DNA of 64,000 bases from Candidatus Latescibacterota bacterium (GCA_965116885.1 OZ220741.1:800001-864000), one strand, 5' to 3'; numbered from the stretch's first letter, positions 1 to 64,000 are shown. A program made the numbers and translations. Notes: generated by a model not told the origin, from the letters alone.

Positions 1-491
1 CGGCGTCCCAGCAGCGGTCCCTGACCATAGAAAATCTGAAGATTTTTCTCCTTGATCCCAAACAACTTCTGGGCATCCGAAGACAGTTCAATCGTCACAA
101 TGCCAGTGCCCCGCGCCCAGTGTTCTCGGTCTATCACCTTTGCATCTATCAAGTCGAGAGACCACAGGTAGTCATTGGTCGCAAGATAGGCTCCGGCACA
201 GATCCCGATAAAACCGCCTCCCTCTTTTACAAATTCCCGCACTGCTTCTCTCCCCTTTGACTCCAGGGCACGCCCTTGCTTTCCACCGCTACCACCGGGT
301 TGGATGAGAACATCCACCTCCGAGAGCTTACCCCCACGAATTGCCAGAGCGTCCATCCTGACGATCTCGAAATCCGGCTTTGCCTTTGCCTTGCCGAGCA
401 CTTCGAGAAGTTCCGCGCAACTTGGACCAGCGCCTTCGCCCTCATACACAGCGATCCGAATCCGGGTATTTTTTATTTTCTTTTCACTCAT
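1..491 (-). CDS. BPL-N / class I glutamine amidotransferase-like protein (runs off the window edge)
   Basis: Not in the ORF track. Manual translation from ATG at 491: MSEKKIKNTRIRIAVYEGEG...VLIQPGGSGGKQG...VREFVKEGGGFIGICAGAYLA. PGG and GICAG motifs are typical of BPL_N. Start overlaps the upstream PhyH stop. Confidence 0.75.
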   Translation of the reverse strand, partial: MSEKKIKNTRIRIAVYEGEGAGPSCAELLEVLGKAKAKPDFEIVRMDALAIRGGKLSEVDVLIQPGGSGGKQGRALESKGREAVREFVKEGGGFIGICAGAYLATNDYLWSLDLIDAKVIDREHWARGTGIVTIELSSDAQKLFGIKEKNLQIFYGQGPLLGR

Positions 492-1323
492 ATTGCACAA
501 CCGGTGGTTTTGATGGCTCAATAGGCCGAATAATCTTTCGACGGGCGGGCGTCAATCTCGCCACCAACTCATCGGAATATTCATACCCCAAACGATCTCG
601 GGTCCAAAAAGACGAATACCGATAAATCAATGCGCGGCGCTCTCCTTCGTTGGTCCTCACACTGGCACCGTGAATAAGTGCATCAGTAAACACAACGGCA
701 TCTCCCGCCTTGAGATGCACCTCCTTGAGAAGGGGAGCCATATCACCGGGCTCGAGAACATAATCCTTCCTGCCCTGCCTTTTCTGATGCACCAGCGGAT
801 TTGGAAGATTGGACTTATGGGACCCGGGAACGACCAGTGTCCCACCATCCCCGGGACCAATATCATTCAGCGCCAGGAGAATGTTCAAATTGCCACAGAA
901 AAATTTATTGTCGTGATATTCAAAACTCGTGCGATACATCTTATTGTGACCGCCAGCATGCAACCTCACATGGCTCCCACGACGGATGATCGGAAGAAAA
1001 TTCATCCAGATGTGCAAACCGTGGTTATCCACGTACCGCTTGACAAACTCGATCCAGTTCGGATTATCGATCAACGCCTCAAAACACGAACCCCCTTCGA
1101 TAACATTTCTGAAACTCACACTGTGACTATTGGTATTTTCATTTTTCACAACATGAACATTGCCCAACCATTCCTCACCAGCGTCGCTCAAAACAAGCCA
1201 TTCATCAACCTTCTCATTGATCTCGGCAATAAGCTCTGGCTGCACGGCGTTTTCCAGAATGAGGAAGCCCTCAAGATCAAAACAATAGTCATCCCATTTA
1301 TCGGGCATAGGTGTCATAGTCAT
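484..1323 (-). CDS. PhyH-family Fe(II)/2OG enzyme (HxG variant)
   Basis: FDLEGFLILENAV N-terminus, GGTLVVPGSHK, GDAVVFTDALIHG, RRALIYRY; first metal motif RLHAGG. Confidence 0.85.
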   Translation of the reverse strand: MTMTPMPDKWDDYCFDLEGFLILENAVQPELIAEINEKVDEWLVLSDAGEEWLGNVHVVKNENTNSHSVSFRNVIEGGSCFEALIDNPNWIEFVKRYVDNHGLHIWMNFLPIIRRGSHVRLHAGGHNKMYRTSFEYHDNKFFCGNLNILLALNDIGPGDGGTLVVPGSHKSNLPNPLVHQKRQGRKDYVLEPGDMAPLLKEVHLKAGDAVVFTDALIHGASVRTNEGERRALIYRYSSFWTRDRLGYEYSDELVARLTPARRKIIRPIEPSKPPVVQYE

Positions 1324-1336
1324 ATCCCCTAAAAAA

Positions 1337-2173
1337 TCATGCAGTCACAGATTGAACAGGCGGTCTTATCGGCACAACAGGCCGCACAATTTTTCTGCGT
1401 GCAGGCGTGAGCCTGGCGAGCAATTCTTCTGACGGCTCAAAACCAGTAGCATTTTTCATCCAAAACGCAGTGTATCGATAAATCAGTATCCTGCGCTCGC
1501 CATCATTAGTCCGCACACTGGCACCGTGTGTACACGCATCCGTAAAAATAACAGCATCTCCAGCATCGAGATGCATTTCCTTTAAATAGGGCCTCAATTT
1601 CGTCTCCTCAACCGCAGTCTTATGTCGCCCATTCTCCGCCTCAAAAACCAGAGGATTAACCACATTGCATTTATGTGATCCAGGCACAATCATAGTACCG
1701 CCATCCCCCGGACCAATATCGTTCAGCGCGAGTAAAACATTGAAATTGCCACAATAGAAATTATCGTTATGATATCGAAAACTGGTGCGATAACTCTTAT
1801 TATGCCCACCGGAATGCACAGGTACATAGCTACCTTTTCGACTGACAGACAGATGGTTCGCCCAGATGTACAACCCATCATTATCGACATAGCGCTTCAC
1901 GTACTCGAGCCAATTGGGATTATCGATCAACGCCTCAAAAGCTGGTCCACCCTCAATAATATTGGCAAACTTAATATCGGGACCCTTTACGGGTTCGGGA
2001 TCGCTACCGCGAACATGACCGATCCATTTGTGTCCGGCCTCGTGTAAAGCAACCCACTCATCAACCGTCTCATTAATCTCCGCAATCAACTCTGGGGAAA
2101 CGACATCCTTCAGAACGAGATATCCCTGAAGATCAAAACGGTAATCATCCCATTCAGTGGGTGAGGGTACCAT
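1337..2173 (-). CDS. PhyH-family Fe(II)/2OG enzyme (HxG variant), close paralog of 484-1323
   Basis: FDLQGYLVLKDVV, GGTMIVPGSHK, GDAVIFTDACTHG; metal motif PVHSGG. Confidence 0.85.
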   Translation of the reverse strand: MVPSPTEWDDYRFDLQGYLVLKDVVSPELIAEINETVDEWVALHEAGHKWIGHVRGSDPEPVKGPDIKFANIIEGGPAFEALIDNPNWLEYVKRYVDNDGLYIWANHLSVSRKGSYVPVHSGGHNKSYRTSFRYHNDNFYCGNFNVLLALNDIGPGDGGTMIVPGSHKCNVVNPLVFEAENGRHKTAVEETKLRPYLKEMHLDAGDAVIFTDACTHGASVRTNDGERRILIYRYTAFWMKNATGFEPSEELLARLTPARRKIVRPVVPIRPPVQSVTA

Positions 2174-2301
2174 ATTTTTTCTCCTTATTTATCAACGCGA
2201 ATGCCCCCAGTGTGCCCAGAACCCAATCGAAACCACTGGGGGCAATTGTACTGCTGTCAAGATTCCCACGTTGCTTTAAATCGTACCATACAATTTCCCT
2301 G

Positions 2302-3396
2302 TTATTCACAGTACAACTTCGCCACGGCAATCGCATCCTCTTCCCAGCAGGTATAAAACAAATACAACTGACCATCTTCTTTGAAGGCATAAGAATCGTG
2401 CACCACATCGCCCTCCCAATCCTCCTCAGCGCGGACCATATCTTCGGGGGGATAACTCGTCTGCCACGTCCGCCAATCGCCTGCACTCAAATCCACAGTC
2501 GAACGCATAATATATTCCGGCTCCTCCCATTTTCGGCTGTAAAACACCTCCAGCGTCTCGCCGTCTTCCATCACCCGCACAGACCCGTGGCGCAGACCCA
2601 ACCCCCCATTGGGAAGATGATCACCCGCCAGCCCATCGGCGACGAGATCATCTTCAATAGGCGACGACTCAGCAGACACCCACAGAGGGTCGCTCGTATT
2701 CCAACCCTCTGGCGCATCCCACGGACATTCGGGATCAGCCGGCTCTAAAAAAAATCCGCGCTGTGCAAAACCGTACCAATCGCCGCGATAGGTAAACACC
2801 CGCAAATAATTTCGATCCGCAAATTTCAACCTTTTCAATCCATGGCCTTCTTCCCCACCTACCTCGGGACGGTTAAAATTCAACCCGGACTTCGACGTCG
2901 CCACAAATGAACGCTGGCCATCATTGCTCTTCCCGTGAACCACCATGATAAAATGCCGATTATCCTCATCCACAATCACCTCGGGAGACGACACATGCCC
3001 CGTCAACACAATGCCATCTACCACATCAATCGTCTCAGTCTCATTGCCCAGCCGCAAATCAAACACCCCGCGCCCCGGAAAACGCGGATCATCCAATCTC
3101 CCGGCATTAAAAATCGTCCAATCCGCCGAATCCACCCGATCTGACCACGCCATGTGAATACTCGTCCCGTGATGCGACGCAAAATAGAGATAATAATTCG
3201 CATCCGAATGTGCCCGATCTTCCGCAGACACCCAATCGGGAATCCGAACCACCGTGGGAAACATCGCATCGCCGCGCAACCTCGAGCGATTGGGATCTGC
3301 GCCAATTCTGAGCCGCCGCACATCATTTCCCTCGACAATCGGCCTGCCGTGCAATTTCTCGACCCGATAAGTTACTACACCCATACATTCCTCCAT
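2302..3396 (-). CDS. Putative five-bladed beta-propeller glycoside hydrolase-like protein (GH32/43/130-like)
   Basis: Repeated blade-like motifs (FPTVV...YYLYFASHHG, HVSSPEVI, VHDSYAFKEDGQLYLFY). Confidence 0.5.
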   Translation of the reverse strand: MEECMGVVTYRVEKLHGRPIVEGNDVRRLRIGADPNRSRLRGDAMFPTVVRIPDWVSAEDRAHSDANYYLYFASHHGTSIHMAWSDRVDSADWTIFNAGRLDDPRFPGRGVFDLRLGNETETIDVVDGIVLTGHVSSPEVIVDEDNRHFIMVVHGKSNDGQRSFVATSKSGLNFNRPEVGGEEGHGLKRLKFADRNYLRVFTYRGDWYGFAQRGFFLEPADPECPWDAPEGWNTSDPLWVSAESSPIEDDLVADGLAGDHLPNGGLGLRHGSVRVMEDGETLEVFYSRKWEEPEYIMRSTVDLSAGDWRTWQTSYPPEDMVRAEEDWEGDVVHDSYAFKEDGQLYLFYTCWEEDAIAVAKLYCE

Positions 3397-3399
3397 AAT

Positions 3400-4356
3400 T
3401 CAACGGCGTTCATTCAGCGACGTCCAACCGCGTCCCGGGGTGTGAACCTTCTTTCTATCCCACTCCCTCCGCAACGCGGCAAATTCCCCGGGATCTCGCA
3501 TCTCGCGCTCGGGATTTTGCGTATCCTGAATCACGAAATACGCCTCACCCGGATGGCACGCCATCGTCACTGGCTCGCGTTCTGGCGTATAATCTTCGGG
3601 CACCTCGCCGATATTGCTCGGCACGCCAAAATCCTGATATCGCAAATCCATACTCCACCGCACAATATCCGTCTTGTTTTCAAACGAAGCATGCGGCGTC
3701 AAATTCGTCAAAAACAAAACCGACCCCGCCGACATCTCCACAGGTATCGCACCCTCGGGAACATTTTCAGGTGCAATTTCCAAAAAGCCCGCGTGCCCAC
3801 CCGTATAATGTCGAATAATCCCCTTATCCTGCACCTTTGGAATCACCCACAAACACCCATTATCCAGCGTCGCATCCACCAGCGGTACCCAACACGTCAC
3901 CATCAAATACTCGTAACAATGCGCCATTGAATAACCCGCATCCTGATGCCACGGCACCTCCCCGCGCGAATAGCCCGGCACCTTGGGACGTATGCGATAA
4001 ATCGACGTACCGACGATATTGGGACCAATAATATCCTCAATACACGCAATCAACGGCCGATGCCGCAACGCCTTCAAAATCCCCGGCCCGTGAAACCTGC
4101 CCGACCAGATCGACATCAACACCTTGTGGGCGGCCTCCGGATTGTACCGATTAAGCCTCGTCAGCCGCGTCTCAAACGGCTCCTCAGCAAAATCGCGGTC
4201 CAGCTCGCCTTCGGCAATCAACTCATCGCACTTCTCCTGAACCGCGCCCGTCAACCCATCCTTCAAAAGTTGCAAATCGTCCGAAGAATAAATGGATTCT
4301 TTAACCACATAACCAAGCTCTTTGAATTGTCTAACTTCCTCTGCTGTAAGCCCCAT
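3400..4356 (-). CDS. PhyH-family dioxygenase
   Basis: Start reassigned to MGLTAEEVRQFKELGYVV; PWHQDAG, WVPLVDATLDNGCL, TPHAS, RWSMDLRY. Confidence 0.85.
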   Translation of the reverse strand: MGLTAEEVRQFKELGYVVKESIYSSDDLQLLKDGLTGAVQEKCDELIAEGELDRDFAEEPFETRLTRLNRYNPEAAHKVLMSIWSGRFHGPGILKALRHRPLIACIEDIIGPNIVGTSIYRIRPKVPGYSRGEVPWHQDAGYSMAHCYEYLMVTCWVPLVDATLDNGCLWVIPKVQDKGIIRHYTGGHAGFLEIAPENVPEGAIPVEMSAGSVLFLTNLTPHASFENKTDIVRWSMDLRYQDFGVPSNIGEVPEDYTPEREPVTMACHPGEAYFVIQDTQNPEREMRDPGEFAALRREWDRKKVHTPGRGWTSLNERR

Positions 4357-4373
4357 AGATATTTCCTTTCCGA

Positions 4374-5144
4374 TCACATCACCACTGGTTGCCGCCCGCC
4401 AATCGACGGCGGCTCCATAATCCGTCGCTGCTGATCTGTCACATTGGGATAATCGTCTGGATTGTAATAATTCTGTGCCCACGCCGAATGTCCCGGACTG
4501 AATTTATACAGCAATGAACGGCGCTCGTGCTCGCCTTCCCAGGGCATTGTTCCGTGCACCAGAGCCTCTGTAAAAATGATCATATCCCCAGCCTCTGCTT
4601 CGGGCTGATGTACATAGTGCGCTGGCCGCTCAAAATTGCGCACATCGTTGGGAATATTGACAAAATTGCTCTTATGCGACCCGGGAACACAGGCAAAGCC
4701 GCCATCCCCTTTGCGCGCGGGCGCAAGATTATACGTAAACACCGTCAACCCATTGCGCATCACGCCATCATGGTATTTGTACCAATGATCGCCCGGCACA
4801 CCCGCCTGCAGTGATGGCCCACCGTGCAATCGCCCGCGTCTCGCGCCCTTCTTCATAAAAATAGAATAATCGTGATCCACGCGAAACGTCGGCCCCAACA
4901 ACTCAATCATATACGGCAACGCATTGGGATGATCGAACAACGCCTGCGTCTCTGGACCCCACATTGAAACGCGACTCGTGCGGCGGTGCCCATCTTTTTC
5001 GTCGTCAGGATCAGCCCATACCTCATCGGCCAACTTATTCAGCGCATCCACCTCATCTGCACTCAACACATCTTTAACAACCAAAAACCCCTGCAAATCA
5101 AATCGAAACTTCTCTTCCGGTGTCATAATGGCCTCCGTTTCCAT
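4374..5144 (-). CDS. PhyH-family Fe(II)/2OG enzyme (HxG variant)
   Basis: FDLQGFLVV, GGFACVPGSHK, GDMIIFTEALVHG; metal motif RLHGGP. Confidence 0.85.
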   Translation of the reverse strand: METEAIMTPEEKFRFDLQGFLVVKDVLSADEVDALNKLADEVWADPDDEKDGHRRTSRVSMWGPETQALFDHPNALPYMIELLGPTFRVDHDYSIFMKKGARRGRLHGGPSLQAGVPGDHWYKYHDGVMRNGLTVFTYNLAPARKGDGGFACVPGSHKSNFVNIPNDVRNFERPAHYVHQPEAEAGDMIIFTEALVHGTMPWEGEHERRSLLYKFSPGHSAWAQNYYNPDDYPNVTDQQRRIMEPPSIGGRQPVVM

Positions 5145-5941
5145 TACAGATTATCAACCGCATAAACCGCTTTCTCTATCTGTTCCTCTCCGACGGTTTT
5201 GACCTTCGCATCAGAACCGAGCAACAGGGCAATATCGCAAATATTATTTATATCTCGCGGAACACCATTGGACGCTTGATAGAGCGCGTCGAGCGCGTCC
5301 TCGTCGAACAAGGATCGATCGGCTCCCGCTTTTTCCAGACGTGTTTGCACATAAGACAGGGTTTCTTCGCGCTTAAATGGTGCGAGGTGATATTGGCGTG
5401 CGACCTGTTGTCCCAATGGCTCAATGCCAGCGACCCGGTCCTTGAGACCTGTCTGTCCAATGAGGAGAAGAGTAAGAAAAAAACGCCCGTTGCGTTGAAA
5501 GCTGAACAGAGATTGCAACTCTTCAAATGTATTGTCGTCTGCTATTGCATCGGCATCATCGACAATGACAACCGTATATTTGCCCGCATTGGCACTTTTG
5601 ACAGTCTGAACCTCAAGTGCGCGTTGCAATTTTCCATTCGATTGGTCCTCAACACCCAATTGCCCGAGCATATCTCGAAGAAAGTCTTCCGGCGCAAGAC
5701 CGGGTCTATTCATAAGCGCGATTTTATACCTATCGGATGACAGTTCATGGATGAGCATGCGACTCACAACGGTTTTGCCACAGCCCGCATCGCCCGTGAG
5801 TACGGCAGCCCCCATGCGAGTATTAATCGCGTAAAACATTTGCAACAGTGCTCTCTGGTGATCTGCTGAAGAATAAAAAAAACGCGGATCCGGCACACTT
5901 TCAAACGGCAATTCTGTCAGATTCCAATATTCCTGGTACAC
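5144..5941 (-). CDS. ExeA/GspA-like AAA ATPase (stand-alone domain)
   Basis: MYQEYWNLTELPF...PDPRFFY, Walker A GDAGCGKT, LLLIGQ, GVPRDINNICD. Confidence 0.85.
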   Translation of the reverse strand: MYQEYWNLTELPFESVPDPRFFYSSADHQRALLQMFYAINTRMGAAVLTGDAGCGKTVVSRMLIHELSSDRYKIALMNRPGLAPEDFLRDMLGQLGVEDQSNGKLQRALEVQTVKSANAGKYTVVIVDDADAIADDNTFEELQSLFSFQRNGRFFLTLLLIGQTGLKDRVAGIEPLGQQVARQYHLAPFKREETLSYVQTRLEKAGADRSLFDEDALDALYQASNGVPRDINNICDIALLLGSDAKVKTVGEEQIEKAVYAVDNL

Positions 5942-6218
5942 GGTTTTAACCCTTTATTTTAAATCCGACCATGGTCTTTACAGCCCAATCGGAGTCGTGG
6001 TTTAACGCTGCCCATTGCACCTATTTTGTCGCAATCCAATATAGTTACCTCAAACGGTCTGTGTCAAGTAATCGACAAAGCGATTTAAGGGCTTTCCCAT
6101 GTTTTATACAACACGGAGACATTGGCACAAAATACTTTGACGGAACGTAACCAAACCCTATATTTTGCTGCACTGCGCTTGTGACATATCTGTTTTGACT
6201 CTCATTTTGGAGATCTGT

Positions 6219-7715
6219 ATGGCCTGGTGGCAATCCGTTTTGCTGGCCACTTACAGCCTGGTGTTTGCATTGCTGATGCTCGTAAGTCTGCATAGACACT
6301 TGATGGTACACCTCTATTACAAGCACCGTCGCAAACAACCCATTCCCCGCGGCACCTTTGATGAATTGCCCTTTGTGACAGTGCAATTGCCCGTATTTAA
6401 TGAACGCTATGTGGTCGAACGATTGATTCGCGCGGTCGCCAAAATGGATTATCCAACCGACCGCCTCGAAATTCAGGTTTTAGATGACTCAACCGATGAA
6501 ACAACCGCCATTGCCAGACAGTGCGTGGATGAACTTCGGCGTTCGGGACTGGATATCGCGCTGATACACCGCAACACGCGCACCGGGTATAAAGCCGGTG
6601 CTCTCGCAGAGGGATTGCGGGTTGCACGGGGTGAATTGATCGCAATTTTTGACGCCGATTTCCTGCCGCCACCAGACTTTTTGAACAAAACCATCCCGCA
6701 CTTCGTCGAACCGCAGGTCGGCATGGTTCAGACGCGCTGGGGACATCTGAATCGGGACTATTCCATTTTGACACGCGTACAGGCCATCTATCTCGACGGT
6801 CATTTTGTGATGGAACACGGTGCGCGAAGCCGCTCGGGCTTGTTCTTCAATTTTAACGGCACAGCGGGCGTCTGGCGCCGAGCCTGTATCGATGAAGCGG
6901 GCGGTTGGCAGCACGACACCCTGACCGAAGACCTCGATTTGAGCTACCGCGCGCAATTGGCGGGCTGGCGATTTGTCTATCTTGAGAATACCGTAACACC
7001 GGCAGAAATCCCCGTGGAAGTAAATGCCTGGAAGTCACAGCAATTTCGGTGGGCAAAAGGCTCGGTTCAGACCGCAAAAAAAACACTAAAGACCCTGTTG
7101 AAAAGTCATCTCTCCTGGCGCGTGAAGGGCGAAGCCGCTTTTCATCTGGTAACCAATTTCGCATATTGTTTGATGGCAATGATCGCCATTCTCATCTTTC
7201 CCGCAATTGTCCTGAGGGAAGACCTGGGATGGCTCCGGGTGGTAATAATCGATTTTCCCCTCTTTGTAGGCGCAACGGGCGTGATCTCCAGATACTATAT
7301 CCACTCGCAGCGGGAAATATATTCGGATTGGAAATCGCGCATCCTGTATTTGCCATTTGTACTCGCCCTGGGCATGGGAATTTCATTGAACAACGCGCGC
7401 GGAGTAATTCAGGCACTGCGAGGGCACGAGACTGCATTTAACCGCACCCCTAAGTATCGCGTTATCGGACGGAATGGAAGTTGGTATCGCAAAAATTACG
7501 CCCTGCGAAAAAACATGACGTCATTTTTGGAAATTGGACTCGGTTTTTATTTGCTGGCCGCTATGGCGTATTCGATTGCGAAAGGACTGTATTTCCCCGT
7601 ACCATTCCTGGTTTTGTTTGCCTCTGGATTTTTTTATGTAGGGTGCCTGTCTTTGTTCCAGGGTACCTGGGCAAAGATGCATTCGCAATCAATTGAAGTC
7701 GCGGAAGCAAACTAA
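6219..7715 (+). CDS. GT2 cellulose-synthase-like processive glycosyltransferase
   Basis: QLPVFNE, LDDS, GYKAGAL, FDADF, TEDLD, QQFRWAKG (QxxRW), C-terminal TM helices. Confidence 0.9.
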   Translation: MAWWQSVLLATYSLVFALLMLVSLHRHLMVHLYYKHRRKQPIPRGTFDELPFVTVQLPVFNERYVVERLIRAVAKMDYPTDRLEIQVLDDSTDETTAIARQCVDELRRSGLDIALIHRNTRTGYKAGALAEGLRVARGELIAIFDADFLPPPDFLNKTIPHFVEPQVGMVQTRWGHLNRDYSILTRVQAIYLDGHFVMEHGARSRSGLFFNFNGTAGVWRRACIDEAGGWQHDTLTEDLDLSYRAQLAGWRFVYLENTVTPAEIPVEVNAWKSQQFRWAKGSVQTAKKTLKTLLKSHLSWRVKGEAAFHLVTNFAYCLMAMIAILIFPAIVLREDLGWLRVVIIDFPLFVGATGVISRYYIHSQREIYSDWKSRILYLPFVLALGMGISLNNARGVIQALRGHETAFNRTPKYRVIGRNGSWYRKNYALRKNMTSFLEIGLGFYLLAAMAYSIAKGLYFPVPFLVLFASGFFYVGCLSLFQGTWAKMHSQSIEVAEAN

Positions 7716-7735
7716 AACAAAGGTGGAATAGGCAC

Positions 7736-8584
7736 ATGGCAATGCGACTCGACAATCCATATCTCTGGGCATATACCGCAGCCATTCTGTTGCACATTCT
7801 ACTCCTGCTCCTGGAAAACCCGCTGTCTGCGATCATTGTGCCGCAACCAGAAAAAATACCCGTGTCACCGCCCCTGACATTTGAATTTGTCGATGTGCCC
7901 CAAAATCGAGACGACGCCCCGCCTGAAGAAACCCCGTTGCTCGCAGAGCGCGATAACATCTCTCGCGATCAACAAATGGACCCCTTGCCCGAAAGCCACT
8001 TGCCATATTCCGATGGCATATCGCGGGCAAAGAACATAGCGACGCCAGCGCAGGGAAAGTCGCGCAGTGAGACACAGAGTACAGACCGCGCACCGGAAAC
8101 CACCGACAATCCCTTTAGCTTTGTAGAGGTATTGCAGAAAAATCCCGAAGAAGCGCGAAAAGAGCGAGAACGCGCGGTGCTGGGTGGGGAACTGCCTCAA
8201 GTGCGTATAGATATGGACAACAGCAAAACCCGCGCACTCGAACGCGGGGGATTGCAACTGAGCACGTATGCCTGGGACTATGCGCCCTATATGCAATATC
8301 TCAAGCGACATATTGACCGTCATATTTATCCACCCCGCGCATTCGAGTTGGGTATGATCGACGGCATGACCCAGGTAAAATTTAGAATCTGGCGCGATGG
8401 TCGGCTTGAAGGTCCCGAACTGATCGACTATAAGGGCCATGGCTTGTTGCGCGATACGAGCCTGAAGGCTGTTGAACTCTCGGCACCATTCAAGGCATTA
8501 CCGCCAGATTTCCCGGATGAGTACCTCGAAATTGTGGGGACTTTTGAGTATTTAATTTTTGGAAAAGGACAAAGGCGACAATAA
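7736..8584 (+). CDS. TonB/TolA-like energy transducer
   Basis: N-terminal TM with LLH, Pro-rich linker, C-terminal YPPRA...G..QVKFRI..DG...D..SLKAV..SAPF.ALP domain; adjacent to exbBD. Confidence 0.75.
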   Translation: MAMRLDNPYLWAYTAAILLHILLLLLENPLSAIIVPQPEKIPVSPPLTFEFVDVPQNRDDAPPEETPLLAERDNISRDQQMDPLPESHLPYSDGISRAKNIATPAQGKSRSETQSTDRAPETTDNPFSFVEVLQKNPEEARKERERAVLGGELPQVRIDMDNSKTRALERGGLQLSTYAWDYAPYMQYLKRHIDRHIYPPRAFELGMIDGMTQVKFRIWRDGRLEGPELIDYKGHGLLRDTSLKAVELSAPFKALPPDFPDEYLEIVGTFEYLIFGKGQRRQ

Positions 8585-8585
8585 T

Positions 8586-9209
8586 ATGGGCTGGGCACTA
8601 TTTGAACAGGGTGGTCTCATGATGTATCCTCTGACTTTGTGCTCAGTACTGGCTTTGGGCATTGCAATTGAGCGCGGATTTGCACTGCGCCGTCGCGCCA
8701 TCATCCGGCCCGAGATTGTCAGTGTAATCGACAATATTCAAGGATCCGAAGACATTGGATTGGCTTTGAACGTCTGCAGACAACACAAAGGTCCTTTCTC
8801 TGCAGTGATGCGCGCGGGATTAGACAACCGACATTTGTCCTTAGAAGAGATCCGAGAAAGTATTCTGGATCAGGGCCGTCAAGAGATGGGGGTATTGCAG
8901 AAGGGACTGGTAGTTCTGGAAACCGTAGCGGGAGTTTCGCCGCTTTTGGGACTTTTGGGCACTGTTTTGGGCATGATTAAAGTTTTTCAACAGGTTTCAG
9001 AAGTGGGCGTAGGGCAGGCCAATCTCCTGGCAGGGGGTATTTCGGAAGCAATTCTAACGACTGCTGCCGGACTTTTTATTGCAATTCCATCACTTGTATT
9101 TTACAATCTATACAGCAGTCGGGCAGAAAGCCTGATTTTGGAAATTGAGAAATACGCCAACACCCTGCTAAAAAAACTCCGGGGATTTCAAGGATCCGAA
9201 GGTGGATAG
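8586..9209 (+). CDS. exbB: ExbB/TolQ/MotA proton channel
   Basis: GGLMMYPL, SPLLGLLGTVLGMI, LAGGISEAILTTAAGL. Confidence 0.9.
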   Translation: MGWALFEQGGLMMYPLTLCSVLALGIAIERGFALRRRAIIRPEIVSVIDNIQGSEDIGLALNVCRQHKGPFSAVMRAGLDNRHLSLEEIRESILDQGRQEMGVLQKGLVVLETVAGVSPLLGLLGTVLGMIKVFQQVSEVGVGQANLLAGGISEAILTTAAGLFIAIPSLVFYNLYSSRAESLILEIEKYANTLLKKLRGFQGSEGG

Positions 9210-9211
9210 CG

Positions 9212-9619
9212 ATGCGATTGCAAATGCCCGGCAAACGCCGCCCGGCCATCAATGTGACCTCTTTGATCGACGTCCTGTTTTTATTGCTTACATTTTTTCT
9301 CGTAACCACGCAATTTGTCGATCAATCCGCGCTCAAAGTCGAACTGCCCGCCATGGCACACGCGGAAAAAACGCAGCACGCGAGGCGTTATATTCTCAAC
9401 ATATCGGCAGATGGTCAAATGGCATTGGATGGTCAGATCGTCGATCAAACGACATTGCGGGAATTATTAAAACAACACGCAGCGGCCATAGATGAAAGTG
9501 GGGGCCTGATTTTGCGGGCAGACCGCCAATTGCCTTATGGCGATGTGATGTCGATTCTGGACCTCGTCAGAGGTGTGGGAATCAGACGGATTACCAATGC
9601 CACAGCGGAACCCGAATAG
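9212..9619 (+). CDS. exbD: ExbD/TolR biopolymer transport protein
   Basis: INVTSLIDVLFLLLTFF, LILRAD..LPYGDVM. Confidence 0.9.
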   Translation: MRLQMPGKRRPAINVTSLIDVLFLLLTFFLVTTQFVDQSALKVELPAMAHAEKTQHARRYILNISADGQMALDGQIVDQTTLRELLKQHAAAIDESGGLILRADRQLPYGDVMSILDLVRGVGIRRITNATAEPE

Positions 9620-9703
9620 ACGAATAGACGGTGCGGGGTACAACTGGTCGTTTCCCAGACCAGTTCATAGACGAATAGACGAACCCTGCCCTACCAGCCA
9701 ACC
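9613..9703. repeat. Composite intergenic repeat: (TAGACGAA)n - CGGTGCGGGGTACAACTGG...CCAGTTCA - (TAGACGAA)n
   Basis: Same architecture at 28352-28524; hairpin AACTGGTC/GACCAGTT at 9642-9665. Confidence 0.8.
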
Positions 9704-9742
9704 GCTATCGTTGATTCGTTGATTCGTTGCGAGGTAGGAACA

Positions 9743-10351
9743 ATGCGCGTTTCCAAATCGTCCAATTTTTCACATATTGAAGATATCCAAATCGTTGCCC
9801 GGGTCTTAGAAGGCAACACAGAGGCTTTCTCTGTGCTGGTACAGCGACACCATGAACGCGTGTACAATACAGTTTACAGCTTCATTGGCGATATCGACGA
9901 AGCCGACGATTTGGCGCAAGAAGCATTTCTCAAAGCATTTCGCGCTCTGAAACGATTTCGAGGACAATCGCTATTTTCAACATGGGTACACCGCATCGCT
10001 GTCAATTGCTGCTTAGACCATCTCAAGTCCAGACATCGGCGCAGCTTTGTTTCTCTGGATGAACATCGAGAAAATTGGGACGCACCGCGCATCTGGGTGG
10101 GCCAGCCCCCAAATGCAGATGTGCGCGTTGAACGGCGGGAACTTCAAGAAATTCTCGAACGCGCCCTGAATGATCTGTCGGAAGAATATCGCGTGACCTT
10201 TGTTTTGCGAGAAATTGAAGGCCTGGCCTATGAAGAAATTGCCGAAGTGCTCAAATGCTCGATAGGAACCGTGAAATCTCGCCTGTTTCGCGGACGGACA
10301 AAACTCCGCGAAATTTTGCAAGTACAATACGACAACTGGATTGAGGCGTAA
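9743..10351 (+). CDS. ECF sigma-70 factor (RpoE-like)
   Basis: DDLAQEAFLKAF, FSTWVHRIAVN, YEEIAEVLKCSIGTVKSRLFRGR. Confidence 0.92.
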   Translation: MRVSKSSNFSHIEDIQIVARVLEGNTEAFSVLVQRHHERVYNTVYSFIGDIDEADDLAQEAFLKAFRALKRFRGQSLFSTWVHRIAVNCCLDHLKSRHRRSFVSLDEHRENWDAPRIWVGQPPNADVRVERRELQEILERALNDLSEEYRVTFVLREIEGLAYEEIAEVLKCSIGTVKSRLFRGRTKLREILQVQYDNWIEA

Positions 10352-10353
10352 AT

Positions 10354-10827
10354 ATGGACGCAGACAACACCGTTGACATCAACTGCGAATTGTTGTCGGC
10401 TTATCTCGACGATGCGCTTACAGAAGCAGAACGGACGAGAGTTGAGAAGCTATTGCGCGTGTCCGATAGTCTCAGGCGTGAACTGGCCGAGATGGTGCGA
10501 GTGCGACAACTTTTTGCGGCCTGGTCTCCACCTGCACCCGATCGTTTTTTTGTACGGCGTGTAGATATAAAAATCCGGGAAGAAATGGCGCAAATGAAGA
10601 ACAGGTGGGGGTTTCAAAAATTCGCCACTGCCGCAATATTGCTGATTTCTATTGGCTCTCTGGCATTTTTAACCCAACGCCTGGACAGAACTGTTGAACC
10701 CGTCACGCTGGATGCTTTTTTGCAGAGTTCGCTCGACCGAGAGGTTCGAGAAGTTGTGAGTTTGACCGAAGATGATTTTTCCAAAGACCGCGTGCTCGAC
10801 CTCGTCTTATCAGACAACGCGCGTTAG
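10354..10827 (+). CDS. Membrane-anchored anti-sigma factor
   Basis: ELLSAYLDDALTEAER N-terminus, single TM, directly after ECF sigma; lacks the HxxxCxxC zinc motif. Confidence 0.75.
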   Translation: MDADNTVDINCELLSAYLDDALTEAERTRVEKLLRVSDSLRRELAEMVRVRQLFAAWSPPAPDRFFVRRVDIKIREEMAQMKNRWGFQKFATAAILLISIGSLAFLTQRLDRTVEPVTLDAFLQSSLDREVREVVSLTEDDFSKDRVLDLVLSDNAR

Positions 10828-10839
10828 AAGGTTTTTATT

Positions 10840-11226
10840 ATGTTTATTTCGCGTTTCCGCTTTATATGCCTGATCGTTTTGTGTCTCTTACTTGGCGCGG
10901 TAATAGGGACTGTTTACGAAAGTCTCGCGTCTGGTGATTCTGGAAAGAGGCGAGTGCGCCTGTCTGAAATGGTGGCAAAGCTCGACCTGTCAGATGGTCA
11001 GAAAGCGCAACTGGACACAATCCTCGAACAAGGGCGCAAATGCATGGTCGATATCAACACGGCCTATCGCTCAGAGTTTGGAAAAGTGAGAAACATAACC
11101 CGCGCTCAAATACGGGAAATCTTGACGCCTGATCAGCGCAAAGAATTTGATGAAATGATGGCCGAACAAGAGGCTCTGCGGCATCATCAGCGCAAAAACA
11201 GGACCCCCGGCAATCAGGCCGAGTGA
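10840..11226 (+). CDS. Spy/CpxP-like periplasmic helical protein
   Basis: N-terminal hydrophobic anchor; LDLSDGQ and ILTPDQ (LTXXQ-type) motifs. Confidence 0.65.
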   Translation: MFISRFRFICLIVLCLLLGAVIGTVYESLASGDSGKRRVRLSEMVAKLDLSDGQKAQLDTILEQGRKCMVDINTAYRSEFGKVRNITRAQIREILTPDQRKEFDEMMAEQEALRHHQRKNRTPGNQAE

Positions 11227-11296
11227 TAAAAAGAATTTTATGAAAAAATAAGTGAGTAATCGTTTACTTTCTTCAAAGATTTGAGAGGACGGAAGA

Positions 11297-12952
11297 ATGA
11301 TAAAAAAAATAGCTACTTGCCGATGGTTCATGCTGCTTTTTCTCGCGCTCTTTGCCTGTGGCGAAGAAGAAGCACAACAGGCAGAGGGACAAGGCGGACG
11401 TGCTGGACGCGGCGGACGTGCTGGACGCGGTGGTGGCGCTGCTGCGCCCGTCAAGGTCGAGACTGTACAGCGAGGAGACATTTCTGCATATATTCTCAAA
11501 AATACGACACTCGAAGCCGAAAGATGGGTTGACGTTCGAGCGCGCAGAGCTGGGCAGGTCATCGCATTACTAAAAGAAGAAGGCGACCCCGTACGTGCGG
11601 GTACCATCCTGGCACGACTCGACGCCGACGCTGCTCAAATCAGCGTCTCGCAGCGAGAAATTTCGTATCGCGAAGCCAAACAGCGGTATGAACGCGAAGA
11701 TGCCTTATTTCAGCGCAATCTGGGTAGCAAACAGTCTTATGAAAATGCCAAGACCCAATTCGAATCGTCCAAAGCACAACTCGAACAGGCCAAACTCGAT
11801 TTGAGTTACACGGCAATTAGAGCACCCATTGAAGGCATTATGACGCTGAGAAATATTGAGGTCGGCAACATGGTCACCAACAATCAGGTGGTCGCCTCTG
11901 TAGCCAAATTCGATCCCCTGCTTGCACGCATCCAGGTAACCGAAAAGGACTTTGGCAAAATCACCGTAGGGCAGACCGCGCGCATTACGGTTGAAGCCGC
12001 ACCTGAAAGAGAATTTACGGGCACAGTCAAAATGATCAGCCCGGTGGTAGATCCCGAAAGCGGCACGGTTAAAGTAACCGTTGAGATACCTCGAACAGAT
12101 GCAAGTCTGCTGCGCCCGGGAATGTTTGCCTCGGTTTATATTATCACGGAAACGCGAAGAAACACCCTGGTTATTCCCAAAAAAGCCCTCGTACTCGAAG
12201 GAGAAGGCAACCAGGTATTCACCTTTGAAACCGATCCCGAAAGCGGGCGCGGTCAGGCACAACGCAGGCGCATTGAAATCGGCTTTACAGACAGTGACCG
12301 TTTAGAGATTCTCACAGGTCTTTCCCAAGGAGAGCAAGTCATTACCGTAGGACAGGAAGGATTGCGGCCCGGTTCTTCCGTACGCCTCGTAGGCGAGGCA
12401 GCACCTCCCGCATTTGCCGGACGCGGTGGACAGGGACGCGCTGGACGTGGACAGATGGGACAAAGTGGACAGGGACGCGCTGGACGCGGACAGATGGGAC
12501 AAGGTGGGCAGGGTAGGCAGGGGCGTGGACAGATGGGACAGGGCGAAGGACGCGCTGGACGCGGACAGATGGGACAAGGCGGGCAGGGTAGGCAGGGGCG
12601 CGGACAGATGGGGCAAGGCGGACAACGAGGTGGTGATGGACAGGGACGCGCTGGACGTGGGCAGATGGGGCAAGGTGGACAACGAGGTGGTGATGGACAG
12701 GGACGCGCTGGACGCGGGCAGATGGGGCAAGGCGGACAACGAGGTGGCGGTTTTGCCGGTGGACAAGGCGGCGGTGATCCCACAGACCGCATAAAACGCA
12801 TGATTGAGCGCTTCCCCGAAGTCAAAGCCGAATACGAAAAGCGCGTGAAAGACGACCCCGAACTCGCAACAAATATGGAAAAACTCCGCGCTTTTATAGC
12901 TGAGATGCAAGAAAAAGGATTGATACCAGCACGAGGCAGACGAGGTAATTAA
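11297..12952 (+). CDS. RND efflux periplasmic adaptor (MFP) lipoprotein with Gly/Arg/Gln-rich extensions
   Basis: Lipobox LFAC, G.V..L..EEGDPVRAG..LARLD, IRAPIEG, ISPVVDPESGT, LRPGMF. Confidence 0.9.
   Translation: MIKKIATCRWFMLLFLALFACGEEEAQQAEGQGGRAGRGGRAGRGGGAAAPVKVETVQRGDISAYILKNTTLEAERWVDVRARRAGQVIALLKEEGDPVRAGTILARLDADAAQISVSQREISYREAKQRYEREDALFQRNLGSKQSYENAKTQFESSKAQLEQAKLDLSYTAIRAPIEGIMTLRNIEVGNMVTNNQVVASVAKFDPLLARIQVTEKDFGKITVGQTARITVEAAPEREFTGTVKMISPVVDPESGTVKVTVEIPRTDASLLRPGMFASVYIITETRRNTLVIPKKALVLEGEGNQVFTFETDPESGRGQAQRRRIEIGFTDSDRLEILTGLSQGEQVITVGQEGLRPGSSVRLVGEAAPPAFAGRGGQGRAGRGQMGQSGQGRAGRGQMGQGGQGRQGRGQMGQGEGRAGRGQMGQGGQGRQGRGQMGQGGQRGGDGQGRAGRGQMGQGGQRGGDGQGRAGRGQMGQGGQRGGGFAGGQGGGDPTDRIKRMIERFPEVKAEYEKRVKDDPELATNMEKLRAFIAEMQEKGLIPARGRRGN
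12415..12775 (+). repeat. Coding tandem repeat, seven GRGQMGQ units
   Basis: Repeated ggacagggacgcgctggacg(t/c)gg(a/g)cagatggg in the MFP C-terminal region. Confidence 0.9.
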
Positions 12953-12956
12953 ACCT

Positions 12957-15900
12957 ATGAAACTCATTGAATTTTCGACCCGGCGACGGGTAACAGTAAC
13001 TATGTTTGTGGCTGCGGCAGTACTATTCGGCATGGTAGCTTTTCAACGCCTATCGATTAACCTGCTCCCCGACATCACCTATCCCACCCTGACGGTACGC
13101 ACAGAATACGAAGGTACAGCACCCTCAGAGATGGAACGCTTAATCACCGAACCGATTGAAGGGTCTGTGGGTGTGGTAAACGGAGTTATCCGGGTAACCT
13201 CGGCCTCGCGCCCTGGCATATCGGATGTGGTTGTGGAATTCGCCTGGGGCACGGACATGGATTTTGCTTCACTCGATATTCGAGAAAAGCTCGATCAAGT
13301 GCGCCTGCCACAGGATGTGAGAAAACCCGTACTGCTGAGATTTGACCCTTCGCTCGACCCAATCATGCGTATCGGCCTCTACGGCGAAGAAAGTTTGATT
13401 TCGCTGCGCCTCCTGGCCGAAGAAGAAATTAAGCCCGAACTGGAAAGCCTTGAAGGCGTCGCATCTGTGCGCGTCAATGGCGGGCTGGAAGAAGAAATAC
13501 AAGTTGAAATCGACCAACCCAAACTGGCTGCATTGCGCATTCCACTCGCTCAGGTCGTCAATCGCTTAGCCCAGGAAAATGTGAACTTAACGGGCGGAGA
13601 ACTCAAAGACGGCGAAGCGGAATACCTGGTTCGCACATTCAACGAATTTAAAACAATAGAAGAAATTCAGGATATCGTGGTAGGCCAGCGGCAGGGCACA
13701 GTTATCACATTAGCCGATATAGGACTGGTGACCCGAGGACATCGCGAACGCACGGTAATTACGCGCATTGATCAGCAAGAAAGTGTCGAACTGGCCATAT
13801 ACAAAGAGGGCGACGCCAACACTGTAACAGTTGCACAAGCCGTTAAAGAAGCCATCGCGCAATTCCGCCGCACATCCGGCGATTTGCTCGGTAATTCGCG
13901 TATGGAGGTCGTCTCCGATCAATCGACATTCATTCGAGACTCAGTATCCGAGGTCCTCAACACCGCTATTTTGGGCGGCTTTTTGGCCATCATCGTTCTC
14001 TACCTATTTTTGCAAAGCCCCAAAAGCACGGGCATCATCAGCGTATCCATTCCCATCTCAGTTGTTGCCACATTTTTCCTCATGTACGCATCGGATGTGA
14101 GTCTCAACATCATGTCGTTGGGTGGACTCGCCCTGGGAATAGGCATGCTGGTTGACAACTCAATTGTCGTACTCGAAAGCGTACAGCGTTACCAGGAAAG
14201 CGGCATGAGTCCGCGTGAAGCGACCAATAAAGGGGGGTCTGAAGTGGGGCAAGCCGTGGTGGCTTCTACAATGACGACAATATGCGTCTTTGTCCCCATT
14301 GTTTTTGTAGAAGGCATTGCCGGACAGCTCTTCCGAGATCAGGCACTCACCGTGACCTATTCACTTGTCGCTTCCCTTCTTGTCGCACTCACAGTCATAC
14401 CCATGCTGGCTTCGTTGGAATTTTCATGGATCGGCGAATTTGCCGCTGTAGAGCAACGGAAAAAGGAAAGTGGACACAAGGGGGGAGTAGAAGGTCCCGC
14501 CCACATAATGGGAATGCTCGGGGCGGTTGCGGGATGGCTCGGACGCGGTATTCTGGCCTGTCTGGCACCCTTATTCTGGCTTTTCGACAGGGTGATTGGG
14601 CGCGCTTATCTCATCTATCCGCACATTATCAGGTGGGCACTCAGGCATCGCCTGTATGTAATTGGGTTGGCAATAGCCCTCCTGGCCGGCACTGCGACAC
14701 TTGGCAATAGACTCGGCAGTGAACTGATCCCTGAAATGAGCCAGGGAGAGTTCTCAATTTCAGTTGAAATGCCACTGGGTACGCCCCTTGCCGCGACCAC
14801 GCAATCCATTCAAGCCATTGAGAGAATTGTGCGCAGCCAACCCGAAGTACGTCTGGTGTACAGCATTGTCGGTACGCAATCGGCATCTGGAGGAAGCGGC
14901 GGAGAAGAAAGGGAAAATGTAGGCGAAGTCAATGTCGTACTCCACGAGGGTATTATTCGAGATCGCGAAATTGCCGTAATGGATCGCTTGCGCCAAATGA
15001 TCCTGGAAATTCCCGCCGTGGATACAAAATTTACTCGTCCATCGCTATTTTCTTCCCGCACGCCCATCGAAGTGGAAGTCGCCGGTTATAATTTGCAGTC
15101 TCTACAGATGATCGCCGGGGAAATGATGGCGCGCATGCAAACCATTCCGGGACTGACAGATGTTAAAACCACGAGCGAGGGCGGTACACCCGAAGTGCAA
15201 ATTCGGTTTGACCGCAAGCGTGTGGCTCAAATGGGCACGACGATAAATGCCATTGGCGAGATTATCCGCAATCAGGTTCAAGGGGAGGTTGCCACACAAT
15301 TTACCCGAGGAGATCGGCGAGTCGATATTCGCGTCCGAGCCGAGGAGGAACATCGAAGCACAGTAGATGATCTGAGGCGATTGATCATCAGCCCCAACAA
15401 TGCCCCATCGCCAGTTCCTTTGAGTGTGGTCGCCGATTTACAGGTGGAAATGGGACCTGCTGAAATTCGCAGAATTGATCAGGAGCGCGTGGCATTGATT
15501 TCAGCCAACCTGGTGGGGCGAAGTCTGAGTGCTGTCGTCGCAGACCTCGAACGCGAAATCGATCGGATGGAGTTGCCCGCCGATTTTGCTATTAAAGTGG
15601 GTGGACAAAATGAAGAGCAACAGCGGTCGTTTGAAAGTATGCAATTGGCGATTGGACTGGCGATCTTTCTCGTCTATCTGGTCATGGCATCGCAGTTTGA
15701 ATCGCTCGTTCACCCCTTCGTGATCATGTTTGCCATCCCTTTTGCGCTGGTAGGTGTTTTTGCCCTGCTCCTCCTGACCGGACAAACCATCAGTGTGGTC
15801 GTGCTCATCGGTTTGATTATGCTCGCTGGCATTGTCGTCAACAATGCCATTGTGCTCATCGATTATATCAACACCCTTCGAAGAGATCAAGGCATGCCCA

Positions 15901-16232
15901 AAATGGAGGCCATAGCAGAAGGGGGCAAAGTGCGCCTGCGTCCCATTTTAATGACCACCTCGACAACCGTGCTCGGTTTGTTGCCTATGGCGCTGGGCGT
16001 TTTCAATTTTCAGCCCCTTGTCAAAAGCATCGAAGGCGCGCTGGATGGCATATTGTCCGGACAGGTATTCGTCGTGGTCATGGCTGTAGTGGGTATGATA
16101 TTCCCCGTGGGACAGGGCGCAGAGATACGCGCGCCTATGGCCATTACTGTTATCGGCGGCCTGGTCGTATCAACACTGGTAACCCTGGTACTGATCCCAA
16201 CGCTGTATTCGCTAACCGACCGCAAGGAATAG
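12957..16232 (+). CDS. RND efflux transporter permease (AcrB/MdtBC-like)
   Basis: GMLVDNSIVVLE, GIVVNNAIVLID, RLRPILMT, two large periplasmic loops. Confidence 0.93.
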   Translation: MKLIEFSTRRRVTVTMFVAAAVLFGMVAFQRLSINLLPDITYPTLTVRTEYEGTAPSEMERLITEPIEGSVGVVNGVIRVTSASRPGISDVVVEFAWGTDMDFASLDIREKLDQVRLPQDVRKPVLLRFDPSLDPIMRIGLYGEESLISLRLLAEEEIKPELESLEGVASVRVNGGLEEEIQVEIDQPKLAALRIPLAQVVNRLAQENVNLTGGELKDGEAEYLVRTFNEFKTIEEIQDIVVGQRQGTVITLADIGLVTRGHRERTVITRIDQQESVELAIYKEGDANTVTVAQAVKEAIAQFRRTSGDLLGNSRMEVVSDQSTFIRDSVSEVLNTAILGGFLAIIVLYLFLQSPKSTGIISVSIPISVVATFFLMYASDVSLNIMSLGGLALGIGMLVDNSIVVLESVQRYQESGMSPREATNKGGSEVGQAVVASTMTTICVFVPIVFVEGIAGQLFRDQALTVTYSLVASLLVALTVIPMLASLEFSWIGEFAAVEQRKKESGHKGGVEGPAHIMGMLGAVAGWLGRGILACLAPLFWLFDRVIGRAYLIYPHIIRWALRHRLYVIGLAIALLAGTATLGNRLGSELIPEMSQGEFSISVEMPLGTPLAATTQSIQAIERIVRSQPEVRLVYSIVGTQSASGGSGGEERENVGEVNVVLHEGIIRDREIAVMDRLRQMILEIPAVDTKFTRPSLFSSRTPIEVEVAGYNLQSLQMIAGEMMARMQTIPGLTDVKTTSEGGTPEVQIRFDRKRVAQMGTTINAIGEIIRNQVQGEVATQFTRGDRRVDIRVRAEEEHRSTVDDLRRLIISPNNAPSPVPLSVVADLQVEMGPAEIRRIDQERVALISANLVGRSLSAVVADLEREIDRMELPADFAIKVGGQNEEQQRSFESMQLAIGLAIFLVYLVMASQFESLVHPFVIMFAIPFALVGVFALLLLTGQTISVVVLIGLIMLAGIVVNNAIVLIDYINTLRRDQGMPKMEAIAEGGKVRLRPILMTTSTTVLGLLPMALGVFNFQPLVKSIEGALDGILSGQVFVVVMAVVGMIFPVGQGAEIRAPMAITVIGGLVVSTLVTLVLIPTLYSLTDRKE

Positions 16233-16233
16233 C

Positions 16234-17055
16234 ATGGAGCAGAGCCGAAATGAAGCGTTTGTCGAATCGCTTCAGAACTATTCGCTTTCAGAACTCGAAG
16301 ATATTTATGCACATCTGGACCGAGACCTGTTTCCAGAGCGATTCGATCAAGTCAGGGACGAAATTGAAGCGCGCTTAAAGGACTTTGATTCAAAAGCTAC
16401 AGGCATAAGTACACTAACTGGATCACCCGGATTTTTGAGACGCATCGCATCGAGCGCGATTGATTTCTCCATGCAAGTGCTCGTTCCCTTTTTGATTTTT
16501 TTTCTTCTCAAAAGCGTTCTTTTTCCAAGTGCCCCAACCGCAAGTGGCGGGGGTGGACGCGGCGGACGAGGTGGCGGGGGACGCGGCGGACGAGGTGGGG
16601 GCGGTGGCGGCAATCAATCCGATGACCTCTGGTCAGACATCACGGGTTTTGTGGGCAGTGCAAAGGACATCGCTGTTGGATTGGTCGAAGGGGATCCCGC
16701 AGCACAGAGCAGGGCGATGCTTATCTGGAACGATTTTGGTATCATCCTGGTCATTCTACTCGTTTTCCGGGTCTTCATGACCTTATCGGGGTGGGCGCGT
16801 TCTGGATTTACCCCTGGAATGCGCGAATTGGGCATTCGGGTCGAGCGCGTTGGAGGCGGTGTTCCAACCTGGTCACAAGCGGTGGGCAGATTTGTTCTAC
16901 AGCCTCTAATTTTTATCGCGACACTGGGGCTCAGTGGTCTGTGGATGCTATGGGATCGCGACAGTCGGGCACTTCACGATAAAATTCTCGGCACAAGGCT
17001 CGTTCGCGTGGTGCGCACCTGGGAAAAAACTGGATCCGAGAGAAGATTTGAATAG
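16234..17055 (+). CDS. RDD-family membrane protein with RGG insert
   Basis: FLRRIASSAID, GFTPGMRELGIRV, RALHDKILGTRLV. Confidence 0.75.
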   Translation: MEQSRNEAFVESLQNYSLSELEDIYAHLDRDLFPERFDQVRDEIEARLKDFDSKATGISTLTGSPGFLRRIASSAIDFSMQVLVPFLIFFLLKSVLFPSAPTASGGGGRGGRGGGGRGGRGGGGGGNQSDDLWSDITGFVGSAKDIAVGLVEGDPAAQSRAMLIWNDFGIILVILLVFRVFMTLSGWARSGFTPGMRELGIRVERVGGGVPTWSQAVGRFVLQPLIFIATLGLSGLWMLWDRDSRALHDKILGTRLVRVVRTWEKTGSERRFE

Positions 17056-17135
17056 AATATGTCAGTTATCCGAAACTTTTAATCATGTGATTTCGTCTAA
17101 ACCCTCGAAATATTTTAAGAGGAGGAGTAAGTATT

Positions 17136-17573
17136 ATGTATAGACGGATGTATAAAGTGTGTTGTGTCGTGCTGGCAACCGCATTTTTTTGGGGGTGTTT
17201 GGCCCCTGTTGCCGAAGCGCAGTCCCTTTTTACTGCACGGCGCACATTTGGTATCTTATTTCTCGGAGGTAGTGCGTTTATGGCCAAGCGCGCCATTGAT
17301 TATAAGCGCGATGCAAACGACATCTATGAAGCCTACAAGGCGGCGACAGATGCACGGGAAGCCGAGCGGCTTTTTAACCGCACAAGTGATCGAGATACCA
17401 AGAGCCAGATGAGTATTGGATTTTCCGCAATTTTGTTGATCAGTGGTTTGCGTTTGCTCATGCACAGCGGCGTGGATGATAAAATGCCCAAAATTGATCG
17501 ACGAATCAAAATTGATCTCAACAGTGATATTCGCAAAAAGTCTGTTGGGATTGTGTTAAAGAAAAAATTTTAA
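17136..17573 (+). CDS. Hypothetical exported/membrane protein
   Basis: Strong RBS (gaggaggag), signal-peptide-like N-terminus (AEA/Q), two hydrophobic segments. Confidence 0.6.
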   Translation: MYRRMYKVCCVVLATAFFWGCLAPVAEAQSLFTARRTFGILFLGGSAFMAKRAIDYKRDANDIYEAYKAATDAREAERLFNRTSDRDTKSQMSIGFSAILLISGLRLLMHSGVDDKMPKIDRRIKIDLNSDIRKKSVGIVLKKKF

Positions 17574-17603
17574 TCATCAATAATGGGCCATGAGGAGATT
17601 ATT

Positions 17604-20600
17604 ATGAATCACTGGTGGACGCGCCGACTACAAGTCGGCCTTTTGGGGATTGCGATAATTTTAATTGCTATGTGGGGATGCGGACGCGAGCGCGTAAATC
17701 CAATTGACGCACAATATGAGGGTGAGGGAAGCGTAACTCTGAATGCGCCGGGCAATATTCGCGCCCAGGGCGGTATTGGACGGATCACTTTGAACTGGAA
17801 TCCGGTAAACAGCACCAGCCTTGCGGGATACGGCATATCGCGGTCAACATCGGCTACGGGAGACTACGTGCTGTTACGCGGCGAATCATCTGTCCCCGGC
17901 GCGACGACAGCACGGACGACATTTGTGGATTCAACAATAGATGTTAGTGTATCGAAAATATACTTTTACAAACTCAGCAGCGTAGATGTAGATGGACAAG
18001 CGAGCGAGTTGTCTGCATTTGTAAGCGCAGAAGTCCTCGATGATACGCGCGCACCAGCTATGCCGACAAATCTCGTCGCTATCACCGATGCCGATGGCAA
18101 ACAGGTGACACTGGGCTGGTCAGCACCAGAAACGGATGAGGGCAATCAGGAATTGACCGGCTTGTCCGGGTACAGAATTTTCAGGATCAAAGATTCGCAG
18201 GGCAAACTCCAGATACAGGGATCACAAACAGCTCTGGTTCAACTCGCAACAGAACTGGGCATTGACCTCGATAATCTGGGAGCAATATCCGACGACTTGA
18301 AGGATATTTTCGTCGAACTTGGGACAGTGCCAGCCGGCCAGACTTATTTCCTCGATACCGATGGACTCGAAGCTGGTGTGCTTCACGTTTATGTGGTCAT
18401 CGCTGTTGATCCAGATGGCAACACCGGGCCTCCAGCACTTGCTTTAGTGACCATAAGCGCACCGGGCGCGAACGTACCAGTGCCTGCTGGCTTGCGCGCG
18501 ACGAAAAATGAACAGGCGCGCATTGTCATCTCCTGGAATCCCGTGAACGATCCCAATTTGCTGGGCTATCTGGTCTTGCGGTCACAATCGACACAAGGTC
18601 CCTTCACATCCGTAACAAGTGATACGCTCTTTACCACGGGACAGACGACCTATGTCGATTCGCTCGTCACCACCGATCAAGTGTACTACTACAAAGTTCA
18701 AACCGTTGTGCAAGATCCTCAGCTTGGGCTATTGCGCAGTGATACTTCCACTTTCATTGACGGACAGGCACTTGCCGACCAGAGTGCTCCTGGCGCGCCC
18801 TCAGATCTCATCGTCAGCCTGGACGATGAGAATTTCCAGCGGGTGATGCTGAACTGGACTGCACCTGTAACAGACAGAAATGGCAATGAACTGACCGGAC
18901 TGGCCTCTTTTGAAATCTACCGGTCGCGCGAGAACAATACATCCTTTGCACTGATCGCCACAGTATCGAGCGATCAGGTGAGTTTTGTGGATACTTCTGT
19001 CGAATTGCTCACCACGTATTTCTATGCAATCAGAGCATTGGATCAAGCCGGCAATGCCGGACCCCGGTCTCAGCCGATATCTGTGACCACCAGGGGATTT
19101 GCCATCCCGCGCAACGTGCGGGCAACTTCTGGTGTGCAGAAAATCACCTTGACCTGGACGGCAAACACCGAGCCTGAATTAACGGGATATGAAATCTTGC
19201 GCTTTACAGATCCCACGCACGAAACCCCCGACAAAACCTTCTCTTCTGTACTGACGACGTATGTGGATACCCCTGTCACAGCAGATCAACCCTTTGTCTA
19301 TCGGGTGCGGGCGGTTGGCACCGCCAATGTAAAGAGCGAATTGTCACCCCCCGTCTCTGCACAGGCCACGGAAGCTGCTCCGGTTCTGGCAGCACCGCGC
19401 AATGTGCAGGCAAGGGGTGGGATTGGTCACATTACCATCACCTGGGCGGCAAACACAGAAGCAGAACTGATCGGATATCGCGTGATGCGCTATACAGACC
19501 CGGCACAAACCGAGGCTGAAGCGACCTTTATGACCGTGCAAACGACTTATGTCGATTCACCACTGGTATCGGAACAGACCTATGTGTATCGCGTACAGGC
19601 GCTTGGTACCAACAACGAAGAAAGCGAACGGTCACTATATGCCTCTGCAACGGTCTCAGCCGATCAGAGTCCTCCTGGCGCGCCTTCGGATCTCATCGTC
19701 AGTCTGGACGAGGCGAATTTCCAGCGCGTGACGCTCAGCTGGACGGCTCCCACGAGAGACAGCAATGGCAATGAATTGACCGGATTGACCTCCTTTGAAA
19801 TCTACCGGTCACGCGACAATAATACATCCTTTGCGCTAATCGCCACAGTATCGAGCGATCAGGTGAGTTATGAAGACACATCTGTCGAGTTGTTGACGCG
19901 ATACTTTTATGCGGTCAGAGCATTGGATCAGGCCGACAATGCCGGACCCCGGTCTCAGTCGGTATCTGTGACGACCAAAGGATTTGCTGCACCGCGCAAC
20001 TTGCAGGCGACTGCTGGTGTGCAGCAAATCACCTTGACCTGGGCGGCAAATACCGAGCCGGAATTGACGGGATATGAAATCTTGCGCTTTACAGATCCCA
20101 CACAAGCAACACCTGAGCGAATCTTCTCTTCTGTGTTGACGACGTATGTGGACACCCCTGTCACAGCAGATCACCCCTATGTGTATCGCGTGCGTGCGAT
20201 TGGTCCTTCCAATGTGAAGAGCGAACTATCGGCTCCCGTTTTTGCACAGGCCACTGCGCCAGTTTTGGCAGCCCCGCGCAATGTGCGCGCGACTGCTGGA
20301 ATTGAGTACATTACCATCACCTGGTCTGCCAATACAGAAGCAGAACTGACCGGGTATCGCGTGATGCGCTATACAGACCCGGCACAAACCGAAGCCGAAG
20401 CGACCTTCACAATCGTGCATACGACTTATGTCGATTCGCCGCTGGTAGCAGGACAGACCTATGTCTATCGCGTACAGGCGGTAGGTGTAAACAATACAGA
20501 AAGCGAACTCTCGCTATTTGCCTCTGCAACGGTACTGATCGATGATAGCCCACCTGCTACTCCTGGCAATTTTGCCGCCGTTTTGGCGAGTACCGGCACA

Positions 20601-21161
20601 GCGGTAGAGTTGAGTTGGGATGCCTCCATAAGAGATGCAAATGGCGGTGCTCTGACCGGACTTGTCCGCTATGTGATTTATCGAGACACATCGAATACTG
20701 TGCCGATTGAGCTAACGACCGTAGATGCGGCGCATCAAATGTATATAGATACCGGCCTGGTAAACCGCACGACTTACAGGTATCAGATCTCTGCCATTGA
20801 CCATCGTGGTAATGAGAGTGCGCGATCACCCATCAGGACAGTGACCACATCTGAAACAGATGTCGTGGCACCATCGAACCTGCAGGTTTCTTATAATGGC
20901 GACGTCCCCGAGGTCACTTTGAACTGGAGTTCCCCCGCTGAGTTTGACAGTTTTGTGATTCAACGGGCAGTACTCGCTCCAGGTGCTTCACTTCAAGATT
21001 TAACAGATGCAAATTACACGAATTTGGACATCTCACAACAGACCACTTCTTATAGCGATACAACTATACAAAGTGGTGTCACCTATGTTTACCGGGTCCG
21101 CACAAATCTTGCCGGACGGATCAGCAGTCCTTCCAATATTGTGATTATTGTGGTCCCATAG
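17604..21161 (+). CDS. Large fibronectin type III repeat lipoprotein
   Basis: RBS gaggag, lipobox MWGC, about a dozen FN3-like units (P.NL.A...I.L.W....GY.I.R...Y.D......Y.Y.V.A). Confidence 0.85.
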   Translation: MNHWWTRRLQVGLLGIAIILIAMWGCGRERVNPIDAQYEGEGSVTLNAPGNIRAQGGIGRITLNWNPVNSTSLAGYGISRSTSATGDYVLLRGESSVPGATTARTTFVDSTIDVSVSKIYFYKLSSVDVDGQASELSAFVSAEVLDDTRAPAMPTNLVAITDADGKQVTLGWSAPETDEGNQELTGLSGYRIFRIKDSQGKLQIQGSQTALVQLATELGIDLDNLGAISDDLKDIFVELGTVPAGQTYFLDTDGLEAGVLHVYVVIAVDPDGNTGPPALALVTISAPGANVPVPAGLRATKNEQARIVISWNPVNDPNLLGYLVLRSQSTQGPFTSVTSDTLFTTGQTTYVDSLVTTDQVYYYKVQTVVQDPQLGLLRSDTSTFIDGQALADQSAPGAPSDLIVSLDDENFQRVMLNWTAPVTDRNGNELTGLASFEIYRSRENNTSFALIATVSSDQVSFVDTSVELLTTYFYAIRALDQAGNAGPRSQPISVTTRGFAIPRNVRATSGVQKITLTWTANTEPELTGYEILRFTDPTHETPDKTFSSVLTTYVDTPVTADQPFVYRVRAVGTANVKSELSPPVSAQATEAAPVLAAPRNVQARGGIGHITITWAANTEAELIGYRVMRYTDPAQTEAEATFMTVQTTYVDSPLVSEQTYVYRVQALGTNNEESERSLYASATVSADQSPPGAPSDLIVSLDEANFQRVTLSWTAPTRDSNGNELTGLTSFEIYRSRDNNTSFALIATVSSDQVSYEDTSVELLTRYFYAVRALDQADNAGPRSQSVSVTTKGFAAPRNLQATAGVQQITLTWAANTEPELTGYEILRFTDPTQATPERIFSSVLTTYVDTPVTADHPYVYRVRAIGPSNVKSELSAPVFAQATAPVLAAPRNVRATAGIEYITITWSANTEAELTGYRVMRYTDPAQTEAEATFTIVHTTYVDSPLVAGQTYVYRVQAVGVNNTESELSLFASATVLIDDSPPATPGNFAAVLASTGTAVELSWDASIRDANGGALTGLVRYVIYRDTSNTVPIELTTVDAAHQMYIDTGLVNRTTYRYQISAIDHRGNESARSPIRTVTTSETDVVAPSNLQVSYNGDVPEVTLNWSSPAEFDSFVIQRAVLAPGASLQDLTDANYTNLDISQQTTSYSDTTIQSGVTYVYRVRTNLAGRISSPSNIVIIVVP
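18774..20537 (+). repeat. Internal tandem duplication (885 + 879 bp), three FN3 units each
   Basis: Near-identical blocks starting gccgaccagagtgctcctggcgcgcc (18774) and gccgatcagagtcctcctggcgcgcc (19659). Confidence 0.9.
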
Positions 21162-21180
21162 AAACCCGCGAGAAAGGAAA

Positions 21181-21218
21181 AAAATGGCGTTCTTCTTTTG
21201 AAGGACGCCATTTTCTTT
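21181..21218 (+). terminator. Intrinsic terminator
   Basis: AAAATGGCGTTCTTC-tttt-GAAGGACGCCATTTT followed by CTTT. Confidence 0.75.
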
Positions 21219-21326
21219 ATAAATAGGCGTCAACTGTCGCCTTTTATGCGTCAGATATCAAAGTTAAGAATTTTCATAATCTCTTTAACCAATTTATTAT
21301 CAACATGTTATAAATCTCATCACCTC

Positions 21327-21342
21327 TGGCACAGATTGTGCA
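21327..21342 (+). promoter_or_regulatory. Sigma-54 (-24/-12) promoter
   Basis: TGGCACAGATTGTGCA = GG-N10-GC, about 40 bp upstream of the bEBP gene. Confidence 0.65.
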
Positions 21343-21384
21343 TGATGTCTCTTGTAAAACAACTCACTACATATTGGAGGTTTT

Positions 21385-22734
21385 ATGGGAGACATACTGA
21401 TTGTTGATGGAAACCCGCAACGCGCAATGCAATTGGCGCAACTGGCAGAAGAACTCGGCGCAAACGCGCGCACAGCGAGTTCCTTTTTTCACTGCTTGAA
21501 ACGCATTGAAGAAAAAATTCCCGATCTCGCCCTTGTCGCTGAAACCCTCCCCGATGGACGGGGATTAAAGCTACTTCCCGTATTTGATGGCCTGTGTCCC
21601 GTCGTAATTATCGGTGAATATATGGCATCTGATAGAATACTCGAGGCTCTGTCGTCGGGAGCGCGCGATTTTCTCGTACACCCCATTGACCGTCAGACGC
21701 TGGATATTCTGATCTCTCAATTGCAGGGTGAGGGCAAAATCGCACTGCACTATCTGTCTCAGAATCCCGGGGGTGAGTCGCCGACGGGAATGGTAATTGG
21801 ATCGTGTCCAGACATGTTATTTGCACTCAAGCGCGCGGGCCTGGCAGCGCGAACATCAGCAACGGTCCTGATCTATGGTGAAAGTGGAACTGGAAAAGAG
21901 TTAATGGCGCGAGAAATCCATCGGGCATCGGGACGGGTGGGTGCATTTGTAGCACTCAATTGTGCTGCAATAGCAGAAAATATTGCCGAAAGTGAACTCT
22001 TTGGGCATGAGCGAGGTGCTTTTACCGGTGCCATAACCCGTCGGGCAGGGTGTTTTGAACAAGCCGATGGTGGCACGCTTTTTCTCGACGAAATTGGCGA
22101 GGCTTCGCCTGCATTTCAAGCCAAGCTATTGCGGGTATTAGACCGCGGTGAATTTGTCAGAGTTGGCGGGCAATCCCCCATACAAACGCAGGTTCGGATC
22201 ATTGCTGCCACCAACCGCGACCTCGATTCCATGATCGAGCAAGACAAATTTCGCCTGGATTTGTTTTACAGGCTCAGCGCCGTGACCATAGCCCTCCCCC
22301 CACTGCGAGAGCGCAGCGAAGATATTCCACACATTGTTCAAGCAATGCTAACGCGATTGAAAACCGATACCGGCGTGGAGGTCCGGGGGGTATCTGAAGC
22401 GGCAGTTGCATATCTGGCGGGATGTGAATGGCCGGGCAATTTAAGGGAATTGCAACACGCCATTTACCGCGCAGCCCTGGCCTGTCAAAAAGGGGTAATT
22501 CGACCTGAACATCTCGATGTACTCAAATCTACACAGTCCAGCGCACAGGACAAAGTTGAAACCCTGGATGAAATCGAGCAGGCGCATATTGAACGGGTAC
22601 TACTCACTACCGGTGGCAATCAGGGACGAGCCTGTGAGTTGCTCGGAATATCCAGACCGACGTTGAGACGAAAAATACGCCGATACGCGCTTGAAAGAGT
22701 GAAAAACGGACAGGTGAGTTCAACCTTGACTTGA
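21385..22734 (+). CDS. Sigma-54 enhancer-binding protein (NtrC-like) with degenerate receiver domain
   Basis: GESGTGKE, ESELFGHERGAFTGA, LFLDEIG, WPGNLREL, Fis HTH (LGISRPTLRRK). Confidence 0.9.
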   Translation: MGDILIVDGNPQRAMQLAQLAEELGANARTASSFFHCLKRIEEKIPDLALVAETLPDGRGLKLLPVFDGLCPVVIIGEYMASDRILEALSSGARDFLVHPIDRQTLDILISQLQGEGKIALHYLSQNPGGESPTGMVIGSCPDMLFALKRAGLAARTSATVLIYGESGTGKELMAREIHRASGRVGAFVALNCAAIAENIAESELFGHERGAFTGAITRRAGCFEQADGGTLFLDEIGEASPAFQAKLLRVLDRGEFVRVGGQSPIQTQVRIIAATNRDLDSMIEQDKFRLDLFYRLSAVTIALPPLRERSEDIPHIVQAMLTRLKTDTGVEVRGVSEAAVAYLAGCEWPGNLRELQHAIYRAALACQKGVIRPEHLDVLKSTQSSAQDKVETLDEIEQAHIERVLLTTGGNQGRACELLGISRPTLRRKIRRYALERVKNGQVSSTLT

Positions 22735-22790
22735 GAAAAGGTACAACCCATACTATGACGAGTTTTTAATTTTTTTATAGAGAGGTATTT

Positions 22791-23957
22791 ATGGGATTTC
22801 TCATTGATCTGGTCTGTACAAAAACGGACAAAGCGTATTCAAAAGACCTCCTCTGGAATTTGAGTCCAGAGGCAGAGGCGCCGTTATTTGCCCGATATGA
22901 CCTCGATGCGGTTGCAAAAGCTATGCGCCGGGAAAAACTCGCAGAACGAGTACCGACAATGTGGCGTTATGCCGAAGTTTTACCCGTCGAAAACGAGCAA
23001 TTTCAGGTAAGTCTCGGCGAAGGATTTACCCCCTTGTTGCAAGCAACATCGTTGGGGCGAAAAATTGGCGTGCCAAAGCTGTACATCAAAGACGAAGGCT
23101 TAAATCCAACGGGATCATTTAAAGCGCGAGGCATGTCAGCGGCAATTTCGAGAGCTGCGGAATTGGGTGCTCGGGCCATTGCCATCCCCTCGGCTGGCAA
23201 TGCAGGTGGCGCAACAGCCGCTTATGCTGCGCGAGCGGGCTTGCCAGCGCATATTTTTATGCCTAAAGATGTGCCACAGGCCAATTATATCGAATGTAAG
23301 GTCTTGGGCGCAAATGTCGAATTGATAGACGGTCTGATTTCCGATTGCGGAAAAATTGTGGCATCGCGCAAAGAAGCCGAGGGATGGTTCGATATCTCGA
23401 CACTCAAAGAGCCATACCGCGTGGAAGGCAAAAAAACGATGGGCTATGAATTGGCCGAACAATTTGATTGGGAATTGCCAGAAGTCGTCATCTATCCAAC
23501 CGGAGGTGGCACGGGACTGATAGGCATGTGGAAGGCATTTGACGAAATGGAACAAATGGGATGGATTGGCTCAGAACGCCCCCGCATGATATCCGTACAA
23601 GCCGAGGGATGCGCACCCATTGTTCGAGCTTATAGCGCAGGAGAAGAACACGCCGAACCGTGGGCCGATGCAGAAACAATCGCCGCAGGTCTGCGCGTTC
23701 CCGCTGCCGTAGGCGATTTTTTAATGCTAAAAGCCATCCGCGACAGCGGTGGATGCGCGCTCTCCGTCACAGATGAAGAACTGATGGCATCCGCATCAAA
23801 AATGGCTGCTGCCGTGGGTTCATTTCCCGCACCCGAAGGCGCAGCTACCCTCTCTGCCCTCGAAAAACTCATAGCACAAAACCTGGTTAGCGAGCGCGAG
23901 CGCGTCGTATTATTCAACACGGGAACAGGCTTAAAATACATCGAACTATTTGAGTGA
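22791..23957 (+). CDS. thrC: Threonine synthase
   Basis: LNPTGSFKARG (PLP Lys), SAGNAG, YPTGGGTG, NTGTGLKY. Confidence 0.85.
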   Translation: MGFLIDLVCTKTDKAYSKDLLWNLSPEAEAPLFARYDLDAVAKAMRREKLAERVPTMWRYAEVLPVENEQFQVSLGEGFTPLLQATSLGRKIGVPKLYIKDEGLNPTGSFKARGMSAAISRAAELGARAIAIPSAGNAGGATAAYAARAGLPAHIFMPKDVPQANYIECKVLGANVELIDGLISDCGKIVASRKEAEGWFDISTLKEPYRVEGKKTMGYELAEQFDWELPEVVIYPTGGGTGLIGMWKAFDEMEQMGWIGSERPRMISVQAEGCAPIVRAYSAGEEHAEPWADAETIAAGLRVPAAVGDFLMLKAIRDSGGCALSVTDEELMASASKMAAAVGSFPAPEGAATLSALEKLIAQNLVSERERVVLFNTGTGLKYIELFE

Positions 23958-25259
23958 AATCGCATCTGCAGCCGCGTACCCGCTTCTGACAGCACCTTCG
24001 ATAGTAGGTGGCAATCCAGTGTCAGTCCAATCGCCCGCGAGAAACAAACGGGGATGTGGCGTCTGAGTCTCGGGCACTGCATAAGAAAGTGGCAACGCGC
24101 AAGTCGCCGCGTGTTCGCATATCACTTTGGCGTGTAATACCTCGGCACGCCTACTTTCGGGAAAGACCTGATGGAGTTCTCTACAAGCCATGTCAATGAG
24201 TTCTTCATGTGACATGTGTAAAAGATGATGCGCCGCACTTGCGACCATAGTGAGAAAACCCTCAGAAGCGCGGTCATGGTCGCCATAGAGCACAGGCTTA
24301 TTAAAAACCCATTCCATTGTCGTGCCGAGCAAACCGCACATAGGTTCACGCATAATGGACCGATCAAACCATAAGTTGACGGAAAAAATCGGCGATGGCT
24401 CGTATTGACAAAGCGTGTGATGGAGTTCGGCAAAGGTTTTCGCACAAATCATTCTCGCGAGTTGTAGTGGGGGAACCGCCGCAATACACATATCTGTATC
24501 TATCACATCTCCCGAGCGGGTATGAATGCGAACGCCAGAGGAAGCTGGCACAATAGATGTCACAGCTTTTCCGCACAGGACCTCGCCATCCCGTTTTGAG
24601 ATATATTCCCGTGCGCGATTGGCAAACAAACCGCTCAGACCCGTCCGCGCATATCCCAAACGCGCGCCATCTGATTCGCCCCAAAAAGCTTCTCGCAGCA
24701 CGGCTTGAAGATATCGCGCACTGGCATTTTTCGGTCGCTGGTTGAGGGCCGCAATGCAAAGCGGATCCCAGAAAGCCCTCCGCATACGCGGCTTCTGACC
24801 GCACTGCTTGAGCCAGGCATCCACCGTGAGACGGGTATCGAGATCCTGGTGCAACTCCGCCACAATTTTTCTCAACGATGGGATATCTGTCCAGTGAACC
24901 GCGCCAAATCGCAAAAAGCCCGATAGCAAATTTAGCGGCACGGGCAAAAAGGATGGAAACCTCAATGTGTACGCGCCATCAACAGCGTGACGAAAGTCTA
25001 TCCTGAACTGAGGTTGAAACACCACATCATCGCGCGCACCAATCCGCTCGAGAAAATCGAGCGTCTCCCGATAGCACTTCATCAACAGATGCTGCCCATT
25101 ATCAACAGTATCGCCCGTAACGGGATCTGTATAAGAAAAGGTGCGCCCCCCCAGTTGCTGCCGCCGCTCCAAAAGCGTGACGGAATATCCCGCATCGCAA
25201 AGGCGGACACCCGCTGCAAGACCAGCAAATCCCCCCCCGATTATGATAACGCGTTTCAC
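23946..25259 (-). CDS. hpnE: Hydroxysqualene dehydroxylase HpnE
   Basis: GTG start VKRVIIIGGGFAGL, DNGQHLL, LAGDWTDTGLPPTIEGAVRSG; follows hpnC-hpnD. Confidence 0.9.
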   Translation of the reverse strand: MKRVIIIGGGFAGLAAGVRLCDAGYSVTLLERRQQLGGRTFSYTDPVTGDTVDNGQHLLMKCYRETLDFLERIGARDDVVFQPQFRIDFRHAVDGAYTLRFPSFLPVPLNLLSGFLRFGAVHWTDIPSLRKIVAELHQDLDTRLTVDAWLKQCGQKPRMRRAFWDPLCIAALNQRPKNASARYLQAVLREAFWGESDGARLGYARTGLSGLFANRAREYISKRDGEVLCGKAVTSIVPASSGVRIHTRSGDVIDTDMCIAAVPPLQLARMICAKTFAELHHTLCQYEPSPIFSVNLWFDRSIMREPMCGLLGTTMEWVFNKPVLYGDHDRASEGFLTMVASAAHHLLHMSHEELIDMACRELHQVFPESRRAEVLHAKVICEHAATCALPLSYAVPETQTPHPRLFLAGDWTDTGLPPTIEGAVRSGYAAADAISLK

Positions 25260-25260
25260 A

Positions 25261-26109
25261 TTACCCCCAGGCGAAACGACTGCCCAGCCAATAGCGCAGT
25301 GCAATGCCCAGTTTGTGCAAATTGTTGAGGCGAACAGACGTGCCAAAAACATCGTAGTTGGCGCGCTGGATCTTCACGAGCAACTGGGCATAAATTTTGC
25401 CCATAATCTGTGCCGAAAACATGGCTGTTTGGTCCTCGGCGGGAAGCAATTCTTCTGCTTTTTGATAATAGTCCCATGCGCGTTGCGCTTGAAACCGCAT
25501 CAAATCGACAAACGCGGCATTATAATCTCCCCGAGCAAGAGCCTCTTCCGGATATCCAAACCGCACCATCTCTTCCCCCGGAAGATAAATACGGTCCTGT
25601 TGCCAATCCGTATGCACATCTCGCAAAATATTAGTCAGTTGAAGCGCGAGACCCAGATTGACGGCATATTCGCGGGTCTGCGAATTGCGGTACCCAAAAA
25701 TTTCAATACAAATTAACCCCACAACCGATGCGACCCGATAGCAGTATTCGCGCAACTCGTCAAACGTCGCATACCGATTCTTAGTCAAATCCATCTCCAC
25801 GCCCTCAATAAGCGCCAGAAAATGCGCTTTGGGAATGGGAAAATCTCGCAAAACGCCCTGCAGATTCTGCGCAATTGGATGCGTAGCACTGCCCTCATAA
25901 CAGGCGTGGAGTTGCTCACGCCATGCCTCAAGGCGGCACCCCGCCTCTTCTGGCGAAGCCGCATCATCCACAATATCATCGGTATGTCGGCTAAACGCAT
26001 AAGCCGAAAAAATGGCCTCGCGTTTTTTGCGCGGCAAAAAAACAAAGGCATAAAAAAAATTCGTTTGGGCACCTCGCACAATTTTGGCAACGTGTCTTTT
26101 GAGGTTCAT
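25261..26109 (-). CDS. hpnD: Presqualene diphosphate synthase HpnD
   Basis: TNFFYAF, YAFSRHTDDIVD, YCYRVASVVG, LQLTNILRDV, RIYLP. Confidence 0.9.
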   Translation of the reverse strand: MNLKRHVAKIVRGAQTNFFYAFVFLPRKKREAIFSAYAFSRHTDDIVDDAASPEEAGCRLEAWREQLHACYEGSATHPIAQNLQGVLRDFPIPKAHFLALIEGVEMDLTKNRYATFDELREYCYRVASVVGLICIEIFGYRNSQTREYAVNLGLALQLTNILRDVHTDWQQDRIYLPGEEMVRFGYPEEALARGDYNAAFVDLMRFQAQRAWDYYQKAEELLPAEDQTAMFSAQIMGKIYAQLLVKIQRANYDVFGTSVRLNNLHKLGIALRYWLGSRFAWG

Positions 26110-26990
26110 GATCCAAAGCCTCGAAAAAAAAGCATCTTGAACAAAAGCATGGGTAAATCGCGTTTTGTAACCGTAGGCCGTCGATGAAAAATATCGCAAT
26201 CGCTATCGCGAATCTTTTTTAGAATATGCATCCCGCCCAAACAGGTCAACCGCAGTTCAAAGCGCAACCGTCCCTTCACCATATCCAGCAGGGGATAACC
26301 CTGCACAAAGAGATCCCGCGTACTGTTGATAAGATGATCCATAAGCTCGCAAAATTGCGGCGTAACGCGCTGATCGCGCAGATCTGAAATCCCCACGCCA
26401 AACCGTTTGAGATCCTCCTGCGGGAGATAAATGCGCCCACGCGAAAAATCAATCGCAATATCCTGCCAGAAATTGGCGAGTTGCAACGCACTACATATCG
26501 CGTCGGAATGCCGCGCATAGTGCTCGCCGCGATACCCAAACAGATGGAGAATAAGCCGCCCAACGGGATTCGCAGAAAAGGTACAATACGCCAGCAAATC
26601 CTCATAAGCCCGATGGCGATTGGTCGTCACATCCATGCGAAAAGCCGTGAGCAAATCCCTGAGCAATTGCACGGGTAAATCGCGCGTGCGAATCGTCTCT
26701 GCAAGCGCCGTAAATATCGGACCAACCGGGTCTGAAAGACACGCATCGAGCCGCGCTTCCCACTCCGCCAGATGACCGAGCCGCTCCTGTGCCGTCAAAC
26801 CCGGCTCATCGGCAAAATCATCCGCCGTACGCGCAAACGCATAGATACTATACACATGGGGCCGAACGCGTTTTGGAATAAGCACCGAGCCAACCGGAAA
26901 ATTCTCATAATGCGCGCGGGTGAGTGCCTCGCAATGGGCATAAGCCTCTGCAATCGCAATCCCGCGGGTATTGTGTGCAGTCTGTGACAT
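26106..26990 (-). CDS. hpnC: Hydroxysqualene synthase HpnC
   Basis: HYENFPVGS, YAFARTADDFADE, SANPVGRL, LQLANFWQD; start reassigned to MSQTAH. Confidence 0.9.
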   Translation of the reverse strand: MSQTAHNTRGIAIAEAYAHCEALTRAHYENFPVGSVLIPKRVRPHVYSIYAFARTADDFADEPGLTAQERLGHLAEWEARLDACLSDPVGPIFTALAETIRTRDLPVQLLRDLLTAFRMDVTTNRHRAYEDLLAYCTFSANPVGRLILHLFGYRGEHYARHSDAICSALQLANFWQDIAIDFSRGRIYLPQEDLKRFGVGISDLRDQRVTPQFCELMDHLINSTRDLFVQGYPLLDMVKGRLRFELRLTCLGGMHILKKIRDSDCDIFHRRPTVTKRDLPMLLFKMLFFRGFGS

Positions 26991-27098
26991 AAGATGAAGA
27001 TACGACAGGGGGGTGGGAAAATCAATATATTGACTTTCGGGTGTGTATCCTTGCATTTTACAGCGTGCGTGTGTATCTTTGCCCGCGCACAATAAAAC

Positions 27099-27124
27099 GG
27101 GACGGCACAGGGGCCGTCCCCTAC
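27099..27124 (-). repeat. GTAG-type REP palindrome (GTAGGGGACGGCCCCTGTGCCGTCCC)
   Basis: Identical copies at 36335, 36416 and 38974. Confidence 0.8.
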
Positions 27125-27165
27125 AACACCATGCCGCAATGACAACTAAAACAAAGGAAAAAATA

Positions 27166-28362
27166 ATGTTTGAATCCCTGACAATGGCCCCTGCGGATCC
27201 CATTATAGGATTGACCGAAGCATTCAAAAACGATCCAAACCCCAACAAAATAAACCTCGGCGTTGGCGTGTACAAAGACGGCGACGGCAACACACCAATA
27301 TTTGTCTCTGTAAAAACAGCAGAAGAACGCCTACTCGCACATGAAGACACCAAAAATTATCTCGGCATAGAAGGCGACGAAGCGTATAACAAAGCCGTCC
27401 AGGAACTCCTCTGGGGAACAGAACACGAAATCCTCACCAGTGGACGCGCGGGAACAGCCCAGGCACCGGGCGGCACGGGCGCGTTGCGCATTGCCGGTGA
27501 CTTTATTCATCAGCACTATCCCCATGCCCGCGTATGGCTGAGCGATCCCACCTGGGCAAACCACCCCAAAATTTTTGAATCTGCCAGCGTACCCACAGCG
27601 ACCTACCGCTATTACAACCCCGCGTCTTTCGGCCTGGACTTTGATGCACTCATCCAGGACCTCGAACAAATCCCCGCTGGCGATGTCGTATTACTACACG
27701 GATGTTGCCACAACCCCACCGGCGTCGATCCCTCCGCCGAGCAATGGGCACAAATAGCCGATATCATCGCAGATCGCGGCATCATCCCACTCGTTGACTT
27801 TGCCTATCAGGGCCTGGGCAATGGCCTTGCTGAAGACGCAGTCGGACTCCTATCTCTCAGCCGACCCGGCAGCGAACTCCTCGTCGCCAGTTCCTTCTCC
27901 AAAAACTTTGGCCTCTACCGCGAACGCACAGGCGCATTGACCCTCGTGGGAAAAAACGCCGCCACCGTTGAAAAAGCGATGAGCCACATCAAAATCTGCA
28001 TCCGCACAAATTATTCCAACCCGCCATCGCACGGCGCACAGGCAGTCGCAACAGTCCTCAACGACACCGACCTGCGAGCACAATGGGACGGCGAAGTAAA
28101 AGCCATGCGCGACCGCATCAACACCATGCGCACCCTATTTGTGGATACCCTCGAAACAAAAGGCGTGCGGCGCGACTTTTCGTTTATCGCACACCAGAGG
28201 GGAATGTTCTCATTCTCCGGGTTGACCCCCGAGCAAGTAGATGCATTGCGCGAGCGATATTCGATATACATCGTCAGTTCGGGACGCATCAACGTGGCGG
28301 GCATGACAAAGGACAATATTGGGCCATTGTGTGAGGCGATCGCGGAAGTGATAGACGAATAG
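27166..28362 (+). CDS. aspC: Aspartate/aromatic amino-acid aminotransferase
   Basis: APADPIIGL, KINLGVGVY, HGCCHNPTG, DFAYQG, SFSKNFGLYRER. Confidence 0.9.
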   Translation: MFESLTMAPADPIIGLTEAFKNDPNPNKINLGVGVYKDGDGNTPIFVSVKTAEERLLAHEDTKNYLGIEGDEAYNKAVQELLWGTEHEILTSGRAGTAQAPGGTGALRIAGDFIHQHYPHARVWLSDPTWANHPKIFESASVPTATYRYYNPASFGLDFDALIQDLEQIPAGDVVLLHGCCHNPTGVDPSAEQWAQIADIIADRGIIPLVDFAYQGLGNGLAEDAVGLLSLSRPGSELLVASSFSKNFGLYRERTGALTLVGKNAATVEKAMSHIKICIRTNYSNPPSHGAQAVATVLNDTDLRAQWDGEVKAMRDRINTMRTLFVDTLETKGVRRDFSFIAHQRGMFSFSGLTPEQVDALRERYSIYIVSSGRINVAGMTKDNIGPLCEAIAEVIDE

Positions 28363-28640
28363 ACGAATAGACGAATAGACGGAGCGGTGTACAACTGGCC
28401 GCCTCTCAGGCCAGTTCATAGACGAATAGACGAATAGACGAATAGACGAATAGACGAATAGACGAATAGACGAATAGACGAATAGACGAATAGACGAATA
28501 GACGAACCCCGCCCAACCACCCAACGGGCGGGCACAGGGGCACCGCCCCTACATTGATGAACTGTACCGAACCAGTTGTACCCCGTTCCGTAGATTCGCT
28601 GATGAACTGCTGGCGCAGTTGTACCCCGTTCCGCTGATTC
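28352..28640. repeat. Composite repeat cluster: (TAGACGAA)3.7, hairpin core, (TAGACGAA)11, GTAG-REP variant, two inverted cores
   Basis: 11 perfect octamers at 28419-28506; core 28380-28419; REP 28526-28552; inverted cores 28557-28590 and 28602-28633. Confidence 0.9.
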
Positions 28641-28659
28641 GCCTTTCCAGGGAGACATC

Positions 28660-29433
28660 ATGACACTCAAAGACCGCATAGCAATCGTCACAGGCGCAAG
28701 CTCTGGCATTGGACGGGGCATAGCACTGGCACTTGCCCGAGAAGGCGCAGGTGTAGCAGTGGCCGATATTCAGGAAGCACCTAAAAAGGGCATCTATCAC
28801 GACACTGACCTGACCACTTCTACAGTTGAAGAAATAGAAAAACTGGGAGGAAAAGGGATCTTTGTGCAGACCGACGTATCCGATGACGAGGCGGTGAAAA
28901 TCCTGATCGAACGGACCGTCTCCGAATTTGGCAAACTGGACATCCTAATAAACAACGCCGGCATCACAATACCCGGCGGCATTGAAGAAACGACCATCGC
29001 CGACTACGACACCGTAATGGGCGTAAACCTTCGGGCACTATATGTCGCCAGCAAACTCGCCATGCCACACCTCAAAAAACCCTCGGGCAGAATCATCCAC
29101 ATCGCATCTGTACAGTCATTCGGCGGTGGTGGCGGACCCGCGTATGCCGCATCAAAAGCCGGCGTAGTCAACCTCACGCGAGACACCGCCCTGGAATTGG
29201 CCCCCTTTGGCGCAACCGTCAACGCCATCTGCCCGGGCTACATCGAAACGCCCATACAGGATTATCTCACACCGCAGGAAATTGAAGACTGCCGGGTAAA
29301 AACCCCACTGCCCCGCCTGGGTTTGCCATCGGACATCGGCAACGCCGCGGTATTCTTCGCATCGGACGCCGCCGCATGGATCACCGGCACCGCCCTGCCC
29401 GTGGATGGCGGATGGATGGCGTCTATTTTTTGA
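28660..29433 (+). CDS. Short-chain dehydrogenase/reductase
   Basis: TGASSGIG, NNAG, YAASK, VDGG. Confidence 0.92.
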   Translation: MTLKDRIAIVTGASSGIGRGIALALAREGAGVAVADIQEAPKKGIYHDTDLTTSTVEEIEKLGGKGIFVQTDVSDDEAVKILIERTVSEFGKLDILINNAGITIPGGIEETTIADYDTVMGVNLRALYVASKLAMPHLKKPSGRIIHIASVQSFGGGGGPAYAASKAGVVNLTRDTALELAPFGATVNAICPGYIETPIQDYLTPQEIEDCRVKTPLPRLGLPSDIGNAAVFFASDAAAWITGTALPVDGGWMASIF

Positions 29434-29439
29434 TTCTCA

Positions 29440-31914
29440 TCAATGCGGTATTCCCAACTGATGCATCCGCCGATGAATCGCTGCACGGGCTTCGACAAAG
29501 GGACGTTCCAAATACGCGAGATGGTCCAACTCGCCATGATGGTGCGTCGCCGTGCCAGAGGCGTGTCGGGCAGCGGTTTGACGGATGTACGCCAGGTCGC
29601 CATCGATAAGCGTCAGCATATACTGGGCGGCTTCCAGATCGAACATCCACCACTCGCCACCGCAGGCGATATAAATCGGCGACGTATGGGCGAAAATCCC
29701 CCGTCCCCAGCCATCGTGATGGGGAACACTGGTATAATTGGGACCGGCACATCGGGCGGCAATCCACGTATGACCATCCACCTTCACCTTTCCCTTTAGT
29801 TCCAGTCGTCGCGCACCTTTATTATCCTCCGTCGAAGCAACAACGCGCCCTGCCTGAACGATCTCGAGCGTATGAATCGGGAAAATACTCTCTGCCCACG
29901 CCTCGACCTCCACCGTACCGGCTCCCGACAACTGCATCGTATCGCCAACCTGGTGTCCATCTGCGGTAAGATGAATGATGGGACCACCGCTGTGAAATGT
30001 TCGCCCCTGTGACACACTCTTGCACCAATTATCGTAGGTGAATTCCTCGTCGGGCAAATAGGCGTACGTGCGGTAAATACCAACGGGCACATCGCTACTC
30101 ATCTTATCCGTTCCACCAACCAGCGGCAAGCGGTAACCGCAGTTGAGATAGCGGTAGTATTCCAGATGATTGAACGGCGCATGACGCAGCATCTCCACGC
30201 CATCCACGCGCCCCGTGGCAATCAGCGCCGCAGGCTCCCCATTTGGATTCGGGAGATGCGGGATAATAACCGAGCCACCCTGCGCGTGACACTGATCCGC
30301 CCAATCGCTCATCGTAATCTCCAGCGTACCACCCAGTTCGGACTCACCCGGACCGTCACTGCACCACGGCATCACCGGCTCCTTGAGACCCCACAGGATG
30401 AGATGCCCCAAAAAGTGCTGCCTATTCTCCTGACCCACATAGACGATATTATTCCCATCTTGCGAAATACTCGGCCTGCCCGTAAAATCCTCCGTATTGG
30501 TAAAAAGATTGCCCCACTGCGACGGAAGCAAATTAACGATATTGAGATCCTCCCCCTGGGACTCCGTATGACTTCCCTGTGTCGAAAGAAAGTGAACGTG
30601 CGAATCCCCGCTATACCATCCCCCCTCGTTCATATGAATCCATCGCTTGAGACGCAAAGTCAGTTCGCGTTGACCCGGTTCGATCTTCACCCGCGTCCGC
30701 ACCGGCTCATACTCAAATCCCCGGGCGACATCCACAATAACTTCACCGCGCGGCAACCACCCCTGGCAACGACCGTCGATGTACGCATAAGTGATTTGTC
30801 CGAGCCGAAGATCGCCACCAATATCAACATGCCAGCTATCGAGGTTAGAATTGACCTGATTGTGATGCCCGTAAGGCTGATAGGGAATCCCCTCTGGCGA
30901 GCGGAAATGGACGCGGCAAGGGATAGGCTTGCCCGTATCGTCATCGAGCACAGTGACGTGAACCCAGTTCCGTCCCCGATCCAGGAGTTCCACACGCATG
31001 CGCGGGGTCTCGACCACCTTCTTCTCCTCCACATCACCCCACTTGACCTCGCCCACCTTTTCCTCGCCCTGCTTCACCGTCATCGTAGCCGAAGGCGTGG
31101 CAGCGACCTCGACATAAGCCGGACTCGATTTGGGATTCTGCGCCTCTCCCCAACCGGCGAAATCATCATTGACAAAATCATCGGCAGACGCTTCGGGCAA
31201 GGGATGCACATAAGTTGCCGTCCCCCGATCCACCTCTACGTTGAGATCAAACGGTTTTTCCGCATCTTCGGGATGGGTCAGAATCAGACGCGCTTCCCGC
31301 TTCCCGTGTCGCACAAAAGGATACTCATCCAGATGCGAAAGCGTAACACCCGCGATAATAAAACGCGGACCGCCCGGGATAATCTCCAGCGACTCGACTA
31401 CGCGATCCGGCAAAGGATTCTCCCACGCCCACAGAAAATAACCGCGGGCCGACCCGCGCGACACCTCGGTCTGACGTCGCCCCATACTCTCCCATTTCCC
31501 TTCATAACGCGGCATCAACTGGTCGTTCTGGTCCGAAAATGCGACAAAAGGCGCGCCGCCGCTGGATAAATGTGCAATCTCAAATCGCTCGCGGATGGGA
31601 ATGCGGAATTCTTCACCCTCCGCCATCCGAAACAAATAATCCGCCACAGTCTCCCCCAACGGACCGCCCTCCATCAGATCGGAATCCAACAGGCGATGAG
31701 CAATAATCACGCGGCGTGCCGACGCATTGATCGGAATCGTCACGCGACCAGAAGCCTCATCCAGCGCGATAAAACAATTCGAACCGTCGTCGTTTACCAA
31801 AAATGGCAGACCGCGGAAGGATTGTTTGCCTATAGGAGCCTTCGCATTTGCGCCCAGAACTTCCAGTCCCGCACTGCACAACGCCGACAAATCGAGAGGT
31901 TGATAGTCTGCCAT
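29440..31914 (-). CDS. CehA/McbA-family metallohydrolase (PHP-like)
   Basis: GWYSGDSHVH, GQENRQHFLGH, YYRYLNCGYRLPLVGGTD, AHTSPIY. Confidence 0.7.
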   Translation of the reverse strand: MADYQPLDLSALCSAGLEVLGANAKAPIGKQSFRGLPFLVNDDGSNCFIALDEASGRVTIPINASARRVIIAHRLLDSDLMEGGPLGETVADYLFRMAEGEEFRIPIRERFEIAHLSSGGAPFVAFSDQNDQLMPRYEGKWESMGRRQTEVSRGSARGYFLWAWENPLPDRVVESLEIIPGGPRFIIAGVTLSHLDEYPFVRHGKREARLILTHPEDAEKPFDLNVEVDRGTATYVHPLPEASADDFVNDDFAGWGEAQNPKSSPAYVEVAATPSATMTVKQGEEKVGEVKWGDVEEKKVVETPRMRVELLDRGRNWVHVTVLDDDTGKPIPCRVHFRSPEGIPYQPYGHHNQVNSNLDSWHVDIGGDLRLGQITYAYIDGRCQGWLPRGEVIVDVARGFEYEPVRTRVKIEPGQRELTLRLKRWIHMNEGGWYSGDSHVHFLSTQGSHTESQGEDLNIVNLLPSQWGNLFTNTEDFTGRPSISQDGNNIVYVGQENRQHFLGHLILWGLKEPVMPWCSDGPGESELGGTLEITMSDWADQCHAQGGSVIIPHLPNPNGEPAALIATGRVDGVEMLRHAPFNHLEYYRYLNCGYRLPLVGGTDKMSSDVPVGIYRTYAYLPDEEFTYDNWCKSVSQGRTFHSGGPIIHLTADGHQVGDTMQLSGAGTVEVEAWAESIFPIHTLEIVQAGRVVASTEDNKGARRLELKGKVKVDGHTWIAARCAGPNYTSVPHHDGWGRGIFAHTSPIYIACGGEWWMFDLEAAQYMLTLIDGDLAYIRQTAARHASGTATHHHGELDHLAYLERPFVEARAAIHRRMHQLGIPH

Positions 31915-31947
31915 AACAGGTATCCTTTCTTTATAGGTGTCTATATC

Positions 31948-33636
31948 TCACAAAAAATCCAAATCTGCGCCGAGGTGAGCGGGCAAAACGCATTTGGCAT
32001 ACAGATGTCGCCATCCGCGCTCGGGAATTGGCAAAGGAACAAAAGCCTCGCGGCGACGCGCAAGCTCTGCCTCATCGACCAGCAAATCAATGCGGCGCTC
32101 TTTTGCATTCAACGCCACCATATCGCCATCGCGCACAAAAGCAAGCGGTCCCCCTGTCGCCGCCTCGGGAGAACAGTGCAACACCACCGTACCATAAGAC
32201 GTCCCACTCATACGCGCATCGGAAATCCGCACCATATCTTTGACCCCTCTTTGCGCCAGATATTTGGGAATGGGAAGAGACCCCGCCTCTGGAAACCCAT
32301 CCCCCACAGGACCGGCATTTCGCAAAATCATCACATGATCGGGCGTAATATTGAGAGACGGGTCATCAATCCGCGCAGATGCATCCTCAGCAGAATCAAA
32401 AACAACCGCGGGACCCCGGTGCGCGAGCAATTCCGGAGACGCCGCAGCAACCTTCAGCACAGCCCCGTCCGGCGCCAGATTGCCGCGAACCACAATCAGC
32501 GCGCCCGTAGCACCAAGAGGATCGTCCAGCGTGCGAATAGTACTTTGCCACGGTTGAGGAGGTTGAACCGTCTCCAAATAATCGCCCAGCGTCTGCCCCG
32601 TAATCGTCGGCACAGAACAATCCAGCAAAGACGCCAGCGCCTTGAGCAACGCGGGAACACCGCCCGCATCGTGAAAATCCTCCATATAACCCACACCTGC
32701 GGGCTTGCAATCCACCAGCAGTGGCACATGTTGCGACACATCGTGCATATCTTCCAGAGTCAGCCGAGTCCCCGCCCGCCGTGCAATAGCCAGAAGATGC
32801 ACAATCGCATTCGTAGAACCACCCAGCGCGTGGAGCACTGCAAGCGCATTGAGAAAAGACCCCCGCGTGAGCAATTGCGCAGGACGCCGTTCTGCGCGAG
32901 CTATCGCAACAGCCATGCGTCCAGACCGCACGCCCACGCGCAAGCGATCTCCCGTACCCGAAAGCGGAGTCGCCCCGCCAGAAACCATCAAACCCAGCGT
33001 CTCCACCACACTCGCCATCGTCGAAGCAGTCCCCATAACCATACACGTCCCCGGCGTACTGCAAAGCGACTGCGTCACACCTTCGATCTGCCAATCGCTC
33101 AGTTCCCCAGCACGATATTGCGCCCAATAGCGGCGACAATCTGTACACGCACCCAACCTCTCACCCTGCCACGAACCCGTTCGCATCGCACCAGACACCA
33201 CCTGAACAGCGGGAATATTAGCCGAAGCAGCCGCCATCAATTGCGCCGGCACAGTCTTATCGCACCCCCCCATCAGCACCACAGCATCCATAGGTTGCGC
33301 CCTGATCAGTTCCTCGGTCTCCATAGACAGCAAATTCCGAAAAAGCATCGTCGTAGGCGAAAAGAAAATTTCATTCAGCGAAATCGTGGGAAACACAAAC
33401 GGCAGGCCGCCGCCTTCGAAAACCCCGCGTTTGACCGCCTCGATCAAATCCGGCATATGCCCGTGGCAGGGGTTATAATCAGAAGCTGTCGATGCAATCC
33501 CAATAACGGGACGATCCACATCCTCACCATCATATCCCGCAGCCGCGAGAAACGCCCTGCGAATATACTTGCTAAATTCCGGATCGCCGTAGCTCGTCAA
33601 ATTCCGGTTAATACCGGTGTCTGTCGATTGGGTCAT
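31948..33636 (-). CDS. IlvD/Edd-family dihydroxy-acid / sugar-acid dehydratase
   Basis: YNPCH, GGCDKTVPA, CMVMGTASTM, GGSTNA, SDARMSGT. Confidence 0.9.
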   Translation of the reverse strand: MTQSTDTGINRNLTSYGDPEFSKYIRRAFLAAAGYDGEDVDRPVIGIASTASDYNPCHGHMPDLIEAVKRGVFEGGGLPFVFPTISLNEIFFSPTTMLFRNLLSMETEELIRAQPMDAVVLMGGCDKTVPAQLMAAASANIPAVQVVSGAMRTGSWQGERLGACTDCRRYWAQYRAGELSDWQIEGVTQSLCSTPGTCMVMGTASTMASVVETLGLMVSGGATPLSGTGDRLRVGVRSGRMAVAIARAERRPAQLLTRGSFLNALAVLHALGGSTNAIVHLLAIARRAGTRLTLEDMHDVSQHVPLLVDCKPAGVGYMEDFHDAGGVPALLKALASLLDCSVPTITGQTLGDYLETVQPPQPWQSTIRTLDDPLGATGALIVVRGNLAPDGAVLKVAAASPELLAHRGPAVVFDSAEDASARIDDPSLNITPDHVMILRNAGPVGDGFPEAGSLPIPKYLAQRGVKDMVRISDARMSGTSYGTVVLHCSPEAATGGPLAFVRDGDMVALNAKERRIDLLVDEAELARRREAFVPLPIPERGWRHLYAKCVLPAHLGADLDFL

Positions 33637-35474
33637 GATGTCACCGCTTCCAGCGCGCACGCCGCTGAATCGAGCATCCCATTGACAATCTCCTCGGCGA
33701 ACTGATCGACATTTTCGCGCGTCTGCTCCAAATCATCCCCAGCCAGATCTGCGCGATCAGCCGAAGCCGCCGACACGTAATACTTGATCTTCGGTTCTGT
33801 GCCAGAAGGCCGAGCTGTTACCCGCGTGTACCCTTTCTCCGACAAAGTAAACGCGAGAACATTGCCTGTACTCCCCTCAATTGTGCGCGTATTCCCCGTC
33901 TGAACATTGTACACAGTATTCGTCTGGCGATCAATAACCTCAACCACCTTGTACCCGCCAATTGCAACAGGTGGATCCCGGCGCAGACCATTCATAATTT
34001 GGGCAATCTCCTCATTGCCCCGCGCGCCTTCTCGATACGTCGATCTCTGCACCTCGCAAAAATAACCGAACATGCGATAAATATCATCCAGATAATCCCG
34101 CAGCGTGCGACCTTGCCTCTTGAGTTTAGCCGCGCACTCCGCGATCAAAACCGCTGCAACAGCCGCATCCTTATCGCGCACAAAATCCGTAAACAAATAA
34201 CCGTGGCTCTCTTCCGTCCCAAACACAAAAGTCTCATCTTCTGCCAGACTATTGATCACATCGCCAATATATTTAAACCCAACGAGCAGATTGTCAACAG
34301 GCATCAAACCAAAATGCCTGGCAATAAGACTGATGAGATCTGTCGTAACAATCGTCTTACACACAATTCCCCTATTGGGCAATTTATCCTGCTCCCTGAG
34401 CGAAGTCAAAATATAATAACACAAAACAGCACCGATCTGATTGCCATTAATCGCGAGACCATCGGGAGCGGCATCCCAACCCTTCTGCGGATCGGGCAGC
34501 GCACACCCCAGACGATCGGCATCTGGATCGCTCGCCAGAACAACATCAGCCCGAACCTGTCTCGCCTCTTCAATAGCCAGAGCAAGCGCGCCCGGATCTT
34601 CGGGATTTGCCACACCCCTTGCCACCGTCGGAAAATTGCCATCCGGAACATCTTGCGCCTCCACCAGATGGAGAGAATACCCCAGATTCTGAAGCGCGGG
34701 CACAACACTCGTTGCACCAACGCCGTGTAGCGGCGTATATACAACACTTATATCGCGGGCATCGCAAAGGGAAAGATTCGCCAGACTTTTGACATATTGC
34801 GCGTCGAGCTTCTCATCGAGCACCTCAATCAGCCCCCGTTCCACCCCCTCCTCATAGCCAATTCTATTGAGGCTCTTAACACCACCAACCTCGGCAATAA
34901 TATTCTTATCGTGTGGCGGAACAACCTGCCCGCCATCTATCCAGTACGCCTTAAAACCATTATCCGAAGGCGGATTGTGACTCGCGCTAATAACCACCCC
35001 TGCAACAGCACCCACCTTGCGAAGCGCAAAAGAAAGATGAGGCGTTGCGCGAGGACCGTCAAACAGACGCGCAACAATACCATTGCCCGCAATAATCGAA
35101 GCCGTCTCCCGCGCAAAAACATCCGAATTATTGCGCGTATCATACGCGATCACCACACCCTTATCTCTAACATCTTCAATACCCGACTTGAGAATATACT
35201 GCGCCAAACCCTGTGCGGCTTCTCCAATCGTCCTCAAATTAATCCGATTGGGACCCGGCCCCATCTTGCCCCGAATACCCCCCGTACCAAACTCAATATG
35301 GGTGCGAAAAGCATCCTCAATCTCGTCCATATCTCCATCTTCAATAAACAATTGAATCTCCGGCACAAAATCGGCAAATTCCGGATCAATAAGCCATTGT
35401 GAAACGGCTCGAAATGCCGCGGCAGAAAGCCTGTTCTCCGCTGCCCAGTCTTTGATCTGCTGGTGTATCGTCAT
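33633..35474 (-). CDS. Phosphoglucomutase/phosphomannomutase
   Basis: FGTGGIRG, SASHNPP, DPDADR, EESHG, RPSGTEPKIKYY. Confidence 0.92.
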   Translation of the reverse strand: MTIHQQIKDWAAENRLSAAAFRAVSQWLIDPEFADFVPEIQLFIEDGDMDEIEDAFRTHIEFGTGGIRGKMGPGPNRINLRTIGEAAQGLAQYILKSGIEDVRDKGVVIAYDTRNNSDVFARETASIIAGNGIVARLFDGPRATPHLSFALRKVGAVAGVVISASHNPPSDNGFKAYWIDGGQVVPPHDKNIIAEVGGVKSLNRIGYEEGVERGLIEVLDEKLDAQYVKSLANLSLCDARDISVVYTPLHGVGATSVVPALQNLGYSLHLVEAQDVPDGNFPTVARGVANPEDPGALALAIEEARQVRADVVLASDPDADRLGCALPDPQKGWDAAPDGLAINGNQIGAVLCYYILTSLREQDKLPNRGIVCKTIVTTDLISLIARHFGLMPVDNLLVGFKYIGDVINSLAEDETFVFGTEESHGYLFTDFVRDKDAAVAAVLIAECAAKLKRQGRTLRDYLDDIYRMFGYFCEVQRSTYREGARGNEEIAQIMNGLRRDPPVAIGGYKVVEVIDRQTNTVYNVQTGNTRTIEGSTGNVLAFTLSEKGYTRVTARPSGTEPKIKYYVSAASADRADLAGDDLEQTRENVDQFAEEIVNGMLDSAACALEAVTS

Positions 35475-35593
35475 AAATACTCCTGTCCATCGCGTTTACA
35501 TAACTATCTATTGCCAAATATTGCAATCTACACGCCACTGTGTCAAGTGCATAGGCAAAACTACTTGACTTTAACCCTCATTTATGCCCTATT

Positions 35594-36373
35594 TTGAAAA
35601 TGCTCACAACAATCCTCATCGCCATTGGCCTTGTGCTGGGTATTCCCCTGGCTATTATAGCACTTTTCTTATGCCTGCCAATCCGCATACGTGCAACGGG
35701 ATACTACCGCGAAAACGACTATAGTATATCCGGTTTTGCGCGCGGTTGTGCCGGGCTATGTGGTATTATCTGCGACATCGACAAAAAGGGGATACAACTA
35801 CGCGTCGTTATCGGACGCTGGACCGCGTGGCGACCCCGAGAAAAACCGCCATCATCAGAGCCGACAACAGAATCCGAAAGAGATACCGCCACTGAACCAC
35901 AACGGGACAGACCAGAATCATATCCGACAACAAAACCCTCCTATTGGTCGCGTTTGCAAACCCTGCGCGCAAAAACAAAACAATACCTGAACTACGCCGC
36001 GGATGCGCGTCCTATTCTGACGCGATTTATGAAACGGTTGCTGAAAACAATATCACTTCAACACGCGGAATTGAATCTGGAGTTAGGAACAGACGATCCC
36101 GCCTTCACCGGACGTCTATTTGGATATATCGAAGCGACCAAATGCATCTTTGGCAAACGCATCCACATCTCAATCACCCCTGATTTTTTGCAACCGCGCT
36201 TTGCCGGATCGGGATCCTTGAAACTCTCCATTTATCTTCACCGTTTGATATTCGCCGCACTCGCCCTGATCCTGCGCGGCGGACTCATGCGCGCAAAAAT
36301 CTGGTGGACAAAACGCAAAAACAGGCGCAAAGCAGGGACGGCACAGGGGCCGTCCCCTACGATGATATTGTGA
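35594..36373 (+). CDS. DUF2953/YtfI-like membrane-anchored protein
   Basis: N-terminal TM, GTDDPAFTG and ITPDF motifs, precedes ytfJ. Confidence 0.6.
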   Translation: MKMLTTILIAIGLVLGIPLAIIALFLCLPIRIRATGYYRENDYSISGFARGCAGLCGIICDIDKKGIQLRVVIGRWTAWRPREKPPSSEPTTESERDTATEPQRDRPESYPTTKPSYWSRLQTLRAKTKQYLNYAADARPILTRFMKRLLKTISLQHAELNLELGTDDPAFTGRLFGYIEATKCIFGKRIHISITPDFLQPRFAGSGSLKLSIYLHRLIFAALALILRGGLMRAKIWWTKRKNRRKAGTAQGPSPTMIL

Positions 36374-36441
36374 TTTTTGTAGGGGCGACCCCCCTGTGGT
36401 CGCCCGCTGACTGCTGGGACGGCACAGGGGCCGTCCCCTAC
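36335..36441. repeat. REP cluster (three GTAG-type palindromes in alternating orientation)
   Basis: 36335-36360, 36379-36405 (GTAGGGGCGACCCCCCTGTGGTCGCCC), 36416-36441. Confidence 0.85.
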
Positions 36442-36477
36442 GGCTAATTATCGCGACTTTATTTATTGGGAGGAAAC

Positions 36478-36867
36478 ATGGCCATCGAAGACATGGTGCG
36501 AACGATGTTAAATGAACTGCGTGAAATCGTAAAAACCGAAACCGTAGTAGGCGAGCCTGTAATTGCGGGCGACATCACCATCATCCCCGTATCCAAAATA
36601 TCCTTTGGATTTGGTGCAGGAGGAGGACAGGGAAAAAAAGACGACGGAAGCAGTGGCACGGGTGGAGGCGGCTCTGTGCAACCCGTGGCATTCATCGTCA
36701 TACAAAAAGGCAAAGCACAGCTTCTGCCCATAGAAGACAAAAGCATGTCCATCGCCGACCTGCTCAAATACGCGCCCGATGTACTTGAAAAAATTAAAGC
36801 ATTTAAGGACAAGCGAAAACAGAAGAAAGATGACGAGGAAGCCGACAGCGAAAAAGAAAAAAAATAA
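36478..36867 (+). CDS. ytfJ: YtfJ/GerW-family protein
   Basis: TVVGEP, IIPVSKISFGFGAGG, GGGGSVQPVAFIVI. Confidence 0.85.
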   Translation: MAIEDMVRTMLNELREIVKTETVVGEPVIAGDITIIPVSKISFGFGAGGGQGKKDDGSSGTGGGGSVQPVAFIVIQKGKAQLLPIEDKSMSIADLLKYAPDVLEKIKAFKDKRKQKKDDEEADSEKEKK

Positions 36868-36873
36868 AATAAT

Positions 36874-38967
36874 ATGCTCTCAAACTTAAACCAACCCTTG
36901 CGAACTCTGCCGGGTATTGGGCTAAAACGCGAAAAAGTATTGGAAAACGCAGGCATCGCCACCGTGGGCGATCTCCTATTGTATTTGCCCTATCGGTACA
37001 TAGATCGCTCTACCGAAGTCGGCATCGCACACCTGCCGCTGGATCGAGAAGTCACCGCAGTAGGCGAAATCGTGAGCATGCAGACAATCCCCGGCAAGCG
37101 TCGGCGATTCGTCATGACAGTCGAAGACCAGACCGGATCGGTCGCCTGTACGTGGTTCGGAGGCATTCAATACCTCAAAAATTCATATCGCGCGGGCGAC
37201 ATCGTAGCACTCGGAGGCAAATTGACGCGGTTTGGGCGCACATTGCAAATGGTACACCCCGAAATAGAAGTTCTCGCAAACGAAGACGACGACAATCAGC
37301 GGCTGCATACCGGACGCATCATCCCGCTGTATTCCACCACATCAAAAATGAAAGCAGACCGCCTCACAGCCCGCGCACTTCGCCGTCTCTTATTCGCCGC
37401 GCTACAAGCTATTGGAGATCAAATCGAAGACCCATTGGACGAAAACATACGCAAACGCTGTGGCCTGATGCGCCTGCGAGACGCAATTGAAAAAATCCAT
37501 TTCCCAGACACAACAACGGACATAGACACTGCGCGGCAGCGCCTATCTTTCGACGAGATCTTCTACATCCAGCTCTATCTGGGACACGCAAAAAAGCTGC
37601 GCCAGCGCACACCCGGACGCGTACTGGCATCCAGTGGCCCCCTGACGCAACAACTCGTGGCGAATCTACCCTTCAAACTAACGCATGCACAAACGCACGC
37701 TATAGCAGAAATCGGCCATGACCTGCAGCGACCCGTAGCCATGCACCGCCTGTTACAGGGCGACGTGGGATCTGGCAAAACCCTGGTCGCCCTTCACGCC
37801 ATGTTGTGTGCCGCAGACAGCGGCGCGCAAGCCGCCTTAATGGCACCCACAGAGATCCTCGCCGAGCAGCACGCCCATACCATTCGAGAACTCGTCGCCC
37901 CACTGGGCTTAGAAATAGCATTGGTAACAGGACGCATGCGAAAAGCGCAACGCACCAAAATACTGGACGGATTGCATTCTGGAAAAATAAAAATAGCAGT
38001 CGGCACACATGCCCTATTGCAAAACGACATCGCATTTGCCGACCTCGCACTCATCGTCGTCGATGAGCAACATCGCTTTGGCGTGGTCCAGCGCGCCATG
38101 CTGCGCGAAAAAGGCAACGCGCCCCATCTTCTGGTCATGACCGCCACCCCCATACCCAGATCCCTATCGCTGACCCTGTACGGCGACCTGGATGTCACCA
38201 TCATCGACGCCCTGCCGCCTGGTCGCATCCCTGTACGCACGGGATGGCGTTATGCACAGGACCGCGCTCGCGCACTGCAATTTCTGCGCAGCGAACTGCA
38301 ACAAGGACATCAGGCATATATCGTCTATCCACTCGTCTCCGAATCCGAAAAAAGCGACCTGCAAGCCGCCACCGCCGCCTTTGAAGACCTGCAAAAAGGC
38401 GCACTCTCCAACTCCCGGTTGGGCTTGCTTCACGGACGGCTAAAACGCGACGAAAAAGAAACCACAATGTCTGCCTTCAGGCGCGGCGATCTGGATGCGC
38501 TGGTCACGACAACAGTCATAGAAGTCGGCGTCGATGTTCCCAATGCCACAGTCATGATGGTCGAACACGCCGAGCGCTTTGGACTATCGCAATTGCACCA
38601 ATTGCGCGGGCGCGTGGGCCGCGGTCAACATCAATCCTACTGTATTTTAATCGCAGACCCCCAGGAAGGGCTATCGGATGACGCACATGAACGCCTCGAC
38701 GCCATGGCGCGAACAACGGACGGATTCGAAATCTCAGAAGCCGACTTGTGCATCCGGGGACCCGGACATATTTTTGGCACCCAACAAGCCGGCTTCCCCA
38801 AATTCCACTTTGCCGACCTCGTACGCGACGGCGCCTTAATCACCGCCGCGCGTAGAGAAGTACAGACACTCCTGGACCACGACCCTAATTTGACCGCGCA
38901 CACTGTTTTGAGACGAGAATTGGACGCAACCGCACTTCACGACATGCAAATTGTGGAAGCGGGGTGA
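36874..38967 (+). CDS. recG: ATP-dependent DNA helicase RecG
   Basis: RLLQGDVGSGKT, DEQHRFG, MTATPIPRSL, QLHQLRGRVGR. Confidence 0.96.
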   Translation: MLSNLNQPLRTLPGIGLKREKVLENAGIATVGDLLLYLPYRYIDRSTEVGIAHLPLDREVTAVGEIVSMQTIPGKRRRFVMTVEDQTGSVACTWFGGIQYLKNSYRAGDIVALGGKLTRFGRTLQMVHPEIEVLANEDDDNQRLHTGRIIPLYSTTSKMKADRLTARALRRLLFAALQAIGDQIEDPLDENIRKRCGLMRLRDAIEKIHFPDTTTDIDTARQRLSFDEIFYIQLYLGHAKKLRQRTPGRVLASSGPLTQQLVANLPFKLTHAQTHAIAEIGHDLQRPVAMHRLLQGDVGSGKTLVALHAMLCAADSGAQAALMAPTEILAEQHAHTIRELVAPLGLEIALVTGRMRKAQRTKILDGLHSGKIKIAVGTHALLQNDIAFADLALIVVDEQHRFGVVQRAMLREKGNAPHLLVMTATPIPRSLSLTLYGDLDVTIIDALPPGRIPVRTGWRYAQDRARALQFLRSELQQGHQAYIVYPLVSESEKSDLQAATAAFEDLQKGALSNSRLGLLHGRLKRDEKETTMSAFRRGDLDALVTTTVIEVGVDVPNATVMMVEHAERFGLSQLHQLRGRVGRGQHQSYCILIADPQEGLSDDAHERLDAMARTTDGFEISEADLCIRGPGHIFGTQQAGFPKFHFADLVRDGALITAARREVQTLLDHDPNLTAHTVLRRELDATALHDMQIVEAG

Positions 38968-38973
38968 CTGACC

Positions 38974-39045
38974 GGGACGGCACAGGGGCCGTCCCCTACG
39001 GAGGATTGTTACATGTGTTGTAGGGGCGACCCCCTGTGGTCGCCC
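38974..39045. repeat. Inverted REP pair (REPIN-like)
   Basis: 38974-38999 and 39020-39045, same two REP types as at 36335-36405. Confidence 0.85.
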
Positions 39046-39060
39046 GCTGACCGCTAATAG

Positions 39061-39089
39061 TTGACACCCCTATTGTATTATGGTAGATT
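39061..39089 (+). promoter_or_regulatory. Sigma-70 promoter for the pfkB-hflKC region
   Basis: TTGACA-17 nt-TAGATT. Confidence 0.55.
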
Positions 39090-39140
39090 GATTTGGTTTC
39101 ATCTGCGGATGATCTTTTTCACCATTACCGGAACTGACTG

Positions 39141-40151
39141 ATGAATCATAAGCTGCGCATTGCGTTGCTTGGCACGATTAACCGCGACACGATTTACACC
39201 GCCGATGGCGTGACAACCGAAAGCTACGGCGGTTTGTTGTACAGCATCCTGGCACTGGCCGAGATCGCGTCTTCTCAAGTGGCGATTTATCCCGTCTGCA
39301 ATATAGGCGCAGACATGGAAACCGTGGTGCGAAAAAAACTCGCGCCATACCCACACGTCAAATTCGACGGCATCCGATTTGTATCGGGCAAAAATCCCCA
39401 CTGCTTTTTGGATTACGACGCAAACGGACGCAAACGCGAAACCCTGCACAATGACGTCCCGCAAATCTCTTTTTCACAAATTGAACCGTTCTTAGACTGC
39501 GACGCGATATGCTTTAATTTCATCACCGGAATGGAACTCGCCCTCGAAACCGCACAGCGCGTGCGTCGTTTCGCCACCGGTTTGCTATTGATGGATGTCC
39601 ACAGCTTAACCCTGGGCATGGATGAACAACGCCGCCGATTCTGGCGCGTGCCTCCGCAGTGGAAAAAATGGATGGGATGCGTAGATGTCGTACAAATGAA
39701 TGAGCAAGAAGGCGCTCTGCTCGCTGGCGAAACACTCGAGAGCAAAGATGCAACACGTCGTTTGGCAAAACAAGTATTGTGCGCGGGACCTTCGGTCTTG
39801 ATGATCACGCGCAGCAATCGCGGTTCTGAGACAATTTTTCAAAATGACCGCTCAGATATTGTAATCGACAAATTCGATCCCGCGCCCATAGCCGAACCCT
39901 GCGATGAAACCGGATGTGGCGACACCTTTTTAATGGGATATACCTGGGCCTTCTTGCAAACGGGCAATCGCGCATTTGCCAGTCGTTTTGCCAATCGGGT
40001 GGCGGGTATCAACGTGTGTTTGCGCGGCATTGAAGGCATAGCAAAAATAAGCCAATTCTTAAACCCCGAAGACCTGCCCGTGCAGGACACTCAGACAGGT
40101 CAACCTGCCGTATTAAACGGCATTCTCCCCGGTCCTGAAAGGAGGGCCTGA
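39141..40151 (+). CDS. PfkB-family carbohydrate kinase
   Basis: MNEQE, DETGCGDTF signature. Confidence 0.75.
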   Translation: MNHKLRIALLGTINRDTIYTADGVTTESYGGLLYSILALAEIASSQVAIYPVCNIGADMETVVRKKLAPYPHVKFDGIRFVSGKNPHCFLDYDANGRKRETLHNDVPQISFSQIEPFLDCDAICFNFITGMELALETAQRVRRFATGLLLMDVHSLTLGMDEQRRRFWRVPPQWKKWMGCVDVVQMNEQEGALLAGETLESKDATRRLAKQVLCAGPSVLMITRSNRGSETIFQNDRSDIVIDKFDPAPIAEPCDETGCGDTFLMGYTWAFLQTGNRAFASRFANRVAGINVCLRGIEGIAKISQFLNPEDLPVQDTQTGQPAVLNGILPGPERRA

Positions 40152-41125
40152 TGCAAGAATATCAATTTCCAAACCGTCCAAATTTCGACTTGCAATTCAA
40201 CCCCAAGTTCATCTATTACGGGTTAATTGTACTGGCATTGCTCTGGTTGGCCAGTGGCATCTATACAGTGCGGCAAGATGAGCAAGCAGTCGTATTTCGA
40301 TTCGGACAAGCGGTGCGCCTGGAAGATCCTGGCATCCACTACCACTGGCCCACACCCATCGAGCGCGTTGAAAAAGAGCGCGTATCAGAGGTAAAACGCC
40401 TCGAAGTCGGCTTTCGCACCATCAGCGTAACGCCCACGCCGAGATACCAGAAAGTCTCAGCCGAATCCGCCATGTTGACCGGCGACGAGAATATCGTCGA
40501 TGTAGAATTGATCGTTCAGTATCGCATCCGCGATTTGGAGAACTACTTGTTCCAGGTCAATGACCAGCGAAAAGCCATCAAAGACGTGACCGAGGCCGCA
40601 TTGCGTCAGGTCGTTGGGCAGCGCACCATCGATGAGGCTCTCACAGAAGGCAAGCTGGAAATACAGGAAGAGATACTGAAACAGGTTCAAGAAGTCCTGG
40701 ACCTCTACAAAATCGGCGTGCGCGTCGATCAGGCCAAATTGCAAACCGTATCTGTACCCCAGGAAGTCGATCACGCATTTAAGGACGTCGCCAACGCGCG
40801 AGAAGACAAAGAACGTCTCCGCAACGAAGCCGAAGCCTATCGCAACGACATCATCCCAAAAACGCGCGGTGAAGCCGAAAGAATGATCCGAGAAGCCGAA
40901 GCCTATAAAGTGGAGCGCGTCAAGCGCTCACAGGGCGATGCAGACCGCTTCGTCGAGGTACTCAAAGAATATCGCACCGCAAAAGACGTGACCGAAACGC
41001 GAATGTACCTCGAAACAATGGAAAAAATTCTGCCCGGCATACAAAAATACGTCGTCGAATCCGATGGCAAGGGCGGTATCCTCAACGTTCTCAACCTGCA
41101 AAAGCCATTAGGAGGAGGAAATTGA
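40151..41125 (+). CDS. hflK: FtsH modulator HflK
   Basis: SPFH domain, MLTGDENIVDV, AFKDV, RMYLETME. Confidence 0.92.
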   Translation: MQEYQFPNRPNFDLQFNPKFIYYGLIVLALLWLASGIYTVRQDEQAVVFRFGQAVRLEDPGIHYHWPTPIERVEKERVSEVKRLEVGFRTISVTPTPRYQKVSAESAMLTGDENIVDVELIVQYRIRDLENYLFQVNDQRKAIKDVTEAALRQVVGQRTIDEALTEGKLEIQEEILKQVQEVLDLYKIGVRVDQAKLQTVSVPQEVDHAFKDVANAREDKERLRNEAEAYRNDIIPKTRGEAERMIREAEAYKVERVKRSQGDADRFVEVLKEYRTAKDVTETRMYLETMEKILPGIQKYVVESDGKGGILNVLNLQKPLGGGN

Positions 41126-41126
41126 C

Positions 41127-41987
41127 ATGCGCAACCTCGTAACCCTGGTGGTCATTGTGATAGCAGCCACCATTTTATTGCAATCATCGTGTTATCTCGT
41201 GGATGAACGCGAACAGGTCGTCGTCACAGAATTTGGGCAACCCGTACGCACTGTACAGTCTCCGGGCCTGCATTTTAAGATCCCATTTATCCAGCAATTG
41301 CATACCTTCGAAGATCGCCTGCTGTACAGCGATGCCGATCCCAGACAAATTTACACACAGGACAAGAAAAATCTCATCGTCGATAATTTCGCCCGCTGGC
41401 GCATCACAGACCCACTCAAGTTTCTGGTATCTGTGCAAAATGTCTCTTACGCACAATCGCGCCTGGACGACATCATTTTTTCAGCAGTGCGCGAAGAACT
41501 CGGCCAACGCACGCTGGTCGAGATCGTAGCTACGCACCGCGAGGAAATCATGAAAAAAGTGACAGAGCGCTCCCACGAGGCAGCACTCGGACTCGGCATT
41601 GATATTGTCGATGTGCGGATCAAGCGCGCAGATTTGCCGCGGGAAAACAAAAACAACGTATTTGAACGCATGCGCGCCGAACGCGCGCGACAGGCCGCAG
41701 AGTACCGCGCCGAGGGCGAAGAAGCGGCCCTGAAAATCCGCGCGGAAACCGACCTTGAAGTCACGCGCCTCACATCCGAAGCCCTGCAAAAATCGCAGTT
41801 GATCCGCGGCGAGGGCGATGCCGAAGCATTGCGTATCTATGCCGATGCCTTTGAACAAGACCCTCGTTTTTTTCAATTCTGGCGCACCCTCGAAGCCTAT
41901 GAAAAAACCCTGGGTGAAGGAACCACCGTCGTGATGCCACCCACCAGCGATTTCTTCAAGTACCTGACCAAAAAGCGTCCGCGGTAG
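41127..41987 (+). CDS. hflC: FtsH modulator HflC
   Basis: PGLHFKIPF, DVRIKRADLP, RMRAER, FFQFWRTLEAY. Confidence 0.92.
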   Translation: MRNLVTLVVIVIAATILLQSSCYLVDEREQVVVTEFGQPVRTVQSPGLHFKIPFIQQLHTFEDRLLYSDADPRQIYTQDKKNLIVDNFARWRITDPLKFLVSVQNVSYAQSRLDDIIFSAVREELGQRTLVEIVATHREEIMKKVTERSHEAALGLGIDIVDVRIKRADLPRENKNNVFERMRAERARQAAEYRAEGEEAALKIRAETDLEVTRLTSEALQKSQLIRGEGDAEALRIYADAFEQDPRFFQFWRTLEAYEKTLGEGTTVVMPPTSDFFKYLTKKRPR

Positions 41988-41995
41988 AAATGGAC

Positions 41996-42026
41996 CGTAG
42001 GTGCGGGTCTAAAACCCGCACCTACG
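41996..42026. repeat. GTAG-bounded perfect palindrome (REP-like / terminator)
   Basis: CGTAGGTGCGGGT-ctaaa-ACCCGCACCTACG. Confidence 0.7.
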
Positions 42027-42044
42027 CCTCAACGAGGCAATCCC

Positions 42045-42977
42045 ATGTCTGCCCGTTCAACAAAAATCTCGTATCTCTGCTTTCTCCTCCTCTTCTCTTT
42101 TTCCGCAGCAAACGCGACAGAATGGCACAGATTTGAACGCGATGACCTCGCCTTATACCTCGCGCATAACGATACGGTTCGGGCACAGACATTCTTGAAC
42201 GCGCTCCTGATTGGGCGCAATGAAATCCGGCGCAAACTGGGCGGCACGCCCGCAATTCCCATAGCGGTTTATCTCGCACCGAACGAAGCTATTTTTCGAG
42301 AATTGACACACGGGCGCTTGCCGCATTGGAGCGCAGGAGTTGCATTTCTCGAATCGCGCACCATTGTTCTACAAGCCAGCGCCGACAACTTGCTACAGGT
42401 TGCGCGGCACGAATTTGCCCATATATTTTTGCATGCCATTGCACCATCGCGCGTGCCCGTCTGGTTTCACGAAGGCGTGGCAATGTGGGCATCGCACGAG
42501 TGGCGCTTGCGACAAAGCGCGGCTGTTTTTTACGCGGTCTTTTCGGAAAATTTAATCCCGCTCTCCGAAATCGATGAAGTCCTTTCTTTCCCGTCGGCAA
42601 AAGCCGACCTGGCCTACACGGAAAGTTTGCTGGCAGTCTCGTTTTTGATCCGTTTGGGCGGTCCCAATGCCGTGGTCGTCATGCTCTCCGAACTGGAAGC
42701 AGACGCACCCTTTGAAGTCGCATTATTTCGCGTAACTGGCGAAACGCCCCGCGAATTTGAACGGCGATGGCGCGATGATGTACAGGCGCGATTCAGTCTG
42801 ATGACACTACTCTTTTCACCCGATTTGATCTGGCTGTATCTCACCTTGCTCTTGCTGCTCGCCTATATATGCGTGAGACTGCGGAATCGCGCGACCTTGC
42901 GGCGGTGGGAAGCCGAAGACGCAGCCGAGGAATTGACCTTACAATTGCGCGTATATCGCCGAGAGGACGAGCAGTGA
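42045..42977 (+). CDS. Peptidase MA-like zinc metallohydrolase
   Basis: Signal peptide, HEFAH, PVWFHEGVA, C-terminal TM. Confidence 0.75.
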   Translation: MSARSTKISYLCFLLLFSFSAANATEWHRFERDDLALYLAHNDTVRAQTFLNALLIGRNEIRRKLGGTPAIPIAVYLAPNEAIFRELTHGRLPHWSAGVAFLESRTIVLQASADNLLQVARHEFAHIFLHAIAPSRVPVWFHEGVAMWASHEWRLRQSAAVFYAVFSENLIPLSEIDEVLSFPSAKADLAYTESLLAVSFLIRLGGPNAVVVMLSELEADAPFEVALFRVTGETPREFERRWRDDVQARFSLMTLLFSPDLIWLYLTLLLLLAYICVRLRNRATLRRWEAEDAAEELTLQLRVYRREDEQ

Positions 42978-43576
42978 TCATAGGCGTAACAGGAGGCATT
43001 GGCGCGGGAAAAAGCACCGTATGCGCAGTATTTAAAAAAGCTGGCGCGCGCGTAATCGACGCCGATGCAACAGGTCACGAAGTACTCCGCGATCCAATTG
43101 TAATTCGCAACCTGACCAACGTGTTCGGACGAGAGATTCTGGATTCCGACGGACAAATCGCACGCCGGAAATTGGGCAAACGGGCCTTCGCCTCTGACAA
43201 AAACCGCGAAAAACTCAACGCCATCGTATGGCAACCACTTCGGCAGTTGTTGCTGGACAAAATTCACGCGGCTCTGGACAGAGAACCCACACGCCCCGTA
43301 GTCGTGGATGCGGCCCTGCTGGTCGAGCGCGGCGATCCAAAAAAAATCGTCGATGTACTCGTAGTAGTAACAGCCCCCGAAGCCTTGCGGATTCAGCGCA
43401 CAATGGCGCGATTGGGCATCTCCAAAGCCGAAGTTGTGGCGCGACTATCCGCACAGTTGCCCGAAGAAGACAAAGTCGCGGTCGCGGATTTTGTCGTAGT
43501 CAATGACAAAACACCCGCCGTGTGTCGCCAGCGCGCGCGGGCTATCTGGAACAAATTGCAATGTGAGGAACAATGA
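42974..43576 (+). CDS. coaE: Dephospho-CoA kinase
   Basis: GTG start IIGVTGGIGAGKST, VIDAD, VVVDAALL. Confidence 0.9.
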   Translation: MIIGVTGGIGAGKSTVCAVFKKAGARVIDADATGHEVLRDPIVIRNLTNVFGREILDSDGQIARRKLGKRAFASDKNREKLNAIVWQPLRQLLLDKIHAALDREPTRPVVVDAALLVERGDPKKIVDVLVVVTAPEALRIQRTMARLGISKAEVVARLSAQLPEEDKVAVADFVVVNDKTPAVCRQRARAIWNKLQCEEQ

Positions 43577-44904
43577 ATTACACGCCGCATACAGAACGCG
43601 ATATTCAGCACATGCTCAATGTGATCGGAGTAGCATCCACAGATGATCTGTTTGCACCCGTTCCCGAATCGCTCCGTCTGAACGCGCTCAATTTGCCCCC
43701 TGGAATCAGTGAAATGGAGGCGACGGCTTTTGCACAAACCCTGACCGATCAAGGGCGCGAGACAACCCTATCATTTTTGGGGGGAGGTGCTTACGATCAC
43801 TTTTCGCCCAGCGTGGTCGATGCCATCATTTCGCGAGGTGAATTTTTTACAGCCTATACGCCCTATCAGCCCGAGGTGAGCCAGGGAACCCTCCGGGCTA
43901 TTTTTGAATTTCAATCCATGATTTGTGAACTGACCAACATGGAAGTCGCCAATGCGTCCATGTACGACGGCGCTTCTGCACTGGCCGAAGCCGTACTTAT
44001 GTCAGTCCGTCTGAACAACCGTACACGCGTCTTATTGCCGCGCAGCCTGCACCCGTTTTACCGCCAGGTGGTAGCGACCTATGTGCGGGGTATAGATCTC
44101 GAACTCGTGGATATTCCCTGGTCCGACTCCGGCACACTGGATATCGCCGCTTTGAAGCGCGAATTAAACGACAACACCGCCGCCGTAGTCGTACAAAATC
44201 CAAATTTTTTGGGCGTGCTCGAATCCTTAGACGAAATTGGCGACCTGATCAACAATACCAGAACAGCTTTTATAGCCTGCGTCAACCCCATATCCCTGAG
44301 CGCAATTCGTCCACCGGGCGACTTCGGCGCCGATATAGTCGTAGGCGATGGGCAGCCACTGGGCTTGCCCTTGTCTTACGGCGGACCTTATGTCGGCTTT
44401 TTTGCATCGCGGGAAGCACACATGCGAAAAATGCCCGGTCGCATCTGCGGCCAGACCACAGATGTAGATGGCAAACGCGGCTTTGTACTGACATTGCAAA
44501 CCCGCGAGCAACACATCCGACGCGAACGCGCCACATCGAACATCTGCACCAACCAGACCCTTTGCGCAACCGCAGCAACCGTGTACCTATCCTCGGTCGG
44601 ACCGCAGGGCTTCCGCGAAGTTGGCGAATTGAACTGGCATCAAAGCCATCGCGCATTGCAGGCATTGACCGCATTAGACAGTGTGCGCCAAAAATTCTCC
44701 GGTCCAGTATTTAACGAATTTGTTCTGGAAACAGACCGCAAAGCATCCGATGTTCTAACAGCTTTGCAACATCAGGGCATCGAAGCCGGCATAGACCTGA
44801 GCCAATTTTATCCCGAACTCGAAAATTGTATTCTCACATGTATCACAGAAAAACGCACAGACGCCGACATTGATCGCCTGATCGATGCATGGAGGACATT
44901 GTAA
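43573..44904 (+). CDS. gcvPA: Glycine dehydrogenase subunit 1
   Basis: TAYTPYQPEVSQG, NASMYDG, TREQHIRRERATSNICTN. Confidence 0.95.
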   Translation: MNYTPHTERDIQHMLNVIGVASTDDLFAPVPESLRLNALNLPPGISEMEATAFAQTLTDQGRETTLSFLGGGAYDHFSPSVVDAIISRGEFFTAYTPYQPEVSQGTLRAIFEFQSMICELTNMEVANASMYDGASALAEAVLMSVRLNNRTRVLLPRSLHPFYRQVVATYVRGIDLELVDIPWSDSGTLDIAALKRELNDNTAAVVVQNPNFLGVLESLDEIGDLINNTRTAFIACVNPISLSAIRPPGDFGADIVVGDGQPLGLPLSYGGPYVGFFASREAHMRKMPGRICGQTTDVDGKRGFVLTLQTREQHIRRERATSNICTNQTLCATAATVYLSSVGPQGFREVGELNWHQSHRALQALTALDSVRQKFSGPVFNEFVLETDRKASDVLTALQHQGIEAGIDLSQFYPELENCILTCITEKRTDADIDRLIDAWRTL

Positions 44905-46343
44905 TGGATCGCGATAAGTTGATTTTTGAACGCGGCGCGCCAGACCGTCGCTGTGTCGCATTTCCCGCGGCCGTGGATTCCGGAACAGCAATACCCGAAA
45001 CCATGCGCCGCGACATCCCACCCGGTCTCCCCGAAGTAAGCGAACTGGAACTCGTGCGCCACTACACCGCGCTCTCGCAGATGAACTTCAGCATCGACAC
45101 GCACTTTTATCCCCTGGGATCCTGTACCATGAAATACAATCCCAGAGTACACGAAAAAGCTGCGCGCATCCCACAGATCGCGGGATTGCATCCCCTATCG
45201 GAAAATGCCCAACCCGCCCTGCAAATCTTATGGGAAATGGAACAAGTGCTCAAAGCCGTCAGCGGAATGGATGGATTCACCTTTCAACCCACAGCCGGAG
45301 CGCAGGGCGAATTTGTGGGCATCTCACTGATCGCCGCCTATCACAGAGCACAGGGCAACGCGAAAAAAGTAGTCCTTATCCCCGACTCTGCCCACGGCAC
45401 AAACCCGGCAACCGCGGCAATCTGTGGATACGCAGTACAGGCAATTAAATCAACAGAACGCGGCACAGTCGATGTAGAAGATCTCAAAACGCACTTGACC
45501 GAAGACGTAGCCGGATTGATGTTGACCAACCCCAACACATTTGGCGTATTTGAAGACGAAATTGAAGACATCGCCGCGTTAGTACACGACGCGGGTGGCC
45601 TCTTGTATTACGACGGCGCGAACCTGAATGCCTTTCTGGGTCAATGCCGCCCTGGCGACATGGGCTTTGACGTCGTACACATCAACCTGCACAAAACATT
45701 TACCACGCCCCACGGAGGCGGGGGACCCGGCTCTGGTCCAGTAGGCGTAACAAAAGCCCTCTTGCCATTCTTGCCCCTGCCCGTAGTCCTGAAAGAAGGG
45801 GATACATTCAAACTCGACTTTGACCGCCCGGAATCCATCGGCAAAGTGAGTTCATTCTACGGCAATTTTGGCATGGTAATACGCGCTCTAATCTATGCCA
45901 AAATGCTCGGTGCTGAAGGCATGCGCCGCACCAGTGAAATGGCGGTCTTGAATGCCAATTATATCGCGGCAAAACTCGACCCCCACTACGACCGCCCCAA
46001 AAATGCACAACCCATGCACGAAATGGTATTCTCGGCATCGCGACAAAAAAAGGCGAACGGAATCACCGCAACCGACATCGCCAAACGGCTGATCGATTAC
46101 GGCGTCCATCCGCCCACGATCTACTTTCCTCTCCCCAATGTCGCGCCCGAAACCATGCTCATCGAACCGACCGAAACCGAAAGCCTCGAACAGGTTGACG
46201 ACTTTATCGAAGCCATGATTCAAATCGCAAAAGAAGCCGAAGAAAATCCCGACCTCCTCAAAGAAGCCCCCCACGCAACACCCGTGCGAAGACTGGACGA
46301 AGCAACCGCCGCGCGAAAGCCCATCCTGCGCTGGAAATTGTAA
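44904..46343 (+). CDS. gcvPB: Glycine dehydrogenase subunit 2
   Basis: YPLGSCTMKYNP, HINLHKTFTTPHGGGGPG, IEPTETE. Confidence 0.95.
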   Translation: MDRDKLIFERGAPDRRCVAFPAAVDSGTAIPETMRRDIPPGLPEVSELELVRHYTALSQMNFSIDTHFYPLGSCTMKYNPRVHEKAARIPQIAGLHPLSENAQPALQILWEMEQVLKAVSGMDGFTFQPTAGAQGEFVGISLIAAYHRAQGNAKKVVLIPDSAHGTNPATAAICGYAVQAIKSTERGTVDVEDLKTHLTEDVAGLMLTNPNTFGVFEDEIEDIAALVHDAGGLLYYDGANLNAFLGQCRPGDMGFDVVHINLHKTFTTPHGGGGPGSGPVGVTKALLPFLPLPVVLKEGDTFKLDFDRPESIGKVSSFYGNFGMVIRALIYAKMLGAEGMRRTSEMAVLNANYIAAKLDPHYDRPKNAQPMHEMVFSASRQKKANGITATDIAKRLIDYGVHPPTIYFPLPNVAPETMLIEPTETESLEQVDDFIEAMIQIAKEAEENPDLLKEAPHATPVRRLDEATAARKPILRWKL

Positions 46344-46371
46344 AACACCACACCAAAAGGCAGGTGCTATC

Positions 46372-47190
46372 ATGTCCTTCCAATTCACAGAAAAACACAT
46401 CGCCGATTACCATACCCTCGGCTACACCATTTTCCAGGACATCATACCCACATCCTTACTCACAGACCTGCGCAACGTCACCGACAACGCCAGAGAAATA
46501 GCGCGCAAAGTCACCGGCCCACAGGCACAGCGCCTCCAGCCCATCGCCAAATACGACCTCGACCAGCGCCCCTTCAAAAACTACGGTGAATTGCCAGAAC
46601 TCAACGACGCCATCCATCGGGTCCTCACCCCGCATCACTACCACGCCGACCTCGACCGCACCGGCATCCTCCTCGAACCCGCCGAATACCCCTGGTGTAC
46701 GGACTGGCACCGCGACTGGCGCGATCACATGCCCCGGGAAGTATTCGAATCCGAATTTCGCGAAGAATGGCAATGGCAATCCTTCCACATCGACTACCAG
46801 AACCAGATCAACTGCGCCCTGTACGAAGACCCCGCCACCTGGATCGTACCCGGCAGCCACTATCGCCAGCGCAACCTCCCCGGCGAAATCGCCGCCAAAA
46901 ACGCCTATGATCGCGACAAATTCCGCAACCAGAAACCCGTATCCAACGAACAACAAGAACGCGACTGCCTCGACTACACGCGCAACATGCCCGGTGCTAT
47001 TCAACTGCGCCTCAACGCGGGCGACTTCGCCCTCTACCGCTCCAGTGCCTGGCACCTTGGCAATTACGTCCCCTACCGCAAACGCGCCACCATCCACGAC
47101 TTCTGCGGCACACCTGAATATTCCCAACACATTAACGACCGCGTTGAAAGAAAAGAAACCGCCATCAAACGCCTTGCATCTGCGACATAA
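46372..47190 (+). CDS. PhyH-family dioxygenase
   Basis: WHRD, IVPGSH, LNAGD, WHLG. Confidence 0.8.
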   Translation: MSFQFTEKHIADYHTLGYTIFQDIIPTSLLTDLRNVTDNAREIARKVTGPQAQRLQPIAKYDLDQRPFKNYGELPELNDAIHRVLTPHHYHADLDRTGILLEPAEYPWCTDWHRDWRDHMPREVFESEFREEWQWQSFHIDYQNQINCALYEDPATWIVPGSHYRQRNLPGEIAAKNAYDRDKFRNQKPVSNEQQERDCLDYTRNMPGAIQLRLNAGDFALYRSSAWHLGNYVPYRKRATIHDFCGTPEYSQHINDRVERKETAIKRLASAT

Positions 47191-47343
47191 ACCGTCATGC
47201 ACATAACTATTGTCTCTGAATTTTTCTATTCGTAAATTGAGCACTACTGCGATAACAGTTCATCGGGACTTGTCCCGCCTTTGGGTGGCGGGGCAGGGTT
47301 CGTCTATTCGTTGATTCGTCTATTCGCATTAAGGAGCCACGCT

Positions 47344-48114
47344 ATGCAACTCACACCCGAACAAATCCGCGAATTTTACGACCGCGGCTACGTCAAAATA
47401 CCCGGAGCCATATCAAAAGCCATGGTCGATACCGCGCGTCAGGCCGTCAACCACTCCATCGGCACTCTGGGGCCAAATGGCGAAGACATGTCCAAACATC
47501 GCGCAGCGCAATTCTGTCGCGACTTGAATGGCGCCCCGGTTATCATGGACCTGTTCAACGCCAGCCCGGTCATCTCCCTCGCCGAATCCCTCATGGGTGA
47601 AGGCAACCTGCAAAAACCCATCAGAGGCGCGCAAGTCGCCCCGCGCTTTCCCACAGTAATCGGCGAAGTCCCACCCGAACCCCGCGGCCATCTCGACGGC
47701 ATGGGCACAGGCACAAACGGCATGCCAAAAGGCGTGTACCGCCGCGGATTCACGGCCTTCGCCGTCATCTATCTCGCCGACGTACCCGAACCCTACAGCG
47801 GCAACTTCACCGTCTGGCCAGGCTCTCATCGCTTCTTCGAAAACTACCTCAAACGCGAGGGCCTCGAAACACTCTCCAACGGCACCCCGCGCGTTGACCT
47901 GCCCGAAGGACCGGACATGGTCACCGGAAACGCCGGCGACCTCATCATCGCACACCATCAGATGATCCACACTGGTGGCCCCAATGCCTCGCCCAACATA
48001 CGCTACGCCGCCATCGCGCGCCTGCGCCACATCGACTGCGAGAAAAATGGCAACGAGGGCTTCCAGGACATCTGGCGCGAATTTCCCTGCGTGCGCGAAG
48101 CCATACCGGCGTAA
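47344..48114 (+). CDS. PhyH-family dioxygenase
   Basis: FYDRGYV, GHLDG, NFTVWPGSH, AGDLIIAHHQMIH. Confidence 0.8.
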   Translation: MQLTPEQIREFYDRGYVKIPGAISKAMVDTARQAVNHSIGTLGPNGEDMSKHRAAQFCRDLNGAPVIMDLFNASPVISLAESLMGEGNLQKPIRGAQVAPRFPTVIGEVPPEPRGHLDGMGTGTNGMPKGVYRRGFTAFAVIYLADVPEPYSGNFTVWPGSHRFFENYLKREGLETLSNGTPRVDLPEGPDMVTGNAGDLIIAHHQMIHTGGPNASPNIRYAAIARLRHIDCEKNGNEGFQDIWREFPCVREAIPA

Positions 48115-48247
48115 AGGGATCCGCAGAAAAAAACGCGAATAATTTGAGCGTTTTTCGCAGATGGACGCAGATAAAAGGCGAGAAGCGATGGAGAATAGAG
48201 TCTGGCGGGTTGAGGGACTGACAACTAACAACTAACAGAGGTTTACT

Positions 48248-49015
48248 ATGTCTATGACCATTACTGACGCGCAAAAACGCCAATTCGCCGAAGAAGGCTA
48301 CCTCAAAATCCCGGGGGCTGTCCCCAAAAACATGATCGAAACGTCACTTCGCGCCGTCAACCATTCCATCGGCAACGTCGGCATTGGCGGCGAAGACCCC
48401 TCCAGACACCGATCGGGATTCTTTTGCGCCGAACTCCTCGACGCACCCTTCATCCTCGACATGTACAACAAAACCCCGGTCATGCAAATCGCCGAATCAC
48501 TCATGGGCAAAGGCAATGTCCTCCCCGTTGAACGCGCCAAAACCTATCCGCGCTTTCCCCTCCCCCTCGGGCAAGAACCATCGCCACCGCGCGGACACAT
48601 CGACGGCATTGGCAGCGGCACCAACGGCACGGCCAAAGGCGATTACAAACGCTCATTCACCGCCTTCGCCGTCGTCTATCTCGTCGATGTCCCCGAACCC
48701 TACAGCGGCAACTTCACCGTCTGGCCCCAATCCCATCGCTTCTTTGCCTCCTACTTCACAGAACACGGCCACGAAGTACTCGCCAACGGCATGCCCCGGC
48801 CCAACCTGCCCAAAGACCCCATCATGATCACCGGCAACGCGGGCGACCTCATCATCGCGCATCATCAAGTCGTCCACGGAGCCTGTCTCAACGCATCGCC
48901 CAACGTGCGCCTCGCCACCATCACCCGCCTCAAACACAAAGACACCGACGAAATCGGCAAAGACGCGTACACAGACATCTGGCGCGAATGGTCAGGTGTC
49001 CGCGAGGTCCTGTAA
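48248..49015 (+). CDS. PhyH-family dioxygenase, close paralog of 47344-48114
   Basis: FAEEGYL, GHIDG, NFTVWPQSH, AGDLIIAHHQVVH. Confidence 0.8.
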   Translation: MSMTITDAQKRQFAEEGYLKIPGAVPKNMIETSLRAVNHSIGNVGIGGEDPSRHRSGFFCAELLDAPFILDMYNKTPVMQIAESLMGKGNVLPVERAKTYPRFPLPLGQEPSPPRGHIDGIGSGTNGTAKGDYKRSFTAFAVVYLVDVPEPYSGNFTVWPQSHRFFASYFTEHGHEVLANGMPRPNLPKDPIMITGNAGDLIIAHHQVVHGACLNASPNVRLATITRLKHKDTDEIGKDAYTDIWREWSGVREVL

Positions 49016-49021
49016 ATCAGG

Positions 49022-49804
49022 TTGACCATGACCATCACCGAAGCGCAAAAACAACAATACAAAGACGAAGGCTATTTCATTCTCGAATCCGTCATACCCG
49101 AGCACCACCTCGAACTCCTGCGCGATGAATGCCAGACCTTCATCGACACCATGCACGCGCGCATGGACGAGCAGGGTACAGACACCATCGGCATCAACCA
49201 CCGCAACAAACGCTACTTTGTCTCCAACTGCTTTCGCCAGCAACCCAAACTCCGCGCCTTCCTCTTCAGCGACCTCATGGCCGAAATATGCCGAGCCACC
49301 CTCGGCGAAAACGCATACCTCTTCTGGGAACAATACGTCGTCAAAGGCGCGGAAACCGGCATGAAATTCTCCTGGCATCAGGACTCGGGCTACGTCGGTT
49401 ATCCCGACCACAAACCGTACCTCACCTGCTGGTGCGCGCTCGACGACATGAGCGAAGAAAACGGCACCGTCCATCTCCTGCCCTATTCCCGCAGTGGCAT
49501 TCGCTCGTGGGTACACCACATCGTCGAAGAAGGCAGCAACGACAAAGTCGGCTACTTTGGCAAAGACCCCGGCCTCATTGCAGAAGTTCCCGCAGGCAGC
49601 ATTGTCGCCTTCTCCAGTATCGTCTTCCACAGCAGCAGCACCAACACCACCCCAAAACTGCGCCGCGCTTACCTGGGTCAATACTCCTGCGAACCCATCC
49701 TATCCCCCGACGGCAGCAAACTCTGGGGCAACGCCGAACCCTTCCTCCGCAATGGCAAGTCCACAGTCGGCGAACCCCCACCCGACCTGCCATCGAGATT
49801 GTAA
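49022..49804 (+). CDS. PhyH-family dioxygenase
   Basis: YKDEGYFI, WHQDSGY, WCALDD..EENG, VFHSS, RRAY. Confidence 0.85.
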   Translation: MTMTITEAQKQQYKDEGYFILESVIPEHHLELLRDECQTFIDTMHARMDEQGTDTIGINHRNKRYFVSNCFRQQPKLRAFLFSDLMAEICRATLGENAYLFWEQYVVKGAETGMKFSWHQDSGYVGYPDHKPYLTCWCALDDMSEENGTVHLLPYSRSGIRSWVHHIVEEGSNDKVGYFGKDPGLIAEVPAGSIVAFSSIVFHSSSTNTTPKLRRAYLGQYSCEPILSPDGSKLWGNAEPFLRNGKSTVGEPPPDLPSRL

Positions 49805-49805
49805 A

Positions 49806-51155
49806 CTAAAACTCCCGCCACCAGTACGGATTGGACAACTCCCCCGGATAATTGGAATGCACCAATTCGTAAACCCCCGTACCCCGCCGATCTCTAAACA
49901 CAAATTCGTAGCGCCGCGCGATCTCGTAAAACCACACCTCCGAAGGCTTCTGACCCGCAGCAGAAGTCCGATAATCAATATCATCGGGCGGCCCATATTG
50001 AATATAAACCCGTCCACGGTCCGTATCCGACCCCCTTACGCCAGCCCCAAAATGCGTCTCCACATAATGCATACGCATCAAATGCTGTAACAGACGCTCA
50101 TTAGTCGGCGTATCCGGCGCGTCGTCCAACTGCTTCCAGAAAACCTTCAAAAACGCCAGCCTCGCGGGCCAACTCTCCAGCGCGTCATAAGTCCGCCGCG
50201 TCTTCTCATCGGCGACATACCGGATATCTGCATAATACCCGATCAAATCCCTCTGTACCTGCGTAAGCCCCTCGGGCAAATCTTTTGACACCAGAAAAAT
50301 GGGACGTCTCGTCTTAAAATACTGCCGACTGCTCCCATCAAACGCCTCCACCTGAAGATCATAAGTCCCCTCCCGCAAACCCTCTGTATCCAGAACCTCT
50401 GCCCTCACACAACTCTCCCCCGGCTTTAAGAACCGCTTAGCGGGATAAGTACGCACAACCACCCCCTCCGCATCGATCAGACGGTACCCCATAATAAAAC
50501 TCTCTCCCGACGACGACAAATTATACACCTCAAAATAAATCTGCAGCGGCTCTCCGATAACATAATTTCGGGTAATATTCGGCACGACCTTCCAGCCCTG
50601 CTTGACAAACCGATGCACTTCCCCGCTTCGCGCCACATGAGAAGCCAATTGCAAATCGCTGAACACCAGCCCCACACGACGCTCGTAATCCGGTATCTGA
50701 AGCGGCGCAGTACAACGTCCACTCGCCTCCGCATGGATATCCTTAATCTGCACAATCAGCCGATAAACACCCGGCTTCAAATCAAAAAAAACAGCATCCT
50801 TAAACGGCGCTCCGATCCCCACATCCAGCTCCGGTACAGCAACCTGCTGTACCCATGTCCGATGAGCCACCCGATTATCCAGCGTATCCAGCACCACAGC
50901 AACCAGAGAAATCTTCCCAACGGACTCACCCCCCTGTTCCCGCAGCTCAAGCTGACTCGCATCCAGCAACAGTGCCACCTCCTGTCGGGTATATCCCTCA
51001 GGACCTCGAAAAGCCGACAAATCCACAAAAAAACGCAGGTTGCCCACACTCTTCAAAGGCAAATCCTGCGTCTCAGTATCATCGCGAACCTGTGCTGGCA
51101 AGTCTGTTATCCAAAAACAAACGAGTATCATCGCGATGCGACTGGTCCATTTCAT
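49806..51155 (-). CDS. GWxTD-domain exported protein (motif variant GSDTDRG)
   Basis: Signal peptide; FWKQLD..PDTPTNE...TDRGRVYIQYGPPD...EVWFY. Confidence 0.75.
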   Translation of the reverse strand: MKWTSRIAMILVCFWITDLPAQVRDDTETQDLPLKSVGNLRFFVDLSAFRGPEGYTRQEVALLLDASQLELREQGGESVGKISLVAVVLDTLDNRVAHRTWVQQVAVPELDVGIGAPFKDAVFFDLKPGVYRLIVQIKDIHAEASGRCTAPLQIPDYERRVGLVFSDLQLASHVARSGEVHRFVKQGWKVVPNITRNYVIGEPLQIYFEVYNLSSSGESFIMGYRLIDAEGVVVRTYPAKRFLKPGESCVRAEVLDTEGLREGTYDLQVEAFDGSSRQYFKTRRPIFLVSKDLPEGLTQVQRDLIGYYADIRYVADEKTRRTYDALESWPARLAFLKVFWKQLDDAPDTPTNERLLQHLMRMHYVETHFGAGVRGSDTDRGRVYIQYGPPDDIDYRTSAAGQKPSEVWFYEIARRYEFVFRDRRGTGVYELVHSNYPGELSNPYWWREF

Positions 51156-51198
51156 GGGTTATCCTATCGTTAAAACCCATACATTTCGGGTGCTGGAT

Positions 51199-51806
51199 TT
51201 AGCAATATTGCGCGTGGGGATCCGGTATGCTTTGGAAGCGTTGGCAGTAATCCCATAAAACAAAATCAACCATCCGTTTTTCCATATCGTATTCATTGGC
51301 AAGATACGCAACAAGTTCATCAACTGTAGTTGAGCACGCTTCAGCACAACTTTCAAGCCAAACATCTGGCTTGGCCGTGTCTTGCAAGCCAATGTTCATT
51401 GCGAGGTGATACTTCGTCACATCTCCGATCCAAGGAAGCTCTTGTAGCACATCCATACCACCTCCGCTTACCCTCGATTTGAAACCGTCAAACCCTTCCT
51501 TGGCAATCATTTTGCAGCCTTTGAGGAAGTTATCCGCTTTAAGTTTATTCTGTATGGGAAGGGCGTCTCTCTTGATCGGCTTGAGATCGGCCAGGGCGTC
51601 GAGATCGAAATTTTTGAAGACAACAGTAATCGCCGGGAACTTGGCCTTAACAATCTTATTCCTGAAGCCGCTTGCAAAAACGACCCAACAGTATTTTTCT
51701 AAAAGTCAGTCGCGCTGAGTTTATCAAAGTCGAGAAATGTCCGTGCATTAACATCAACTTTAACGCGAGCAACTTCGAACATTCTTTTAGCTTTTTCCTT
51801 GTCCAT
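51199..51806 (-). pseudogene. Frameshifted HhH/DNA-glycosylase-like hypothetical gene
   Basis: ATG at 51806 (MDKEKAK...) stops at GAC TTT TAG. One extra T in the run at 51701-51704 gives DFLEKYCWVVFASGF... in frame with the 103-aa ORF (LPWIGDVTKYHLA...KPD). Confidence 0.6.
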
Positions 51807-51927
51807 AACCTGCTTACTCTCCTCAATAGCTAATGCTGTGTGGTGAAATTGTACTCCATTTGTACTCCATAGCGATTGTCTTCACTCCTGCGCCCTGCAA
51901 TTACCTTTTCGCCCAGGCTAGTGTCTT

Positions 51928-53106
51928 TTATTTTTCTTTCCCTACCGTCAACGTCACATCGGGGATCGAAGTCCTTATTTCGTACGAGGCACGCAAGTTT
52001 ATCACTTGTCGCGTGCGGTCAATCTCTGCAGCCAGGAGTTCAGCGTCGGGCAGTGTAGTTCGATACTCGGCTGGCATTACATTGTTCGTCAACCCTCCGA
52101 GCGCGTACCGGGCAACGGCTTCGTTTTTCTCCGAGCAGAGAATTAGTCCTACGGGCGGGTTTTCATCCTCGTGCGTCCAGTGTTCCCGTGCATAGTTAAG
52201 ATAGAGGTTCATTTGTCCAGCGTCGGCGTGAGTGAATTTTCCGAGTTTCAAGTCAATGACCACCAGACACCGCAGACGACGATGATAAAACAGCAAATCT
52301 ACCCGATACCACTCGTCGCCAACACGCAGACGTTTTTGCCTGCCCATGAAGCAGAAATCCCCGCCCAATTCCATAAGAAAAGTCTCCAGGTGAGAGATTA
52401 ACGCTTCTTCCAGGTCGCTTTCAGAGTATTCGTCCTTGAGATCGAGAAATTCGAGAACGAATGGATCTTTGATTTCCTCTTCGGGGAGAACGCGGTCTTC
52501 AGATTGTGCCTTCTGGCCTTTGGTCAGCATGGCGGCTTTGTTCTTTGAGAGAGCCGTGCGCTCGTAGAACTGGGAATTGATCTGCCGGTTGAGCTGGCGA
52601 ACCGACCATCCTCCGCGCAGGGCCTCGGTTTCGTAGAACTCACGGGCGTTTATATTCTTCACAGAAAGCAATCGCACATAAGCGGACCACGAAAGAGGAA
52701 AGCGTGAGGCGATACTGGCCAAAGAAGATTCCGTTGATGTCGCTGGCAGCAGATTTTCGCTGGATTCAGATTCTCCAGACAGTGTCTGGAGAATTTGCTC
52801 AGGTGGATACGATTGGTAGAACAGACGCATCTGCCAGATATTCTGACGAGAAAACCCACGACCGAATCTTTCTGTGAGATCAACGGCCAGTCTTTCAACA
52901 AGTGCAGTTCCGTATTCGGCTCTCTCCTCACCTGACTGCTCAAATTCCACGACGTGCTGCCCGATCATCCAATACGCAGCCGTCATAACAGCGTTTACTG
53001 AACGAGCAGCAGTTCGCCTCGCCTCGTCGATAATACTGGATACATCACCAAAGATGGACTGGTACTGGACCTCAAGCTCGTCAGCTTTGACCATTGGCTT
53101 TTTCAT
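51928..53106 (-). CDS. DUF1016/YhcG-family PD-(D/E)xK nuclease-like protein
   Basis: AYWMIG, LSWSAY, WSVRQLNRQI, KDPFVLEFL, DLLFYHRRLRCLVVIDLK, GQMNLY. Confidence 0.9.
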   Translation of the reverse strand: MKKPMVKADELEVQYQSIFGDVSSIIDEARRTAARSVNAVMTAAYWMIGQHVVEFEQSGEERAEYGTALVERLAVDLTERFGRGFSRQNIWQMRLFYQSYPPEQILQTLSGESESSENLLPATSTESSLASIASRFPLSWSAYVRLLSVKNINAREFYETEALRGGWSVRQLNRQINSQFYERTALSKNKAAMLTKGQKAQSEDRVLPEEEIKDPFVLEFLDLKDEYSESDLEEALISHLETFLMELGGDFCFMGRQKRLRVGDEWYRVDLLFYHRRLRCLVVIDLKLGKFTHADAGQMNLYLNYAREHWTHEDENPPVGLILCSEKNEAVARYALGGLTNNVMPAEYRTTLPDAELLAAEIDRTRQVINLRASYEIRTSIPDVTLTVGKEK

Positions 53107-53255
53107 TTCGTCGTGTCTCCATGAATGTGCTGTCGAACCGGACGAATCGCCCCATCCACTTTTTGAATATAATGATAAATGCCTATTTGCAATTTACTCG
53201 AAAAAACAGGGGGTTTCAAGGTCATTTTTGAGTATAAAGATTATTTGCAAAATTT

Positions 53256-53288
53256 AAGACCAATCAGACAATGATGCTGATTGGTCTT
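53256..53288. terminator. Hairpin, possible terminator
   Basis: AAGACCAATCAG-9 nt-CTGATTGGTCTT; weak U-tract. Confidence 0.45.
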
Positions 53289-53342
53289 TGTACGACAAAA
53301 TAAGGCCCTATCTCCACCTTTTACCGTAGATTTCCCTTAACT

Positions 53343-54038
53343 CTAATATGGCAGTTCAATACCTGTCTCTTTCAGCAACATTCGGCCCAGAGATGAAATA
53401 TCTATCCGAGCCTTGAACTCGCCTGCCTGCAAATCGAATGGAGGGTACTCTCCTCTTTTTACACCGTCGTATTTGCGTCGAAGGAGTCCTAGCCTGAGTA
53501 GGTTTTGCTTGCCGAGGTTATAGAGTTCCGCTCTATCTACTTCTTCCCGAGACGATCCTGAGGTAACCGGTGGTGGTTGGTCAATGTTGTCCCAAGCGTT
53601 GGAACCAAGATCCGGGTATGATTGACCGTAGGCATTGAGCAGAAGGAATTCGTCGTCATCGATTTCGCCGAACAGATCAAGTAGTCGTTTTCTTCTTATG
53701 AGGTCCACCTCATCTTCCCTCAACCCGCGAAACACGATCTCCGCAATTTTTGTAATGCGATCAGATGTTGTTGCCCGTGCCGCAAAGAATCCGCCGGATT
53801 CAATCAGATCAATTTTCTCGACGTCAGCCAAGATGTGTTCGACTTTCTCTTTTTCCAGCGTCTCAAGTCTCGCATTAAGCTGCCGAAGATACTCGACGAT
53901 GCGGTCCTGCCTCAGCCGAGGAATTGCTTCGGTAATCAGTTCGGCCAGCGGCCCACCAATGACAGGCACAAGGCTTGCCGCGGTCTTCGTGACGGATGCA
54001 ATGTTGTCACGCAAGTTTTTATCCAATTGATCAGACAT
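53343..54038 (-). CDS. Hypothetical protein, Abi-alpha/DUF4393-like
   Basis: N-terminal SLVPVIGGPLAEL helix; C-terminal winged-helix-like NLLRLGLL...ISSLGRMLL. Confidence 0.45.
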   Translation of the reverse strand: MSDQLDKNLRDNIASVTKTAASLVPVIGGPLAELITEAIPRLRQDRIVEYLRQLNARLETLEKEKVEHILADVEKIDLIESGGFFAARATTSDRITKIAEIVFRGLREDEVDLIRRKRLLDLFGEIDDDEFLLLNAYGQSYPDLGSNAWDNIDQPPPVTSGSSREEVDRAELYNLGKQNLLRLGLLRRKYDGVKRGEYPPFDLQAGEFKARIDISSLGRMLLKETGIELPY

Positions 54039-54215
54039 GCAAGGTCCCTCTTATTGGTCTAAATATCGACAAGAGTGCATTACTGTAATAGCCTACACTA
54101 TGGATGGTTTACAACTGGCTGTATCTCAAGCCTGTTCACCTTCTTGCGGACTCGACAAGGCAGGTATGCGTTATAGACATGGACGAAATTTTCCAAATTA
54201 GTTTCAACAAGCCAT

Positions 54216-54950
54216 TCACCGCTTAATCATTTTGTTGAGAATGCGCCGAATTTGACGTTCAAGCGGCTCAGGAATTTGTAGATTTTCCGACTTGATCATA
54301 GCAATACAAACATCAAGTACCGCAACAAAATCGTTCTGTAAGATACGTGCCGTGTGTAGCTTGTGGAGATCTCGCAGAGCTTGACCGTGGCATTTGCGGA
54401 CTTTTTTGCCGCTACCGCACGGACAGGGATGGTGCCCGCGATAACCATACTCAATAAGGAAGGCAATGACAGCCAATGCCGCTCGTTCGTCGGTCAATTC
54501 AAGAGTATCCATATAGTGCTGAACGATGCCTACTGCACCGTGTTCTGCCTCACCAAAGGGATGCGTACCATATTTCTTGTAATAGCAGTATCCGAAGAAG
54601 TACGGAATGAGGAGACGGTTTACAAATCCCAAGAGTGAGGGTTGTTGCCAGAAGATGCGGTGTTTTTCGATGGGGATTCCAAGGCATAACGTACCGTCCC
54701 CGTTCAGGTGATCATAATCGCTATCGATCTTCCCACCGGTTTCACGGACGTACGGAAGATTCTCTGGGTAAATATCGGGGATGGTGAGTTCGATTTCGAA
54801 GCACTCTACGATTGTGCTATGTCCATTAGCCGATGCCTCAAACGGCAATGGACCTGATAATATTGTCGCGTTTTCTGCTCTCGTGATTGCCGTCAGCCCA
54901 CGGTGTACACATTGCAATTCGGCAATCTCGGCAACAAGTTCTTCTTTCAT
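54216..54950 (-). CDS. Prokaryotic E2 (ubiquitin-conjugating-like) domain fused to SEC-C zinc motif; CBASS ancillary protein
   Basis: IELTIPDIYPENLPYV...HLNGDGTLCLG (E2-like), PFGE..HG, CPCGSGKKVRKCH (SEC-C); ATG abuts the CD-NTase stop. Confidence 0.7.
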   Translation of the reverse strand: MKEELVAEIAELQCVHRGLTAITRAENATILSGPLPFEASANGHSTIVECFEIELTIPDIYPENLPYVRETGGKIDSDYDHLNGDGTLCLGIPIEKHRIFWQQPSLLGFVNRLLIPYFFGYCYYKKYGTHPFGEAEHGAVGIVQHYMDTLELTDERAALAVIAFLIEYGYRGHHPCPCGSGKKVRKCHGQALRDLHKLHTARILQNDFVAVLDVCIAMIKSENLQIPEPLERQIRRILNKMIKR

Positions 54951-56156
54951 TTATGCTCTCCACGGCCTCGTCGACGTCGACTTTGAGATATGGATTCTCG
55001 GAACGCTACTTTCCGCAGCCACGCCAGATGCGATCAGGTCAAAATGTTTGGAGACAACCGCCGCACCGAGCGTCGCAGAAAGCCGTTCGCGCAGAATATT
55101 GAGGTGTGGCTCTTCCAAAATATCGAAAAGGGTTTCTTTTAACGCTGCAACCCAACGAAAAAAGGCTCTTGCACGCGCATGATTATTCTCATGCCAACGA
55201 TCAGCGAAATTCTCTTTGGAATTAACCGGATTACCAATATACCACCCACCGTCGGGCATGCGTTTAATGGGACTGTGGGGTGCCAAGCTTCTGTTCACAG
55301 TTCCGTTTTCAACGAGAACTGCATGTGCATGGAGCTGAGTGACAATACTGTGGAGTGCCGAGTAGATGTCAGGCTCGTCTTGGTAGAACTGCGCGGCGAG
55401 CGTAGTGATGATGATCGAGATAGGTGCGTATTTATTGTTCTGTTCATTGTCGAACATTATATCCCGATGTCGCTTCATGAGCTGAATCGAACGCTGGAGT
55501 GGCGTGCGGACGAGCGCGTCTGGAACATCGTCAATGCTCGCATAGATATGGGAACTCTGCGCCAGAATGGCCCGCTTCTGATCGGTTCGTGCGAATTCAA
55601 ATGCTGCTTGGTTCTGGCGGTCAAACCAAAGTCCGTAGCCTTTGGGATCGCTGGCCGACCAGATATAAACATTTTCTTTTTTGTTCGTAATGGCGATGGC
55701 TGTATCGAGAAGTTGTTGGGGGTCAGGAACCGACGGTAGGACGTCAAGGTGAAATCCAATATCATCCTGTTCGGCATACTCAAGTGTCCAGCACCGTTTG
55801 CCTTCTTCATCCAGCAACTTGCGGTACGTGCCGTGTTCCTTGAGGCGATTACCAACCATCAATTTCACAGATTGGGGAGTTGTCCAATGCTTTTCTATCG
55901 GCAATTCACATACAAGATCAATGTCGTAGCTAGCTTCGATACCGTCTCTTATGGGCCTGACGACGGTGCCAAGGCGAAAGGACCCTTGTGGATAAATGCT
56001 GGGTTCACCGGCGCAACCCGGATACTCACCACCCTCAAGATATTTGCCAACAGCCTGATAGCGATCAACCGCGTCTTGATATTTGCTCGGCGGAATGTCG
56101 ATAGTTTCCGCAACCTTCTCTAAAAATCTTGAATATCTATTTTTATCAACCATCAT
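54951..56156 (-). CDS. cGAS/DncV-like nucleotidyltransferase (CD-NTase)
   Basis: IYPQGSFRLGTVVRP...YDIDLV, FHLDVLP, PISIIITTLAA, NPVN..ENFADRW. Confidence 0.92.
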   Translation of the reverse strand: MMVDKNRYSRFLEKVAETIDIPPSKYQDAVDRYQAVGKYLEGGEYPGCAGEPSIYPQGSFRLGTVVRPIRDGIEASYDIDLVCELPIEKHWTTPQSVKLMVGNRLKEHGTYRKLLDEEGKRCWTLEYAEQDDIGFHLDVLPSVPDPQQLLDTAIAITNKKENVYIWSASDPKGYGLWFDRQNQAAFEFARTDQKRAILAQSSHIYASIDDVPDALVRTPLQRSIQLMKRHRDIMFDNEQNNKYAPISIIITTLAAQFYQDEPDIYSALHSIVTQLHAHAVLVENGTVNRSLAPHSPIKRMPDGGWYIGNPVNSKENFADRWHENNHARARAFFRWVAALKETLFDILEEPHLNILRERLSATLGAAVVSKHFDLIASGVAAESSVPRIHISKSTSTRPWRA

Positions 56157-56158
56157 TA

Positions 56159-57166
56159 TTACTCCTTGTTAAGTTGGTAAACCGGCGTGAATGCATCCGC
56201 CGGCTGATCAAAGAAAACGAGATCAAGAATGGGTTGTCGGTCACGAGCTTTCGTATGGCCGAGACCTTTCAATTTTTGGATAACCCGCGTGTCGTCCATC
56301 TTGTAAGTATCCTTGGAGACGGTGTGATCGATCCGATGTATGGCAGTTCGATCGTGTTCGTCCCCGGTGAGTAATTTGGCGATGCCCATCGCACCATGCG
56401 ACTGGCCATCCATGAACAACTTTACGATATTTGTACCAAGGGTCCCGATCCCGGCCCTCTCGGGAATGGTGTAGGTCTCTGCCAGACACCCCAAGCTCAG
56501 GATGTGAAGGGAGTCTCTTGGCCAGTCTAGCACGGTTGTGGCTTCAACCGCGGCAATGCCGATCGGATTGTTCGCCCAGACCCCGCCGTCAAGGAGCCCA
56601 ACATCGTGCTGTGTGATGTGGTGTTGGAAATAGGTTGGCGCAGCGGATGTGGCAAGGGCGGCATCGACGGCCGGGGATCGATAATCATTCTTCAGACGAG
56701 GATGATGGGCTGTCTTGTAGATATAAACGCACCGCGCAACCGGATTCCAGGCAGGAACCATAAGGCGGGTCGTTGCTTCGCCAATGCGCTTGTTGCCGAA
56801 AACGTCCTGAAGTGCACTACGTAGCGCATTAGAATCGTACTTCCGTCGGTAGAGCCATTGGATACCACGAAGTTTTCTATAGGCAAAACCTTGTAGCGCG
56901 TCATGATTCTGTCCGAAGACGTCAGGCCCGCATTTTTCGTAAAGGTCAAGGAGTTTTGTGGCGGGAAGGCCCATAGCCAGTCCGATGGCGAGAATTCCGC
57001 CGGTTGATGTACCGGCGATCAGGTCGAAATACGCACCAATTGGATATTTGAGATGTTGTTCCAGTGCCGCAAGAAAGGCCGCCGGAAAGGTGCCGAGAAT
57101 ACCCCCACCGTCAATAGAGAGAATGCGGCGTTTCGGTTCTTGTTGATATTGTTTTTCCTCTATCAT
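56159..57166 (-). CDS. capV: CBASS patatin-like phospholipase effector
   Basis: RILSIDGGGILG, GTSTG, SAAPTYF, DGGVWANNP; directly upstream of the CD-NTase; start reassigned to MIEEKQY. Confidence 0.88.
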   Translation of the reverse strand: MIEEKQYQQEPKRRILSIDGGGILGTFPAAFLAALEQHLKYPIGAYFDLIAGTSTGGILAIGLAMGLPATKLLDLYEKCGPDVFGQNHDALQGFAYRKLRGIQWLYRRKYDSNALRSALQDVFGNKRIGEATTRLMVPAWNPVARCVYIYKTAHHPRLKNDYRSPAVDAALATSAAPTYFQHHITQHDVGLLDGGVWANNPIGIAAVEATTVLDWPRDSLHILSLGCLAETYTIPERAGIGTLGTNIVKLFMDGQSHGAMGIAKLLTGDEHDRTAIHRIDHTVSKDTYKMDDTRVIQKLKGLGHTKARDRQPILDLVFFDQPADAFTPVYQLNKE

Positions 57167-57292
57167 TATTTTCCTCAACAGGGTAATGCCGGTTGTTATC
57201 AAGTAAGCAGATCGCCATGGAGTTCTTCTGCACGTCGTTAATGCAACTTCGAGCATATTACCGGCAGGAATTATATTATCAGACTCTTTGCA

Positions 57293-57350
57293 TGTTAAAT
57301 GTTTTGCAACACTAAACAATTAACATAAAAAAAACGGAGACAAATGTCAA
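57293..57350 (-). promoter_or_regulatory. Sigma-70 promoter of the CBASS operon with overlapping palindromic operator
   Basis: Minus strand TTGACA-17 nt-TATGTT; imperfect palindrome TGTTAAATGTT-ttgc-AACACTAAACA at 57293-57318. Confidence 0.65.
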
Positions 57351-57528
57351 GGTCAATCATGCGTCACTCCTGTCAGTCACCGCCGACAGCCTACGGGTCC
57401 TTATTCCACTAACTTGAGGACAAGATATACAACCAAGGGTGGGATGTCTAAGATACGGTATTATCACGGATTGATAAGGCATGTATAGTCGGTTAGTCGT
57501 AGCATACTTCTTACCCGTTTTTTAATCC

Positions 57529-58197
57529 TTAATTTACATATAGATTTAACCTATCTATCATATCCCCTGTGGTATCGCGCACCAGTTGTGTCTGCTTTAA
57601 CCGAATCATCATCGCCTGTATGGACACGCCAAAAGTTTTATTGAAATTTCTAGCCACATGGTTGAGGCAGTCTTCATATTGGCTAAACCGTGTGCCCCGC
57701 TTAAACGAATAGGCTTCTTTTCCGTAATATTCACGTACTGCTTGAGCCAGAAGATTACGAGGCATTAATATACACGCAGCAGTGAAATCAGCCTGTAATT
57801 CTTCTCTTTTTTTCTTTTGGGAATCTCGGCAGATAATATTTGCGCTCGTGGTACCAAAGAAATTTATTTGATTGGGATTGGGCATAAAAAACTCTCTGTG
57901 TAGCTCCCAGTGTGCTACTTCATGAGCCGCAGTAAAATTAAATCTTCCGACTTCTCTTTCAAGGGAACTGTCAATCACGATTCGACGTTCTAAGAAGTAA
58001 ATTCCACCTAAAATATCCGAACATTCCAGTTCATCTCTAAGATTGTCAATCTCAAGAGATAATTTTAGGTGGCTTTCGATAATGTCATCTATAGGGATTG
58101 GTAGGCCCAGTTGACCCCGATCTTGTTTGTATTCAAGCAAAAGTTTTTGGGCTACTGCCTCCATCTCATCGTATGTTAAGTAAGGGACGACAACCAC
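57529..58197 (-). CDS. ImmA/IrrE-family metallopeptidase (CapP-like)
   Basis: LPIPIDDI, RFNFTAAHEVAHW, ELQADFTAACILMP, FGVSIQAM.IRL. Confidence 0.85.
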   Translation of the reverse strand: MVVVPYLTYDEMEAVAQKLLLEYKQDRGQLGLPIPIDDIIESHLKLSLEIDNLRDELECSDILGGIYFLERRIVIDSSLEREVGRFNFTAAHEVAHWELHREFFMPNPNQINFFGTTSANIICRDSQKKKREELQADFTAACILMPRNLLAQAVREYYGKEAYSFKRGTRFSQYEDCLNHVARNFNKTFGVSIQAMMIRLKQTQLVRDTTGDMIDRLNLYVN

Positions 58198-58215
58198 AAG
58201 TACACTCCTAAACCA

Positions 58216-58575
58216 TTATTGTTTACGCCGATTTCTTGTATCGTCTATTAACTGATCCCATTCGGTGGACGAAAGATTCTGTTGAGCAATTGTTCGCATC
58301 AATTCTGGTAACTTTTCTTTGTAAATTTTATTTTTTTTATAGGTTTCTTCGATATCGGGGTGCACCCGATGATCCACAAGACTAAAAATTTCATCTTTGT
58401 CTTTATCATAAACTTTTGCGATCTGTAAAAGTTTATCAGCTTGGGGTGAATTCTCCTTGTTATTTTCAAGTCGGCTCAGATAGGTTGCTGAAATTCCAAT
58501 CCTTTTAGCGGACTCTCGCAAACCAAGACGCAAATCAAGCCGCCACTGTTTGATAGTTTCTCCAAATGTAGCCAT
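58216..58575 (-). CDS. XRE-family HTH repressor (CapH-like)
   Basis: FGETIKQWR...LRESAKRIGISATYLSRLEN...P. Confidence 0.88.
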   Translation of the reverse strand: MATFGETIKQWRLDLRLGLRESAKRIGISATYLSRLENNKENSPQADKLLQIAKVYDKDKDEIFSLVDHRVHPDIEETYKKNKIYKEKLPELMRTIAQQNLSSTEWDQLIDDTRNRRKQ

Positions 58576-58591
58576 GCTTTATCCTCCACAG

Positions 58592-58630
58592 CTTGCAGTG
58601 TAATGTAACACTAAACAAATATAAAGTCAA
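58592..58630 (-). promoter_or_regulatory. Sigma-70 promoter of the HTH/peptidase pair with the same operator half-site
   Basis: Minus strand TTGACT-17 nt-TACATT; TGTAACACTAAACAA at 58604-58618 versus TGCAACACTAAACAA at 57305-57319. Confidence 0.65.
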
Positions 58631-58718
58631 GATATTTTCAGAAAAATACTGCGGATAGTGAACTTGCCGGAGTTGTTTGGCACCACAAGCACATTGAACC
58701 TCTGAAGACTGACCGAAT

Positions 58719-58830
58719 TGGACTTAATCCGTTTTAGTGGACAACTTATCTTTTTCAGAGAAAGGAGTCCACAATCACAATAAAAAGAAAAAGATCATAT
58801 CCAACAGCATTTCGTCAGCAAGTTGTGAGC
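58719..58830 (+). mobile_element. Degenerate IS3-family left end with truncated orfA
   Basis: TGGACTTAATCCGTTTTAGTGGACA resembles the IS3-group terminal repeat (recalled, not searched); internal GTGGAC/GTCCAC, RBS AAAGGAG, then KRKRSYPTAFRQQVV. Confidence 0.5.
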
Positions 58831-58987
58831 TTCAAACCGCCTTGTTGAGATTCACACCGACCCTATTGACTTGTTCAAGAAAGAAATCCAAAAGATTGAT
58901 CCTCCCTGAGCCTTTAAGTCTCTGTGCACAAATTTTTTACTCGAAAACGCATTCTGGCAACGCCGCTACATCACCCGCCGCGTAGAA

Positions 58988-59836
58988 TTAAGAAATTAGA
59001 TGACCAGCCTCCTCCATCAACCGCAGCCAATCCTCATGACCGCTTGCCACCCGATCCGGGTCTATCTCACTTCTCGCAACAAAGCCCGGCACCTCCTCAC
59101 GCCCGGTTGGCAACCTGTAATCGCTATATCGAATATCCAGACTCCAGCGAATATGATCGGACGCATTGGGAAACGAGCGATGTATTGTCTTATGCTGAAT
59201 CAACGCGGCGCCCCCGGCCGGTAGCACAGACAAAACGCGATCCCCCCGCGGCAACTGATCCTCGGGAATCTCCTTCTCTGAATCCGCCGGATCGTGTGGA
59301 AGAATACCGTGCTTGTGACTCCCCGCCAAAATCTCCAGGCAGCCATTCTCCACATCCGTATCCACCAGCGGCACCCAGAAATTGACCATAAAAGTCTCCT
59401 CCACCTCCGGATCCAGAAACGCGATATCCTGATGCCACAACACCTCTTCCTCACCGGGCATCTTTGCGCGGATATTAAACTGCGGATGCACCAGAATTTC
59501 CGGCCCAATAATCGACTCCACCACATCCAGAATAGCCGGATGTGTCAGGAAAAAAAACAACCCCGCAGTCTTGTGAGCCTTGCCCAAAATCTCACCCACA
59601 AAACGCTTATCCGTCCCCAAAGCCTCGCACAAATACGCCAATCGGCACTCAAAAGGCGCGTCCTCAAAAAGACGCTCCAATTGACCCAGGGCATAAGCCT
59701 CTCTCGCCTTTTGTCCAATCACCGCATCAAACTCATCCACAAGCGGCTGATATGCCTCTGGGGGCAAACACTCGTCCAGCAACAAATACCCCTCATCCTT
59801 GTAAAAAGCAATCTGCTCACCAGTCAAACCACCCAT
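58988..59836 (-). CDS. PhyH-family dioxygenase
   Basis: YKDEGYL, WHQD, WVPLVD...NGCL...GSH, IHRS, RWSLDIRY. Confidence 0.85.
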   Translation of the reverse strand: MGGLTGEQIAFYKDEGYLLLDECLPPEAYQPLVDEFDAVIGQKAREAYALGQLERLFEDAPFECRLAYLCEALGTDKRFVGEILGKAHKTAGLFFFLTHPAILDVVESIIGPEILVHPQFNIRAKMPGEEEVLWHQDIAFLDPEVEETFMVNFWVPLVDTDVENGCLEILAGSHKHGILPHDPADSEKEIPEDQLPRGDRVLSVLPAGGAALIQHKTIHRSFPNASDHIRWSLDIRYSDYRLPTGREEVPGFVARSEIDPDRVASGHEDWLRLMEEAGHLIS

Positions 59837-59846
59837 GATTTATCTC

Positions 59847-60626
59847 CTATTTCTTCCATTCCTCACAGCCCCCAAACGGCATAGTCTCCCCCGGAACATA
59901 TCGTGGGCGTGCCGCATACACATTCGCAACATCCGGAGAGGCTTTGCCGCGCACGAGAATATTCTCGTGACCTTCTCTATTTACCCACGTCGTCGTCGGA
60001 ATATACCGCAACGTAAGCCCAACGCGCCACTGATCCGAAGTATTGGCATTCGAACCGTGGATAATATTCGGATTGTGGATCGAAACATCGCCCGCGTTGA
60101 GCTCCAGATCAACCGCATCGGAATCGTCAATCTGATCCGGATGAATACCCACGCCGAGCACGTACTTTTCCTGGTCCAGATCAATGAGATCGCGGCGCTT
60201 GAGCAAATGCTTATTATGCGTCCCCGGCAACACCCGCATACAGCCATTCTCAACCGTCGAAGGCGTCCCCGCAACCCACAAAGTCGTCACCTCCATCGGC
60301 TCGAGGGGCCAATAAGACCCGTCTTGGTGCCACTGCACAGCCTGACCATCGCCCGGGGGTTTGGCGATGTAATGTGCGGCAAACATCGCAACATCGGGCC
60401 CGAGAAATTGCTCGGCAATATCCACAAGGCGCTCATCGCCCACGAGCCGGTGCATAAAAGGATCGCGGGCGAGCAAATGATGATGCAAACGCTCTGGACG
60501 CACGCCGGGATTCCGCTCAATAAGCCAGTGGACGTGTTGCACCGTCTCCTCTGCGAGCGCCGCATCAATCGCCTTACGCGCGATAGCATAGCCATTTTGA
60601 TCGTATTCAAATCGCAAATTTTTCAT
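59847..60626 (-). CDS. PhyH-family dioxygenase
   Basis: KPPGDG..VQWHQDGSYW, NGCMRVLPGTH, IIHGS, RVGLTLRY. Confidence 0.88.
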   Translation of the reverse strand: MKNLRFEYDQNGYAIARKAIDAALAEETVQHVHWLIERNPGVRPERLHHHLLARDPFMHRLVGDERLVDIAEQFLGPDVAMFAAHYIAKPPGDGQAVQWHQDGSYWPLEPMEVTTLWVAGTPSTVENGCMRVLPGTHNKHLLKRRDLIDLDQEKYVLGVGIHPDQIDDSDAVDLELNAGDVSIHNPNIIHGSNANTSDQWRVGLTLRYIPTTTWVNREGHENILVRGKASPDVANVYAARPRYVPGETMPFGGCEEWKK

Positions 60627-60644
60627 AATACACTTTCAGGACAC

Positions 60645-60671
60645 GGGCGGGCACAGGGGCACCGCCCCTAC
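60645..60671 (-). repeat. GTAG-type REP variant (GTAGGGGCGGTGCCCCTGTGCCCGCCC)
   Basis: Identical to 28526-28552. Confidence 0.8.
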
Positions 60672-60719
60672 ATACGTTTCTTACTACCGCTCACCATCCT
60701 GATCATCCTTTCATCCTGA

Positions 60720-62177
60720 TTATCCTGATCTGATCTCTCGCAACCTATCCGCCATCCGCTCGGCAACATCGGGATGGATTGACGCCACATTCTCAATCTG
60801 CCCAATATCGCCCGAAAGATTATAAAGTTGCGAAACTGGGGAATTACCAGTCTCAATATTCACATTCGTATTCACAGGCGGACCCTGATGCGGCGGAATA
60901 AACACCCAATCCCCCTGCCGCAAAACCGTCTTTGCCTGAACACCCTCCAGAACAATCTCCGCCCGACCCTCATCGCTTTGCCCCAGCAGAGCATCGAGCA
61001 CATCCACGCTATCGGGACCCGCATCTGCATCCAGCGAAACACCCGCAAGCGCGGCAAAAGACGCGAGAAAATCGACCTGACTAACCAGGGCATCAGACTC
61101 CCCGATTTCCACAGCACCGGGCCAGGAAACGATAAAAGGCACGCGGGTACCCCCGTCGTACATACTGTATTTTCCCCCGCGCAACGGACCTGCCGGCCGG
61201 TGATCGCCACACAGCTCAACCGCCTCGTCGTAATAACCATCATTCAGCACCGGACCGTTATCGCTGGAAAAAACCACAATCGTATCTTCTTTCAAACCAC
61301 ACCGATCGAGCGCATCGAGCATCTCGCCCACACACCAATCCATCTCGGCAATCGCATCGCCACGCGGACCCAATCCAGTACTCCCCACAAATCTGGGATG
61401 CGGCAACCGCGGAACATGGGGCTGGTGGAACGCGTAATACAGAAAAAACGGACCCTCCTTGTTCTTCTCGACAAATGAAACGGCCTTTTCCAAAAACACA
61501 TCGGCCATATCTTCATCCACCCAAAGCGCTGCCTCGCCCCCTCTCATATACCCGATCCGACTCACGCCATTGACAATACTCATATCGTGCCCGTGGTGGA
61601 ACATCATCTTCAGCAACTCGGGATTGTCTTTCCCGGTCGGCAAACCCGGAAACGGCTTATTCTTATCGTACTCCACCTCAATCGGATCGGACAGATCGAG
61701 ACCCACCACATCTCTGCCATCCAGATACACACACGGCACGCGATCATTGGTCGCGGCCATGATATAAGAATAGTCAAACCCAATATCCAGAGGCGTCAGC
61801 GGAAGCGGCTCATTCCAATTTTGATTCCCCTCGCCAATACCCAGATGCCACTTGCCAACAACACTCGTTTTATAACCCGCCTCCTTGAGCACGGAAGGCA
61901 AAGTAGAAGTACCCGGATCTATAATAAGCGGCGCATCACCGGGCAAAATATGCGCGCGTTCATTGCGCCAGGAATAAGACCCCGTAAGCAAGCTATAGCG
62001 CGAAGGCGTACACGTCGCCGCCGTGGCATATCCCTGATAAAATATTACACCCTCAGAAGCCAAACGGTCAATATTGGGCGTATCGAGTACCGTAGCACCG
62101 TAACAACCCACATCTCCAAAACCGAGATCATCTGCGTACATAACGATAATATTGGGGTGCTTTGCCGAATCTGCCAT
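60720..62177 (-). CDS. Arylsulfatase (Cys-type formylglycine sulfatase)
   Basis: PNIIVMYADDLG, CTPSRYSLLTG, GKWHLG, SSDNG. Confidence 0.92.
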   Translation of the reverse strand: MADSAKHPNIIVMYADDLGFGDVGCYGATVLDTPNIDRLASEGVIFYQGYATAATCTPSRYSLLTGSYSWRNERAHILPGDAPLIIDPGTSTLPSVLKEAGYKTSVVGKWHLGIGEGNQNWNEPLPLTPLDIGFDYSYIMAATNDRVPCVYLDGRDVVGLDLSDPIEVEYDKNKPFPGLPTGKDNPELLKMMFHHGHDMSIVNGVSRIGYMRGGEAALWVDEDMADVFLEKAVSFVEKNKEGPFFLYYAFHQPHVPRLPHPRFVGSTGLGPRGDAIAEMDWCVGEMLDALDRCGLKEDTIVVFSSDNGPVLNDGYYDEAVELCGDHRPAGPLRGGKYSMYDGGTRVPFIVSWPGAVEIGESDALVSQVDFLASFAALAGVSLDADAGPDSVDVLDALLGQSDEGRAEIVLEGVQAKTVLRQGDWVFIPPHQGPPVNTNVNIETGNSPVSQLYNLSGDIGQIENVASIHPDVAERMADRLREIRSG

Positions 62178-62307
62178 ATTTATCCTTTCGTTTAACTACT
62201 GGCGCAATTGTACCTCGTTGCGTAAATTACAGGTTTGCAATATAGGGCGTTATCCAAACCACAAGCAAGCGGAAACGATTACCACACCCATTTACAAAGG
62301 AGAATAC

Positions 62308-63090
62308 ATGATTACTCGATTAACGATTCTCGCGTTATTGTTGACCCTGGTCCCAAAAGCCATCGCAGAAACCAATCCCCCAGCCGAAGGATTCAACCAG
62401 TCAGAATCAGATACAAAAGCAATTGAAATTGCCGATGCAGTCATGGAAAAAATGGGCGGATGGGAAAATTGGAATCAGACCCGGTACATCACATGGCGTT
62501 TCTTTGGACGACGCCTGCACGTATGGGACAAATGGACGGGCAACCTGCGGCATGAAGACGGGGACATGCTCATCTTGACGAACATAAACACCAAAAAAGG
62601 CCGCGTCTGGTTCGGCGGAACAGAGCAAACAAACCCCGACTCTGTAAAAAAATATATGAATCAGGGTTACAGGCGGTGGATCAACGACGCCTACTGGCTC
62701 GTCATGCCCTATAAATTGAAAGACACGGGCGTCACCTTAAAATACAGCGGCGAAGACAAAACCCTGGACGACCGCCCCGCGCACAAATTGACCCTCACCT
62801 TTCAAAACACCGGCGTCACGCCGCGAAACAAATACGATGTATGGGTAGATAAAGAGCACAACCTGGTCACAGAATGGGCTTTTTATCGCAACGCATCGGA
62901 CGCAGAACCGCGATTTCGCAACCCGTGGACAAACTGGACAAAACACGGCAACATCCTGATCTCCGACGGACGCGGATCAACGCGTAGAGGCGAACGCAAG
63001 CATACGGATATAGCCGTCTTTGATACATTACCCGCTTCGGTATTCGAAAGCCCCGATCCCGTAGATATGATGGCGTTGAAGAATCGGTAA
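62308..63090 (+). CDS. Hypothetical secreted protein
   Basis: RBS aaggag, signal peptide (AIA/E), WINDAYWLVMPYKLKD motif. Confidence 0.65.
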   Translation: MITRLTILALLLTLVPKAIAETNPPAEGFNQSESDTKAIEIADAVMEKMGGWENWNQTRYITWRFFGRRLHVWDKWTGNLRHEDGDMLILTNINTKKGRVWFGGTEQTNPDSVKKYMNQGYRRWINDAYWLVMPYKLKDTGVTLKYSGEDKTLDDRPAHKLTLTFQNTGVTPRNKYDVWVDKEHNLVTEWAFYRNASDAEPRFRNPWTNWTKHGNILISDGRGSTRRGERKHTDIAVFDTLPASVFESPDPVDMMALKNR

Positions 63091-63184
63091 AAGTATCCGC
63101 AGATGGACGCAGATAGACACAGATAAAAAAATCAAATGCAGGGGCCTGTCCAAAGTGAATTACTGGTTCGGCCTATAGTCATTG

Positions 63185-63217
63185 AAAAATCCCGTTAGAA
63201 CTTTAACGGGATTTTTT
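63185..63217. terminator. Bidirectional intrinsic terminator
   Basis: AAAAATCCCGTTA-loop-TAACGGGATTTTT between convergent genes. Confidence 0.75.
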
Positions 63218-63659
63218 ATTTTTCCAAGATACGCTTCAGCGAATCAAAACCGCCCTGAAAAACCCCGTTACCGACAAAATCGACCAGTTCCTCTTCTTCA
63301 TCGGCTGGACAGCCGAATTCTGCGGTCCACTGAATATACGTTCGATTGCCATCCGTAATAGGCGTCAAACTCAGCGTTGCCACATAGTCTTCAACCGACA
63401 TAGGCGACTCGAGAATAGAATACGTACATGTAAAAGTAACATCGCTCAACGTCAGCAATTGTTCGCGAATATTCCCGCCATCATGCAAATTAAAATTGCG
63501 AATACAGCCCACGCTATCGCTGGATTCACCACCTTCAATACGGCTATCTGCAATCGCGGGATGCCATTCGGGCAACGCATTAAAATCGCGGATCTTTTCC
63601 CACACAGCATCTACTGAAGCGTCGAGCACTGAACTGACAAAAACATTGGCTTTAGCCAT
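63216..63659 (-). CDS. SRPBCC / polyketide cyclase-like (MxaD-like) protein
   Basis: DAVWEKIRDFNALPEWHPAI, GCIRNF, IREQL, YSIL. Confidence 0.85.
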   Translation of the reverse strand: MAKANVFVSSVLDASVDAVWEKIRDFNALPEWHPAIADSRIEGGESSDSVGCIRNFNLHDGGNIREQLLTLSDVTFTCTYSILESPMSVEDYVATLSLTPITDGNRTYIQWTAEFGCPADEEEELVDFVGNGVFQGGFDSLKRILEK

Positions 63660-63717
63660 CTCATCCTCCTCTATGTGTTATTGTTTGAATAGCGCAGCAA
63701 GTTGGTATAAGTACAGT

Positions 63718-64000
63718 TTAAGATGCCACCTCTTTCCATTCCAGGCGGACTTTAAGTCCATTCAACTCCCTCCAGGGAAGATGGCCTTCATGTTGAAGCC
63801 TCCCGACGACGATACCTGGGGCAATACCCTGTTCATCAGCGAATGCACAAACCACCTCCTCTTCGCACGGACAACTTGCAACAAACCGCTCCCACTCGCG
63901 CTTCGGCACCAGCCTGTTTGTCGCCCATTCATTCGCTTCAGCTTCAAGGTCTGCGATCTCACCCTGTTTCAGGCCATCAATAAATACGCTCTTCTTGCTG
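63718..64000 (-). CDS. C-terminus of HigA/ImmA-IrrE fusion-type protein (partial)
   Basis: ...EAEANEWATNRLVP...FADEQGIAPGIVVGRLQHEG; frame open to the window edge. Confidence 0.6.
   Translation of the reverse strand, partial: SKKSVFIDGLKQGEIADLEAEANEWATNRLVPKREWERFVASCPCEEEVVCAFADEQGIAPGIVVGRLQHEGHLPWRELNGLKVRLEWKEVAS

Follow-up and report, generated by a model that had tools for sequence, protein, structure and literature searches.

A probable E2-only CBASS operon whose E2-like regulator carries a family-wide zinc knuckle

What kind of CBASS encodes an E2-like protein beside its CD-NTase without an E1 or a JAB, and what could such a protein do to the cyclase? The locus considered here has a three-gene core on the minus strand of the window (the whole 64-kb stretch of DNA analyzed), encoding a CapV patatin, a clade-G CD-NTase, and a 244-aa E2-like protein, which ORF calling placed at 56159-57319, 54951-56156, and 54216-54950, respectively. 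The patatin/CD-NTase junction reads TAA-TA-ATG, a 2-nt gap, and the CD-NTase/E2 junction reads TAA-ATG, a 0-nt gap, which bears out the tight coupling described in an initial annotation of this DNA. That annotation had presented positions 53343-58630 as a minimal three-gene system. The three core genes are real, but the span holds six genes, namely the CBASS core, a capH-like and a capP-like gene, and an unrelated ORF of 231 aa (53343-54038); with the CapH/CapP-like pair lying upstream of the core, the operon is not minimal.

The family assignments of the patatin, the CD-NTase, and the E2-like protein are, by their profile E-values, far beyond chance. The patatin matched Pfam Patatin (1.9e-28), the PADLOC phospholipase effector model (8.2e-99), and NCBIfam CBASS_lipase (3.1e-71; 240 bits, cut-off 200). 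The mechanically called ORF starts at a TTG at 57319, and an alternative ATG lies at 57166. Because relatives begin at this Met, and because promoter-like sites fall inside the longer TTG-started ORF, the ATG is probably the true capV start, giving a patatin-like phospholipase of 335 aa (56159..57166, minus strand). Encoded immediately upstream of the cyclase in the same operon, CapV is predicted to act as a nucleotide-activated effector.

The CD-NTase (401 aa; 54951..56156, minus strand) matched the PADLOC cyclase model PDLC00780 at 3.1e-118 and, in the PDB, VcCdnG (9WOO, 3.8e-47), SmCdnG (8HSB, 8YJY, and 9KKB, 5.5e-30), and 7LJN (3.4e-13). Its catalytic motifs, GS (G58/S59), DxD (D78/D80), and D138, are invariant in 30 of 30 sequences. 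Judged by these motifs, the enzyme appears to be catalytically intact and clade-G-like. The core features of a CBASS, intact CD-NTase motifs and an effector gene in the same operon, are both present.

Features of E2-only CBASS are present as well: an E2-like gene beside the cyclase, a Cys and a His close to each other in the E2, and absence of E1 and JAB from the window. Scanning 57 ORFs of ≥90 aa across the whole 64 kb, in sets of 8 and 49, yielded no Pfam match to E1/ThiF or JAB in any of them, in agreement with the initial description of a CBASS that has an E2-like protein but neither of these partners. PADLOC scans of five related genome loci also found no E1. The further suggestion that this represents a new subtype does not hold. 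E2-only CBASS is a described class, with 616 genomes given in the portions available to us of two sources (PMC12948482; 10.1101/2022.05.25.493364), and the 244-aa protein matched the PADLOC E2 model PDLC00871 at 5.6e-82 over essentially its full length, its residues 2-240 aligning with model positions 4-238 of 241, with no classification-level difference from that family. The operon is an ordinary member of this already catalogued class. PADLOC labels such systems 'cbass_type_IIs', which we take to be its name for E2-only CBASS. We consider it likely that the locus is a five-gene CBASS, capH-capP-capV-cdnG-E2, of the E2-only class ('type II short' or 'E2-CBASS') that works by analogy with the Serratia system. 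It shares with canonical type II CBASS (Cap2 E1-E2 plus Cap3 JAB) a CD-NTase, an E2-type regulator for the cyclase C-terminus, and CapV, an effector frequent in both; it differs in having no E1 domain in its 244-aa E2, no JAB in the window, and a cyclase tail that is not conservedly Gly- or Ala-terminal.

The visible sequence is 64 kb of a genome, which leaves room for a housekeeping E1-like enzyme of the ThiF/MoeB type, encoded elsewhere, to charge the E2 in trans and make conjugation E1-dependent. We regard this as very improbable, given the lack of an E1 in the window and in the five PADLOC-scanned loci and the movement of the system between phyla as a compact cassette. It also sits poorly with the Serratia E2, which, in the accessible part of its report, has protease activity and needs no cofactor in vitro (10.1101/2022.05.25.493364).

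The E2-like protein (54216..54950, minus strand) matched no Pfam E2 family, and its profile matches to UFC1 and UBE2W were weak (E ~1). It nevertheless keeps an E2-like H-x-N...LCL signature: the motif HLNGDGTLC contains both H81 (54708-54710) and C89 (54684-54686), and H...LC[LM] is retained in 13 of 13 family rows examined. H81, C89, H137, H173, H174, C176, C178, C187, and H188 are invariant, the H81/C89 pair in 30 of 30 sequences. An AF2 model has a helix, four strands, and then helices, a UBC-like order, with pLDDT <50 in the active-site region. When this model was searched with Foldseek, TSG101 UEV domains came out best (probability 1.00, TM ~0.5), with no match at E<=0.001. UEV domains lack the catalytic Cys, and a non-catalytic, UEV-like scaffold would account for these matches; we consider such a role extremely improbable because Cys89 and His81 are invariant here and because the model is of low confidence in the very region of the active site, so that the fold match may be skewed. 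Catalysis through H81/C89 is plausible, judging from conservation and the model. In each of the 7 related loci examined, the cyclase gene lies directly upstream of the E2 gene, a neighborhood check that confirms the recurrent E2/CD-NTase linkage.

The protein also contains the zinc knuckle CPCGSGKKVRKCH at residues 176-188 (54387-54425). This motif, HLNGDGTLC, and the cyclase end VPRIHISKSTSTRPWRA had all been quoted in the initial annotation and are present. The SEC-C Pfam score of the knuckle, 19.4 bits, is just under the gathering score of 20.4. Rather than marking a lone E2-SEC-C fusion, as had been supposed, the knuckle is a family-wide trait: it occurs in 120 of 120 close homologues and in 145 of 150 cluster representatives drawn from a family that comprises 2279 clusters or more (138 with CxCx9CH and 7 variants in which one to three residues precede the His), and 7 of 7 matching E2-type PADLOC models span residues 176-188.

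One possible function for the knuckle is sensing, in which it would act as an adaptor and trigger the system by binding a partner from phage or host, such as SecB or the ribosome. The metal-binding domain of SecA is a SecB and ribosome contact. The knuckle has the C-x-C-x-S-G-x8-C-H pattern of the SecA and YchJ SEC-C motif (PF02810; PDB 1TM6, 1OZB, 1SX0, and 9L6B), with matches to zinc-domain peptides from 3.8e-4 (SecA) to 7.5e-3, and its strict conservation implies that it matters for function. However, the motif here is internal (176-188 of 244) with helices after it, and it lies within a confidently modeled helical segment (pLDDT 82-95), unlike the free terminal peptide of SecA. In addition, where the matched SecA peptides have Tyr (KKYK), this protein has Val184, which is nearly invariant, and the part of the literature at hand on clade-G cyclases already describes their sensing route as a protease-cleaved activation loop (PMC12991175). 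We therefore find a sensing knuckle rather improbable. The likeliest role of the SEC-C-type knuckle is that of a structural zinc site, which would fasten a helical C-terminal extension of ~75 residues onto the UBC core. Literature searches found no characterized E2+SEC-C CBASS protein and no biochemistry of the PDLC00871 family, consistent with the initial statement that no such ancillary protein had been characterized.

What might this E2 act on? The cyclase carries a conserved C-terminal extension, evident in the homologue alignment, whose tail (residues 375-401; 54954..55034, minus strand) includes a conserved P-R-I-H-I-S stretch and then R-P-W (54960-54968), after which only two residues, both variable, remain. 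All 30 sequences compared have P398 and W399, and in each of 120 cyclase homologues the chain closes with [KR]PW plus 2-13 variable residues. The terminal Ala occurs in 36 of the 120 homologues only and is not conserved; the conserved element is [KR]PW. The residue after the tail Trp is R in 95 of 120 and G in only 10 of 120, and any Gly after PW occurs in 22 of 120; a conserved Gly near the cyclase C-terminus, as in E2-CBASS, is absent among the 120 homologue tails. A [KR]PW motif with a short variable end is also found in two distant plasmid systems, and two natural cyclase-E2 fusions retain RPW or QPW at the junction. In a low-confidence AF2 monomer of the cyclase, residues 378-401 are disordered (pLDDT 42-46) after helices at 352-363 and 365-374, and a SmCdnG-type E2-binding motif, described as a C-terminal helix plus a three-stranded sheet (PMC12948482), was not seen in that model.

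The closest guide to mechanism is the Serratia E2-CBASS, for which the available text of two sources reports a solved structure and E1-independent protease, thioester, and isopeptide chemistry (10.1101/2022.05.25.493364; PMC12948482). In common with the present locus, the Serratia system has a clade-G cyclase directly followed by a lone E2-like gene, a C-terminal extension on the cyclase, and no E1 or JAB; the cyclases are homologous (5.5e-30), and the essential His/Cys pair H87/C101 of SmE2 corresponds to H81/C89. One relative of our locus (L005) has the 2TM-SAVED effector type, as does Serratia, whereas the effector here is CapV, and CapH/CapP are added in this operon. The two E2 proteins differ in size and architecture: SmE2, a protein of 18 kDa, has a C-terminal loop where the AF2 model of the E2 studied here shows further helices, the zinc knuckle, and three more helices. 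Neither the E2 sequence nor its profile retrieved SmE2 in searches up to E = 10, so it is the cyclases and the operon logic that carry the analogy, not demonstrable E2 homology. With no Lys column of the E2 alignment reaching 90%, an equivalent of the SmE2 acceptor K159 is not obvious. The cyclase alignment stops at Sm residue 334, and the tails are therefore unrelated. In E2-CBASS cyclase tails the attachment site has a conserved Gly, as stated in the accessible parts of the same two sources (10.1101/2022.05.25.493364; PMC12948482), and the tail here has [KR]PW in its place.

By this analogy, the E2 would bind the flexible tail of its own cyclase, perhaps at a site formed in part by the helical extension, which would stand where SmE2 has its short C-terminal loop. 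Using neither ATP nor E1, Cys89 and His81 would attack a peptide bond close to the invariant [KR]PW, removing the 2-3 variable last residues of the tail, and the cyclase would be held as a covalent E2 adduct, either restrained or primed. Upon infection, the cyclase would make a cGAMP-type signal that activates CapV, leading to membrane destruction and abortive infection. VcCdnG and EcCdnG, which are relatives of this cyclase, make 3'2'-cGAMP. We consider E1-independent chemistry on the cyclase tail a sensible expectation from the Serratia precedent.

The E2 might instead be purely a processing protease or docking chaperone that trims after [KR]PW(R) and frees the cyclase, without a lasting conjugate or poly-cyclase chains. 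This would fit the absence of both a conserved tail Gly and a conserved acceptor Lys, the 2 to 13 residues after PW, as expected for a leaving peptide, and the protease activity of SmE2 noted in the part of its report at our disposal (10.1101/2022.05.25.493364). It would not explain why the H-x-N...LCL signature and UBC-like topology are retained, and the natural cyclase-E2 fusions fit either model. On balance, we think that a protease-only E2 is unlikely and favor an E2 that forms an adduct with the tail. A more far-reaching proposal, which we advance tentatively and think has less in its favor than against it, is that zinc-knuckle E2s, together with [KR]PW cyclases, make up a branch of E2-CBASS with a mechanism of its own, which may be the larger branch; its E2 would recognize and process a Gly-less Trp tail, with the knuckle and helices replacing the Lys-bearing loop of SmE2. 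If that were true, attack on a peptide bond at a bulky residue, possibly with thioester formation there, would be unusual for any ubiquitin-like chemistry, and locking and release would follow a logic other than that of the published model. The Gly-less tail and the uncharacterized zinc knuckle are the only parts of the system worth bench study.

The remaining two genes of the operon are predicted regulators. The CapH-like HTH repressor (119 aa; 58216..58575, minus strand) matched Pfam HTH_3 (9.4e-10) and, in PADLOC, HTH_VI (2.4e-10) and capH, the last modestly (3.1e-8); its ATG is preceded by GGAGGA. The CapP-like M78/IrrE metallopeptidase (222 aa; 57529..58197, minus strand) has HEVAH at residue 92 and matched Pfam Peptidase_M78 (1.3e-7) and PADLOC capP (5.7e-18). 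An HTH repressor and an HExxH metallopeptidase thus appear to adjoin the CBASS genes, a likeness to the CapH/CapP module as described in the portion available of its report (10.1101/2022.04.27.489752). The pair recurs in the related loci L002-L005, with capP in 4 of 5 genome loci by PADLOC and with the HTH protein of L005 giving no PADLOC capH match at 1e-5. The two genes run in the direction of the CBASS genes here and are divergent in L002-L005.

Promoter-like sites lie ahead of both gene sets, all on the minus strand. The region upstream of capH-capP (58599..58630) holds TTGACT-17-TACATT at 58630..58602, and the region ahead of the CBASS operon (57270..57350) holds TTAACA-17-TATAAT at 57298..57270 (11/12), TTGACA-17-TATGTT at 57350..57322, and a palindrome with 13-nt arms within the inverted repeat 57287-57304/57314-57331. 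A 23-nt direct repeat with 83% identity has copy 1 at 57300-57322 and copy 2 at 58599-58621, upstream of capV and capH, respectively; by our estimate, chance alone would give about two exact 12-mers in 8.2 kb. The shared element is a candidate CapH operator, a reading that is suggestive only. CapH would then probably repress both promoters through a shared element of 15-23 nt, and CapP would lift this repression after DNA damage. The CBASS operon is located in a low-GC defense islet.

We identified a five-gene operon by ORF calling on the minus strand of the window (54216-58575), with a Shine-Dalgarno-like run preceding each start. From upstream to downstream, the genes encode an HTH protein of 119 aa (58216-58575; PADLOC capH, 3.1e-8), an M78/IrrE-type metallopeptidase of 222 aa with HEVAH (57529-58197; PADLOC capP, 5.7e-18), a patatin phospholipase, capV (mechanical ORF 56159-57319; Pfam Patatin, 1.9e-28; NCBIfam CBASS_lipase, 240 bits against a cutoff of 200), a CD-NTase of 401 aa, hereafter the cyclase (54951-56156; PADLOC cyclase, 3.1e-118), and an E2-like protein of 244 aa, hereafter E2 (54216-54950; PADLOC E2 PDLC00871, 5.6e-82). 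Given the starts of orthologues and the presence of promoter-like sites within the longer ORF, the capV start is most likely the ATG at 57166, which yields a protein of 335 aa. The patatin/cyclase junction reads TAA-TA-ATG and the cyclase/E2 junction TAA-ATG, in agreement with the gaps of 2 nt and 0 nt noted in the initial annotation for three coupled genes. Among the 57 ORFs of at least 90 aa in the 64-kb window, none matched a ThiF/E1 or JAB family, as that annotation had also stated for the neighborhood. Its observation is therefore confirmed by the gene layout, the family matches, and the absence of ThiF/E1 and JAB. The interval it described as a three-gene system (53343-58630) does contain these three genes; however, it spans six genes, and the two regulators had been omitted.

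Judged by gene content and intact catalytic motifs, both evident at the sequence level, the locus belongs to the E2-only CBASS systems, with CapV as its effector and the CapH/CapP pair as its control. This class has already been described and comprises 616 of about 5,000 systems in the available text of 10.1101/2022.05.25.493364 and PMC12948482. At the level of classification, an already described subtype thus matches the locus, and the proposal of a new subtype does not hold. The locus is a routine case in genome annotation and can be labeled E2-only CBASS, CapV effector, CapH/CapP control.

The E2 had been regarded as a lone fusion to a SEC-C zinc motif, here called the zinc knuckle (residues 176-188). 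The PADLOC E2 model aligns residues 2-240 of the protein to model positions 4-238 of 241, therefore the knuckle lies inside the model, and all 7 matching PADLOC E2-type models extend beyond residue 188. Pfam reported the SEC-C motif alone (19.4 bits, one bit below the gathering score), with no match to the Pfam E2 families, and zinc-domain peptides of SecA and YchJ in the PDB matched at 3.8e-4 to 7.5e-3. At E ≤ 0.001, a word-indexed search returned 340 homologues; the 120 best of these range from 239 to 280 aa, and every one carries C-x-C...C-[HC]. Using HMMER with a profile of 30 E2 sequences, we found at least 2,279 clusters (50% identity) at E ≤ 0.001, 1,572 at 1e-10, and 343 at 1e-30. The 13-residue form C-x-C-x9-C-H is present in 138 of the best 150 of the 2,279 clusters; among the other 12, seven keep the knuckle with one to three residues separating the last Cys from the His, two diverge from approximately residue 165 in a frameshift-like manner, and three are truncated. 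Because all of the best 120 homologues and nearly all of the best 150 clusters have the knuckle, these alignments identify it as a trait of the whole E2 family rather than a locus-specific fusion. Residues invariant across the 30 sequences include H81, C89, H137, H173, H174, C176, C178, C187, and H188, and the H-x-N...G-T-L-C-L motif of the protein resembles the HPN...C signature of eukaryotic E2s.

A check of the UBC fold with AlphaFold had been suggested in the initial annotation. In the AF2 model (pLDDT 71.3, pTM 0.50), a helix is followed by four strands and further helices, which is the UBC order of elements; residues 81-137 are modeled with low confidence, and the knuckle and the C-terminal helices with high confidence (82-95). 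Foldseek returned no match to the model at E ≤ 0.001, and the meaningful matches were UEV domains of TSG101 (probability 1.00, TM about 0.5); the CorA channels in the top rows (probability 0.2-0.5) were rejected as long-helix artifacts. On the basis of the AF2 model and the Foldseek matches, we consider a UBC fold likely for the E2, though not proven. A search of the ESM Atlas with residues 150-244 returned SEC-C clusters alone, at 0.78-0.80, and these leads are below the useful level. We interpret the knuckle as most likely a structural zinc site in the C-terminal extension of the E2 family; a role in sensing is possible, though unlikely.

The closest PDB matches of the cyclase are VcCdnG (9WOO, 3.8e-47), SmCdnG of Serratia marcescens (5.5e-30), and 7LJN (3.4e-13), and the cyclase is therefore clade-G-like; it retains an intact GS motif as well as the acidic residues D78, D80, and D138. 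We examined the C-terminal tail (residues 375-401) in the best 120 of 6,822 cyclase homologues at E ≤ 1e-10. All 120 carry ...P-[RK]-I-H-I-[ST]-x4-[KR]-P-W followed by 2 to 13 residues, with two residues after PW in 58 of these homologues and three in 56. Arg directly follows the Trp in 95 of the tails, with Gly (10), Lys (6), Met (5), or some other residue (4) in the remainder, and 22 of the 120 tails have any Gly past PW. Importance had previously been attached to the terminal Ala of the tail. Since Ala is last in just 36 of the best 120 tails (Gly in 12), the terminal Ala is not the conserved feature. In the AF2 monomer model of the cyclase (pLDDT 67.2), residues 378-401 are disordered, and the model is too weak to show an E2-binding sheet. 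Complex predictions for the cyclase with E2 scored 0.52, 0.48, and 0.48, with one control at 0.36; we counted these values neither for nor against the interaction.

A survey of gene neighborhoods had been proposed for the E2 family, and our census covers five genome loci and two plasmid loci, with a genome query consisting of a single E2 sequence, which has a shorter reach than an alignment query. The genome loci come from Latescibacterota (95% identity), Nitrospinaceae, Steroidobacteraceae, and two Gammaproteobacteria MAGs. The cyclase lies immediately upstream of E2 in all five, the patatin precedes the cyclase in four, with a 2TM-SAVED effector downstream instead in the fifth (L005), capP is present in four, and capH was detected in three at 1e-5. 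A tblastn search against plasmids found 12 records with E2, across Bacillota, Bacteroidota, Campylobacterota, and Vibrio. In the two of these examined as loci, a gene annotated as "nucleotidyltransferase" directly precedes E2, its tail ends in TKPWRN or VKPWCRS, and the E2 retains the knuckle. Two homologues, P0265 (651 aa) and P0328 (616 aa), are candidate natural fusions of a cyclase with a zinc-knuckle E2 in which RPW/QPW is kept at the junction. At the sequence level, these comparisons show strict adjacency of cyclase and E2, with tail and knuckle conserved together. In P0390 (680 aa), another candidate fusion, a region with the SAVED domain PF18145 comes after a zinc-knuckle E2. Beside the CBASS, both L001 (140-4140) and L005 (8995-14661) encode a type III restriction enzyme (about 1e-153) and a PDC-S32 protein, and L005 additionally encodes a type III methyltransferase. 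In L002, an SbcB-like exonuclease (PADLOC RTasSbcB, 1.4e-106) adjoins capP, recalling the "putative exonuclease" in the operon of the Serratia E2-CBASS.

In the portions available, 10.1101/2022.05.25.493364 and PMC12948482 describe the 18-kDa Serratia E2 (SmE2) as a cysteine protease that uses C101 and H87, cuts off the residue after cyclase G406, and, needing neither E1 nor cofactors, forms first a thioester and subsequently an isopeptide bond to its own K159, chemistry that thereby controls cyclase activity; a highly conserved Gly is described there for E2-CBASS cyclase tails. The Serratia system and the system in the window follow a common operon logic and have homologous cyclase cores. In contrast, the two E2s have no detectable sequence similarity, and SmE2 was not retrieved with the E2 sequence or profile at E up to 10 or by fold search. 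In place of the SmE2 loop, the window E2 has approximately 75 extra C-terminal residues that include the zinc knuckle; no Lys reaches ≥90% conservation in its family, whereas SmE2 links to its own K159; and the cyclase tail carries [KR]PW as its motif instead of Gly. Full-text search, with supplements, Burroughs 2015, Millman 2020, and the journal article Yan 2024 outside its scope, returned no literature on a SEC-C or zinc-knuckle E2 in CBASS, and full-text search likewise returned none linking KPW with CD-NTases. The Serratia system, the sole bench-studied E2-CBASS, appears not to be representative of the very large [KR]PW/knuckle group, with its at least 2,279 E2 clusters, and the zinc knuckle seen throughout the family and the tail lacking a conserved Gly constitute an uncharacterized part of an otherwise known class. 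Should this group break the published "conserved glycine" rule, the current model of a lone E2 standing in for an entire ubiquitin cascade would need a second version.

We propose that E2 would dock on the flexible cyclase tail, and that C89/H81 would attack the peptide bond at or beside [KR]PW, trimming the short variable tail end, with the cyclase probably held covalently by E2. Infection would then free or activate the cyclase, whose nucleotide product would activate CapV. Related CdnG enzymes produce 3'2'-cGAMP, according to the available text of PMC12804361 and PMC12991175, and a protease-sensing activation loop is reported for clade-G cyclases in that of the latter.

Two promoter-like sites lie within the longer capV ORF, the best being TTAACA-17-TATAAT (57298..57270). 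A 23-nt element with the minus-strand core TTGTTTAGTGTTRCA occurs upstream of capV (57300-57322) and of capH (58599-58621) at 83% identity; both copies fall within promoter-like sites, and the capV copy is part of a palindrome (57287-57331) whose arms are 13 nt long. The element is a candidate CapH operator at the capV and capH promoters, a reading that is suggestive at most because, by our estimate, chance alone would give about two exact 12-mers in the span.

A minus-strand ORF of 231 aa (53343-54038), 177 nt downstream of E2, had no match among the Pfam, NCBIfam, and PADLOC families. Only the first 43 residues recur, right after E2 in L001, the closest relative (7913-8041, 91% identity); the ORF is absent from L002 to L007, and we rejected it as a sixth CBASS gene. 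In the ESM Atlas it matched unnamed 239-aa clusters at 0.97-0.98, one of them with Abi_alpha on 25% of its members, which is a lead only. Farther downstream, an intact YhcG/DUF1016 PDDEXK nuclease (51928-53106, minus strand; Pfam, 3.2e-58 and 8.9e-45) matched PDC-S02, a PADLOC candidate defense family, at 8.2e-140. This nuclease and the CBASS lie in one low-GC stretch, with a GC content of 0.39-0.52 at 51-59 kb versus 0.53-0.58 in the flanks. A 5'-truncated OGG-like gene (51202-51705, minus strand) matched model positions 46-206 of 215 of PADLOC OGG, an 8-oxoguanine glycosylase-type CBASS accessory, at 7.6e-29. The match comes from a stop-to-stop frame that lacks the first ~45 model positions and has its first start codon, a Met, at 51510; the gene looks like a remnant of another defense cassette. 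We found no tRNA genes or flanking direct repeats marking the ends of the island. Six PhyH-type (phytanoyl-CoA dioxygenase) paralogues are scattered in the window (484-4482, 49022-49804, and 58988-60626), with a sulfatase (60720-62177) beside them, and two of the six flank the inserted defense islet; ORFs at 46372-49015 are PhyH-like by eye, with no Pfam match at 1e-5.
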